Assembly (NCBI GenBank): GCA_015680685.1
Contig: MNCI01002227.1
Span: 501,223 to 565,222, forward strand
DNA from: Gnetum montanum
Taxonomy: Eukaryota; Plantae; Gnetophyta
Direction: 5' to 3'
DNA length: 64,000 bases
Below the pieces are notes generated by a model. The model saw only the letters and a program-made list of their open reading frames with translations, had not been told where the DNA came from and did not search any database. Position numbers and translations under genes: made by a program. How positions within the stretch are numbered: the first letter of the stretch is position 1; every line of letters starts with the position of its first letter. This document shows, piece by piece, positions 1 to 64,000 of this stretch.

Positions 1-1229
1 ACGGCAAATGCTTCAACTAGTTTTTTAACAGTAGTAGTAATCAGTCTTTCAATAGTGATGTTAGTGATGGCAGCATTAAGGCTAGTAGAAATGGCAATCT
101 ACAGGGTTTTTAGGGTTCACATCAAGATGACGAATTCGTAAATAATGGTGTGGTTAACAATGGTTTTGTTAATAATAGCTTTGTAAATGATAGAGGGAAA
201 AAATCAAATGAAAATTTAAACTTAAAGCGTCCAACCTCTACTAATTCACCATTGGCTAGGCCGCACATTCAAGCACTAAACCAAAATCCTCTACCACATC
301 CCAACACAACATAAACCCATCCCTATCCACCCCTTTCAACCACTCCCTTTCATTTTTTAGTGACATTGACCTCCACACCAGTTGTCTTTGGGCCATTACT
401 TTTGGTCTATACCCTAAGCAACCCTCCACCAAGTCTAACTTCTATGCTATTTGTGCCACTGCTCGTACACTCTACCCATCGAATTTTTCACTGCACATCC
501 AAAACTACTCACCATGATCGCGTTTAAACTTCTAGTTACTAGCCATCAACCAAACATTGTACACATGTTTGCTTTTCGCATGTAAAGTAGTTTGCAAAAT
601 TGAAAATCACATCTCTAATTTCGTAATCCATAACTTTTCATCATGCACTGTTTCAGCAAAAAAAAATTAAAGTTCTAGGGTTTAGACTTAAATTCATCGC
701 TTGGCCTCTTCCCACAGATTGAAACTCCAGTTTCAAAGAATTCACCGTGTTTGCTCAGCTTCTTCGTCTTTGGAATTTATTTAAAAATAAACATGAAAAT
801 ACATTTTCATCTTTATCTTTTATTGTGGCAGCTTAGATTACTAAAATGAAACTTGATTGATGTAACAACTGGAATCCTTTAATTAACAGTTTTAATCCCA
901 AGCTCGAAAATTACATTTGTAATTGCCTTGCTTCCCTTAAATATGCACTCTTGTGTATTGATTTTAGTAGCCAACTGCCTCTCCCTCATCATCTTCTTAG
1001 AGCACTCTAAAAACTTCAAAGAGACACGAGCATCGTCATTTGGCTTGTGGATAAAAATATTGGAGTTTGTGTTTTGGATTCCTCTTGGTATCTTCAAGAA
1101 GCAACCAGGCAATTTTCTGATTCAGATGTTTACTTGCATGTGGATTCTGTTCTGTGGGATGATCTTCATCGTTGATTTTTTTCTATCATCAATCATTACC
1201 CATAGGTTTTCAATAATTTTAAGGATTCA

Positions 1230-2436
1230 ATGTTTCAATACAATGCCTCCAAACCTTGTAATTTCTATTTAATCCCTAAAATTCACAAACCTGTAATGGT
1301 TGGCCACCTAATTTGCTCTTACATGGGTTATGTGCTTGAACCCACCTCTTGCCTTCCCCATTATTTTTTGTTTTATATCCTTTGTTCCTAACCATATCAC
1401 CTTCAAAATTCATCTACCTTGATCTGTGATCTTCACTCAACAGTTCTATCTCTTAACATACTTCTGTTTATATTTGATGTAGAATCTCATTACTCTAGCA
1501 TCCCCACCAATCATGGCATTTCTGCCCTTAAAGATATGGTCAAAACATATTTTTCTACAAACCCATTTCCCTTGTAGAATCTATATAGAAATGCCATTCT
1601 GGAGCTCATTTCATTAGTGCTTCAAGAGCACTACTTGGAATTTAATGGAGTTCAATATAAACATATGAGAGGCACTGCAATGGGTAGAAACTTCATTGTT
1701 GTCTACGCATGCTTTTTTCTATTTTATCTCGAAAGAAAAGTTTTCATGACTCCCAATTCCCAAAATATTTTGTATTTCAAAAGATTCATTAATGATGCTT
1801 TTAGCATTTGGAATGGCTCTAAAGATTCCTTTTCACTTTTTCTCTCCTGATATGGTAATGTTTATCCATCAATCAACATTACCCCCACCATTTCTAATTC
1901 TGTAGTGAATATTTTGGACGTTACTTTCTTTAAGGATCTTCATTTTGTTAACACTAGTATCCTTTCTACTAAGTGTTATCAAAAACCCTTGAATGCATAT
2001 CAGTACATCCTTTTCTCCTCATGGCATCATTTCCATCATAATAAAGCATTCATCATTGCAAAACTTAAATAATACCTTATCAGGGAATCATGTCTTGGTG
2101 ATCTTCAACAAGTTCGGCAACAACTCTTCTAACAACTTTGTGCTCGAGGGTATCCTTCTCGCCTGCTGGTTAAATGCTTCAACCTTGTTCTTGCTGCTTC
2201 ACGTGGATCACTTCTAGGTAGACTTTAACAAAGTAATGATGTTTATGTTAGGAAATGAACCTCTTTCATCTTCAAATTGGAACCCTATACTTGATTAGCT
2301 TCGCTAAAAAGATTCGACTCTCTAAAATGTCATTCTAGATATGGTTTCTTGCTGGCAAAATCATAGAAAGTTGCGTTCGCTCCTTGTTAGAAATAGATTC
2401 AAGTGGTTCATCCCACCCCCACTTCGGCTTGAATGA
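1230..2436 (+). pseudogene. Penelope-like element (PLE) reverse transcriptase, degraded, apparently without a GIY-YIG endonuclease
   Basis: Hand translation gives PLE RT motifs in order: FYLIPKIHK (~1263), FDVESHYSSIP (~1473), GTAMG..YA (1671), YFKRFINDAFSIW (~1772), VNILDVTF, thumb region YQKPLNAYQY..SWHH, and RKLRSLLVRNRF (~2365-2400), followed by a stop. Contains frameshifts and stops. Confidence 0.85.
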
Positions 2437-2542
2437 GTGGGGCCCAATTAAATTTTTTTTTGCCTCCAAATTTTAGATTTAACTAAGTTGGGACATTATA
2501 AATCAGGCACTTGTGCTCTTGATAGTGCACATCTTAGCTTGA

Positions 2543-2587
2543 GGCATACTGACAAGGGGTGAGAGTCCTTGAAAACATTTTATGTTT
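2543..2587 (+). ncRNA. Decayed minimal (type I) hammerhead ribozyme motif of the PLE
   Basis: GGCATA-CTGACAA-GGGGT-GAGA-GTCCT-TGAAA-ACATTT-TATGTT reads as stem I, CUGAnGA core, stem II with GAGA loop, GAAA core, then stem I'. Core deviations look like CpG-decay transitions. PLEs are known to carry such ribozymes. Confidence 0.6.
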
Positions 2588-2696
2588 TAGCTTTGCTTTG
2601 TTAATGTCAATTTGAGCTTTTTCTTCATTTTATTTTTTAACTTTTTTCTCCTTTGCTTTCCTATTCTGTCTTTTCGTTAGCCACACAAGATCTCAA

Positions 2697-2900
2697 CAAA
2701 ATTTTTTCTAACCTCAAAATTTTTTGTAATCCAAAAAAAATTTTTACTTCCAAAATTTTATCTAATTGCAAAAATGTTTTATAACCTGAAAATTTTTTCT
2801 AACCCCAAAATTTTTTTTTCTAATCCCAAAATTTTTTCTAATTGCAGAAATTTTTTCTAACTCCAAAAATGTTTTCTAACCTTAAAATCTTTTATAACCT
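2697..2900. repeat. Degenerate ~19-20 bp tandem repeat (CAAAATTTTTTCTAACCC-like), about 10 units
   Basis: Recurrent AAAATTTTTTCTAA(C/T)C units are directly visible. Confidence 0.8.
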
Positions 2901-3495
2901 TGAGCACTTGTGACTTTTGGCATGTTTTGTAAGACTTTTGTTGAATTGGTAACTACTTGAGCATTTGAAACTCTTAGCATAGCACCATTGTAGCATCAAA
3001 AAATGTCAAGCAACAACATTACCCCCTTATCATCAACACTACCCATACCTTATCCCCCCTATGATTAACATTGCAGATCTAAGCTTAAAACCCCTAAAAC
3101 ATTTTGGTGATTGAAGTTGGAAGGACTTGGAGCTTCAACAGGCTTTAAGCTTCATCTAAGGAACTCCTTATGCATTCAACCACAAAATTTTTACACATTT
3201 GAACTCTACTCCTATGGAAATTTTATTATTTTTACTAAAGCTTATAGTTCATTTGTGTTTCAAGTATATTTCACAATCAATTTCGATGCTTTATTTTGCA
3301 TTGGATTTACATTTTTGATATTCTAAATCATCTAACCTTGTTTACACTTTGGAAGTCCTTGGGTGATCGACAAGTTTGTGTAAAGTCCCTTGGATCCTAT
3401 TTCTTGGAGACCCTTGGGATTTAGGATTAAAACTATTCATGTCTAGAATTTTTGAATTTTTTATAGCAATTGAGTTTTCTAGGCACCACAATTTT

Positions 3496-3512
3496 TGGCA
3501 TTAAAAGGAGGG
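3496..3512 (+). promoter_or_regulatory. Primer binding site (tRNA-Asn type, decayed) of copy A
   Basis: TGGCATTAAAAGGAGGG versus TGGCGCTAGAAGGAGGG, 5 nt after a ...ACA end at 3490. Confidence 0.7.
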
Positions 3513-4189
3513 CCTTCGACCAAATTCTTTGCCCAATCTTGTTCAATGTCCCTTTTGCAAATAATTATTACAAGATAAAAACATTTAAATCTATACTAAA
3601 ACCTTTTAAATGTTGTTTACAAAAATCAATGCTAATACCCATTTTTCTATAACTAATACCCCATGTATCAGTTGTAGGTAATTTGGATTTTCACAAAATT
3701 TTCATAGAAGTTACTGGACTTTCTAAAGCTAGCATGATTGTCACAAAACCTACCATTCTTCCTAGTTGAAACCTACCTTTGTGTGTTTCAAAGGCTAGTG
3801 TTACTTAGCTCCAATCATCCAAATCCCTCTACTATATAATTTTGTGGCCAAAGCCAGCATTGTTCCCTCCAAAACCTTAGCATAGTATTGGGAAAATCAA
3901 CATTTTTGCATTTATCTTTTTAAAAACTTGTGGACTTTTTTTAGGAGGGGGTATCCTCAATGTTTCTTTGTTGGGAAAGATAATTTATTACTTACTCCCT
4001 AGTGCAGCTCTTATTAGCAAAGGTAGCATTGTTGGTTTTTTCTAATATCACCACCTATGGTTGCAGTTGCAACTAGTGTTCAGCCCTACCCCTCTACACC
4101 TTGGATAATTCTACTTGCTGGAATTTTTTTTCATTTAATTAATGAAAAAACATTCCTTTTAAACCAAAATCAAAACTATTGATGATGTG

Positions 4190-7100
4190 TTTCAGCTAGT
4201 CCATGGTTTTACCCATAGACTTGGCAAATATGGCATCAAGACAAAATGCAATGAGGATGTATGACCCAAAAGACCTTACTATGGCTAAGTATAGGTAATC
4301 ACTTAGGCTAAGGGAGAAAAGCCTATATTTTTCCATTGTTGATGAAAGTTACTATAATTTCATTTATGCCAAGATCCAGGCAAGGCTACTCATTCCACAT
4401 GTAGAGGTAGAATTCAAATGTGAATATGAACTCATTCACCACAATGGGAAAGAATACATTTCTTTCCCATATGACAAAATACCCTTAACTGACACTCCTA
4501 CCTACATTCTATCTCATTTAATTAATATGGATAATCAAGATAGGGAGCCAAGCTCAAAAGGCCCACATGAAGAATAGGATGAGTTTGAGGTAGAGCCTGA
4601 ATCATAAAACTTCTTAGGGAGCCTCTTCCAACACTCTGCTTCCCAAGGCACTTCACCCACCTCAGCTTCTTCTACATCCTCCATAGGGCAAGTCCTCCAA
4701 CCTACTTCTTCTATCTACCCCACCATGTTTGAGTTGGCACCTATCATAGTAGTATACTAGGCATAATCAATGTCCCAAATAATGCCCCTTTTCTCCTCTA
4801 TACCTTTGATCACGTAGCTTTGATTTGCACAACCATCACCTATCACCATAACCACTGCTCATTCATTCTCTATGCTAGTGGGTCTCACAATGGAAACTCA
4901 AGTGACCCAAGGATCACATACACCTTTTATCCCCTTTGTGCCACAAGTGCCGGCATAGACCTCCTTTTCATTGTTTAGCTCACTTGCAACAATGATTACC
5001 CAACCTCTCCTCTCCATGCCACAACCCATCACAAGGCCATAGGCCTCTTAACTCATGTCACAACCCTACATGCAAACCCCACAACACACAAGGATGTCCC
5101 AAGGCTTATATCAAGCCTTCCAAATGATCTAGGACCTTACAGAAGAGTTACGAAAACTTAGAGCTTCAACAACTCAAATAGTTAAGATCATGAACTTCTA
5201 TCAAAATGATCCTATTAGTCCTACTATCTCCCAAATAACTCTTTCCCTAGGCATCCCTATACCCCAATTTACTAAATATAATAGTGAGAATGATTCCAAC
5301 ACTCACCTCATAACCTTTCATTCCAAGTGCCTATTTTTACATACATGGTTGTACACCATAATGTACATCTTCCCTATGTCCCTTATTGGAAATGCCTTAG
5401 ATTGGTATCATGCATTACCTTGAGTATCAATATTCTCACTTGAGGACTTAATATCATAGTTTGTTAACCATTTCAAGTATAACTTGAAACTTGACTTAAC
5501 TCTTGACCAACTGATAAAGGTCAAGCAAGGATCCCTTGAACTCATGCAAAAGCTCATATAATGATGGAATGCTCTTCTTAATAAGATTCCTGAACCTATA
5601 GCCAAAACACATCTTCTTGCTATATTCAAGGGTGTAGTTAATGACTTCATTAAGTTCAAGCTTTACTACCTAGACTTGCGAACACTTAGTCAAGCCTTCT
5701 CCCAAACCAAGAACATAGAGGATGCTACTAAGGCTAGCCATGACCTCACCTAAGTGGTGTATAAGAACCAGCACACACGGAAGGATAAGAAGAAGGGGAG
5801 ATTGAACCATGTAGCCATGGCCATTGTGGCCAAAGACAACACGACCACACAAGGAGCTAAAATAAACCAACATAAGGCCCCTACAACCAACAACCAACCG
5901 TCAACATCTAGGGCCTCTACATTAGGCAACATGAGGACTAATTTCAAAAGAAAATATTCATTAAAGTACACTAGGTTACCACTAAAACCATTTGAACTCC
6001 TTGATCATTTGTTGAAGGGTGGGAGGATCCAATATAAAAAGATGATGGAGAATGCCCACAAGAGGCATGATTGACTATGCAAGATCACAAAGAATCATCC
6101 TTTAGCAACCAAGGATGATCCACCAGTGCCTATGTACTTTAAACTTGATTGATTCTATCACTATCATAAACTATTAGGTCATGATACCAACTTTTTCCTA
6201 GCCCTTAAAGATGACTTGAAAATGATGATAGAGAATGGTGAGTTGGTCATTAATGCATTTCACTTAGTTAGATCACAAAAATAGTCCATGAAGCTCTACA
6301 AAGATCTATTTAATTCCACCAACAACACTTACACCATAGCAACATTCAATGTGAACAACAACCTTAGACCTGCATGAGAGTCATTTGTAATTTGGGTACC
6401 TCCTACAATGACAATGGTCCTTCAACTATTTCTAGTTTAAGGACCCCTTTTATGGTAAGAATACCATTTCTAACACCTCCTAAGAAACCTTTTGTGATTA
6501 AAGTATCCCCTTCCACCATGACTAAATTAACAACTATGGTTGAAAAACATCTTCCCATGGTGGTTAATACCATGAATTCTTTGCAACTCAACAATAAAAA
6601 ATCATCGAGTAAACAATCAAGAAGTCTACACTGAAGCCCAAAACCAAAGACAATAAGTAGGCTAAGGCATGGAAGGATGTGGGTCCACTGAAGCTCATCC
6701 CTATCTCATCCATCCCCATGAGCTCCAATGCTCAAGCAACTTCAACCAATCAACCAAGGGAGGACTCCAAGCCACAAGGGAAGGGGAAAGAAGCTAAGAC
6801 ACAATCGTTAAAACATGAAGTTTGCATCATGGGGGTGCATGGAGGAAGTCTAAACCAATAAGAATGAAAAACCAATAGCCAACGATAAAGACTTCCTCAA
6901 CGTAATGAAATAGGTTAAGCAATCTTTGAAACAAAAGAACATATTACTTAGCCTATATGATCTGGTAATGACCTCTATTTCTCATCACGAGGCACTAGTG
7001 AAAATGTTGACTTTCATTCCTATTAGTGAGAACATCCTTGCTAGTAAAAATTTCATCCACACAGTGATGGTGCCACCTTCACGAAGGGAACAAATGAAGT

Positions 7101-7810
7101 CAATGGAACTGGTGTTCCATGAGAGTGAGGTTAAGAACAACCCCTAGGATGATGAGATAATAAAGGCTTCACTCTTGATAATGATAAGAGTGGGGCATTA
7201 CAAGATACATAGAGTGCACGTGGACAATGGGGCAACCACCAATGTTATACCTTACAATATTTTGAAATGTTTAGACCTAACAGAACACATGAAACATACC
7301 TCAACTTCTTCTCTTAAATCCTTTAATAGATCTCTAGTTGTAGTTAAAGGCTTAATTACCTTGGACTTTGTAGAGGGAAAATAATTTCCCAAAATAGCCA
7401 ATTTCTTGGTGGTTGAAGAGACACTAGGATTTGATCTCATCCTATGGAGGCCTTGTCTAGCTTAATTACAAGCTATTTCCTCATCCATCCACCAAAAATT
7501 TCATCTGCCTTACAAGGAAGGTGAAATAATTATCTACGGTGACAATGCAATTCCCTTGGTGGTTGACAACATTGACATATAACAAGGGTCTGAAGTGGAG
7601 TTTTAAGAAGAAGCTCCTAGGTTCAATGATGAAGTCCAAAGGCTCGATAGTGTGGAAGAGGCCCAAAGAGACAACAATGGAACCATGGACATGCCATGGG
7701 AAGAGCTCCCCTTCAACATGGTTAGCAAAGAAAACATGGAATGCAAGCTCATGAAACATAGACCCTACACCTTTCCTAATCTTTTGAAGATTAGGAAACA
7801 CTTGTATGGT
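4190..7810 (+). pseudogene. gag-protease of copy A
   Basis: Capsid-like FTKYNSENDSNTHL...FPMSLIGNALDWYHALP (5190-5423), LSLYDLV motif, aspartic protease VHVDNGATTNVI (7175-7384), C-terminal MPWEELPFNMV. Many stops. Confidence 0.85.
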
Positions 7811-8054
7811 TTAACGTATGTTTCTTATTTGCCTACCCTATGCCCATAATCATGTAACATCCTTTTTATTTTCTTTATCTAATTTCACTTTTATTTATAT
7901 TTTTTAGCCTTATTTAGCATGTAACCTATAGTCTAGTTTTATTTACCATTTACACTTTTATGCCTTTTCTATTTCAAAATGTAACACAAAAAAATACCAT
8001 AAAAATTTTTAAAAATTTTAAAAACATGAAAATTACAAAAAATTTTCTTTTAAC

Positions 8055-8210
8055 ACATGGCCCTACTAAGGCCTAAAACTAGAAAAATGAAAGGCTTGCT
8101 AAGGCCTAAAATTGGCAACATGCATGGCCTACCATGGCCTAAAATGAGCAAAACGATGGCCTACCAAGGCCTTAAACTGGTGGCCCACCATGGCCCAAAA
8201 CTGGCAACAC
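8055..8210 (+). repeat. ~30 bp tandem repeats (CATGGCCTACCAAGGCCTTAAACT-like) after gag-PR of copy A
   Basis: Directly visible. A similar array occurs in copy B at ~49510-49610. Confidence 0.75.
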
Positions 8211-8644
8211 TTTCACAACCTATTTATAGTCATTACTCCTTAGTCCACTCTTTTGTTGGCCTAGTTAATTTACATTTACTTTACCAAATTTTACCTTATA
8301 ATCACATGATTCAATCAATGTAGCCTAACGTAGCCTCATAAGATGAGCAAGACATGTTATGCATAGAATGCATAAAATCAAAAGTGGTAGAACATATATA
8401 CAAAGCTAAATTTTTAAATAATAATGATCAAAATGTCCATAACTTAGAGTCATAGGCACATGGTGTGACAAAAATCCAATCAACAATGACATAAAAAATA
8501 ATTAGGAGTTCAGCAACAATAGCTACACTATATAGCAATAACATAAAAAATAATAATCATCTCACAACAATGGCTAAGACTAGCCACAACACCATGACAT
8601 CATCAACAATAGAAATTAACTTAAGACATGACCAAAATAGATGA

Positions 8645-11600
8645 AACTAGGGTACAACTAGAGGTGTAGGAGGACCATCTCCAACATCATCACCACTGGG
8701 ATTATTATTATTGTGTGGTACTTGTACCAATCATAACCACAAAGGTCTTATCATGAATCAACATAATTAAAGCACAAACAAAAGAAAACTAAATTATATA
8801 TAATTAATTAAATACAAATGAATCTCAGAAGACTCCAAAGTAGTGTCTTTTATGGGGAAGCTTCGAAGATCGACCTCTAGACGATGGAGGATTTGGTCTT
8901 TGGTCATGTATGCCTAAACCACTTCTCCAAGATTGGTCAGGATGTTGTTCTCATCAACATCAGTCCATGTAGATGGCTTCCTTGAAAATGTAGTAGTAGA
9001 CACCTCCCCAGAATCCATAGTAACTTGAGGAGTTGTGAAATCAGCTACCACTAGAGAGCCTTCAAACAACTTAAAGACGTCTCTAGTGTCGATTCCTCTC
9101 ACAAATAGCTCTAGCTTCCTTCTCTTTATTAACTCCTCTTGTAGCCACTTAAGGTAGCTTTCCTATTTAGTATTATATTTTTTCTTATGGTCCTTTTGTG
9201 CCTGGCCCCACTCAAGGACCTAAGCACAATAGTCCTTCCACTCCCAAGCCTTACAGGCCAATAGGTCCATCTAAAGCTTTGGCTTCACAAGGTCCCTGGT
9301 TAGAGCAACCTTGCCATTGATGGTGTTTCAATACCACATCCATTTGATCTCTTTGGCTCATAAGAATCCCTTGTTAGCCACTTTGACTTCCATAAAATCC
9401 TTACAATCTTTGAGATCTCTAATCTCTTTAGCCTATTTCCTGTTTTCCCTTTCCAATGCTACAACTTGTTCCCATAGGAACTCATTGGAATGTTGGCATT
9501 CCCATGAGGTTCTAGAACATGAAAGTGCACATTCAATGAAACTCTTATATAAACTTTGTGAAACATTCTTCACTTCAAGTGATAGGTTGGACAATTCATT
9601 GAGCTCAATGGCATGGTTGGAATCCCATCCAACCTTTGACACTGCAATCAACACAACTAAAGATAAACACATAAAACCATGTAAACAACAAATAACAAAC
9701 TGACTAGAAAAATACTTGAAACTATTAAGACCACACAACCAACATAAAATAGAAATACATAAAATAAAATAGTTAAAGGCAAAATGAATCAAGGTTCTTA
9801 CCAACATTGGGAGTAATTTGTTACAATCGATTAATCATGTCTTTGACCATCCCTCGCATGAACTCCATTTTATTTGGAACCTCCACTCATGGTTTCATGC
9901 AATATGTGGAGGTTGAAGTGTCGGGTTGAGGTTTAGTGGCTACAACAAGCATGCAAATCAACTAACTATTAAGGCCAACTCCCAGCATAAGACTATGAAA
10001 TGCAACACATAAAACAAAAAATCATAAGTACCTAGAGCATTATTCAAGATGATGATAGGATGTTCACCTATTTGCGATTTACCAAATATGAGGTCAAAGG
10101 CATCCAAGGTAGCATTAGATAGCCCCTCATCCTCATGCCATTGTAGCAACTTGTCCTCTAGGTGTTTTTGTTCTACCTCCACTATTATTGCTTGGGTTGC
10201 TAGTTCTTGTTGTTTACCTACAAGAATAATGAAGATAAAACATATAACCACTTAGCATATTTTTCCTAAAACCAAAAAAATAACATAGCCATATAACATA
10301 AAACATAAATACCAAATAATTCAAATGACATAACATAAATAAAATATACTTGTAACCAAGTTTAATAACAAGTCTCCTCTTCATAGGTTGCTCAACAACT
10401 GGTGTTGTCTCCTCAATAATAGGCCTCTTTAACTTTGCCTTAGCTATGCTATCAACTTCAACACATAACTCAACCTTTTGAATGGTTCCATGGGAAACTT
10501 GGGGTTCTATCCCCATGCTGTTAGGGGAAGGACAATGCATACTACTAAAGTACTTAGTGGTGATAGATAGTGATTCCCTGACATCCTCTTGTGGGTTATG
10601 AGCCTGCATGGTTGGAAAAATATGTTTCAGCTAAGGCTTAGAAAGTTGGAATGGGTTTTGGCTTACCCATCATCCATCCTTCTACACCATTAGGAACTCT
10701 GTGAACCTCTTGAGATATGTTGTAAAAAATGCATAGTGCATGTGCCATATCATTTTGTGGTTCTCCTAGAGTTTTAGGATCTTCCCCCATAGCCTAGAAA
10801 TCAAATGAGCAACCTAATTGAATTGAGCACCCTCAATCAGGATCTTTTTCATGGTCCATGCCTACTCAATGCCTAGAACATTCTTTTGTGACAATATCTC
10901 TGGAAAAGCCTAGGACAAAAATAATGGATACATCTCATTTGCCTCCAAGACCTAGCAGTCATTTTGAGTCAATCTAGAGTGGTCACAATGAGTGTTTAGC
11001 CATTCTTCCACCTCCTCTCAATGGACCACCTCTTTCCCTAGCTTAGTGACAATCTTCAACCCCTCGCAAGGGATGCTAAAGAGGTTACTAAAGGTAGATT
11101 CATTGATGGCTAATGTGATAGGCACACCATGAACCTATGTGATGAATTTATTCACTTCCTTGTTAAAGGAATCAATGATATTCACCATCTCAAGCACAGG
11201 GATGACTAGGATAGAAGCCATGAACAAGTTAAGAAAACCTACATTGGCGATTCTTGCATGAATCCTCCTAGGTACTTGGCTAGCTAGCTAGTGCTATGCT
11301 GCATCCACTTCACCAAAATTGAGGATGAGTGTCTCCTCAACACATACTTAAGTAATCATGATGATGGAAAATGATGATGTAGCCCCTACAACACAACAAA
11401 AGCAACCTATTAGCTTTGAAGTAGGCACATTATACAACATCAAAAAAAATGTGTGTGTGTGTGTGTTAAAAACCTAATAAGTTAAAAATGTGTGTGTGTT
11501 TGTGTAACAAACCTAACAAGTTAAAAATGATACTTGTAGCCACACCGATAAAATCGATAAAAAAATTGAAGCCTAGACAACCTAAAAACCATATAACTAG

Positions 11601-13872
11601 AAAAATTTGACATTATAACTAAAAATATAATTAAGAAATCATAAAAAACTCTTGCGTTTCCTCTTGGAAGAAGGCAATGTGGGGACCCTAAGGGGTATAC
11701 ATGTCTATGCACCAAAATCAAAGATACGCCACCAGCTATGAGCCATCCCATTGGCTAAACACTTGTGGTAGGCCTGGGAATAATAGGAGGTATAACTATC
11801 AAAGTCATCTTTGAATTGATCCATCACTACAATCCTCATTACTTGGCTCTTGGCAAAAACCTCCAATGCTGTTTGGGCCAAGGGTAGGAGCTAGGTCACT
11901 CTTGATCAATCCATGGTCATCTAGTCAATACCGAGAAGCATTCAAACTCAAACAAAAATTGTTAAACTAAAGTGACCTAATGAAACCAACAATGAGACAA
12001 GTAAAACAAAAACTTAAAATTACACTTACCCTTCTACATGGTAGATAGTACTAGGAGGGTTCTGAAATAATGTGTTCACATGATGACCAACCAGTAACAT
12101 GCTATTGACATTATACTAGATGAATTTAGCCATATCCCAAATTTTGGACAACTTACATGTTCCTCTAGTGTATATGCTATTGAATTTCTCACTCTCAACA
12201 TGTGTCTTAGGATTGTCAATTATGAACTTGACGATCAAGTTGGCAGAGTGGGGTAGTAAGGTTTCCATGATAACAGTTGCCATATGGGTGTAACCATACT
12301 ATCACACTAAAATTCTATAACAAGAAGGAGAAAAACTCTTTTTTCCTTGGCTTGAACCACAAGGAGCCATGTTCTAATACCATGTTGATAGCCAAGGTGT
12401 TGGGCTTTGGTGTGTGGATGCAACATAAGAGGTCGACCAGCTCGATCACCACCAGGAGTAGTTTCAAGAAGGCCCTACATAACCCAACAATGACCATTAT
12501 GACATCATATTACCATAAGTAAAATTTAACCATTAACTAACCAAAAAAATTATTATTATAGCCATAGTATCAAAGTTTACACATCAAACCAAATAACAAA
12601 GTACATAACTTACAACCATTAAAACCCAAAACAAGACTTAGCAAAAATTAAGGAAAAAGCCAAACAACCCATGAACATTAATGGCAACATTTGGTGGAAA
12701 AAATGCAAAAAAATTGAAAATATTTTGTGTAAAAAAGTAAGTGAAACCATGAGAATTAGCTTGTGCTAATATTTGGTCTACAACAATAGTTACAACTTGA
12801 AGTTAAAAAAATTTTGACTAGAAATCCTAGTTTATGGTGAAATTACTTGTACTTCTAAGAAGGCTAGTTAAAAATTTTAGAAAATTCTAATGACTACTGG
12901 AAGCTAAAGTAAAACCTATAAATAACACTAGGAACCTTTAAACATCATCACAAAATTATCAGAAATATTCCAACACTACCCATACAACTTGGGGATTTTG
13001 CAATTTCAACTTCCAAAATTGCAATTATATAGGGTAGTTAAACACCAACAAAAAATGATAAATTTGCACTAAATTTTTTTTCTAAACCCTAAATACTATG
13101 CATAAAAAAATTTCAATTTGACATAAACATTATAATATCAAACTTGGAAAAAATTCAAAAAACCAACTTAGAAACACTTTGAAATTTCATGAAAAACCCA
13201 AACTATAGAAAAAACTACAATAAATCACTTAGAAAAAATATTAAAAAAAATTTTAAAATGCCAAAAATTAATGCTAAACCCCCCTACATACCCTTATACA
13301 TCCCTAAGAAGCTAGGAGGTTGAGAAAAAAATTTCTTACAGTGTCAACGCTACCCAGTTTCAAGGGGGTAAAACAGTAAAAAACCAAAAACTCACTGTGC
13401 ATTGACTTATGGAAAAATTCATAAAAAATCAACCATAAGTCAGAATTCAATGATTCTATAGCTAGTTTGACTAGAAGATAGCAAACCAAAAATCCCATGT
13501 CATTTTTTGATAAAAAATGGAAAATTGGCATTGCTTTTTCAAAGAAAATAACAAAAACACATAAAACAAGCAAAATAAGATTTATAATTCAACATTAATG
13601 GCCTCTAAATCTAAAAAAATATAGCAAAAACATAACCATGTCCTAAATAAAATATAGGAATTTTACAAAAAAAAATTTCATGCAACATACAAGCTAAGAA
13701 AAGTTAAAATGGCTAGGTTCTAGGCCAAAAACTACAAAAAATAGCTAAGAATTGTGCACCTAGGAGTCATGGTGGAGGATCTGTTCTTCTATAGTATAGG
13801 TCATGGTAGCTGAGAACGCCCTTTGGAAATAGCATCTACCTCCTCTAGTGCTTGATTTTTGCTAATGGCCAT
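8645..13872 (-). pseudogene. Antisense multi-exon accessory gene of copy A (degraded)
   Basis: Exon 1 at 13872-13760 (113 nt, phase 2; EEVDAI..LP*P resembles EESEAI..LPRP in C). Exon 2 starts at 12474 (LLLVVIELVDLL..HGSLWFKPRKKEFFSFL) with a GTAAGT donor at ~12029. Coiled-coil region at 9.1-9.65 kb. DSGEVS..WTDVDENNIL resembles ASGEIS..WASVSEEEIL in C. Confidence 0.8.
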
Positions 13873-14949
13873 CTTTCTCTTTAACATGTTAAATCAATAG
13901 TGCAAGAAACCCCCAAAATCCTTCAACCTCCCTACAACTATGATGCTCTTTAGTGTAGGATGGACAAAAAATGCTGGGATGGGTAATAGTTGAAGTTAAA
14001 ATCAATGGAAATGCTCTAATGCTCTTTTTTACCTATTAAGGATGATTAGCAAATTTGGTTTACGTAAAATTGATTCATGGGAATTACTCCCAAACTTATG
14101 TGTTGATAAAAAAAATCCATTCCTAAAACACCCACACAAATCCCACACAACTCAATGTTCAAAATTAGAAGATGGAAACTATGTTGGGTTAGTGGGAAGA
14201 TTAATTTTTTAAAATAATTTAAATTTGGATGGAGCCCACTAGGCATCTCCCAAATAAATCATAAAAAATCCTAATATACTAGGATTTAAGCAATCTAACT
14301 AACACTATGCTAGGGTTAACCCCATAAAAAGTCTTGGAATGCAATACTAACCTCAATTACTACCAAAATCTACACTCTAGTCATTCACTCATAATACATT
14401 GAAGCCAAGAAACCCCTATGCCAAATTTCAAAACCACATTAGAACATGCCATTGTGAGTAACCATTCTGGTGAAGAGCCCAACCATGTTGGCTAGCATTG
14501 CTCCAAGGGGGCTAGGACTTTTCAAGATCAACCAAGCCTCAAATTAACTCCAAGATGGTAATTCCAAACCCTAAACCCTAGCTAGAGCCTCCGACAGCTC
14601 TAGAAACTCCTAAAGCCCAACAAAAACTATTAAAAATCACTTATCTTGGACTACATCCTATTTTATTTCTTTATACTTTATTGGAAAAATGAAAAAAAGT
14701 ATGTACATGTAGTAAAAATCATGGAAAAATGGTAAGAATAGAAAATGTATGAGTTTAAAATATTTTAAAGAATGCAAAATGATTAAGAAATAGAAAAAGT
14801 ATAAAAGAATTGAAAAGATAGTAAAGAATGTGAAAAATTGATAAGAAATTGCAAAAATATAAGAAGAATCAAAAAGGAGTATTTGGAGCCTAAGTGTCAA
14901 ACTTGACATTCCCATGACTATCATTGAGAGTGGAAATTTGGAAGATTGA

Positions 14950-16780
14950 ATAGGCTAATAAATGATTTTGTAAACATGGTAGAGTCCTTGGAGGAGCAAG
15001 CAAAGTTACGAAATGGTTTCACCTATTTGAATATTGACAAGAATAAGCTTTTGTGGATTTGTTGCATGGTAAATTTACATGGTGCTAGATTGGTATGCAG
15101 CGTGGACAAGATAAGCTTCATCCCATCAAGTTTGGAACTTAGCTTTTTGTGGAACATGATTGGGATTATAGTAAAGGACCTTATTACCAGGATAGATAGA
15201 TACTTATCTTATTTTGACGTCATTGGAGTACTTCTTTTGGACTTTATTACTCATTTGAGCTACTAGTTAATTTTCGTCTAAGAGATTCAAATCCATTGGG
15301 CATTTTTTTTATGTAAATTTAGATCTAAGTCAAGGGTATTGACAGTTGCAAGGGCATTTAGTTCTACTTAGATTGATAGAGTAGATAGTAATTCTTCATG
15401 TCATTCTAGGTGATGGTGGTTCATCTTGCTTTGATGGCTTCTATGATTATTTAGCATCTTGATCCTCCATGTAAAAATGACTGAGTATCACTTGATACTT
15501 ATTAATATCTATTTGTGGATCATCAATGGTATAGGTCAAATTAGCTAAGTTGGTAGTTGTTGTAACTTTCCATAGATATGATAGATGTGGAAACATCTTA
15601 TTTGCTGCATAAAGTAGGCAACAAAGACTTTATGCTTAGCATCAAACACTTCAACCTTTTCTTTTAGCTCTTGGTATTTTACCATAATTCTTAGTAGGTT
15701 CTCCACAATCTCATGTTATTTAGTGCAATGTCCTTAGAGAACTTCTAGCTCTACTTGTGCTATACATAGCTTCCTTTTGGTCTCATCATGCAAATTTTTT
15801 TCATGATTAAATAGGATGAATGTAGCTACAACTTTCATCTTCACTTAACATGATGAGGTTAACATATTTGAGGTTAGCTAGCTCTATGTAGTGTATTAGC
15901 TCCTCTAGTTGTAGGTCCCTATTTTTGATCTCTACCTCATGTACCATTGTGATACCATCAAGAATGTTTTTCTAGGTAGCATTAGTAGTTTATTGTAGAG
16001 TAGCATTAAGATGTGCATTGGTTGTCTTGATTAGCTTCTCATTGATCTCCTTTTGGAAGTCTACCTGATCTATGTAATATCTCTTAAACATGTCATGCTT
16101 TATGACCTTAATCGTCCAGGTCCTAATTTCAATTTTGAAGCTCTACTGCTATGCACAGACCTTTGTCATGGATAAATTCCTATTTTCTCAAGCTGACTTC
16201 TTAATATCAACATTTGCCTTTACAAAATATTCATGAAGATAACTTAGCTGAATCTCCAACTATTTCTTTTCCTTAACTACATAAGTCAACCTTTGATTTT
16301 TGCCACTAGTTCTTTATTTATTTCCTCCAACATGACAATGTTCTTTTGTAAGGCATAAGTCTTAGCATTAGAAGTTAAATCATTCCTTGTGGTATTCTCC
16401 CATTCAATATCAATTGGTATTGCTTGGTAGTAAGATGTTGGACTTTTTTGGTTCTAAAGTTGTCAAGAAACTCTCATATCTTGAACCAAGCTGGATCTTA
16501 TAATTGAACATGTAGTTGGGTTACCTCATGTTATAATTGTTGAATCTTTGCATTAACATGTTGTAGTTGGATCTTGATAGGCACCAACATTTCCTTGACT
16601 GAAATTAATTCATCTTAAACTACTATAATGTTTTTAGGGATTTTGAAAATGCCTTGAATAGTCTGACCTACTTGGAGTAATTGAGCTAAGGCATTTTTGT
16701 GATGGAGAAGGTTCACTTCAATTTTTTTAACTTTTCAAATCTCACTACATCAAGATATTATGAAAGATAGTTCAATGTGC
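14950..16780 (-). pseudogene. Degraded coiled-coil-rich ORF remnant of unknown origin
   Basis: Minus-strand translation gives long heptad-like stretches (e.g. IKIQLQHVNAKIQQL*HEVTQLHVQL; FQKEINEKLIKTTNAHLNA) interrupted by stops. An acceptor-like TTGTTTCTAG lies near 16780. Confidence 0.4.
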
Positions 16781-16869
16781 TAGAAACAAGAAAACTATTT
16801 ATCATCAAGTAATATAAAGAAGATTATAAATTAGTGGTCCCATAACCCATAATAATATAATTCACTCAC

Positions 16870-19800
16870 ACACTCAATGACATTTCAAAGCATGAGGCTT
16901 TACAAGCATACAACGATTAGCCTCAATGCAAGGCACAACTAAATGAAATCTCTTCTAGAAACATAGGACTAAGATCTAAACACATAATGTAGATAAGAGA
17001 CATAAGAACAAACACATAATTCACCATCGAGCTGCATACACACTCATGCACTCTCATAATGTGATTTTATGCCACTTTTATTTTCATATCTCATAGCTTA
17101 TCTCATGACAAAAACCTAAAACAACTATAATATTTATTAAAAATTGAAGATAAGAATCCTAGAAACCTTTCCCTAAGCTCAACTTGAAGATTTCTAGTTG
17201 TTTCTATCTTATCTTGATTGTTTCCTAACTTGGAACTACCAACTTGAAAGTTTTCTCCACCATACAAGTTGTCTCCAAGATTTTCCAAAACATATTTTAT
17301 CAACAACTAGCATTCAGGTGAGGTGTCTCTAGGTAGTGGGAGATGTCTTCTGCAAAAGTGAGATGTCTCGTATCATAGGTCAACTCTTGGCAAAGATGCC
17401 TCCTAGACATGTGAGATGTCTTTTGTCTCCTCTTATTTTTTAGCCAAGACATCTTCTTGGCCTCCAAGATGTGTTCCTAGCATTCACAAACCTACAAAAA
17501 TCACCTATAGAAAGAAAAAGAAAATCAAAAGAGGTGTCCCTACATTAATTTTCCCACCCTTCAAAAAGTAAACTTATGTGAATAAGGGAGTAGGGGTAGA
17601 AGTGATCCCCCAGTCAACAAGTTTGATCTCATGGATCCATGTAACATCATCAATAGATTGATCCTTCCAATGAATCAATTACTCATTCCTTATTACTCCA
17701 AAAATGCTTTAAGCTTTCATCCTCTTAAGTATGATTACCTTCCTCTTCATTGAAGGCTTGGACTTATCAATAGCCTTGTTTAATTCATCAATGCTATCCT
17801 ACATAGTTTCATCATCAACTGGTCCATGGTAATGCATAAGATTTACAACATAAATATTAAAGACATACCCACATCATTTGGCAAGTTAATCTAAAATTCA
17901 TTATCATTAATTTTGGAATTTATTTTAAAAGGATCCATCTCCTTAGCTTTCAACTTGGAGAAGTTGACACCTCTCAACCTTTTCTTTTTTAAGTGCATCC
18001 AAATTGGATCACCAATAGCGAAGTTTGATTTTCACTTGTCCTCATTCCTCTTAAGGACTCTATCTTCAGCCTTCTTCTCTATATTTTCCTTTACTTATGT
18101 ATGAAGATCCCTCATCTCTTGCATAAAATTAGCACTTAGTTGAGATTCTTCCTTAAATTTCTTCACATTTTCCACCATATTTGGACAAAAATCATAATTC
18201 ACCTTAAATGCACTTTTTTCAATGACAACATAAAAACCATTATTATAAGAAAATTCGGCATAACATAGAAAATTTTCTCATTGATTGGGTTTTTCATCAC
18301 ATAAACACCTCAAAATGTTCAGGAAAGATTTATTCACTACTTTAGTTTGACCATTAGACTATGGATGATATGCACTAGAAAAATTCAATTTTGTTCCTAA
18401 AATTTTCCAAAGGGACCTCAAAAAATGACTAGGAAACTTAGAGTCTCTATCACTCACAATATCCAAAATAATTTCATGCAACTTCACAATAAGCTAGAAG
18501 AATAAATTTGCAACATGATAAGCATTACTCATCATTTTTCATAGAATGAAGTATGCCATCTTGGAGAACCTATTTACTATAATAAAAATAGCATCATTCA
18601 TACTTTTGATCTTTGGAATTCTAATTACAAAGTCCATTAACATACTTTTCCCTGGATCCTTGGGAATTGGCAAATACATGTAATGTCCATCCACTCTTTA
18701 ACTCCTTTGAATTTTTGACATGTCAAACAATCATTTAGAAATTTTGAAACTTTAGATATTGTTCTAGTCTAGAAATAGTACCTACCCTTAATATCTAATG
18801 TTCCATCCCTACCCATGTGACTTTCCATACTACTATAATGCTTTTCAACCAAAATATTCTTTCAAAAATCACAATTGGAAACACATACCTTCTTATTTTT
18901 GAATAACAATTCTTCTTGAATATGATAGTTACTTCATTAGTCTATTCTACTCAACAATGATTTCTTTAGGCTCATTCAAACCTACCCAAAATAATAATTA
19001 TGTTCATACAAATTAACAAAATCACCCATACCTTCTACATGAAGCACACTAAAATTTATCACCTGCACCCTAGATAATGCATCAACCATCACATTGGCTT
19101 TTCGCTTTTGTGCTTCATCACAAAATTGAACTCATGTAACTATGCAATCCACTTCATGTGTTAACACTCAACTTCCTTTGGGAATTTAGAAATTGAAGTT
19201 CTTTGTGGTCCATCATTAAGGGGACCTCCTTGGATAACAAGTAATGCATCCAATTCTTGATCTCTTGAAGAACAATGCACACCTTATTCTCAGTTATGCT
19301 ATATTTTTTCCCTTAACTCATTAAAATTTTTTAAAAAGAAAATAACAAGCCTACCTTCTTTTGAAAGTACCCCTTCAATGGTAAGTTCACTTGGAACTAC
19401 CTCCACCTAAAAAAGCTTCCAAAAATTTAGAATTGTAAGCATTGGCATACTAGGTTTTTTCTCCATTAGTAAGTCAAAGTACCTTTGAGTTTCATCACCT
19501 CACCTAAAATATTTATTCTTATTGAACAAAGCAAACATAGGTCAAGATATATCATGAAATATTTTTATGAATCTTCCATGAAATATTTTTATGAATCTTC
19601 CATAAAAACCTACTAAACTAAAATATGATCTTACCTTCCCAACATTCTTAAAAGTTGGCCAATCTCTAATAGCCCTTAGCTTGGCAGCTTCCATTTGAAT
19701 TTGGTTTTTAGAAACCACCTGAGTATCTAATCTCCCTCTTGAAGAAATAACCTTTCTTCTCATTGATTACCAAATATGCCTTTTCTAATTTAAGACATAC

Positions 19801-21600
19801 TCTCCTCAAGTGATCCAAGTGTTTCTTCTCATTAGAGGAGTACATCAAAATATCATCACAGAAGATAATACAATACTTATCAATAAAGTCTTTGAGTACA
19901 TCATGCATCAACCTCATGAATTTAGCAAGTGCATTTTTGATTATAGATGGCAACCACTCAAATAATTCATCTAATATTTTGAAAGCTATCTTCCATTTAT
20001 CACTAGGTTTGATTCAAATTTAATGGTATCCACTCTTCAAATCAATTTTGCTAAAGATCTTTGCATTGGTAAGGACATCATGAATATCATCCACAATTGG
20101 AATAGGAAACCTCTACCTCAATGTTATCCTATTCATTTCCCTAGAATTAGTGCATATTCTCCATTCATCATTGTTCTTCTTTAGCACAAGCACTACTGGA
20201 ATTTCACAAGGTGAAATGGATTTCCTCGTGAAGCCATTTGCAAGTAACTCCTCTACTTGCCTTTGAAATTATACTTATTGATTTAGTACCATCTACTATG
20301 ATCTCTCATTTGGAATGATAGCACCAACAATAAAATCAATTTTGTGCTATACATTACTCATTGATGGAAATCCATCCAATTCTTCCTTGAACACCTTGGG
20401 AAATTACTCCTTCAAGCCTAGCACACCTCTTGGAAGTTCTACCTACACGTCATCATAGTTAGTTAGCAATAATTGATTTAATAACAAATCCAAAATTAGT
20501 TTCATTATGTTCCTTAATGTATTTCCTCTCTCTTAGAAGGATTAATAAATTATTAAGTAAGCTTTACTATCTCACATATATAGCTGTCATAGGAATCAAC
20601 TCATGGATTCCATCAAGCCTAGCTACACTCCATACATTGCTTACCCAATCAAATTGAGCACCATTGTCAAAATTCCAAGGTCTACCAAGAATTAAATCAA
20701 CATAATTAATTTGAAGTACATCCCATTTTATAACATCATGAAAATTCCCAATTTTAAATTTCAAAACATATTTCTCTCTCACCTTGTGAAAGAAATCTCT
20801 TGACAACCATTGTACCTTGTAGGATTTAGGATGAGGATTAGCTACCAAACCCAATTTAGCAACTAATCTAAATAAAATAATATTTTTTTGACCTTCTTCA
20901 TCAATTAAAATATGAATCCATTCCCTACTAAGTGAACATCTAGCCCCAATTTGAAATAACAATTTTGTAGTAGGATGGTCTCCTCTATTCACATTCCTCA
21001 TGAATGCACTAGAATTTAGTTTGGAAACTTCCTTAATCTTAGGAGCATTAGGATTACCCCTTTGAAGGCCTTCACTAGATGTCTTCTCCACTTCTATTAT
21101 TTGCACATCCTTACCCTTGGCTACTTTAAGAAGTGGACACTCTCATTACTTATGTACCCATTCTCCACACTTAAAGTATTGAATCTTGGATGAGTTATTG
21201 TCTTGAACCTTATCATCCTTACCTTGGTCCTTCTTGGCTTTGCCCTTTTTATTATCCTTCTCTATCTTCTTATTATCAATGTCATCTTTGTCTTTAGATT
21301 TGGACTTAGAGCCCTTTTTTGATTTTGATCCCTTGTCTTTCTCTTTTGAAGCTTATTTGCTCCTATTTCCAAAACCATTGAGTTTCTTTGCAACCTTAAG
21401 TATCAAATCATAAGTCTCATCAAGAGTTTATGGCTCATAGAATGGAAACTCTTGCTAATGCACTATTTTGAGACCTCCAAGAAAGATTAAAGCTTGTTTG
21501 TACTCATCCTAGTTTATCTTAACATGATGGAATTGTTCATAAAATTTGATGTAAAACTACTTAACATCTTTGTCATCTTACCTTACGAAAGTCAACTTCA
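16870..21600 (-). mobile_element. Chromovirus (CRM-like) Ty3/Gypsy remnant, 5'-truncated, with 3' LTR at ~16870-17544
   Basis: Minus strand order: gag/Zn-knuckle remnant (~21.15 kb), PR (LVAKLGLVANPHPKSYKVQWL..DLILGRPW, 20567-21106), RT ([11 protein letters not shown]; IIFCDDILMYS), RNase H, integrase, chromodomain (LIHWKDQSIDDVTW, ~17640-17680), PPT GAAGGGTGGGAAAA, then TGTAGGGACACC at 17544. The left boundary is uncertain. Confidence 0.8.
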
Positions 21601-22069
21601 TGATCATCTATTATCTCTAATGAGTAGTGAATACCCTTACACTCAACCATACAAATCACAAGTGTTCACACATGATTTGGTCAAATTTTGTAGACCTTAA
21701 GTCTTCAAGTGCACTAGTTCAAAAAGGCGAAATCTAATCATTACAATTGTTGTCTTTCCAATTACACTTGTAAAATGCAAGGGTATGGTTAAGTGTAATT
21801 GAGGCATATGATTTTTATCATTTTTTATGTTTTATGTTCTTGGTGCTTAAAATAAAGAAATTAAGTAATTTTTAATGGGTAATTTAATCTAACTAATTAA
21901 TCTCTAATTAATCCTAACATAAGTATTCGGTCCCACTTTTCATACACATCCTGAACATGTATAATGTTGCTGGGTTACCAAATGTTAAGCATTGCTAGGA
22001 TTACCAAGTGCCATGCACATGCTCGAAGTGATTATACTTATGTGCTTAATTAATTGCTATTTAATCTAG

Positions 22070-22110
22070 CTAACTTAATTTAGCTTAATTTAGCTTAATT
22101 TAGCTTAATT
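22070..22110. repeat. (TAGCTTAATT)x4 minisatellite
   Basis: Directly visible. Confidence 0.9.
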
Positions 22111-24299
22111 ACTTGAAAGAATTAAATAAGATTGCATAAAACATTAAATGCATAAATAAAATATTTAATCTAGCTAAAGTGCGACAAGGTTTATTAGAAA
22201 GCTTGTCTTTATTGCCACACACACTGCAATGCTCAAGTACAATAGTGCTCAAATAAATATCCATACACTCAATGACTCATGCTATGGGCACTTATGAAAA
22301 TATTCTAACTTTGGAGAAAAGAAGTTACAAGAGCTCTACTATGCTATGATAACACTTATGCCCAAACTGTATGCCCAAGTGCTATATTTATAGGCTGGCA
22401 CATATCTCATGATATCAAATATCTGACATCGCTTCTAGGTCCTTGATATTAGAGAAAAACAAAATACACTTCATCATACCCCCATGATTGAATGAAAACT
22501 CATCCTCAAGTGAACAAAAGGAGGAACAAGTCCCTTACAAAATATTGGGAAGGTATAGGATTATTGATTGATATGTAAACTAACTCAAATGAAATAGATA
22601 GACTTTAAGAGCCCAAGTATAAAAATTTACAATCTTTTATAAAATTGGGTGTTTATGACAATAGAATTAACCATGCTAGCTAAAATTGATATCCAACTTC
22701 TTTGGTAGCTGAAGAGCGAAGCAAAAGATACAATGATCATGAAGAGTCGTTGTCACATGGTGCTGTTACTTATTCTTTGGTGAAGATAGTCCTTCTTTCA
22801 ATCCATGCTTACAATTACAATCACAAAAAAATTGTAGATTAGTATGTAATATGCAGCATATAGCTTTTAGATACCTTTCTTATGGGTAGTTACACTTGGT
22901 TAGGTTGTGATTATGGTGGATTGATTCCTTTAATAGTGTTAACAGGAAGACCAAAAAATGAGGTGAAATGAATAAGTAGTCCATTACTAAATTTTGAAAA
23001 GCCTAGATGCCATGAAATACTTGAAGAGGGGTAAAGAATTCATAAAAACAAAAAAGAGGATTTCACTAAAAAATGTTGTGAAGATGCACACAATTGTATG
23101 TCATTAATGGGGCACACAAAAGGATTTGATTATGAGAATGTCTAAGGGTAAAGAACTTAACTAACCCAACCAAAAGGTATGCAAGTGAGTCCTTTTTAAA
23201 GCAAGCACATGCCCTTTGTTGCCCTTAAATAAGCTCAAACCAAGGAGTTTATGGATCCCATGGGTGATTAATGATTACAAAAAGCTAAGTACAAAAACTT
23301 GGAAGAAACTACCTAAGAATTTCAACACATCAAACTAAGATATTGAATAAGAACATGAACACTGGTAATGAGGTGAGGCATGGAAAGCATAGATGGATGA
23401 GAAAGAGAAAGTGGAATGGAGTTTCCAATTAAGGTCACATGAAGTCCCTTGTGAATTTTGTCATTAAGTGACTTGATAAAATCCATTCTTAGTCCAGACC
23501 AAAACCAACCATATTCAGTGACTTTGCATCACCACTCTAAGACTAGTCCACCCCCTTGAGACACAAGAGTGCTCCCACAAAACAACCACCAATCCTTATT
23601 TAAAGAAGAAAAGAGAAGAAAGAAGTGAGAAAGGGCCTTAGTTAGAGGAGACCTTTAGGCATGGGTAACATGTCTTTCTAGTCCCATAACCAGTGCTTGC
23701 AGCTCATTTATTCTTTCTAAGGGATGTGCTTTGAATCCCATCATTTTTTTTTTGAAATGGAAACCACACCATGCAAGAAATTATTCAACTTCCTAGTATT
23801 GGTTGACACAAAATGGTAAGAAATTCATGAAAACACACATACACCCAAGTAATTAGAAAGGCACAAAGAGTACCCAATTCCCTTGAAGTCACACCCTGTT
23901 CAAACCTTTGAATCCTCAATGTAGTCCACCAATGATAGTGTAGTAGGAATGGTATCAATGTAGTCACAAAAGTTCATTTACTATTTATAGTAAATGGATA
24001 GATTTTGTGGCTACAGCCCATTTCAAACTTACTATAAATGGCAACTATGTTGAAAGTAGATGATCGTTGACTAAGGCCAACGTAGTAAGGATGGCACCAA
24101 CATAGTCACAAAAGTCTATTTACTATTTATAGTAAATAGATGGGTTTTATAGCTGTAGTTCATTCTAGACCTACCAAAGATAATATCTACATTGGAAGAA
24201 GATGACCATTGTAGCCTACACATTAACACCAATCTATTATCAATCATGGCAGTTATGCATAGGTCAAAAAATAGTAATCCTACCCTATAAGAATCTAAT

Positions 24300-25740
24300 G
24301 TCAACACCATTTTCAGGTTCCCAACTTTTCACATGTTTGAACTTTGGCATTTTCAACACTCTTGGTAGTTCGAATTTTTGACACATTACAGCACTTTGGC
24401 ACTTTGCAACCTTTCATAGCAATTCCACTTCCACAACCAACAAAGCCCATTACAACCTCACCTTGTAGTGTTTTTTGGTAATAGAAACTGGTACTATGCT
24501 AGGCACAAACACTTCCACATAGCTTCCATTACTCCAAAATTATAGTACCAATCCCATTCTCATGTTGCAGATCCTAGTGAAAAATTGATGAAAAGTTGTT
24601 GAAAATCAGAGCGAGGAAGAAATTGGATCATGAAGTTGTAGTAGGATGTTCTGCAAGCAACTTCTTATGCTTTTGGCACAAAACCTATACTTCATGAACC
24701 TTCATTCTTTATTTTTTATAAATTTTATTGTTCAAGTTATGCAAGTTTTAGTTTACATTTCCATTTCTGCACTTGTTTTCATTTCAGGCCTACAATAATA
24801 ATACTATTTCCATTTCTATTTCTAAAGCCATTTATGTTTTCATTTGGTCATTTTTGTTTATGTTTATTTTTTCATTTCTATTTTCATCTACAATTATGTT
24901 TACATTTTCATAGCCATTTCCATTTATGTTCCATAAGTCCTTGGATGATCAACAAGACCATACAAGGCATCCTAAGTCCTGTTTTTCAAAGGCCCTTGGG
25001 ATTCAGGGTTAAAACTATTCTAGAATCTTTTAGTTTTTCCATTTCAACAACTAATATTTTCATCACCAATAGTTTTCTAGTGCTAGAAGGAGGGCCTCTG
25101 CCTAAATTCTTGGCCATAAACCCATTTTAGCCATTTATGTCCTTCCATCATTCCATAATACTAATGTTGGCTATCATATCTTCTTTCACAAGCCTTGGTG
25201 TAGTAGCGGTAATAGAGTTGGATTTTGCTACAAATTTCCTGTCTACTGCAACATTCATTTCATTCAACACCATTCTTTCCAATGTTATTCCATCTAACAT
25301 CGTTCCTACTATGAAACTTGTTTTCGTCCAATAGGTAAACTACTTTTTCTTTTTCTTGTTTTCACTGTTTAGTAGTAGTTTTCTACTGCCTTTCTATTTT
25401 TTGATCAATTATGTTAGTAGACTATCCTACCTAGTACTTTTTAAACCAAAAATAGTAAAAAATCTAAAGACTCCATTTTCAACATGTTGTTTCAACAATC
25501 AACCAAGCTGCCCTTTGATTTCACCAACGGTGGATCTAATCACCAAGCTATAAGGATATATGATCCTAAAGACCCCACCATGATTGAATGTAGATTTTCC
25601 TTGAGACTTAGGGGAAAAATTCCTAATTTCTTTATCATAAATGAAAAGCATTATAACTTCATTTATGCTAACATCTAGGTTGATATGCTGATTCTACAAA
25701 AAAATGTAGAAGCAAAGAGGGAATTTGAGCTCATACACCA
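24300..25740 (+). mobile_element. Tat-type copy B, 5' part (LTR end, PBS, start of gag), cut by insertion of copy C
   Basis: PBS TAGTGCTAGAAGGAGGG at 25078-25094. IRIYDPKDPTMIECRFSLRLRGK is homologous to the gag start of copy A. The sequence resumes at 45901. The LTR start was not determined. Confidence 0.75.
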
Positions 25741-27158
25741 TGAAACACCACAAAATTCTGAGCTCAGTACTTCTCCAACAAAAATCAAGCTAACTCATGA
25801 TGCTCCCTAGCATGACTAAAGCTTGAGGGTCCCACAGACAGCTTCAAGCAGAGTCAAACTCAACAAGAAGCAGTTCCCTGGGACTCGCAAACGACCACGG
25901 CGACATCTGGTATCAAACATGGCAACTTCGGAGCTCAAGATACTTAGTTCTCACTAAGTATACATTCCCAGCGTATACGCCCAGCATATGCTCCCAGCGT
26001 ATATGCCCAGCGTACACGCCTCACATGTACGCTTAGCATATATGACTGATGTGTGCGCCTGACATGCAACTCCCAAAGATGGCATGGAAACAACACTTCA
26101 GAGCAATATTTTGTACAAAGCATCAACTCACGCGAACAGAGCAATCATCAGGTGTCATCATGGGCTCCAGAAAGTCAAATTTTGGTCTCGACATCATGCA
26201 TTTTGGAGTTCATACGCTGAGCATGTACATTCTGCATGCCCAGCATGTATGCCCCGCATGTACGCCCCACGTATACACCCAGCATGTACAAAGTGTATGA
26301 CCAGTATGTAGCACAATGTATACCAATCAAAGCTCTCCTGTACCGTGTCAAATCAAGGTTAACCAAGCTGAACATCTATAGGCAGCATCCTCATGGCATC
26401 CGAATTCAAATCTGAAGGTCAAACGACTTCTTTTGTTTTGATCAAGTCTGTACACCGAGGTCATATGTCCAGCGTGTATACGCTGGCGTGCAGCACGTTG
26501 TACACTTGTAAAATTTCATTCTTTCGCACTCGGTCAATGCACCACATGTCACCCGACCCGAGTCTAAACTTGTATAAAAACCCCAATTTTTCATTAGATC
26601 GGGGTGGGCAATTTTGAGCAAACTAGAGACAAAAAAAAGGAACCAGAGACGCTGAGAAACCAGAGAGCAAAGCAAAAACCCTGTACGCTGGACCTTAACC
26701 CTGCACACTGAGCATACAGCTTTCACGCTGTGCCTGCAGTTTAAACTAGTACACAATCATCCCTACGCATCCACTGGGGCTCTTCGTCCGCCTTGTGTCA
26801 GATTCACAACTGCGTTAGACCAGTGCATTGTAACTTTCAGTTTCATAATAATATTATCACATCTGTTTTGCTAAGATTTGACAGTTTTTCGTTCATTATT
26901 TCATGCTTATTACTTACGTTCCTGTACATTTATGCTCCATTTTACATTAGTTACGTTGTTTACGTATAACCCAGCATATAGTATATCGGTGTACGTTCGG
27001 GGAAATCCTTGCCTGATCTACGTGCGAACCACTCAAGGTACTCTACCTTCGTTAATTCGAGCTTGCCCTCAAGTGAAGGTAGGATCTTCTGTGCGTGTCC
27101 AGGGATCTCCAGGTTTCTGTTTCATTCCAGCCGGAGACCGACGATTTCGGACAGTACA
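25741..27158 (+). repeat. 5' LTR of copy C
   Basis: TGAAACACCAC...GACAGTACA; matches 44443-45895. I count 8 differences in the first ~230 bp, all transitions. Confidence 0.95.
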
Positions 27159-27164
27159 GAAAAA

Positions 27165-27181
27165 TGACGCTAGAAGGAGGG
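27165..27181 (+). promoter_or_regulatory. PBS complementary to plant tRNA-Asn(GUU) 3' end
   Basis: TGACGCTAGAAGGAGGG, 6 nt after the LTR. It has one mismatch to the complement of ...CCCUCCUUCUAGCGCCA (tRNA sequence recalled from memory). Confidence 0.85.
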
Positions 27182-27299
27182 CCCGAAACTGCTTAAAACT
27201 TACTGTGCTCTCATACCCCGATCTTCCCAAACTCACACTGCATCGACACTAAACCCAGTTCTAAAATTCCCGGATCGGCATCCCGTTCTACAGAATTCC

Positions 27300-27790
27300 C
27301 AGCGTCTACGCTGCTGAGTATACGTTGTACGCTGTACGCTATAGACTTTGTCTATGCTGCTCAGTATACGCTATACGCTGTACGCTATAGACTCTGTCTA
27401 CGCTGCTCAGTATATGCTGTATGCTGGACGCTATAGACCCTGTCTACGCTGCTCAGTATACGTTGTACGCTGTATGCTGTAGACTTTGTCTACGCTGCTC
27501 AGTATATGCTGTATGCTGTAGACCCTGTCTACGCTGCTCAGTATACGTTGTACGCTGTACGCTGTAGACCCTGTCTATGCTGCTTAGTATACACTGTACG
27601 TTGTACATTGTAGACCCTGTCTACGCTGCTCAGTATACGCTGTACGCTGTAAGCTGTAGACCCTGTCTACACTGCTCAGTATACACTGTACGCTACTCTG
27701 CCTACACGTTTTAATGTATACCTGTATGCTGTCACTATACGTTGGTCGTTGAAGCCTATACGTTGAGATCCAGTCTATACGCTGTACGCA
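27300..27790 (+). repeat. 5' UTR tandem array, ~36-43 bp units (CTACGCTGCTCAGTATACGCTGTACGCTGTAGACCCTGT)
   Basis: About 9-10 units directly visible. Confidence 0.9.
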
Positions 27791-27867
27791 GCAAATGTAG
27801 GTTTACGTCGTACTAAGTATACTAGTTTCATATCCCTTCCACCGCATCATATTCACAACCATTCATC

Positions 27868-30800
27868 ATGAACACTGCAAACCCCAACGCTACAACCAAG
27901 CCAGTCACAGACATCGTGGGCACCGTGGCCGTTCAACAACCCATAGTACAACCCACAGTGGGGCCTCGTCGATCTCTCAGATTGCAAGGGAGGAACCCAT
28001 CGTTTAACATTATAACTCAGGAGCAATACAATTTCATATGCGTAAAATTACAAGCCAGCCTCGTCGTGGATCAAACCGAAATGGAGGTTAAAAGACAATA
28101 CGAACTCTTCCATAGGGAGGACATGAGTTCATCCCATCCCCGTACAATATTATCCCTCTCCTAGAGGACTACTTTTAGCTCATCTCACAACTCCTCCTAC
28201 AAAGGAGTCAGTCTCTGGACCAGCCTGTGGCAAATCCTCAGTTGGAAGAAGAGGATGACTTCGTAGCTTAGTCCGAGCATGAAGATTCGTACCACACCCT
28301 CAGCCCACGAACCTATGTAAACCTGTTGTTTCAAATCACCCAAGCACAAATACCTCAACAGGACTCATCCACGCTTATCCATATCCCTCTTGTAACCGAT
28401 GCGCAACTCAACACAGTTCCCCTTGCCATTCCCCCCATTGCAACAGTATCTCCATTCTCGTAAATACAACCTCCTCAAAATAATGTAGGAGTAACCTTCC
28501 CACCTAGAGTGATCGGGATGCCGCATGTGATACCGGCTTCTACATTCGCTCATTATATCCCATGGATCCAAACCCAAGGAGCCCCTTTTACAACTGTAAC
28601 TCAACAAGTTCAGAGTGCCCCCACACAAAGCATGACTGGCTAATGGGCAGCGATTGGTGCTCAACCATATCAACTCCCTCACTATAACATACCACCTCAC
28701 ACAATTTTACCAGCTAGCATCCCTCAAGGACAACCACAACAACAACAGCAACCCCTTGCCTACAATGTACCGCCCCTAGTACCACCCACCACAAATATTC
28801 CGCAAGCGCAGCCTCCAACCACACAACTTTCTTTCTTCCAGCCCACTGCCCAACAATCTAACCTGTATACTGTACAACATCCTCAACCTACTATCTCACC
28901 TAGTTCCCAAGACTGGGCTGATGCTAAAAAGCTAATGTAGGAGCTAACTGACGAGGTCAAATGCCTCAAGACAACCACCGACGGAGAGCTCAAGGTAGTG
29001 GACTTCTATCACGATGACCCTATCAGCTCTTCGGTTCCGCCTCTAACACTTCCCAAGGGTGTATCCTTACCCACACTGACTAAATACAACGAGGAGATAG
29101 ACCCCAACGCTCATCTCATAACGTTTAGACTAGAATACGCACTACTTCAGGCATGGCCACATGCCATTCTGCGAGTGTTCCCCATGTCCCTCGTAGGGAG
29201 AGCACTTGATTGGTATCGGGCCTTGCCATGAAACTCAATATCTTCTCTAGAGGATTTGTTGTACCAATTCGTTACCAGGTTCAAGTATAACTTGAAACCT
29301 GAAGCAACACTTGATAGCCTCATATAGGTCAAACAAGCACCTCTTGAACCTATCCAAAAATTCATCCAACAGTGGAGTGTTGCCCTCAATGAGCTCCACG
29401 AGCAGATCCCGGAGACGTATCTCCTCACCATCCTAAAAGGAGCTGTCAATGATTTTTTCAAATCCATACTATATTATCTCAATGCACATACTCTCAGTCA
29501 AGTGTTTGTACAGATCAAGAACATAGAGGAGGCAGCCCAAAACAGCCACGATCCTGCATATTCAGCCTTTAAGAATCAACATAGTAAGAAAGATAAAGAA
29601 AAGGTTAAAACAACTATAGCGGAAGTAGCGGAAACACCACAAGCGAATGTGGGATAACAAAGCAAACCCCCTATTTCCCCTACTAATTACGCTAAACCTG
29701 CTCCTGCGATGGCACCTAAATCATCCGCATCACAAAACCCAACACTGGGTCGTACGAGAAACTTCGAGAGGAAGGACCCCTCTCAATACATGCCATTGCC
29801 CATGAATCCATCGCAACTATTCGACCAACTCTTGAAAGTCAAACTGATGAAACATAAACAGTTGTCCCCTGCAGCGATCCAAAGACATGATCGGTTCTGT
29901 CAACTGGTTTAGAACCCAAGCCTGGCAACACCAGATGAGCCCCCGGTTCCAAAAGGCTTTTGAATGGATCGTTTTTGTGATTATCATCAACATAATGGGC
30001 ATGGCACTGACTATTGTTTCACCTTAAAACAAGATATCCAACGGATGATTGATGGAGGTCAAATCACTTTTGATGAAGCCAATCCGGTCCAACCACAAAA
30101 CTAGGCCATGGGTGTATATAAAGATCCTCTAAATACTAAAGAAGCACCGTATGTAATTAACACCATCTACTTCGATAATGAACCGGAAACACCTAGGATT
30201 AACACTGTCCATTCTAATCATGAGCAGAAAATGCCTAAGAAACCATTTTTAGTGCATATTCCTCCCACTGTACAAACACCTATGCCTCAACCATCATACT
30301 TCCCACAGAAACCTTATGTCATTCGAGTACCCCCCACCGTAGCAACTTCTATCACACCACTAAGTGAAAGACCATACGTGGTGTGCATACCTCCCGCCAC
30401 TGCAAGCACACAACCATCTCCTACTCGGCCTGCTCCCTACGTAGTCTGAGTGTCACCCGCGGTCGCAACTGCGAAGGTACAACCTCCAGCTAGGCCAACT
30501 CCATACGTCGTTAGGACACTCGAACGTCCTGATGACCACCAATCCTCCACTTCGCAAACACAAAATAAACCGATCCCCTATGTCATCAAGATGCCTAGCC
30601 AGCCTGACACTCAACTGCATGCCACTGTCCAACCACAACCCCGCCCTACTCCATATGTTGTACAGGTTCCAAAGCAACCTGAGGTTTGGAAACCAACTGT
30701 ACCCCCACGCCACACATGAGAACGCCTGGTAGACAGGCTTACACGGGAACGCTTGAAGAAGGAACGTCAACAATTGGCCTTAGGACCTCCCAAGCCTACC

Positions 30801-32033
30801 CTGCTAAATGCAATACCCATGACATCGCCTAACAATAAACCAAACACAGGCTATGAGGGTGAATCATCCAAAAAACATGATACGCCTAAATCAACGATTC
30901 CGGGTAAAAATGAAAAACCAACTATGCATGAAATAAAACTGTTGGGCCCGATGGACCAAATCACTATCGACAAACATACGTCCAACAGTAGAGATCTAGC
31001 GACAGCTCTAACTCAAGTCACACAGGCACTTAAACAAAAAAACACTTCATTGAGCTTATACGACCTAGTGTTAACATCTCAAACCCATTGCGAAGCCCTA
31101 GTGCGCATGTTGACTTCCATCCCAGTAAGCGAAGACTTACCTCCAAATGAACCTTCAATTCATGCGGTAGTGTACTCGCCTCAAGGGTCAACTCCTAAGC
31201 CATTAGGTTTCCACAATGACAACATCAAAGTGGATGAGAAAACGGAAGAGGTAATAGCCGCACCTATGTTCATAACGATACGAATAAATCAATTTAAGAT
31301 ACATAGAGTGCATGTAGATGATGGAGCCGCTACAAACATAGTGTCATATCCCATCGTTGAACAATTGGGGCTCACGGAGCTAATAAGACCAACCACCACC
31401 ACGTGTTTGAAGTCGTTTAGTGGATCACGCGTAATAGTCAAAGGCACCATGACTTTAGACTTTATAGCAGGGGATCAATTCCCCACATCTGTCGACTTTG
31501 TGGTCATCAATGAAATGCCAGGGTTCAATTTAATATTGGGAAGGCCCTGGTTAGCCCAACTGAAAGCAGTCTCTTCCCCCATACACCAAGAGATTCACCT
31601 GCCTTATGAAAGTGGCGAAATCATTATACACGGGGAGGCTGCTACACCTACCATCTCATCGTATACAGATACAGACCAAGGCTCAGAGGTTAAGCTCGAA
31701 GAGCCTAAACAAGATGATACAAATGAACAACAAAGATGTACGTAACCAGTAGGTGATAATCTTTTAGACACAAAGGAAAATTTACCCAACACAGAAATAC
31801 TCGGGCCTGAAATCGTACATATACAGCCTCACTTAGAAACTACAACTAACACAGAAACCACAATACATGTAGAAGCGCCAAAAAGCACCAACGCGGGAAC
31901 TATTCCATCAGACATCCCTTGGGCTGAATTACCATTTAACGTGATCAGCGAAGGAGACGCTAAATATAGAATCATACCCGTTAACGCTACTCCTAATGTT
32001 AAAATGAGAAAAATCAAAAAATTGCTAAATTAA
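27868..32033 (+). pseudogene. gag-protease of copy C
   Basis: ATG at 27868, Pro/Gln-rich N-terminus, capsid LTKYNEEIDPNAHL..FPMSLVGRALDWY, Zn finger FCDYHQHNGHGTDYC (~29970-30017), PYVVxVP repeats, PR VHVDDGAATNI..LILGRPWL, tail PWAELPFNV, TAA at 32031-32033. Several internal stops. Confidence 0.9.
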
Positions 32034-32592
32034 TAAACGACATTCAAGTCCGGAACGACGTTAAACTATCATGTCTGCAACGACATAAAACTAGTCATGA
32101 TCAGAAATGGTTGGTCTACCAAGAAATCCACCCATGTCACTTGAAACTTCCCTCGTTTATGCATGGCTCGAAATGGCCTTAAACTAGTGCATGTGGCCTG
32201 AAATGGCCTTAAATTAGACCATCTACCTACACTTTCTTTTTCTCGAAAATTCCAGTTCATTGTTTGAATTTACGCTTGCATTGTCGTGTTATCAATAACA
32301 GTCTTTGCAATTATCCTTCGCTTATAATTATATTCCTACTTACATTCCCACTTCGTGCATTACACTTAAACTACAAAACAAACCAAAACATTTTACATTG
32401 TCGTGTCATGTTTACATTTAAACTTAAAATCCACAACAAAAAAAATACGTAGAAATATATATATACATGTAGTGATATACAGTTAGACAAGTACAACAGT
32501 TAACTGATTATATTCATCCGTGCAATACAACTCAAAACATTCAATTTACGATTCACATAAAAATATGAGCCAGGGTAATTTCAAAGTCAAAA

Positions 32593-35500
32593 TTAAACAT
32601 CAGGGACGGGAGGATTGTTCCCTCCAGGCCCATCAGCACCATGAGTCCCCACTCCGGTAGGGCTACCTTCTTGGACATCGTCGTCACCTTGACCCTACAA
32701 AACGTAAAAGAAACAATCAACACAAGAACAAAAAAAGAAAAATCCCAAACATTACTCAACGAAAAAATTTCATGGCAACAAAATGCTTACCGTAGGGAAC
32801 CCCCCTAAACCGAATTCTAGTCGACGGAGAATTTCCTCCTCTGAGACGCTAGCCCAGTCAGTCCCATCAAGGCCTATATCGACATTCGCCAAGGCTTTCC
32901 CCTTGTCAATCACCGACCATGTAGGACGTTTCAAGGGGAATTCACCCACAGAGATCTCCCCAGAAGCGGTCGTAATTACCCTCATGGGCGATTCCATCTC
33001 AACAGTTGTATTCTTAGCAAAGGTATCAAACGCAGAACGTAGACCCAGACCCTCTACGAACATTTCAAGCTGGCGCTTTTCTATGGATACTTCCTTCAAT
33101 GATTTCTTGTAATGATGCTTGTGGTTCTTCTCATCCTGACCCCACTTATGCACCTTGGAAGCCAAAGCCTTCCAATCCTAGCACTTAAGATTCAGTAGAT
33201 CTATCTGGGCCTTACGCTCTGCTAGTTTCTGAGTCAGTGATGCATGGTGATTTAGCAGGTTCCAATATCTAGTATAAGTGATCTCGGAAGTTCGCCAAGA
33301 ACGATCACTTGTTAGTCTAGCTGAGGCAAACTCATATCGAGCCTTGAGATCATCACGTTCAATTGATAACTCGGAAACCTCTTTTTCATTTGCCTGGATT
33401 TGCAACCATAGTTGTTCAATGGAATGCCTACAGGTCCAAAGCAATTTGGCGTTATGCACAAGACCTTCTGCCACCTCGTCATAGACCGGCCTTGGTATCT
33501 GTTCAACTTCTGGCAGTAGTGCAAGCAAACTTTCAATACTAACAGTTTCAGATGGATCCCACTTCAACTTGGCTCCTACACACATGAAAAGAACAGACAT
33601 TAAATCTTAGATGGCAAAAAAGGAGTATGAAACTCGAAGGCTACAAAATGCTCAAGATATTTATACCTATTTCAGGGTGGGCTTGTTGAATACGTTCAAC
33701 CAACTCATCAACGATACTAGTCATGAAATCCATTTTACTTGGCATCTCGGTCCAAGTAAATGGTTCATGAGTACAAGATGGACTAGCCTCCATGGTCGTT
33801 TTAGGGGGAGCCACTTTCATGGGCACTTCCAACTGCATTGTGGGAATCGTCCTAGTTTCAATATCTTTGTCTGGAAGCGATAAAAACGTAAAATTAAAAC
33901 ATCACGTGATGGAAACAACAATTCACAAAGCAACGCAATAAAACGAAAAGGAATATACCGCTTTCTCTGTCCCCTTCCCAGTTTGGAGGATCACCAAGGT
34001 CTAATCTTCCCTTAAGGAAGCTATTGAACATTTCATCAACACCATCCCGGTCATCGATCAATTCTGTCTCCGTGGTGTCTTTCGCCAGCTCTTCTGTCCC
34101 TTCCACCTGATCTTTGCCGACCTCTTCCTCCTCAATTATTAAGTCTGTTGGAACTTCCTCCTCCTCGATAATGGTTTCTAGCTCCTGTCTCCTCACTTCC
34201 CAAGTCAAGTCTGAAGACATTAGTTTCATGTAAGCGGTCAAAACAAAAAAAATAAATAAGCTGGAAATGACAATACAATAAGTGCACCAAGCTTACTTAC
34301 CTCGAACAGGCATTTTGAATCGTATTCGCTTCACGCTTGGCTCTTCCATAGTTGAGGCCACCTCTTTAGGGCATTCGCGCTTCAGAATCTTCAATTTAGC
34401 TTTCCCGATGGTCTCCTTGATGACCCGTTTAGCTCTCTTTGCAGTGTAGTGCACATTGTTTGGTTCCAACCCCACACTGTCACGTGTATGGATTGAAGTA
34501 CTAGATGACCCCTCTGTCGTGATGGATATAGATTCATCAATCCCCTCGGGTGCATATTGGGACTCAGCTATCTCGAACAAATGGTTAATCCATGGGCGAG
34601 ATAATTGAGTATGATCCTGTAGAACATATTTATTATTCGCACGAACCACTAAAAACTCGGCCAAGCGACGTAGGTAACCTGCGAAGAATGCGAATGTAAA
34701 ATGGGATTGTGCCTCAATGTTTGAACACAATCGCACTATCTCCCTATGGAAACCCAACAACAAAAATTAGGCCCAATTATAACGCATCCTGGTTTCTAAA
34801 ATGGTTCGCATGATGCGCACGACTTCCACCCCAAGACTCTTCACTTGGGACAGGGATTTAGGAAACACCAGTGCCCTAAACAGGGGATACAATTCATTAA
34901 CTTCCACCACCTTTAACGTCCCTTGCATAGGGAATCCCTTAGAGCCCTTGACAATGCCCAACCAATCTTCTAGCTCACGCACCACATGGAGCTCTTTCTG
35001 CGCCCTGTCTAAAACCACATTCATGCCATCTTCCAGTACACCGAAGAGGTCTGAAAAGAACTCGGCTGACAGATGGAAAACTATTTTGACACCCTTAATA
35101 CGGGTGCTGTAGTAGGTGATAGAGTTGTCGAACGAATCAACAATTCCAATCATTTCAACTATAGAGACATCAGGGCTCAGGGTTGTAAATAACTCCATGA
35201 GGCCGGCGTCATCCAAACAACGGACAATAGATGGTGGGGCACTAGTACGCAACCATCGATGTGCCTTGCTGATCTCCCCAAACTTCATCAACAGGGTACT
35301 CTCAATTCGCCCTGTCGTAACAGGATCTCCACCGGGGGGACATTAACTGTAAACACAATTTAAAACCATAACACCAGTATGACCAACGTTGCAGCCAAAC
35401 AAACATACTAAAGCATCTAGGAAATATCATCACTTACCTTCAGTTGTGGGCTACGAGGTGCTAGAGCCCAAGTCAGCATCACGAGGGAAAATTGGTCCAT

Positions 35501-37006
35501 TGCGTGACCAATCTCCATGCAGCCACCCACGAGCCATGCATTGTGCAAATGCCCTGGAAAACCATTTATGGAAATGAACAATGTCACCCTTGGTCTGAGC
35601 TAATATAGCTCCGCGGAGCGTGGGACCCACCATGAAGGTCTTTAAAGCGGTATGAGCCAGTGCAAGCCCATCATCATTGATGCATATCCAATCTTTATCA
35701 ACCTGGGGCCTGCAAAAGAACAGTCATCAAAACAGGAGCAAACACAAAATGACAAAATAGAAACGACAAACTAAACGACCTTACCTCTCTACCCTGTACA
35801 CCGTGCCTGGAGGGTTCTGAAATAATGTGTGTGCACGCGCAGCTAGAAACAAGGTGTTATTGAGATAGTGAGGCCCACGTGGCAATAAGTACCACACGCG
35901 CGATAATGGACGAGTAGATCTGGGCCCTCCAGAGGGACCTTCCTCATTCGCAAGAGGTCCCTCGTAAATGTCCACCATGAAAACCATGACATCATCCAAA
36001 GATCCTGGAAACATTGCTTCGAGCATGCTCTGCGCCACTTATTCGCTTCGGTGTGACCATATCACTACCTTGAATCTGTCTAGGATGAAAGCAAGGAATT
36101 CACAGGCCCCTTCCCTGAACCATACCCCATTGTTATCAATAGTCAAATCAGGGGCAGGTTCATCAGTATCAAGGGGCCCGAACCATGCTAGTACCCCAAC
36201 CAACTTAACCACCAGGAGGAAAGGCTCAGGATCCCTGCAAATAACCAGAATCCCATGATAAGTCAACTATACACCAAAATGAAATAGAGAAATGAAATTC
36301 CACGTTGAAAGCCAATACTTCGAAAAAATCAAAAAAACTGTTTACACTCGGCGTACACCCTATCAAAAGATTGTTTACACTCGGCATACACGCTATCAAA
36401 AGACTGTTTACACTCGGCGTACACGCTATCCAAAGATTGTTTACACTCGACGTACACGCTATCAAAACACTATTTACACTCGGTATACACGCTATCAAAA
36501 GATTGTTTACACTCGGCGTACACACTGCAAAAACTGTCTATGCCCAGAGTACAGATCCTGTAAGCTGCGAAAACTATTTACGCCCAGCGTACAGATCCTG
36601 TACGTTGCGAAAACTTTTTACGCTCAACGTGCAGACTCTGCATGCTACCAAAATTGTTTACGCCCAACCTGCAGACCCTGTACACTGCGAAGCCCGTTTA
36701 CACTCAACATACAGATTTTGCACGCTGTAAAAACTATCCACGCTCAGCGTACAGACCCTGTACGCTACCAAAACTGTCTACGCTTAGCGTACAGACCCTG
36801 TATGTTGCCAAAATTATCTACGCCAAATAATAAGTACAAATAAAAAAAATTAACTGAGGTAAGATTAGAGCCTACCTGTGTGTCGATCTAGGCCACGATG
36901 GAATCCTAGGCCTAGGCAAACACTGTAGTATGGCCTCACTTTCCTCCACGAAAGTCAAGTTGGGCCCCTTCCTCCCTTGGCCTTCTACCTCCTTACCCTT
37001 GCCCAT
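32593..37006 (-). pseudogene. Antisense 8-exon accessory gene of copy C (~1080 aa: FCP1/NIF-like pseudo-phosphatase, PMD/plant-transposon-like domain, acidic region, coiled coil)
   Basis: Exons: 37006-36876, 36234-35785, 35709-35438, 35346-34301, 34210-33959, 33870-33667, 33575-32791, 32694-32593. All introns are GT-AG with phases 2,2,1,1,1,1,0 that join in frame. One 1-nt loss in a C-run at ~35335 and a few internal stops. Confidence 0.88.
36330..36830. repeat. Tandem arrays (33-bp then ~40-bp units) inside intron 1 of the antisense gene
   Basis: AAAGATTGTTTACACTCGGCGTACACGCTATCA x~6, then AAAACTGTCTACGCCCAGCGTACAGACCCTGTACGCT-like x~7. Confidence 0.9.
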
Positions 37007-37124
37007 TCTGGCATCCTGTACGCTAACCTCACACGCTTATGCTGGGGTTTGCTACTTTACGCTGACACCGGGGTTTGCTGCTCTACGCTGACGTTGGGGT
37101 TTGCTGCTTTACGCTGACGCCGGG

Positions 37125-38648
37125 TGTACTGTCCAAAATCGTCGATCTCCGGCTGAAATGAAACAGAAATCTAGAGATCTCTGGACACGCACAGAAGACC
37201 CTACCTTCACTTGAGGGCAAGCTGGAATTAACGAAGGTAGAGTACCTTGAGTGGTCCGCACGCGAATCAGGCAAGGATTTTCCCGAACATACACCAATAT
37301 ACTGTATGCTGAGTTATACGTAAATGGCGTATAAGCGTAACTAATGTAAAACGGAGCATAAACGTACAGGAGCGTAAGCAGTAACATACAATAATGAATG
37401 AAAGACTGTAACAAATTTTAGCAAAGAAATGTAACAATATTATTGTGAAATGAAAGTTACAATGCATCGGTCTAACGTAGTTGTGGCTCTAGCACAAGGC
37501 GGATGAATAGCCCTGGTGGATGCAGGGGTGATTTTGTGTTGGGTTTAACTGCAGGCACAGCATAAAGGCTGTATGCTTAGCGTGTAGGGTCAAGGTCCAA
37601 TGTATAGGGTTTTTTCTTTGTTTTTCTTAGCGTCTCTGGTTCTCTTTTTTTTTCTCTAGTTTGCTCAAAATTGCCCCCCGGTCTAGTGAAAATTGGGGGT
37701 TTTATACAAGTGTAAACGTGGGACTCGGGTTTTGAGAGGGGATGATTAGCTATGGAGCGCTGGATTCTCGGGTCAGGTGACATGTGGCGAGTTGACCGGG
37801 TGCGAAAAAATGAAATTTTACAAGTATCAAGCGTGTTGCACGCCAGCGTATGCACGTTATACGCCAGGGTATACAGCTGTACGCCAGCGTATACACGCTA
37901 GACATATGACCCTGGCGTACAGACTTGATCGAAACAAAAGAGGTCATTCGGCCCTCAAATTTGACTTTGGATGCCATGAGAATGCTGCCTGTGGATGTTC
38001 AACTTGGTTGACCTTGATCTGACACGGTGTTGGAGAATTTTGATTATACATTATGCATGTTGGGCATATACGCCGAGCGTACACACTGGGCGTACACGTT
38101 GTTTATCTTGGACGTATACGCTGTGAATGCATGCTGGGCGTATACGCTATATCTGCTGAGCATATACGCTAAGCGTGGAGGATGTACATGCTCAACGTAT
38201 GGACTCCACAATGCATGATGTCAACACTTGATGATTGCTCTGTTCGTGTGAGTTGATAATTTGTACAAAATCTTCCTCTGCAATGCAGTTTCCATACCAT
38301 CTTTGGAAGTTGCATACTGGGCGTATACATCAATCACACATGCTAAGTGTACATGTGAGGTTGTATACACTGGGCGTATACGCTGTATCTGCTGGGCATA
38401 TACGCTGGGCGTATACGCTGAGAATGTATACTTAGTGAAGACTAAGTATCTTGATCTCCGAAGTTGCCATGTTTGATACCAGATGTCGCTGTGGTCGTCT
38501 GCGGGTCCCAGGGAACTGTTTCTTATTGTGTTCGACTTCGCTTGAAGCTGTCTGTGGGGCCCTCAAGCTTTAGTCATGCTAGGGAACATCATGACTTAGC
38601 TCGATTTTTGTTGGAGAAGCACTAAGCTCAGAATTTTGTGGTGTTTCA
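37125..38648 (-). mobile_element. Solo LTR of the C/D family nested in copy C, reverse orientation
   Basis: Reverse complement of TGAAACACCAC...GACAGTACA. TSD CCGGG (37120-37124) / CCAGG (38649-38653). It splits a ~29-bp GGGGTTTGCTGCTTTACGCT array (37030-37124 and 38649-38850). Confidence 0.92.
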
Positions 38649-38877
38649 CCAGGGTTTGAGCCTCCACGCTCACACTGGGGTTTGAGCCTCTACGCTCATG
38701 CTTATGCCGGGGTTTGCTGCTTTACGCTCACGTTGGGGTTTGAGCCTCTACGCTTACGTTGACGCTAAGGTTTGCTACTCTATGCTCACGCTAGGGTCTT
38801 GTTCTCTACGCTTACGCTGCAGCTTAGGTATACGCTCACGCTGCAACTTATGTTTATTTTATCTTTGAAACTAATAG

Positions 38878-38930
38878 GTTCACGCTCACGCCCGCCACCC
38901 TATATATAGCATCGAGTTGACCCCGCCGCC
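38878..38930 (-). promoter_or_regulatory. Putative internal promoter of the antisense gene (copy C)
   Basis: Minus strand GGCGGCGGGGTCAAC-N7-TATATATA..GAGCGTGAACC. The same block and spacing occur in copy D (56431-56480) amid diverged flanks. Confidence 0.6.
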
Positions 38931-39360
38931 ATCGTCGCCGCCTTTCATTTTTTATTAATATTTTATTAATTTTAGTTAGAAATTGTTCAAAATACAAAGT
39001 ACGGGGAAAATGCAGAAGAAAATGATGAGATAATAAACACTACCACATATCATATTCCCTGGTAAGCCAATTTCGATTTCCCGCACTAAACATTTTGGCG
39101 CAAACTCTTCCGTACAGATCATACAGCAACTAGGCATCATCAAATCACACGTACGGCTCGGTAAGGCCTTAAACTGCCACATACGGCCTGGTAAGGCCTT
39201 AAACCGCCACATACGGCCCGATAAGGCCTTAAACTGCTATGCGTCCCAGTACAATGATAAACCACCATCGTACATGTACACATGATTTACGTTGCCAAGG
39301 AACGCGTAATAACACCTACTAGCTCACTCTGCCCTCTATTTATTGGCAGGAGCAAGCCCA

Positions 39361-42300
39361 ATGGATTATTAGTATTTATCCACACCATTGACCATCGATG
39401 GACCATACAGAAAGATTACAAGAGAAATCGACATAAATTTCATCAACTTAGGGTTATCAACGGACGACACAATCATAACCTCAACACAACAAACGCTAGA
39501 CAGCTACAAAGGTATGACAAAGTCCCTCGACATAGAAGCTGATAGCATCACCGAAGACTCGTTGACTGAAACTCCCATCGCTATGCCTGATGGTGAAATC
39601 AAGATATTAAAATTGAGTACATTATTGCAACCTCAATTGGCCAAAGACATAGAATATGTGCTTCAAGACAACATAAAAGCATTCCCTTGGTCTTACACTA
39701 ATATGCCCGGGTTAGATCCTCGAATCGTCCAGCACAATATTATACTCGATCCAAAGTTAAGGCCAATGAAACAAAAATCATGAAAGGTTAAGCCTGAGGT
39801 AGCATTAGCAGTTCGCAATGAGATCACCAAACTCTATCAGGCAGGTTTCATTCGGGCTGTAGACTACGTTGATTGGGTATCCAACATGGTCATTGTCCCG
39901 AAGAAGAATGGAAGCATTCGCCTATGCATTGACATCCAGGACCTCAATGTTGCGACCATAAAAGATGATTTCCCCCTACCCAGCATCGATCAACTTGTTG
40001 ACTCAACCGCTGAGCACGCCTTGCTATCTTTTATGGATGGCTTCTCAGGATATAACCAGATACGCATTAACCCAGAGCATCAGCTCCAGACTACCTTTAT
40101 GACACCATGGGGTACCTTTTGTTACACAATGATGCCCTTCAGTTTTAAGAATGCTGGGGCCACATATCAAAGGGCAATGAAATTTATTTTTAGCGATTAT
40201 ATGCTACATTCGCTCAATGATTATGTAGATGATATTGCAATTAAATCGAAAACACTAGAACAACACATCCAAGATTTAGATTTGATCTTAAAACGTTGCT
40301 TAAAATATGAACTTAGGCTCAATCTAAAGAAATGTGTTTTAGAAGTAAAAACGGGCACGATGCTAGGCTTCATAGTGTCAGAAACAGGAATACGGGTGGA
40401 CCTAGATAAAGTTAAAGCTGTTATCAATTTAAAACCACCAAGCAATATTACCGAACTTCGGGGTCTACAAGGTAGATTACAGTTCATCAGGCGCTTCATA
40501 GAAAAATTGACGGACAAGTTGAAGCCCATGAATCATTTACTACGAAAGAATGCCCATTTCGAATGGACTCCACAATGCCAAGAAGCTTTCAACCACATTA
40601 AGATAGCACTAGCTCAGTTACCAATAGTGTACCCTCCAAAGAACAATAAACCTTTCTACATTTATCTTACCACGTTGGATTCGTCCATCGCTTCAATGCT
40701 CTGCCAGAAACGAGACGATGGGACCGAAGTCCCTGTTTATTATTTGAGCCATGCATTAGTGGCCCACGAAAAGAAGTACAATGAGGTGGAGAAGTCATGT
40801 TTAGCCCTTTTCTTTTCCCTAAAGAAATGGCGAAATTACCTCTTCCATAACCAAGCCAACATAATCTGCAAAGATAATGTGCTTAGGGCCATCACCAGTA
40901 ATATTTATGAGTCAAGCAGAATAGAGCGTTGGAAAGCCATAATAGCCGAATTCGAGCTACATTATATAGCGTAGTCATCAGTCAAGGGTCAAGCCATAGC
41001 GAATCAACTAACTACATCACCAATACACGATCAAGCAACAGTAGAGCCAGAGTTTCCAGACGAAAACATAAGCGCGATAAACATAGTTCCCGATGAGTAT
41101 GAAGCTATTTTGAACTTTGATGGAGCATTCACCTCTCAAGGGGGGAGTGCTGCTGCCGTCATCACCTATCCCTCTGGGGAGATCTGACCCTTTGCTTACC
41201 GCTTCAACTTTCATTGTACCAACAACATAGCAGAATACGAAGGTCTCCTTAGGGGCCTTACGACAGCATTAACTTCCAACATCACACGACTCGTGGTCAA
41301 GGGAGACTCACAACTAGTTTTAAACTAAGTCACAGATGTTTATACATGCAAAGCACAACATTTACAGCCATACTGTGACTTAGCTAAACATTTACTAAAG
41401 CGATTCGAAAACATGGATGTGCAACATGTCTCCAGAAATGATAACACCATTGCAGACGCACTTGCCACGCTAGCTCTAAACATATCACCTGATATGTTCC
41501 ATATGTTTCCAAGCTCTATAATCAGTTGTGCTAAACCCATAACTGATACTCTCGATGAATTACCAATTGCATCCGTTAGTACAACATACGCAATAGAATG
41601 GTATGACGACATAAAAGAGTACCTTCTACGTGGTGAAACACCGCAACATTTAACGAATGCACAAAAGGACGCAGTACGAAAACGTTCTTGACAATATGCA
41701 TTGGTTGGGGACACATTGTGTCATCGATCCTATGAAGATGTATTGCTAACGTGCGTTAGTAGCGTTGATGCCCAAAACATCGTCGAGCAAGTACATGATG
41801 GACTATGCGGAGGACACATAGCACCTAAAGCAATGGCGACGAAAATAAGACGTTTAGGCTATTATTGGCCACACATGGAGTATGACTGTCTCTCTAAGGC
41901 TAAAACGTGCAGTGTCTATCAAAAACATAGTAATCTGATACATGTTTCACCAAATGAGTTGCATACAGCGCAAATCACCTGGCCCTTTCAAAAGTGAGGG
42001 TTGGACCTTATCGGACCAATAACACCCTCATCTTCTGTAGGGCATAGCTTCATCATAATCGCTACAGAGTATTTCACGAAGTGGGTAGAAGCTGTTCCCC
42101 TTAGAGAAACCACATCCAAACACATATGCAACTTCATCCTTGAAAACATTGTGACTCGTTTTGGCATCCCCATGACCATCATCACTGATAATGGACCACA
42201 ATTTAGCAGTGCTGAAACCAGAACTTTCTGTGAAAGCCTAGGGATCAAACACTCATTTTCATCCCCTTATTACCCTCAGAGCAATGGGCAAGCTGAGGCC

Positions 42301-42837
42301 ACAAATAAAACCATCATTACAGTACTTAAAAAGATGCTTACCCAAAACTTAAAAAGATGGCATGAACAGCTAGTATACGCGCTGTGGGCTTATCGCACTA
42401 TGCATCGGACTTCCACAGGTAAAACACCATATAGTCTTATTTATGTTTCAAAAGCTGTTTTACCCTTGGAATTACAGGTACCATCCTTAAGGATCACACT
42501 TTCCGGACTCCTCGACGAAGGGCAAAACAATGACCTACGCATTATTGACTTGGACTCGATGGAGGAGGAACGCATACGTGCACTCGATAAGATTGAATGG
42601 TATCAAAAACAACAATGACAACGCCATCGGCACGATGTTCATAAGCACCCTATCAAGGAAGGCGACCTTATGCTCAAAGCCATTCGGGAACACCCAGACA
42701 AATTCTCAGCCAACTGGGAAGGGCCCTACTTGGTCACCAAAGTGTATGACAACGAAGCATTCAAATTAGTTGACATGGAAGGGAATGACCTTGTAAATCT
42801 GACCAATCACTTGTTCTTGAAACCGTTCCATGTTTGA
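39361..42837 (+). pseudogene. pol: Stand-alone pol of copy C: RT - RNase H - additional (archaeal-type) RNase H - integrase; no protease
   Basis: Single frame of 1159 codons with ~8 point stops and no frameshift. SFMDGFSGYNQI, YVDDI, LNFDGAF..CTNNIAEYEGL..VKGDSQLV..HVSRNDNTIADALA (aRH), H..GGH..C..(Y) Zn finger, WGLDLIGP-type core, ITDNGPQF, NGQAE, WEGPY. Confidence 0.95.
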
Positions 42838-42864
42838 CCATGGACTCAGGTACATTTTCATCCT

Positions 42865-43230
42865 GGCTTCATGACAGTCAACTAATACCACAACTCGTCC
42901 TAGCATCATGATGGTAAATTGATACCACAGCTCGTCCTGGCATCATGACGGTAAACTGATACCACAACTCATCCTAGCATCATGATGGTAAACTGATACC
43001 ATAGCTCGTCCTGGCATCATAACAGTAAACTGATACCACAGATCATCCTGGCATCATGACGGTAAACTGATACCATAGCTCGTCCTGGCATCATGACGGT
43101 AAACTGATACCACAACTTGTCCTGGCATCATGACGGTAAACTGATACCATAGCTCATCCTGACATCACGACAGTAAACTGATACCATAACTCGTCCTGGC
43201 ATCATGATGATAAACTAATACCATAGAATG
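42865..43230 (+). repeat. 37-bp tandem array after integrase (ATCATGACGGTAAACTGATACCACAGCTCGTCCTGGC) x~10, decaying to ~43450
   Basis: Directly visible. Only ~3 units in copy D (52420-52525). Confidence 0.92.
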
Positions 43231-44429
43231 TCCGCAATGAAAATAAACTAGCACCCATCCGGTACGATAGTAAACTGCCACAGTCACATTCACCAGAGTT
43301 CGCTAAGACTATAAACTGGTTTGCCTCTTCATGGTCCACCAAGACTAGAAACTAGCAATGTACCATCCGCCACGACGCTAAATAGGCAATGTCCAACTAG
43401 TCATGACATAAAACTAACCCATGATATTCAGCCATGACTATAAACTGGAAATTTCATCTCTAGTTCCTCGATCTGTGGTTGCATTCAAACTTCATCAGAG
43501 CCGTTGCCTCACTTGTCATTAGCCGATCCTGACAACATTGTTGCTATTCATATATAGTGCCTGAAATTTCATCTGTTGCCTTAATTTCATCAGTAGTTGT
43601 TCAAGTCTAAGCTTGTTTACTCACTCATGGTTTTCTTGTCTTCTTGGAGTTGTCTTTGCAGGATGACACTTAGAGGTGTTCGTACAAGAATGCACTTCAT
43701 CACAGCAACAAGGTAATATATTGTTCATAACACACGTGACAAGACAAATCAAGCCATTCACCAGTACATCTTCCATTACATACCCCACCTACCCCTCAAC
43801 ATCGTCCACTTAATTACATCCTGGACACACCCAATACAACCTAAAAAATTGAACACACTGTCGCACACTACACCACTCTTAAGCAGTTGCAACCCACAAC
43901 ACGGCATCTGAGCATGCACCAAAAAAATCATGGCCCTTCCCATATAAGCCCTTGGCGGGAAGGTAGTTTCCGTGAAAGAAAATTCTTATGTCTCAAACGA
44001 TCAAGTAACATCTCGTTGCATGGCTTTGGCTCTCCGCCAACAAGTTCCCTCGAAACATTAAATAGAGACCCTGTTCCTCCAAAGAACGCAACACCTCATC
44101 ATGTGGCTTTGGTTGTGCCAACAAGTTCTCTTACACACCAAGCAAGAGTCTTGTTCTGCCAAAGGATGCACGTCTCATGTCTTGATTCTAAGTCTACAAT
44201 CACTATTGACAAGGATCAGCATAACCCGTATACACACCAGAGCATCCCCTTTATCATTTTCCAATCCCCACAATTTCCATTTCCCTATCCAGCTACAAAC
44301 TTAATGTACTACTGGACACGGTGCGATGACATCTGGTCAAGTGTCAAAGGAAAATACTACTAAGTTGCTTGTGTGGTGTTTTGTACTTCTTTGTCGACGC
44401 CTCTCGGGTCGATTCCTCCAAGCATCAAC

Positions 44430-44442
44430 AAAGAGGGGCCAA
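44430..44442 (+). promoter_or_regulatory. Polypurine tract of copy C
   Basis: AAAGAGGGGCCAA immediately before the 3' LTR; the same sequence is in D at 51174-51186 (-). Confidence 0.85.
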
Positions 44443-45895
44443 TGAAACACCACAAAATTCTAAGCTTAGTACTTCTCCAACAAAAATCGAGCTAACTCAT
44501 GATGCTCCCTAGCATGACTAAAGCTTGAGGGCCCCACAGACAGCTTCAAGCAGAGTCAAACTCAACAAGAAGCAGTTCCCTGGGACCCGCAGATGACCAC
44601 AGCGACATCTGGTATCAAACATGGCAACTTCGGAGCTCAAGATACTTAGTTCTCACTAAGTATACATTCCCAGCGTATATGCCCAGCATACTTTCCCAGC
44701 GTACACGCCTCACATGTACGCTCAGCATGTATGACTGACGTGTGCGCCCGGCATGCAACCCCCGAAGATGGCATGGAAACAGCACTTCAGAGCAAGATTT
44801 TATACAAAGCATCAACTCATGCGAACAGAGCAATCATCAGGTGTCATCATGGGCTCCAGAAAGTCGAATTTTGGTCTCAACATCATGCATTTTGGAGTTC
44901 ATACGCTGAGCATGTACATCCTGCATGCCCAGCGTGTATGCCCAGCGTGTCCACCCAGCATGTATGGCCCGCGTATACGCCCGACATATACGCCCAGCAT
45001 GTACAAAGTGTACGACTGGTATGTAGCACAATGTATACCAATCAAAGCTCTCCTGCACCATGTCAGATCAAGGTTAACCAAGCTGAACATCTACAGGCAA
45101 CATCTTCATGGCATCCGAATTCAAATCTGAAGGTCGAACGACTTCTTTTGTTTTGATCAAGTTTGTACGTGGAGGTCATACGTCCAGCGTGTATATGCTA
45201 GCATACAACGTGTATACGCTAGCGTGCAGCATGCTATACACTTGTAAAATTTCATTCTTTTGCACTCGGTCAACCCGCCACATGTCACCCGACCCAAGTC
45301 TAAACTTGTATAAAACCCCCAATTTTTCACTAGATCGGGGTGGGCAATTTTGAGCAAACCAGAGACAAAAAAAGGAACCAGAGACGCCGAGAAACCAGAG
45401 AGCAAAGCAAAAACCCTGTATGCTGGACCTTAACCCTACATGCTGAGCATACAGCCTTCATGCTGTGCTTGTAGTTTAAACCAATACACAATCGTCCCTG
45501 CGCATCCACTGGGGCTCTTCATCCTCCTTGTGTCAGATTCACAACTGCGTTAGACCGGTGTATTGTAACTTTCAGTTTCACAATAATATTATCACATCTA
45601 TTTTGCTAAGATTTGTTATAGTTTTTTGTTCATTATTGCATGCTTATTACTTACGTTCATGTACGTTTACGCTTCGTTTTACATTAGTTACGTCGTTTAC
45701 GTATAACCCAGCGTACAGTATATCGGTGTACGTTCGGGGAAATCCTTGCCTGATCCACGTGTGGACCACTCAAGGTACTCTACCTTCATTAATTCCAGCT
45801 TGCCCTCAAGCGAAGGTAGGGTCTTCTATGCATGTCCAGGGATCTCCAGGTTTCTGTTTCATTCCAGTTGGAGATCGACGATTTCGAATAGTACA
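44443..45895 (+). repeat. 3' LTR of copy C
   Basis: TGAAACACCAC...AATAGTACA followed by TSD CACCA. Confidence 0.95.
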
Positions 45896-45900
45896 CACCA

Positions 45901-48900
45901 CAACAGGAAGGATTACATTCCATCCTCATATGACCAAATACTCGTAAGTGACATTCATGTGAGTATCTTGGCCCACCTAATTGAGATGGATGAGGAGGAC
46001 CAGAAGTCCACCTCAAATGGGCAACCAAGGAATGAAGATGAATTTGGGGTGGATTCTAAGCTTGAGAACCAAATAGGAGGGCTTTTCCAACAAGACACCC
46101 CTAAGGCCACAATAACCACCTCCATCCCCTTCATCTCTTTCATAGGGAATGTTCCACCATCTTCATCACCACCTTACATGACCATGTTCAGACTTACACT
46201 AGTCATAGCTATGCACCAAGCACAATTGACACTATAGTCTACCTCATTCCACTTCTCCATGTTGTTTGCCACTTAGCCTAGGTTTGCACAATCCTCATCA
46301 AGGGCTACCACTATTGCCAATCCTATGACCATCCAAATGAGGCCCACCATGGGACAACAAGTAACCTGAGGGTCATGTACCTATTTTTTTCCATTTGTGG
46401 CACAAATATTAGCACAAACATCATTTTTTGTATTTAGCCATATATCACTATAATAACTCAACCTTTTCCCTCTATTCCCCAAGCCATAACAAGACCAAAT
46501 ACTTCACAACTTATGCCTCAACCCTTTGTTAAAACCCCACAATTGATAGGGGTACCCCAAGGACTGGATCAAGCTTTCCAAATGACCCAAGACTTGACTG
46601 AAGAGTTAAGGGAGCTTAAAGTCCCAACGTCCTAGACCATAAAGATAATGGACTTTTACCAAGATGATTCTATTAGTCCTATGGTCCTACCACTAACTCT
46701 TCTTCCTAGTGTCGTTGTGCCACACTTCACCAAGTACAATGACAAAAGTGATCTGAATGCACATTTGATAACCTTTTGCTCTGAGTGCTTAATGTTGCAA
46801 GCATGGTTGCATATAATTATGCGGATTTTCCCTATGTCTCTAATAGGAAAATCACTTGACTAGTACCATGGCTTACCAAGAGGATCCATATCCTCTTTGG
46901 ATGAACTAATTTCACAATTTGTTAATCATTTCATGTATAACTTAGAACCTAATACCACACTTGACCAACTAATGAAGGTCAAGCAAGAACCCCTTAAGCC
47001 AATGTAGAGGTTCATCCAATGATGGAATGCTCTTCTTGACAAGATATCATAGTGTATAGCTAAAATACATCTATTAGTTATCTTCAAGAGGGTGGTTAAC
47101 AATTTTGTAAAGTCAAAATTATGTTATCTTGATCCATGGTCTCTTATTCAAGCCTTTTTCTAAACTAAGAATATAGAAGATGTCATAGAAGCCAGCCATG
47201 ATCCTACCTACATCGTATATAAAAATCAACATGCATGTAAAGACAAAGATAAGGGTAGGTAAAATAATGTAGCAGTAGCAACCATGACTAAGGAAACTAA
47301 ACCAACTAACCAAGGGTTGAAGACTTACCAACCCAAGACCCCTGCTGCTAGCAATAACGATTAACCCTCTACCTTTGGGGCCACTACATTGACTATGTCT
47401 AGGCCTACCTTCACATAGAAAGACTAGTCAAAATATACCAAGTTTCCCCTTAAGCCATCAGAGCTTCTAGACCAACTATTGAAGAGCGATAGAATCCAAT
47501 ACAAGAAAATGACTGAGATTACCCATAAGAGGCATGATAGGTTATGTGAGATAGCAAAGGACCCTAAGCGAGAAACTAAGGATGACCCTCCAGTATCAAA
47601 ATACTTCAAGCTTAATCACTTTTGCCATTACCACCAATTTCCAGGTCATGATACCATTTTTTCTTTACACTCAAAGATGACTTGCAAAGGATGATCGTTA
47701 GGGGTGAACTAGTATTAGACACTTCAAACCTGGTTAAGCCTTAGAACTAGTCAATGCAAGTATCTAAGGACCCATTATATGCTAACAATAGTTCATACAT
47801 TATATCATCATTCAATGTTGATGATAATTGGATGCCTACAAGGGAACCATTCTTTATTCGGGGACCCTTCACAACAAAAGGGACTCTTTAGCTTTTACTA
47901 GATCAAGACCCTATTTTTTTGTAAGGGTACCATCACAAATGTTTCTTAAGGAGCCTTTTGATCAAGGTACCCTAGCCCTTGATAGCACAACCTACCCCAA
48001 CAATAAAACAACAACCCCCCATGGTGGCCAATGTAATGCCTTCTTCCTTGCAACCAACTAGGGATAATAAGAAATCCCCAACCAAATAATGGAAAAAATC
48101 TATGTAGAAAGCCAATAACAACAATGATAAGTAGGCCAAGTTAGGGAAGGAAGTGGATCTATTGAAGCCTACTTCCATATCATCTATTCCCATGACTTCC
48201 ATGATCCAAGATGCCTCAACAAGTAAACCACGAGAAGAACCAAAACCCCAAGAAGAAAAGAGAAAGGCTAGGCCACAACAACCCAAGGATGAATTTTGTA
48301 TTTTGGAGCACATGGAGGAAGTTAGAAGCAACAAATTAACAATTAATAATAAGGAATTCCTGAATGCAATGGAACATGTTAAGAAATCTCTCAAATAAAA
48401 GAACACAACCTTGAGCTTGTATGACTTGGTCATTACTTCTGTTGCTCACCATGAGGCATTGGTTAAGATGTTGACCTTCATTCCTATTAGCAAGGACGTC
48501 ATTGCTAGCAAAGAGTCTATCCATGTAGTCATGGTAACCTCTTCTTCCAAGAAATCAAACTCAATATTGCTAGTGTTTCGCAATAGTAAAATCAAGACAA
48601 ACCCCCAAAATGACAAAGTAACTAAAGCTCCTCTCTTTATAACCATACGGGTTGGGCAATATAAAGTACATAGGGTACATGTAGATGATGGACTGGTAAC
48701 CAACATCATACCTCATACTATTATTGAACATTTGGGCCTCACAGAACAAATGCAACACATGATGACTTTAGCCCTTAAATCCTTTAATGGATCATGGGTT
48801 GTGGTCAAAGGCTCCATTTCTTTAGATTTTGTGGTAGAGGAAGATCTTAGCTAGTCCAATTGCAAGTTGTGTCTTCACCTATTCACCAAGAAATCCACTT

Positions 48901-49207
48901 TCCTTATGAGGGAGGTGAAATCATTATTCATAGTGATAGTGCAGCCCCTTTAGCTGTTAACAACATTAATGTAGAACAAGGGTCCAAAGTGGAGTTTCAA
49001 GAAGAAACTCCTACTATTTGCCATAAAATCAAAGGAAGTGATATAGCAAAAGAGGCTAAAGTAAATAACGATAAACCCATTGATGAGCTATGGGGAGAGC
49101 TCCCATTCAATGTTGTTAGTAAAGAAGATGGAGAATATAAATTGGTGCAAAATAGACCATACACATTTCCCAATCTCTCAAAGATTAGGAAACACCTGCA
49201 TAGGTGA
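45901..49207 (+). pseudogene. gag-protease of copy B (continuation after the C insertion); B is cut again at 49978 by copy D
   Basis: FTKYNDKSDLNAHL..FPMSLIGKSLD, FCHYHQFPGHDT, LSLYDLV, VHVDDGLVTNI, LWGELPFNVV. Confidence 0.88.
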
Positions 49208-49978
49208 TATATGCTCCTAATCCTTCTTACACCTTATGCAGTCATAACCCTATAACTATATGTACTTATAGCCTAATAGCTTAGTTTATACTTAATTTTT
49301 TTTTTGTTACCTTGTTTTCCTTTATGTTGAATTCTTTATTTACCTATAACTTAAACTTTATCTTTGTTTTACATCCTTTTACTTTTGAAGCCTTTTTCTT
49401 TTTACTCAAAAAAGCCAAAAACAACATAAAAATTTTAAAACTGAAAACTCCATAAAAATTTATAAAACACAAAATAACCAAAAAAATATACATTTTCTTT
49501 TATGTATTATATGACCTACCATGGCCTTAAATTGGCAAATACTACATGGCCCACCATGGCCTTACACTAGCAAATACCGCATGGCCCACCATGGCCTAAA
49601 ACTAGCAAAAAACTTTGTATCTCATTTTTTACTTTAGTTTACAACTTTGTTTTATAACTATTTTAACCTTCTATTGCATGGAAACCAAGTTTAGCCAACA
49701 TAGCCTTTAGATATAAATTACAACATAGAGCTGTAACATAAACAAAACCATAATGCTAGAACATTATAAGCAGAATTAAAACTAAAATTTAAAATTAAAA
49801 TTAAAATGTCCATAGCATCATGACCATAGCGACATAACATGGCAAAAATGTCCAACTAAAGAATGTTTAAATAATAAACTATTTTGGCTAATACTATTCA
49901 TACATCATCATCAGCATGAAAATGAAATAGCTGAAACTGAGAGGTAATTGATGGAACTAAGTAGTATCTATAAGAGGG

Positions 49979-51173
49979 TGTACTGTCTGAAATCGTCGGT
50001 GGCTGGAATGAAATATATGGTGAGAGATTTACAGGAAGACACAGAAGACCCTACCTTCGCTTGAGGACGAGTTGGAACTGACGAAGGTAGAGTACCTTGG
50101 GTGGTCTGCACGCAAATCAGACAAGGATTTCCCCGAACATATGTCGACGCGTGATATGCCGAGTTATATGTAAACGGTACGAAAAATGTAAACCAGCGCA
50201 CATGAATGTAAACAGGAGATAAAAAATGCGAACGAAAACTGTGAAAAATCTTGGCTGAAAATGCAGTGATACTATTGGATAATAAAAATTACAATGCACC
50301 GGTCTAGATGCAGTTGTGGATCTGACACAAGGCAGACAAAGAGCCCCGGTGAATGCAGGGGTGTGATTGTGTGCTAGTTTAGACTGCAAGCATAGAGTAG
50401 AGGTTGTATGCTCAGCGTGCAGGGTCCAAGTCCAACGTATAGGGTGGATGTCGCGAATGTTCTCCGTGTGGATTGCCCAGATTCTTACCAAGATTTCCTC
50501 CAATTTTCGAACCCTGATCTGGTCAAAAATCAGGGTCTTTGTACAAGTTTTGGGCATTAAATTCGGATTTGGGATGGGGTGATTGGCTACAGAATGTTGG
50601 AATTTCGGATTGGATGACATGTGGAGCATCGACTGGGTGCAACCAAATGAAATTTTACAAGTGTGCAGCGTGCTGCATGACAACATGTGCTGCTGCACAC
50701 CAGTGTGTACACGCTGGCATGTGAATTCAGCGTACAGACTTGACTAAAACAAAAGAATTCATTTTTACAAACTACTGTTACAACAGGAAGTATTCAATTC
50801 AGCCCTCAGATTTGGGCTCGGACGTCATGAGAGTGCTGCTTGCGGATATTCTTGGACTTGATCTGACATGGTTCTGCTGATGTCTTTTATTGATGTACGC
50901 TGTACTGCATGCTGGATGGTGCATACCGGGTGTACATGCTAGGCGTGCATGCTGCATGCTCAGTAAAACCAAGTATTTTGAGCTAAAAATGGTAGGTTTG
51001 ATTTCAGATGTGGCCGTAGTATTCTGTGGGTCTCGGGGAACCATTTCTTGTTCGGTTCGACTCCATTTGAAGCTGTCTGTGAGGTCTTCAAGCTTTAGTC
51101 ATGCTAGGGAGCATCATGACTTAGCTTGATTCTTATCGGAGGAGTACTAAGCTCAAAATTTTGTGGTGTTTCA
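49979..51173 (-). repeat. 3' LTR of copy D
   Basis: Reverse complement of TGAAACACCAC...GACAGTACA; shorter than the C LTRs and diverged internally. Confidence 0.92.
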
Positions 51174-52544
51174 TTGGCCCCTCTTTGTTGACGCTTAGAG
51201 GAATCAACCCGAGAAATGTCGACAAAGAAGTACAAAACACCACAAGCGACTTGGTAGAAACATTGCCCTTTGACACGTGGCCAGATGTCATCGCACCGTG
51301 TTTAGTAGTACATGGGATTGGGAATATGAAGTTCGTAGCTGGATGGGGGAAATGGAAATTGTGGAGATTGAGAACTGATCAAAGAATTGTGCACAGTGAG
51401 GGGGATGCTCTAGTGTGTGTACAGGTCATGTTAATCCTTGTCAGTAGCCATTGTTTAGCAGACTTGGGACCAAGACATGAGGTGTATGTCCTTTGGCAGA
51501 ACAAGACTCTTCTTTAGTGTTTAAGAGGACTTGTTGGCATCACCAAAGCCACGATGATGATGTGTTGTGTTCTTTGGAAGAATAGGGTCTCTGTTTGGAA
51601 TTAGAGGGAACCTGTTGGCGGAGAGCTAAAGCCATGCAACGAGATGTTACTTGAGCATTTGAGACATGAGTACTTGCTTCCAAGATAATTACTTTCCCGC
51701 CTGGGGCTTGTATGGGAAGTGCCAAGGTTTTTTTTTGGTACTCATTGCTCAAGTGCCACGTTGTGTGTTGCAACTGCTGAAAAGTGTTGCAGTGCGCAAC
51801 GGCGTGCTCAACATTTTGGAATGCCTTGGGTGTGTCTGGGGTATGAATGAGTAGAGTATGTTGAGGAATAGATGGGAAAGGTAACGGGAAATGTACTAGT
51901 GAATGGCTTGATTAACCTAGTTACATGTGTTAAGCACAATGTGATACCTTGCCTTTGTGACGAAGTGCATTTTCGTACGAACACCTTTGAGTGTCATCCT
52001 ATAAACACAACTCCAAGAAGATAAGAAAACCACGAGTGAGTGAGTAAGATTAGACTTGAACAGCAACTGATGAAACAATGGCACCAAATGAGACTTCAAG
52101 CACTGAGTGCGGATGGCAATAGTGTTGTTAAGATCAACTGGTGATGAGTGCGGCAGCGGCTTTGATGAAATCTGAATGCATCTACAGATCAAGAGACCGA
52201 AGATGAAGCTGCCAATTTATAGTCATAGCGAACTATCGTGGGTTAGTTTTATGTCATGACCCATTAGACTGTACCAGTTTATCGTCGTAGCGGACGGTAC
52301 ACTGCTAGTTTATAGTCTTGGCAAACTGTGAAGAGGCAAACCAGTTTATAGTCTTAGCGGACTCTGGCAAACAAAATTGTGAATGAGTGCTAGTTTATCG
52401 TTATTGCAGATGAACTGTGGTGCCAGTTTATCATCGTAATGCCAGGATGAGCTATGGTATCAGTTTACCATCATGATTCTAGGACAAGCTGTGGTATCAG
52501 TTTACCGTCATGATTCTAGGACGAGCGCATACCTGAGTTCATGT

Positions 52545-55500
52545 TCAAATGTAGAATGGTTTCAAGTACAAGTGGTTCGTCAGATGTGTGAGTTCATTGC
52601 CGTTTGTATCAGTTAATTTAAATGTTCCATTGTCGAATGCTTTGGTAACCAAGTAGGGTCCTTCCCAATTGGCTGAGAATTTGTCCAGGAGTTCCCGAAT
52701 GGCTTTGAGTACAAGGTCGCCTTCCTTGATCAGGCGTTTATGGATATCGTGTCGATGGCACCATCGTTGCTACTGTTGGTACCATTCAAGTTGATCGAGC
52801 GCACGTGTGCATTCCTCCTCCACCGAGTCCAAGTCAACAATGTGCAAGTCATTGTTTTGATCTTCATCGAGGAGTCCAGAGAGCGTAATCCTTAAGGATG
52901 GTACCTGCAACTCCAAAGGTAAAATAGCTTCTAAACCATAAACAAGACTATATGGCGTTTTACCTGTGGAAGTACGATGCGTAGTGCGATAGGCCCATAG
53001 TGCGTATACTAGCTGTTCATGCCATTTTCTTTTGCTCTGTGTAAGCATCTTCTTTAGTACTGAGATGATGATCTTATTTGTAGCTTCGGCTTGACCATTG
53101 CTCTTGTCCATTGCTCTGAGGGTAGTATGGGGACAAAAATAAATGTTTTATCCCTAGACTTTCACAGAAAGTTCTAGTTTCGACACTGCTGAATTGCAGT
53201 CTGTTATCAGTAATAACGGTCATTGGAATGCCAAAATGGGTCACAATGTTTTGTAGAATGAAGTTGCATATGTGTCTAGATGTGGTCTTCCTAAGAGGAA
53301 TGGCTTCTACCCATTTCGTGAAATACTCTGTCACGGTTATGATGAAGCTATGTCCTACGGAAGATGGGGGAGTTATCAGCCCGATAATGTCTAACCCCCA
53401 CTTCTAGAAAGGCCAAGTGACTTGTGCCGTATGCAACTCATTTGGTGGAACATGTATCAGATTGCTATGTTTTTTATAGATACTGCATGTTTTGACCTTG
53501 GAGAAACAGTCATACTCCATGTGTGGCCAATAATAGCCCAAACGTCTTATTTTCATTACCATTGCTTTAGGCGCTATGTGTCCTCTACATAGTCCATCAT
53601 GTACTTGCTCGACGATGGTTTGGCCATTAGTGCTACTAACGCATGTTAACAATATGCCATCGTAGGATTGACGACACAACGTGTCTCCTATCAATGCATA
53701 CTGTCGAGAACATTTTCGTACTGCGTCTTTTTGTGCATTCGTTAGGTGTTGCAGTGTTTCACCATGTAGAAGGTACTCTTTTATGTCATCATACCATTCT
53801 ACAGCGTGTGTTGTGCTAACAGATGCAATCGGTAATTCATTGGGAGTATCAGTTATGGTTTTAGCACAACTGATTATAGAGCTAGGCAACATGTGGAACA
53901 TGTTTGGCGATATGTTTAGAGCTAACGTGGCAAGTGCATCTGCAATGGTGTTATCGTTTTTGGAAACATGTTGCACATCTATATCTTCGAATCACTTCAG
54001 TAAGTGCTTAGCCAAATCACAGTATGGTTGTAAATGTTGCGCTTTGCATGTATAAACGTCTGTGACTTGATTTAAAACTAGTTGTGAGTCTCCCCTAACT
54101 ATTAGTCATGTGATGTCTGATGCTAGTGCTTCCATGAGACCTTTAAGGAGACCTTCGTACTCTGTTACGTTGTTGGTACACTAAAATTTGAAACGATAAG
54201 CAAAGGGACGAATCTCCTCGAAGGGATAGGTGATGACGACAACAGCACTTCCCCCTCGAGAGGTGGATGCTCCATCAAAGTTCAAGGTAGCATCGTAGTC
54301 ATCAGGTACTATTTCTATTGCACTCACATTTTCATCAGGGAATTCTGGCTCTATCATCACCTAATCATGCATTGGTGATGTATTCATTTGAGTTGCTATG
54401 GCTTGACCCTTAACTAATGATTGCGCTATGTAATGCAAGTTAAACTCAGCTATCATGGCTTTCCACCTAGCTATTCTACTTGACTCATAAATGTTTCCTG
54501 TGATGGCTCTGAGTACATTATCCTTGCAGATTATATTGACTTGGTTATGGAAGAGGTAATGTCACCATTTCTTTAAGGAAAATACAAGGGATAAGCATGA
54601 CCTTTCCACCTCATTGTATTTTTTCTCATGGGCTACTAGTGCATGGCTTAAGTAATAAACAAGGACATTAGTTCGGTCATATCGTTTTTGGCAAAGCATA
54701 GAAGTGATGGATGAATCTGAGGTGGCCAGGTAGATATAGAATGGTTTGTTATTCTAAGGAGGATAAACTGTCGATAGTTGAACAAGTGTCATTTTAATGT
54801 TATCAAATGCTTCTTGGCACTGTGAAGTCCATTCAAAATGGACATTCTTACGTAGCAAAAGGTTCATGGGTCTCAACTTGTTGTTAGTTTTTCTATGAAA
54901 CGCCTAATGAACTGTAATCTACCTTGTAGACCCTGAAGTTCGGTAAGGTTACTTGGTGGTCTTAAGTTGATAATAGCTTTAACCTTGTCCGAATCTACTT
55001 GTATTCATGTTTCTGATACTACGAAACCTAACATCTTGCCCGTTTTTACTCCGAAGACACATTTCTTTGGGTTGAGCCTAAGTTCATATTTGAGGCAATG
55101 TTTTAGGACCAAATCTAAGTCTTAAATGTGTTGCTCTGGCATTTTTGATTTAATTGAAATGTCATCCACGTAATCATTGAGCAAATGAAGTATGTAATCG
55201 CTAAATATAAATGTCATTGCTCTTTGATATGTGGCACCAGCGTTCTTCAAGCCGAATGGCATCATTGTATAACAAAAGGTTCCCCGTGGTGTCATGAAGG
55301 TCGTCCTGAGCTGATGTTCCAGGTTAATCCATATCTGGTTATATCCTAAAAAACCATCCATAAAAGATAACAAGGCATGTCCAGCAGTTGAATCAACTAG
55401 TTGATCAATGCTAGGCAGGGGGAAATCATCTTTTATGGTCACAACGTTGAGATCCCGGAAGTCAATGCAGAGGCAAATGCTTTCATTCTTCTTTGGGACA

Positions 55501-56033
55501 ATGACCATGTTGGATACCCAGTCAGCATAGTCAACAGCCCGAATGAACCCAGCCTGATAAAGTTTGGTGATCTTATTGCGGACGGCCAATGCTACTTTAG
55601 GCTTAACCTTGCATGCTTTTTTCTTGACTGGTCTTAATTTTGGATCAAGTATGATATTGTGCTGGATGATTCGGGGGTCTAACCTAGGAATGTCAGTGTA
55701 GGACCAAGCGAACGCTTTTATATTGTCTCGAAGCACATGTTCTATACCTTTGGCAAGTTGGGGTTGCAGTAGTGTGCTCAATTTTAATACCTTAACTTCA
55801 CCGTCAGGCATAATTATAGGGGTTTCAGTTAAAGGGTCTTCAGTGATGCTATCAGCTTCTATGTCTAGAGATTTTGTCATGCCTTCATAGCTGTCTAATG
55901 TTTGTTGCATCGAGGCTACGAATATGTCGTCTGTTGATGTAGCTAAGTTGATAGAATTTATGTTGATTTCTCTTGTGATCTTCCCGCATGGTCCATTGAT
56001 GGCCAATGGTGTGAATAGATGCTTGTAATCCAT
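52545..56033 (-). pseudogene. pol: Stand-alone pol of copy D (RT-RH-aRH-INT)
   Basis: ATG at 56033 (MDYKHLFTPL), ORFs 55122-56051 (RT) and 53404-53976, 52770-53334 (aRH/INT). Contains stops and frameshifts. Confidence 0.92.
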
Positions 56034-56430
56034 CGGGCTTGCTCCTACCAATAAATAGGGAGCAGAGTGAGCTCGAAAGGGCTGTTACGCTTTTCTAGTC
56101 AATGTAAATCATGTGTACATTTAACAGTGGCTAAGGTATGCGGTGGTAGTTTATCGTCGTGCCTGGGCACATGGCAGTTTAAGGCCTTACCGGGCCGAAT
56201 ATGGCAGTTTATGACATCTAGTTGGTTGTATGATTTGTACATGGTTATTGGATGTGAGACTATCAGATGAGGAGTTTGCGTCAAAATGTTTAGTGTGGAC
56301 AACTAGAATTGTTTCGCAAGAGAATATGGTATGTGGTAGTGTTCATTATATCGTTATTTTTATTTTGCATTTGCTCATACTTTGTACTTTGGTTAATTTT
56401 GAATAAATTGAATAAAATATTCAAGGTGGT

Positions 56431-56480
56431 GGCGGCGGGGTCAACACGGCAGTATAAAATACATGGAGTGAGCGTGAACC
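56431..56480 (+). promoter_or_regulatory. Putative internal promoter of the antisense gene (copy D)
   Basis: GGCGGCGGGGTCAAC-N7-TATAAAA..GAGCGTGAACC, ~410 bp upstream of ATG 56866. Confidence 0.6.
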
Positions 56481-56865
56481 CGACATTCAACACAGGCAGC
56501 ATGAACTTGAGCCAAATTGCAGCATGAACGTGAACCAAATTTTGTAGCATGGATGTGCATTTCAGGTGATGGTTTCAACGTGAACCTCGGACCCACGGCG
56601 TCAGCGTCAACCTTGGTCCCACGGCATCAATGTAGAGGACCAATGACTTTCAGCGTGTAGGGTTCAGTGCAGCGTGCAGGAATAAACCTCGACATGCAGC
56701 ATGCAGGAATCAGGGCAATGTGCAGGATTAAACCCTAGCGTGCAGCGTGTAGGAATTAGGGCAACGTGCAGGACTAAACCCCAGCGTGTAGCATGCAGGA
56801 ATTAGGGCAGCGTGCAGGACTAAACCCCAGCGTGTAGCATGCAGGAATTAGGGCAGCGTGCAGGG

Positions 56866-59800
56866 ATGGGCAAGGGCAAGGAAGTAGAAGGTTAGGGGAG
56901 GAAGGAGCCTAACTTGACCTTTACGGAGGAAAGTGAGGTGATGCTCCGGTGTCTGCCCAAACCCATGATCCCCTCATGGTCAGGATCGTCGTGTCAGTAA
57001 ACCCTAATCCTCTACCAACATTTGTATTTCTCTTTAATTTCCCCATCTTTTATCACGACGTATAGCGTACATCCTAGCCTGTTTCCGTAGTATGGATGTG
57101 GCGTGTGGAAAATTTTGGTTATGCACTCAGCGTACAAGGCAGGGCTAAAATGCTCAGCGTATGGGGTTTGTGTACCCACGTTACAGCATGTAACATGGAG
57201 GGTTCACACGCTGAGTTTCGCAGCATGCAGCGTGCAGGGTTTGCACGTTGAGTTTTGTAACATGTATACACCGAGCGTGAACCCTGGGAATTTTTTCTAA
57301 GTGTTGGCCCCCTAGTGTAGAACATTATTTTTACGTGGCTTATTCACCCTATTTCTCGAATACATGCAAGGATCCCAAAACTTTCCTCTTGGTGGTCGAG
57401 CTTGTTGGAGTTCTGACGTGGTTTGGTCCGATTGATTCTGACGAGCCAGTTCTTGATATGACCATTGATCGCAATGGGGTATGGTTCAGAGAAGGGGCCT
57501 GTGAATTCCTTGCCTTCATCTTAGACAAATTCAATGTGATAATATGGTCGTATTTAAGTGAACAATTAGCATCGAGCGTGCTCAAGACCATGTTACCAGG
57601 GTCTTCAAATGGCGTTATGGCTTTCGTGGTGGACATTGACGAGGGATCACTTACGATTGAGGACGGTCCCTCTGGGGGACCCAGATCTGGCCATCCATTA
57701 TCGCGTGTGTGGGACTTATAGTCACATGGGTCTTACCACATCAATAACACCTTGTTCCTAGCTGCTCGTGCGCATACTTTGTTCCAGAACCCTCCTGGAA
57801 CGGTGTACCGAGTAGGAAGGTAACGTTGTTCAATTGACTATTTTTTTTTTGCCTTGCTACTTAGTAGTGGTTTACATTTTGATCACCATCTCTTTGTAGG
57901 CCTCAGTTCAATAAAGAAGGAGTGTGCGTAGGCGATGATGGGCTCGCTTTGGCTCGTACAGCCTTGGAGGCCTTCATGGCGAGCCCCACTTTTCGTGGTG
58001 CCATGCTGGCCTAGACTAAGGATGACATCGTTTATTTTCATAAACGGTACTCGAGGGCACTTGCACAATGCGAGGCTGGGAGGTGGTTACATGGGGATTG
58101 GTCTCATAATGGGCCATTTTTCCCACACGATGCCGATTTGGCTCCTAGCGATCTAAATACATCAACTGACAGTAAGTAATGGTATTTTCGACACCCTAGT
58201 TTGCTTGTTTTGCTGCATCATTGGTTATGTTGACTCCCTGGGGTTATCTTGTGCATACAGTGGATGCCCCATCTAGTGGAGTCACTATCACAACTGGGCG
58301 AACTGAGAGCACTCTGTCCATGAAATTAGGAGAAGTCAGTGATGCACAGCAATGGTTACGTACAAAGGCACCACCACATATCATTAGTTGTTTGAGTGAT
58401 GCAGGCCTCATGGATCTGTTTACTGCCCTAAGCCCTAATGTTTCTGTGACAAAGATGATTGGAATCGTTGATTCTTTCGACGAGTCTGTCACCTACTATA
58501 GCACTAGCATCAAGGGTGTCAAAGTGGTTTTCCATCTATTGGAAGAGTTCTTTTCAAACTTCTTTGGTGTATCAGCAGCTGGGACTAAAGTGATTTTGGA
58601 TAGGGTGAAGAGGAAAATCCATGTGGTTCGTGAATTGGAGAACTGGTTGGGTGTCCTTAAGGGCTCTAAGGGGTTTCCTATGCAGGGAAAATCAAAAGTG
58701 GAAGAAGTTAATGAGTTATATCCTTTGTTCAGGGTGTGGGTGTTTCCCAAGTCTCTGTCTCAAGTGAAACGTTTTGGGGAAGAACCTGTGTGCATCATGC
58801 GCACTATTTTAGAGACTGGGGTACGCTATAACTGGGCCTAGTTTTTGCTTTTGAGTTTCCACGGGGAGATAGTGAGGTTGTGTTCAAACATTGAGGCGCA
58901 ATCTCATTTCACTTTTGCATTCTTTGCCGATTACTTACGCTGGCTAGCTGAATTTCTAGTTGTTCGCGCGCATAACAAGTATGTGTTAAGGGATCGCCAC
59001 CAACTATCTCACCCATGGATTAGCCACTTATTGGAGGTGGCTGAATCTCAAGATGCTCCTGAGGGGATTGACAAGTTGGTTTCTATCACGACGGAGGGGT
59101 CATCTGGTCGCTCAATTCACGCGCATGACAGCGTAGGGTTGGAATCAGATAATGTGTCCTACACTACTAGGAGAGCTGATTGGGTTATCCAGGAAATGAT
59201 CGGAAAAGGAAAAGTGAAAGTTCAGAAGCGTGAACGTCCTAAAGAGGTTGCTCTAACCGCAGATGAACCAAGGGTGAAACATATACTTTTTAAGATGCCT
59301 ATATGAGGTAAGCTTGATTCACTGATTTTTCCTTGTTTTGCTATCATCATAGTTATTTTTACTTTATTTTCCAGTGGTTTATACCATGCCTGATGTTGAA
59401 CCTATGAATGCCATTAGAGTTGACTTCTAGAGTAAGAAAAGAGAGATTAGCACCAATCATCGAGGAGGAAGAGGCCTCAATGAACTTAAACAAGGAGGAC
59501 AAGGTAGGAAGGGACGAGACGACGGGAATGAAAGATCGAGAGGGCGATACTACAGAAAAGGGTAATATCGATGATCAGGATGGAGTTGATGAGATGTTTG
59601 ATGGTTTCTTCGAAGGGAGACTAGACCTTGGCAATCCTCCAAATTTGGAGGAGGACAAAGATTCTGGTATGTTCTTCCCATTATGGCATTTTCCTTTTGA
59701 ATTTTTCTTTCCAACATTCTAAATTTTGATTTCATGCTTTTACTGCTGCCAGGCAAAAATGTTGAGACCAGGACGTTTCCTAACATTCGTTTAGAAGTCC

Positions 59801-61031
59801 CTATGATGAAGGCCTCCATGGAAACGACCACTAAAGTTAACCTATCTCCTATACACAAACCCTTTACTTGGATCGAAATGCCAAGTAAAATGGATTTTAT
59901 AACTGGTGTCGTTGATGAAGTGGTTGATCGTATCGAGCAAGCTCACCCTGGAATAGGTACACGTACCTTAAGTGTTTTGTATCCTTTGATTTTTTTTTCA
60001 TCCGTTGCTACTATCCAATGTCTAATGTATGTTCTCCTCATATGAGCAAGGCCTAAACTGAAATGGGATTCAGTAGAGGCCACTGGTATTGATAGTTTAC
60101 CTACGCTACCCCCAAAGATTGAGCAACTGCCCCAACAAATTTATGATGAAGTGGAAGAGTGCGTTGTGCAGAACGCTAACTCTCTTTGGACATGTAGGCA
60201 TTCTATCGAGAGGTTATGGTTGCAAATTTAGGGGGGAGAAAAAGAGATTTCCAAGCTGTCAGCAGAGCAGGGCGATCTCAAATCGTGCTATGAGTTCACC
60301 TCAGCAAGGTTAATAGGTGATCGCTCTTGGCAAACTTCCAAAATTACTTATGACAGATATTGGAATTTATTGAATCGCCAAGTATCGTTGACTTAGGAGC
60401 TAGCAGAGCATAAAGCGCAAATAGATTTACTAAACCTCAAATTTCAAGATTGGAAGGCTTTCGCTTCTAAGGTACGAAAATGGTGTCAAGATGAGAAGAC
60501 CCATAAGTATCATTATAAAAAGTCGTTAAAAGAGGTATCTATAGAGAAGCGTCAGCTCAAGATGTTTGTTGAGGGTTTAGGACTATGCTCTTCATTTGAT
60601 GCATTCACCAAACATATTGTGGTGGAGATGGAGTCGCCCAAGAGGGTAATCACCACGGCTTCTGGGGAGGTTTCTTTGGGGGAGTTTTCTCTGAAATGTC
60701 CCACTTGGTTCACGGTGGACAAAGGGAAGGCTTTGGCCAACATTGATCTGGGCCTTGATGGGACTGACTGGGCAAGTGTTTCTGAAGAAGAAATTCTTCG
60801 TCGGTTGGAATTCGGTCTAGGAGGATCCTCTTTAGTAAGTAATTTAAATTTGTAAATTTTTGTTTATTAACTTTTGGAATTCTTCTCTTTTCTTTTTGTA
60901 TTAATCATTTTCTTTTACCTTTTTTGTAGGGTCAGGGCGATGGCGATGGTTAAGAGGATGACCCCAGTGGAGCAGGGACTCATGGGGCTGGGGAGTCTGA
61001 GGGGGATACCCCTCCCGACCCTGACGCTTAG
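56866..61031 (+). pseudogene. Antisense 8-exon accessory gene of copy D
   Basis: Exon 1 at 56866-56996 (131 nt, as in C; MGKGKEVEG..PNLTFTEESE). Donors at ~57820, 58172, 59308, 59667, 59957, 60835 correspond to those of C. The last exon GQGDGD..PDPDA ends with TAG at 61029-61031. Confidence 0.85.
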
Positions 61032-61747
61032 CTTTAAATTTGGTCTTAGGATCGCTCATGTTTTATACGAGCCGCAAGCAGAATGTTTTGTTTTGGATTG
61101 TATATGAACTAATGAATGGGATCAATTAACCAGTGTAATTGTCTATTTTTATATGAGCATATGCAATCTATGTATCATGTGAGGACATTGCACTAAGTTG
61201 TAATTTGATGTTGATACATTTATACTTTTTTCTATTTTTTAATTGAAGTTTCTATTTATTCATTTTTTGTTTGAATTTTATTTGAATATTGGTAAGTGTA
61301 AATTTAAAGTGAAAATCTTTTGGGCTTGAACGTAAACGTGATGTAGCAATGTAAAATTTTTTTGTTCATTTTATTGCTTAAGTGTAATGCGCGAAGTAGG
61401 AACAGAGATAGGGGAATATTGAAGAAACTACGGCTGGTAATGTAACAACGCAACAGGGTAAACATGAACTGTAAACTTAAACTGGGAAAAAAGCAATATA
61501 AGAAAAATACTCTAGTTTAAGGCCATTTTGGGCCATGGGCACATATGTGTCAGTTTAAAGTCATGACGGACTGTAGTCTTGATATTCTAGTTTAAAGCCA
61601 TTCCGAGCCCCATGCACTAGTTTAAGGTCATTTTGGGCACCATGTAAACAAGAGAAGTTCCAAGTGACACTGGTGAGTTCCTTGGTAAACCGGCCATTTC
61701 TGACCGTGGCTAGTTTTATGTCGTCGCGGACATGTGGTAGTTTAACA

Positions 61748-64000
61748 TCATTTCGGACGAAGCATATAGTTTAACGGTTTAGTAATTTTTTGATTTTTTT
61801 TGAATTTAACGTTAGGAGTGATATTAATAGGTGTGATTCTGTACTCAGCGTCCCCTTCGCTGATTACGTTGAACGGTAATTCAGCCCAAGGGACGTCTGA
61901 TGGGATATGCTCTATGTTGGTGTCTTCTAGTGTTTCTGTATGTTCTGTAGTTTTGATTTTTGTTGTAGTTTCTAGGTTAGGTGGTGTAGGTACAGTTCTA
62001 GGTCCGGGTGTTTCTATGTTGGGTAAAGTTTCATTTATGTCTAATGGATCATTGTTTACTGGTTGCATGCAACTTTGTTTTTTGTTTGTATCATCCTGTT
62101 TAGGCTCTTCAAACTTAACCTCCGAGCCTTGGTCTGTATCTGTATGCGAGGAAATGGTAGGTGCAGCAGCCTCCCTGTGTATGATGACTTCACCACCTTC
62201 GTAAGGCAAGTGGATCTCTTGGTGTATAGGGGAAGAGACTGCTTTGAGTTGGGCCCCAGGGTCTTCCTAATATTAGATTGAATCTGGCATTTCGTCGATG
62301 ACAACAAAGTTAGTTGATGTGGGGAATCGATCCCCTACTATAAAGTCCAAATTTATAGTACCTTTTACCACTACACATGATCCACTAAACGATTTTAAGC
62401 ATGTGGTGGAAGTTGGTTTAATTAGTTGCGTGAGCCCTAATTGTTCGATGATGGGGTAGGGTATTACGTTTGTGGTGGCTCCATCATCTACATGCACCTG
62501 ATGTATTTTGAATTGATCTACTTGTATTATTATGAACATAGGTGCGTGCGTGATGTCTCCAGTTCTCTGATTAGTTTTGATGTTGTCAGTGTGGAAACGT
62601 AGTGATTTAGAAGGTCGATCCTTGAGGTGAATACATTACCACATGAATTGAAGGTTCATTTGGAGGTAAGTCCTCGCTTACTGGGACTAATGTTAACATG
62701 CGTACCAGCGCTTCGTGATGAGCTTGAGAAGTTAATATCAGGTCATATAGGCTTAATGAGGTATTTTTCTATTTAAGTGCCTACGTGACCTGTGTTAGAG
62801 CTGTTACTAGATCTTTACTGTTAGGAGTATGTTTGTTAATGGTTACTTGGTCCATCGGGCCCAACAGTTTTATCTCATGTGTAGTTGGTTTGGCTTTTTC
62901 TTCTGTAACTGTTGATTTGGATGTATCATTCATTCCTGATGATTCTCCCTTAGCATTTGGTTCGTTAGCAGGTGATGCCATGGGTATTGCACTCAATGGA
63001 GTAGGCTTAGGGGGTCCCAAGGCAAGCTGTTGACGTTCTTTCTCTAATCGTTCTTGTGTGAGCCTGTCTGCCAAGCGTTCCTGCGTGTGGCACGGGGGAA
63101 CATTTGGTTTCTGAATTTCCGGTTGCTTTGGAACCCGTATGACGTATGGAGTAGGCTGAGGTTGCGATTGGACGGTTGACAGCAGTTGAATGTCAGGCTA
63201 CCTAGGCACCCTAACAACATACGAGGTCGGTTTATTTTGTGTTTGAAGGGTAGAAGGTTGGTGGTTATCAGGATGTTTGGGTATCCTGACAACATACGGA
63301 GTTGGTCTAGTTGATGGTTGTTCCTCCATAGTTGCGACCGCAAGTGGTACTTGGACTACATAGGGTGCAGGCCGGGTAGGAGGTTGCATGTTTATAGCAA
63401 CGGGAGATATGCACACCACATATGGTTTTGGTGGTATGGTAGAGGCTACCACCGTGGGGAGTATCCGGATGACATAGGGTCTTTGCAGGGTGGGCGGATT
63501 ACATGGAGAATATGATGATTGGGGTGTGGGCGTTTGTGTAGTAGGAGGAATACAAACTACAAAGGGTCTTGTAGGTATTTGTTGTTCATTATCTAAGTAA
63601 ACGGTGTTAAAAATAGGTGTTTCTTGTTCGGTATCTACGTAGATGGTGTTAATTACGTATGGAGCCTCCTTAGTATTTAGAGGGTCCTTATATATGGCCA
63701 TAGCCTGGTTTTGTGGCTTGACCGGGTTGGCTTCATTGAAAGTAATCTCACCTCCGTCGATCATCCATTGGATATCTTGTTTCAGGGTGAAGCAATAATC
63801 AGTGCCATGCCCATTGCGTTGATGATAATCACAAAAGCGGTCTATTCTAAACCCTCTTGGAACTGGAGGCTTGTCGGCCGTTTCTAAGCTTGGGTTCTTG
63901 ACCAACTGATAGAATCGATCATGTCTTTGGATTGCTGCCGGGGATAATTGTTTATGTTTCATTAGCCCAACCTTCAAGAGTTGGTCAAATAATTGCGAGG
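61748..64000 (-). pseudogene. gag-protease of copy D (3' part)
   Basis: FCDYHQRNGHGTDYC, PYVVxxP repeats, VHVDDGATTNVI, PWAELPFNVI. Confidence 0.9.

Follow-up and report, generated by a model that had tools for sequence, protein, structure and literature searches.

An eight-exon antisense gene under purifying selection inside a Tat-type retrotransposon of Gnetum montanum

How can an element that is copied through RNA keep a gene with seven introns? The question is raised by a 64,000-nucleotide stretch of Gnetum montanum DNA (contig MNCI01002227.1, hereafter the window), in which a retrotransposon that we call C carries eight exons on its minus strand, between gag-protease and RT-RH-aRH-INT. 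Plant LTR elements are generally intron-free, save for the sense-strand cases Ogre and EVADE (excerpt of PMC12786077). Retroelements are expected to lose introns, yet the family represented by copies C, D and A retains a multi-intron gene down to 31% protein identity and under selection at the level of RT. Our overall reading, which we hold with good confidence, is that of a Tat family with a selected, spliced eight-exon antisense gene, whose introns likely survive copying and whose product has a phosphatase fold that is predicted to be dead and is possibly self-regulatory.

Element C spans 20.2 kb (25741-45895). Its LTRs (25741-27158 and 44443-45895, both plus strand) are bounded by TG...CA and are 88.8% identical, with 6.6% transitions and 0.7% transversions over 1404 sites, and the 5-bp target duplication CACCA is found at both outer flanks. 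The primer-binding site (27165-27183, plus) directly adjoins the 5' LTR. In Ogre, 89% have a tRNA-Arg primer site, whereas that of C presumably resembles tRNA-Asn more. A related primer site at 25078 is part of the element into which C inserted. The 5' leader holds a 46-bp tandem array rich in ACGCT/AGCGT (27304-27694, plus) and is followed by a degenerate gag-protease recognised by translation (27826-32030, plus; the start is approximate and the frame ends in stops), with aspartic protease Pfam matches within 30720-31742. On the far side of the antisense gene, an inverted solo LTR of a related subfamily (37125-38648, minus; 76.9% identical to C's LTR, flanks CCGGG/CCAGG) has inserted 118 bp upstream of the gene's ATG; D is without it. 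A spacer with ACGCT repeats (38649-39349), likely the promoter region, separates the gene head to head from a degenerate pol (39361-42837, plus) with Pfam matches to RVT_1, RT_RNaseH, RVT_3 and rve, and a polypurine tract lies just before the 3' LTR.

The LTRs, primer site, polypurine tract, target duplication and order PR-RT-RH-INT are those of Ty3/gypsy. The RVT_3 match (E 2.5e-7, 41329-41688) is an additional RNase H between RNase H and integrase, and an aRH in pol is the criterion of the Tat clade (excerpt of PMC6317226). This aRH position and the separation of gag-protease from RT correspond to the Ogre-type layout; an aRH between RH and INT is also found in ferns, hornworts, lycophytes and some gymnosperms (PMC13468544, in the part at hand). 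The RT of C and D is at most 49% identical to any match. In a quick RT tree (73 of 123 rows, references without lineage labels), the two form a long branch at an open fork with proteins of Ginkgo, Taxus, Cryptomeria and Victoria (SH-aLRT 93).

LTRs and a 5-bp target duplication enclose the element that houses the gene, and its copies have therefore spread by retrotransposition. Three copies within 64 kb could also stem from DNA duplication, in which case the introns would never have passed through an RNA intermediate. We find this hardly credible: C is flanked by a separate LTR pair and target duplication and sits within another element's leader, D lies in the opposite orientation in the spacer of that element, the flanks differ, and RNA reads reveal many diverged copies.

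The gene of C is read on the minus strand. Exon 1 (36876-37006) begins with the ATG at 37006 and shows 73% identity and a dN/dS of 0.10 in comparison with D. Intron 1 (36235-36875) is enlarged by 33- and 40-bp tandem arrays with ACGCT. Exon 2 (35785-36234) encodes an FCP1/NIF-like (HAD) domain without the canonical catalytic aspartates. Exon 3 (35438-35709) joins in frame, as seen in the D comparison, and exon 4 (34301-35346) encodes an orphan domain of about 270 aa with a basic tail, kept in C, D and A. The acidic linker of exon 5 (33959-34210) is followed by exon 6 (33667-33870), joined in frame according to both D and A, by exon 7 (32791-33575) with a predicted coiled coil and a conserved C-terminal region, and by exon 8 (32593-32694) with the stop at 32595-32593. 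The seven introns measure 641, 75, 91, 90, 88, 91 and 96 bp and are all GT..AG, an exact match to the preliminary description. The protein of about 1080 aa that it proposed is likewise obtained from the joined exons, with four internal stops and a single 1-nt loss near 35336 in exon 4, present in C only. The six short introns have 64-71% AT and 44-56% T, the exons 46-56% AT. C, D and A each carry disrupting stops; the window's own copies are decayed.

The gene recurs in D on the plus strand (56866-61031) of the window, within a minus-strand element whose 3' LTR lies at 51173-49979 and whose 5' end is outside the window. Joined, its eight exons make up a single 3240-nt frame without a frameshift and with 8 internal stops. 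GT/AG is intact in 12 of 14 splice dinucleotides, the acceptors of introns 1 and 6 being AA. The spliced frame contains 9 stops including the terminal one; the other two frames have 65 and 90, and unspliced sequence has 56-80. In the old copy A (8854-12474, minus), the gene lies downstream of gag-protease (about 4886-7807, plus), and exons 2-7 were located (tblastn E 6e-40 and 4e-31). Splice sites in A were first chosen by eye and then checked for position and phase. Five acceptors (introns 1, 3, 4, 5 and 6) and five donors (GT in introns 2, 4, 5 and 6, GC in intron 3; donor 4 is weak) agree in peptide position and phase. The claim that splice sites recur in other copies therefore holds for D and, in A, for these sites; no position in A could be assigned to the acceptor of intron 2, to intron 7 or to exons 1 and 8. 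Position and orientation are the same in three subfamilies, with protein identities of 69% for D and 31-34% for A.

That introns diverge more than exons is clear for indels, of which the short introns have 9 in 531 nt and the exons 2 in 3239 nt between C and D (Fisher p about 1e-6); the exon indels keep the frame except for the 1-nt loss in C. For substitutions the difference is modest: identity is 49-69% in intron interiors and 65-78% in exons, and introns 3, 5, 6 and 7 overlap the exon range.

Between C and D, the antisense gene has a dN/dS of 0.13 (1059 codons; 95% bootstrap 0.11-0.16), next to 0.13 for RT, 0.12 for aRH, 0.14 for integrase and 0.28 for protease. If only transversions are counted, so that C>T decay has no influence, the ratio is 0.27. 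Shifted frames of the gene give 0.93 and 1.72, and identity at codon positions 1, 2 and 3 is 0.78, 0.86 and 0.56. One reverse-strand frame is also low at 0.25, which is the expected shadow of shared third positions; every reverse frame has at least 36 stops. The antisense gene is under purifying selection, with a constraint equal to that of RT. The suggestion that selection has retained it across subfamilies is supported by a ratio that is far from 1.

Expression was followed in raw reads of the same species, from runs including X1 (stranded), X2 and the oligo-dT runs X4, X5 and X6. A joint at 33574-33666 with the plus-strand ends CT..AC corresponds to intron 6 (33576-33666, 91 bp, minus) and is carried by 17 reads (3, 10 and 4 in X4, X5 and X6), from two samples of one study. 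Intron 6 is spliced in RNA of related copies. Intron 7 is probably spliced in related copies as well, with 8 loose read ends at its donor (32790) that match the start of exon 8 in 26 of 30 letters vs 4 of 30 for the intron. Thus the spliced antisense reads called for in the preliminary description were found; the joints listed comprise one of the seven junctions on C and none on D, and the two junctions it had named, 36876/36234 and 35785/35709, are not among them. The reads derive from other copies, only 0-3 per run having at least 99% identity.

Oligo-dT depth is 18-32 in two exon-7 bins vs 1-7 in bins toward the 5' exons, and exon 7 has the deepest coverage in two of the three runs. This gradient is the pattern of a polyadenylated minus-strand mRNA. 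In X2, where the strand is mixed over D's gene body, 64 reads on the gene's strand terminate in a stretch of A near 61255, some 225 nt beyond D's stop; these reads align over about 57 AT-rich bases only, and another transcript could be their source. Stranded X1 has an excess of antisense reads across the gene, yet gag-protease and the solo LTR show it too, and this bias is therefore not gene-specific. Antisense-biased reads over much of the element would suit a role of the antisense RNA itself, through double-stranded RNA and self-silencing, as discussed in PMC7264820. The codon-position constraint and the frame-keeping indels point instead to a protein, and the gene overlaps neither gag nor pol coding sequence; we regard a role of the RNA alone as very improbable.

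We propose that the selected protein-coding gene is transcribed away from pol, starting from a dedicated promoter within the 0.8-kb spacer, and that its poly(A) site falls in the spacer that follows gag-protease. In full-length sense RNA, the introns would appear as CT..AC and the spliceosome would not remove them, so that every new copy would inherit them. It is likely that the introns persist because they are antisense to the genomic RNA, which follows from established splicing logic. Pol is probably reached via a sense-strand splice to an acceptor at 39349, where a branch point (39323-39327) and a YAG acceptor (39347-39349) are kept in D. This could reflect an Ogre-like intron that holds the entire antisense gene, or alternatively a separate pol mRNA. 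Near the end of gag-protease, no sense-strand donor is conserved across C, D, A and a further copy, E, and no such joint is listed. Strong sense-strand donors in the spacer number 2 in 7.7 kb, an apparent scarcity to which we attach no weight.

The most recognisable part of the product is exon 2. In C it matches Pfam PF03031 (NIF) with E 1.8e-4 and 21.6 bits, next to a cutoff of 21.8; D reaches 18.1 bits. The match to UBLCP1 3shq has E 0.064. In the ESM Atlas, all 30 of 30 matches of D's exon 2 are NIF (best 0.95, 210 of 256 features). The catalytic signature of NIF/FCP1 consists of DxDx(T/V) at the first strand and the motif-IV aspartates. Neither is kept: the first strand of C and D lacks Asp, and the FDD of UBLCP1 aligns to LAA. 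A DxDE lies 11 residues further on in C and D and is absent in A. The domain is predicted from these residues to be a phosphatase fold that is catalytically dead.

Exon 7 shows weak coiled-coil Pfam matches and a heptad score; 209 pattern matches among metagenome contigs yielded none that was confirmed. For exon 4, a search of 7994 candidates (607-2000 aa) gave no homologue at E<=0.01, and exon 4 of C, D and A has no Pfam match to PMD, Transposase_28 or a related domain. A plant-mobile-domain identity, considered at first, found no support, though a remote relationship to one of these domains is conceivable. A match among 1.84 billion representatives was an unrelated tandem-repeat protein. The Atlas returned oomycete, fungal and integrase SAM-like clusters with low shared-feature counts, which are leads only. 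A word search with exon 2 gave none among 1984 candidates. AlphaFold models from two-sequence alignments are poor (pLDDT 48 and 36, the latter for exon 4), and fold searches with them uninformative. No DNA-binding domain was recognised in the protein.

Where did the gene come from? The preliminary description spoke of a host-style gene, which is apt as regards the exon-intron structure and a single cellular domain, NIF. No host parent gene was found, however: the above searches returned no host homologue of exons 2, 4 or 7. This, together with a constraint equal to that of RT and one position kept across subfamilies that are 31% identical, argues against a host or DNA-transposon gene that entered the spacer a single time and has since been carried along with no gain for the retrotransposon. 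The NIF domain and the plant-type introns would be compatible with such a passenger, and the dS of 1.37, vs 0.42-0.79 for pol, may mean a separate history; we consider it improbable nonetheless.

A possible function is suggested by the ACGCT/AGCGT motif, of which the leader has 21 occurrences (3.0 expected), intron 1 has 12 (1.9 expected) and D's spacer has 11 (1.1 expected), next to 7 (4.0 expected) for gag-protease and 5 (3.4 expected) for pol. The region of D from exon 2 to exon 8 likewise holds more occurrences than expected (9 vs 2.6). The motif stands in different repeat units in C and D. A has no ACGCT motif, and its CG sites are decayed (observed/expected 0.14). The motif was picked after the fact, tandem copies inflate the count, and D is not independent of C. 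These arrays in non-coding parts lead us to suggest, tentatively, a self-regulatory or anti-silencing role. The protein might then act as a nuclear trans-factor: the dead NIF domain would bind a phosphoprotein, e.g. the RNA polymerase II tail, the coiled coil would oligomerise, and the orphan domain would recognise ACGCT(G) arrays in LTRs, leader, spacer and intron 1, in the manner of VANC in VANDAL transposons.

It is similarly conceivable, if doubtful, that the selected gene works at some step of replication and not on chromatin, with the ACGCT arrays as host-factor sites. It could serve export of unspliced RNA, the gag-protease/pol splicing balance, particle assembly or integration targeting. 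The 5.8-kb spacer and the conserved sense acceptor imply that spliced and unspliced sense RNAs compete, a spliced product of C. elegans Cer1 exports unspliced RNA (excerpt of PMC12786077), and accessory functions of retroviral type have been proposed for antisense ORFs (PMC7264820). On the other hand, Pfam recognised no RNA-binding or chromodomain-like module in the protein, and motif arrays in non-coding DNA fit a DNA-binding regulator more simply. The most specific form of the regulatory reading, which we offer as speculation, is an undescribed Tat lineage in which an Ogre-type protease-RT intron serves as cargo bay for a seven-intron opposite-strand gene, its product being a dead CTD-phosphatase-like protein that would bind the ACGCT arrays of the element and, as a sequence-specific anti-silencer comparable to VANC, keep it transcribed.

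Retention of opposite-strand introns has precedents. HTLV-1 HBZ is a spliced opposite-strand gene that keeps its intron through reverse transcription, and reverse-placed globin genes in retroviral vectors retain theirs. HBZ has one intron and an LTR promoter and the vectors are engineered constructs, whereas the present gene has seven natural introns and likely an internal promoter. A 2020 review called for a search for antisense and spliced transcripts (PMC7264820). Gene predictors may label such antisense genes as host genes in large plant genomes. With a recognisable domain and a candidate target motif, the function of plant antisense accessory genes becomes directly testable.

Ogre elements (Ty3/gypsy, Tat) share the 5-bp target duplication, reach 24 kb and frequently have extra ORFs; as in C, gag-protease and RT-RH-aRH-INT are split by a non-coding stretch (excerpt of PMC6317226), which in Ogre is a spliceable intron (PMC4408406). 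Their extra ORFs lie 5' or 3' of the polyprotein and often encode a plant mobile domain (same excerpt of PMC6317226), whereas the gene of C lies inside the protease-RT stretch and has seven introns and a NIF domain. An antisense accessory gene kept across a family is also known from the antisense ORFs of Retand, Grande (gene23), RIRE2, PvRetro13 and TatIII, which further share coiled-coil parts and nearby tandem arrays and, in Grande, an own promoter. Those ORFs lie 3' of pol, ahead of the 3' LTR, and encode Transposase_28, PMD or SMC-like domains, each being described as a single ORF; the gene of C and D stands between gag-protease (~32030) and RT (~39361). The word 'intron' does not occur in the main text of PMC11963269 or PMC4093653. 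In the VANC/VANDAL system of Arabidopsis, a short motif occurs in variable tandem repeats of introns, intergenic and terminal non-coding regions (PMC5735166, in the part consulted). The likeness is an element-encoded accessory gene with ACGCT-type arrays in non-coding regions; VANDALs are DNA transposons, and no sequence relationship to VANC was seen. To FCP1/SCP/UBLCP1 HAD phosphatases, the likeness extends over exon 2 by profile and language model, but in the retrotransposon this domain shares one protein with an orphan domain and a coiled coil. Seven introns, a protease-RT position and a NIF domain were not found for antisense accessory genes in the literature searched. We conclude that antisense accessory ORFs as such are known from Retand and Ogre, and that these three features may be what is new in the Gnetum element.

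The antisense gene carried by element C, a Tat-type LTR element of the window, is real and under selection, and its transcript is spliced in vivo at least in part. It occupies 32593-37006 on the minus strand between gag-protease and RT. Its eight exons and seven introns, all GT..AG, agree exactly with the exon number and intron lengths of the preliminary description, and the single 1-nt loss reported there was confirmed; four internal stops are also present. In the related element D, the gene runs in a single frame without frameshift; it has 8 internal stops and retains 12 of its 14 splice dinucleotides. Of the eight D stops, six correspond in C to Trp or to codons beginning with cytosine, and one is shared by the two copies; this pattern fits decay after insertion driven by methylation. 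Recurrence of the splice sites was also claimed for element A (31-34% protein identity), where it holds for five acceptors and five donors at the same peptide positions and phases; these were chosen by eye and then checked, and the remaining A sites were not located. The proposal that introns diverge more than exons stands for indels between C and D (9 in 531 nt of the short introns vs 2 in 3239 nt of exons), but not cleanly for substitutions, as the identity of the short, T-rich introns (49-69%) overlaps the low end of the exon range (65-78%).

Self-comparison and translation show the window to consist of nested LTR retrotransposons. Element C, on the plus strand, spans 25741-45895, with LTRs at 25741-27158 and 44443-45895. 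Both LTRs begin with TG and terminate in CA, with 6.6% transitions and 0.7% transversions between them, and CACCA stands at both outer flanks. C also has its primer site and polypurine tract in the proper positions. It is very improbable that the copies arose by DNA duplication. Also on the plus strand, gag-protease ends at ~32030 and pol (RT, RNase H, additional RNase H, integrase) extends from ~39361 to 42837. Directly behind the integrase stop lies a 37-bp tandem array (42861-43226, 9.8 copies; in D 52409-52526, 3.2 copies). C inserted within the leader of the older element E (primer site 25078; gag-protease 46345-49201), whose parts around C and D lie at 25078-25740 and 45896-49978. E belongs to an A-like subfamily (66-70% to A) and is cut a second time in its protease-RT spacer by D, which lies on the minus strand and extends beyond the window edge. 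A is a far older copy at ~4-12.5 kb. Its own pol was not found in the window, and a distant gypsy RT and integrase (18194-20265, minus strand, 26-28% to C) occupies the expected place. The CG observed/expected ratio is 0.14 in A and E and 0.6-0.7 in C and D, with CG/CHG decay. Together with the Tat structure and the T-rich short introns, this decay points to a land plant as host. At 37125-38648, a sister subfamily has left an inverted solo LTR in C (flanks CCGGG/CCAGG). This solo LTR lies within a 26-bp ACGCT repeat array, 118 bp ahead of the ATG of the antisense gene, is missing from D and probably disrupts the promoter of that gene in C. Four related elements and one solo LTR are clustered or nested within the window. 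By eye, ~900-2200 resembles a decayed RT fragment of non-LTR type.

The suggestion of selection, to be checked by dN/dS free of C>T effects, is borne out. Computed without stop codons, dN/dS between C and D is 0.13 (bootstrap 0.11-0.16; 1059 codon pairs), the same level as RT (0.13), additional RNase H (0.12) and integrase (0.14), with protease at 0.28. The 0-fold/4-fold transversion ratio, which is insensitive to C>T decay, is 0.27 (0.19-0.38), and pN/pS is below 1 in all eight exons. Shifted frames give 0.93 and 1.72 and reverse frames 0.99, 0.25 and 1.72, the low value of 0.25 arising because third positions are shared. Comparisons with A suffer from saturation at synonymous sites; for exon 4, they give a transversion ratio of 0.30-0.36. 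Given this codon constraint, mere hitchhiking of the gene is unlikely, and a function of the RNA only is more doubtful still. Between C and D, the antisense-gene dS of 1.37 exceeds that of pol (0.42-0.79), and pS in the antisense exons (0.63) exceeds both pol (0.32-0.49) and intron interiors, which suggests module exchange between subfamilies or constrained introns.

Reads from five of eight same-species RNA runs were aligned to C and D at 80% likeness. A joint at 33574-33666 on C skips 91 bases with CT..AC ends, corresponding on the minus strand to GT-AG and exactly to intron 6. It is covered by 3, 10 and 4 reads in the oligo-dT runs X4, X5 and X6 (two samples, one study) and by none in the stranded run X1. 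Among the loose ends listed for X6, 8 reads stop aligning at the donor of intron 7, and the sequence past this point matches exon 8 at 26/30 and the intron at 4/30, the former being the best match within the window. The predicted spliced antisense reads are therefore seen for intron 6 (17 reads) and as ends at the intron-7 donor; the other five junctions are absent among those listed on C, at a depth of ~1-7, and none is among those listed on D. Reads at 99% identity to C are almost absent, so the expressed copies lie elsewhere in the genome. Oligo-dT depth is highest in exon 7 and declines toward the 5' exons. X1 is antisense-biased over the gene, gag-protease and LTR alike and is thus not gene-specific. 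On D, 64 reads of run X2 end in an A run near 61255 on the gene strand, ~225 nt beyond the stop, aligning over only ~57 AT-rich bases in a run that is strand-mixed across the gene body. A repeated short region directly behind the gag-protease stop (32165-32218; 61474-61790) has heavy oligo-dT coverage, with a depth of up to 45 on D, and is possibly the 3' end of the gag-protease mRNA or of a derived transcript.

The gene is thus borne by the element, constrained in its codons and spliced at intron 6 in relatives. In sense genomic RNA, its introns would appear as CT..AC and, by established splicing logic, would be copied rather than removed. HBZ and reverse-oriented vector genes are precedents for this principle. 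Transcription would start from an internal promoter, directed away from pol, and a poly(A) site may lie within the spacer. A palindromic TATA-like CTATATATAG is found at 38899-38910 in the spacer between antisense gene and pol; it is only partly kept in D, where the GC-rich motif beside it is kept. Access to pol would be given by splicing: on the plus strand, a branch-point-like CTCAC and a YAG acceptor (39323-39349) precede the in-frame ATG at 39361 in both C and D. Neither the RNA reads on C and D nor sequence comparison revealed a matching sense donor or joint for acceptor 39349. A donor-like site near 38998 is common to C and D, so that pol may be expressed from a separate spliced mRNA and not as an Ogre-type fusion. 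ACGCT/AGCGT, a motif picked after the fact with counts inflated by tandem copies, is 3-10-fold above shuffled expectation in the LTRs, leader, intron 1 and spacer of C and D, carried by unrelated repeat units of 26-46 bp, and near expectation in gag, pol and C exons.

From its sequence, the exon 2 domain is NIF/FCP1-like. It scores 21.6 bits against Pfam PF03031 (cutoff 21.8), its best PDB sequence match is UBLCP1 (E 0.064), and NIF is found in 30 of 30 ESM Atlas matches (top score 0.95, 210/256 features). By the general definition of the NIF/FCP1 catalytic motif, the first strand lacks its aspartate, with FDD of UBLCP1 aligned to LAA, so that the product is likely a pseudo-phosphatase. A DxDE 11 residues downstream of this strand is present in C and D and missing from A. 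The exon 4 domain is kept in C, D and A, and sequence and profile searches found no homologue for it. Exons 5-6 encode an acidic linker and exon 7 a predicted coiled coil with a conserved tail. One possible role of the protein is in exporting RNA, balancing splicing or assembling particles, a rival of about equal weight to the self-regulatory reading given below.

The position of the additional RNase H places element C among the Tat elements; the same position is present in several non-flowering lineages (PMC13468544). The protease/RT split resembles Ogre as described in PMC6317226 and PMC4408406. RT identity is at most 49% to any of the 120 matches listed, and in a quick RT tree (73 of 123 rows: top 60 matches, named matches and window copies) the RT sits on a long branch of unresolved position next to proteins from gymnosperms and a water lily, which does not establish Ogre membership. 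Antisense extra ORFs 3' of pol are well known (PMC7264820, PMC11963269, PMC4093653). PMC6317226 considers unspliced ORFs outside the polyprotein region only and does not have NIF among its listed domains. We found no multi-intron antisense gene of a plant LTR element in the literature covered, which includes PMC6431247, PMC12477816 and PMC12786077 and excludes most subscription papers, e.g. Steinbauerova 2008 and 2011. An antisense accessory gene is known as such, and the seven introns, the protease-RT position and the pseudo-phosphatase domain are the features not found in this literature. As a tentative guess, the antisense protein might be a nuclear self-regulator following the logic of the VANC system (PMC5735166, PMC13317346).

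Follow-up and report, generated by a model that had tools for sequence, protein, structure and literature searches.

What is a phosphatase-like domain doing in a gene that runs antisense through a plant retrotransposon, and could it still act as an enzyme? The domain is encoded by exon 2 of the gene (36234-35785, minus strand; 450 nt, bounded exactly by AG and GT) in the 64,000-nucleotide stretch of DNA analysed here (the window), and had been predicted to be a catalytically dead member of the FCP1/NIF family that might bind the phosphorylated CTD of RNA polymerase II (Pol II) or another phosphoprotein. The reading we favour, with moderate confidence, is that exon 2 specifies a NIF/FCP1-type HAD domain that lacks its catalytic residues, is under purifying selection and is likely to serve as a non-enzymatic protein-binding module in the antisense gene.

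The retrotransposon that carries the gene (element C) begins with a 5' LTR (25741..27158, plus strand; TG..CA ends, TSD CACCA, followed by a PBS-like site) and ends with a 3' LTR (44443..45895, plus strand) that matches the 5' LTR at 1302 of 1403 aligned bases. Between them lie a decayed gag and protease (27826..32033, plus strand) and pol, with RT, RH, aRH and integrase (39373..42618, plus strand). We take the PBS-like site to resemble tRNA-Asn, and Asn sites make up 4% of those in Retand, 15% in TatII and 12% in Athila, whereas Arg or Lys is the prevailing type in Ogre/Retand-like Tat elements. An RVT_3 match between RT_RNaseH and integrase occupies the aRH position, and the element is of the Tat type of Ty3/gypsy, with the order given for Ogre/Retand (gag, protease, RT, RH, second RNase H, integrase) in the part of PMC6317226 used here. 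The family is a high-copy plant family. Protease and RT are 7.3 kb apart, and the antisense gene lies between them (37006 to 32593, minus strand; ~1,080 coding codons). An inverted element (D) and a distant one (A) have the same layout as far as the window reaches; the gene again lies between protease and RT in D (56866-61030, exon 2 on the plus strand), and in A it lies behind protease, downstream of that element's own gag-protease (~8854-12474, exon 2 on the minus strand). A solo LTR of the same family (37124..38648, minus strand; near-perfect 5-bp TSD) is found upstream of exon 1; it is oriented with the antisense gene and sits between a TATA-like box (~38900) and exon 1. The window also holds an unrelated decayed Ty3/gypsy element (18194-21142, minus strand; RT and integrase at 27% identity) and a gag-protease fragment akin to copy A (46345-49207, plus strand), which ends before the antisense gene, beside the LTR of element D.

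The gene in element C has eight exons, all on the minus strand. Exon 1 (36876..37006) opens with ATG and supplies 43 codons in a phase that fits exon 2, exon 3 (35438..35709) has one stop, and exon 4 (34301..35346), interrupted by one stop and, close to its start, by a 1-nt gap, encodes a domain of ~260 residues and a basic tail. Exon 5 (33959..34210) is acidic (35% D+E) and is followed by exon 6 (33667..33870), by exon 7 (32791..33575), which is coiled-coil-like (weak matches to coiled-coil families) and has one stop, and by exon 8 (32593..32694), which contains the stop codon. All seven introns are GT-AG, with matching phases when the gap in exon 4 is allowed. Exon 2 has one internal stop (36041-36039) and the gene four in all; the copies in D and A are broken too, so that all copies in the window are dead. 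Exon 4 is 32% identical in copy A; a word-indexed protein search with it returned none of 2459 candidates, Pfam gave no match to PMD or Transposase_28, and a fold model from three sequences had a pLDDT of 30, with uninformative results from Foldseek and from a PDB-profile search. By eye, exon 4 may be PMD/Tr28-like. Copies C and D share the position of a stop codon in exon 4 (34767-34769 and 58839-58841; TAA, TAG), by shared ancestry or repeated deamination. Tandem repeat arrays (units of 33, 40, 46 and 37 nt) are present in intron 1 (36300-36845), after the PBS (27236-27727) and after integrase (42784-43264).

Of 1067 reads in four RNA runs, none was 99% alike to copy C, so that the reads come from other copies; 18 were 95-99% alike. 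Depth over the exon 2 bins in run X11 was 1.4-8.5 in one direction and 0.5-0.9 in the opposite direction; in three bins of intron 1 it did not exceed 0.08. Poly(T) loose ends were seen at 32366 in X11 and X12, close to where the transcripts of relatives are polyadenylated. With library strandedness assumed, the reads point to minus-strand polyadenylated RNA from relatives. Intron 6 (33576..33666) is the only intron seen spliced in these reads (13 of them, 3 in X14 and 10 in X15); the RNA joints listed include none for introns 1-5, and one loose end hints at an unspliced intron 2. Exon 2 depth stayed below 1 in X12, and no read lay at the exon 2 start in X13. In X11, further loose ends with poly(A), around 32706-32745, fall in an A-rich intron and were treated as low-complexity matches.

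Homology and fold of the exon 2 domain

The window carries three copies of the exon 2 domain, that of C, that of D (57370-57819, plus strand; 71% identical to C, one stop) and that of the distant copy A (12474-12030, minus strand; ~30% identical, two stops and a frameshift). Every motif quoted in the original prediction is present in the translation of exon 2 of copy C, for which NIF is the sole Pfam family match (E 1.9e-4, 21.6 bits, slightly below the cut-off of 21.8); NIF is also the top match of copy D (E 0.0023). When a profile of the three copies was compared with 1.84 billion proteins, 53 were retrieved at E ≤ 1e-3 and all 53 proved to be NIF proteins above the Pfam cut-off, with a top E of 1.1e-12 (two domains summed). 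Hosts named among them, from the 20 names looked up, were Sphagnum, Asteraceae, Heracleum, Cyanidium and Chytriomyces. A host profile built from the 53 matches found only the three copies in the six frames of the window (71.7, 69.7 and 17.7+12.7 bits; next -4.3), against a maximum of 3.0 in 1000 shuffles, although these window scores are inflated since the profile was built from matches to the query itself. Profile-profile comparison with a protein of the Sphagnum cluster gave a probability of 91.6% over 135 columns, and the three-copy profile matched UBLCP1 alone in the PDB (E 0.028). The N-terminal ~25 residues of exon 3 weakly extend the NIF profile.

A fold model of the domain was obtained with a pLDDT of 84.6. 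All those listed of its 22 Foldseek matches at E ≤ 1e-3 were NIF-family chains, with SCP1, CTDNEP1, Fcp1, UBLCP1 and Tim50 among the matching folds; superposition on SCP1 gave a Z of 12.9 and an rmsd of 2.4 over 130 aligned residues. As 37 of the 39 rows of the alignment behind the model were hosts, the HAD fold is compatible with the domain, not independently proven. Pfam, the blind profile search and the fold model agree that exon 2 is a homologue of NIF/FCP1-type HAD phosphatases, as predicted, and the Pfam and Foldseek checks proposed at that time returned a NIF match and, from this host-rich alignment, a HAD-like fold.

Word-indexed protein searches with exon 2 confirmed none of 427 and none of 25 candidates, and none of 68 pattern matches from a metagenome scan was confirmed. 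None of the 53 profile matches, 17 of which were inspected in full and 20 by name, was recognisable as the product of an element. Matches of exon 2 to pTAC12 (E 0.02) were lost once the profile was used and were taken as chance. Five Asteraceae host proteins (P0007, P0008, P0009, P0011 and P0016) have tandem NIF domains, and in the second domain motifs I and IV are likewise degenerate; two of the five are fused to DUF724.

Catalytic residues and selection

As had been predicted, the nucleophile position is occupied by K, E and E in copies C, D and A, respectively, and the position two residues further on by V in all three. The disarming goes further than motif I, to which the prediction had been confined. 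The nucleophile, D in 58 of 61 host domains, the motif III Lys (60 of 61; R, H and C in the three copies), the first motif IV Asp (59 of 61; A, A and G) and the second (48 of 61; A, A and H) are replaced in all three copies. At motif II, Ser is present in C and D, and A has L at a position that adjoins its frameshift. The +2 position of motif I is N in 51 of the 61 host domains and D in 4, and +3 is G in 56, and the change at +2 in the element was probably one of N to V. The loss had been described as ancestral, which holds in that it predates the divergence of the three copies; it is old, being common to all three subfamilies, which are 32% identical in exon 4. The nearest relatives form a DxNG subfamily, so that the donor itself probably lacked the second Asp. 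Among 36 columns conserved in hosts, C and D retain 19, mostly in the core, and the 17 that changed include the catalytic ones.

In three species-labelled DNA runs, the nucleophile codon began with G in 2153 of 2179, 4564 of 4629 and 1401 of 1413 of the depth. Contigs from these runs (282, 489 and 309) sample relatives at least 80% alike and drop rare variants, and in them the other two bases of the codon had no variant, and no Asp codon occurred, at 3%. The Glu codon accounts for ~99% of the relatives' depth (48, 64 and 44 contigs), and Val is invariant at the 3% level. Glu is the residue of the family at the nucleophile position and Lys is private to copy C. The K/E difference is the sole amino-acid variant at 3% in the motif I core, and 15 of the 20 variants listed for the contigs are synonymous.

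Comparison of C with D gave a dN/dS for exon 2 of 0.19 (bootstrap 0.12-0.31), with 0.62 and 2.27 for its two other frames; within the exon, the middle part is less constrained (0.32). Values for the other exons were 0.05-0.28 (exon 1, 0.10; exon 3, 0.11; exon 4, 0.13; exon 6, 0.28), with exon 5 saturated, and those for RT and integrase, used for comparison, were 0.13 and 0.14. All of these are Nei-Gojobori estimates from two sequences and include changes due to decay after insertion. Judged from these sequences, exon 2 is under purifying selection slightly weaker than that on RT, a level of constraint also expected from a purely structural role.

Possible partners of the domain

If the domain no longer acts as an enzyme, what could it be retained for? 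A role as an inactive CTD reader, binding the phosphorylated tail of Pol II and shielding or recruiting polymerase at the element, is suggested by the top fold matches of the domain (SCP1, CTDNEP1, Fcp1 and UBLCP1), by a motif II Ser kept in C and D together with a Glu held at the nucleophile position, and by the fact that a role in transcription would suit a retrotransposon. Fold ranks mirror solved structures only, however, and the groove that takes up CTD proline in SCP1, given as F106, V118, L155, Y158 and R178 in the part of PMC7281111 used here, is absent. By profile-bridged mapping, approximate in loops, F106 corresponds to P, P and T in C, D and A, L155 to S, Y158 to V, L and M, and R178 to I, I and N, and V118 to a gap, as it sits in an insertion missing from the family of the element domain; none of the five groove residues is kept. 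Hosts of the DxNG subfamily likewise lack them. These nearest relatives are not phosphatases of the Pol II CTD; of the structures solved so far, UBLCP1, which a title cited in PMC7281111 describes as a proteasome phosphatase, scores 68.8 bits against 35.8 for SCP1. We therefore consider CTD binding improbable and depart here from the original prediction. Its alternative, binding of another phosphoprotein, fares little better as far as the old pocket is concerned, since the phosphate- and Mg-binding Lys and Asp pair are lost, which also weighs against the CTD. The same losses (Ala-Ala or Gly-His at motif IV and no Lys, hence no Mg ligands) make it very improbable that catalytic activity is retained, or has been gained through the conserved Glu, even though that Glu is held across three subfamilies and the DxNG hosts are themselves atypical.

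Binding of element RNA or of an RNA-protein complex, for export, packaging or splicing of the long spacer between protease and RT, appears quite unlikely, with a little more in its favour than CTD reading. CCCH zinc fingers are joined to two of the 53 relatives and DUF724 to two, and in C and D pol is preceded by a site that resembles a splice acceptor; yet exon 2 is acidic (K+R 7%, D+E 13%), the fusions are few and the family is not known to bind RNA. The acceptor-like site consists of a branch-point-like motif, a pyrimidine tract and AG, then an in-frame ATG (39320-39350, plus strand, in C; ~56046-56075, minus strand, in D), and as far as such signals can tell, the antisense gene could be nested within a sense intron like that of Ogre; downstream of protease, no conserved splice donor was found. 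Unlikely too, though less so than RNA binding, is that the domain is a folded spacer alone, selected for the stability of the accessory protein and having no partner of its own. The location of the kept residues, mostly in the core, and the looser middle of the exon would fit such a role. Against it stand the motif I core, invariant at 3% except for K/E, and residues identical in the three distant copies and rare in hosts (V12, T136, L137, F138, Q139, Y146 and V148). A stretch just after motif IV that the copies share, TLFQNPPxTxYxV, is unlike the host family and is a candidate for a new surface.

The non-enzymatic binding module that we favour would go back to an ancestral element of the Tat type that acquired the domain from a NIF gene of the DxNG subfamily and placed it, as a fusion, at the N-terminal end of its accessory protein. 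This protein, of ~1,080 residues, would comprise the pseudo-NIF domain, an unassigned domain, basic and acidic stretches and a coiled coil. Since the RNA that is packaged is of the opposite strand, the introns of the gene would persist through retrotransposition. By analogy with the PMD-CC and Tr28-CC proteins known from other Tat elements, the accessory protein is probably nuclear and acts in trans for the family. The dead domain would probably dock a host or element protein through the putative surface after motif IV, with sustained transcription of the element or RNA processing as the likely purpose.

Origin, known parallels and significance

The closest relatives of the domain by sequence are the DxNG NIF proteins, an atypical subfamily (PF03031) found in land plants, a red alga, a chytrid and eukaryote or viral contigs, with which it is collinear over ~140 residues (E 1e-12 to 1e-3). 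Like them, it keeps W, NT, NP and core residues; unlike the hosts, which retain D, K and DD, it is without these and sits in a retrotransposon gene. Plant and non-plant members are alike in identity, 22-26% at best. The phylogeny with host FCP1-homology proteins that had been called for left the domain on a long branch, unplaced in two quick trees (P0022 was dropped as a fragment, and the second tree used 33 of 64 rows); a grouping with land plants was not rejected (p-AU 0.75). Capture from a cellular gene would be the simplest reading of these sequence relations. The literature searched yielded no functional study of the subfamily, and the parts of PMC10924621 and PMC5485742 consulted were uninformative.

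Reuse of the NIF fold without phosphatase activity has a parallel in fungal Tim50, whose non-catalytic NIF domain is described as a receptor in the part of PMC6686227 used; Tim50 is a cellular mitochondrial receptor of another subfamily, and for the element the lack of activity is predicted. With Fcp1, SCP1, CTDNEP1 and UBLCP1 the modelled domain has the HAD fold in common, whereas DxDxT and the CTD groove are missing. PP7L, of the MAIN/MAIL1-PP7L complex, is presumably inactive. That complex pairs a mobile domain with a phosphatase, according to the part of PMC7156037 consulted. Orchid Ty3/gypsy elements have captured an AlkB domain (PMC9289625, in part), likewise an enzyme domain of host origin that became fixed in an element related to Tat; there catalytic residues and activity were kept, and here the catalytic residues are lost.

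Antisense eORFs of Tat elements are of the PMD-CC (Ogre, TatIII) and Tr28-CC (Retand) kinds in the portions of PMC4408406, PMC6317226 and PMC11963269 considered. The gene resembles them as a conserved antisense accessory gene with a coiled coil on its C-terminal side, tandem repeats nearby and an aRH between RH and INT, and since exon 4 is without an assigned family the likeness is one of position and architecture. It differs in its eight exons, its place between protease and RT, its lack of a PMD or Tr28 match and its N-terminal pseudo-NIF domain. Surveyed eORFs are single ORFs 5' of gag or 3' of pol in the part of PMC6317226 considered, and the position and seven introns of the gene fall outside the eORF classes there. 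The domains named for plant element eORFs in the parts covered of PMC7264820, PMC11963269, PMC9289625 and PMC6317226 are PMD, Tr28, Athila ORF1, LOG-like, AlkB and others, with no NIF domain and no eORF between protease and RT among them. The CDD table of PMC6317226 (E ≤ 1e-10, at least five elements) has no NIF entry, at a threshold that the exon 2 domain would miss, and no published account of a NIF/FCP1-type domain in retrotransposons was found in the literature searched.

What, then, does the domain offer? Here there is an identifiable cellular ancestor, a clean loss of catalytic residues with the fold kept, selection like that on RT and expressed relatives. To our knowledge, the additional genes of plant LTR retrotransposons mostly lack a recognisable origin or function. 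The domain is a small, well-folding handle on how large Tat elements deal with their host. We advance only tentatively, as a possibility rather than an expectation, that this is a new Tat lineage with a spliced antisense gene in the spacer between protease and RT, whose disarmed copy of a host phosphatase is a decoy or adaptor that hijacks the phosphatase's partner against silencing. The domain is also a route into a little-known eukaryotic phosphatase subfamily, and the decoy, if real, would reveal the function of the DxNG phosphatases.
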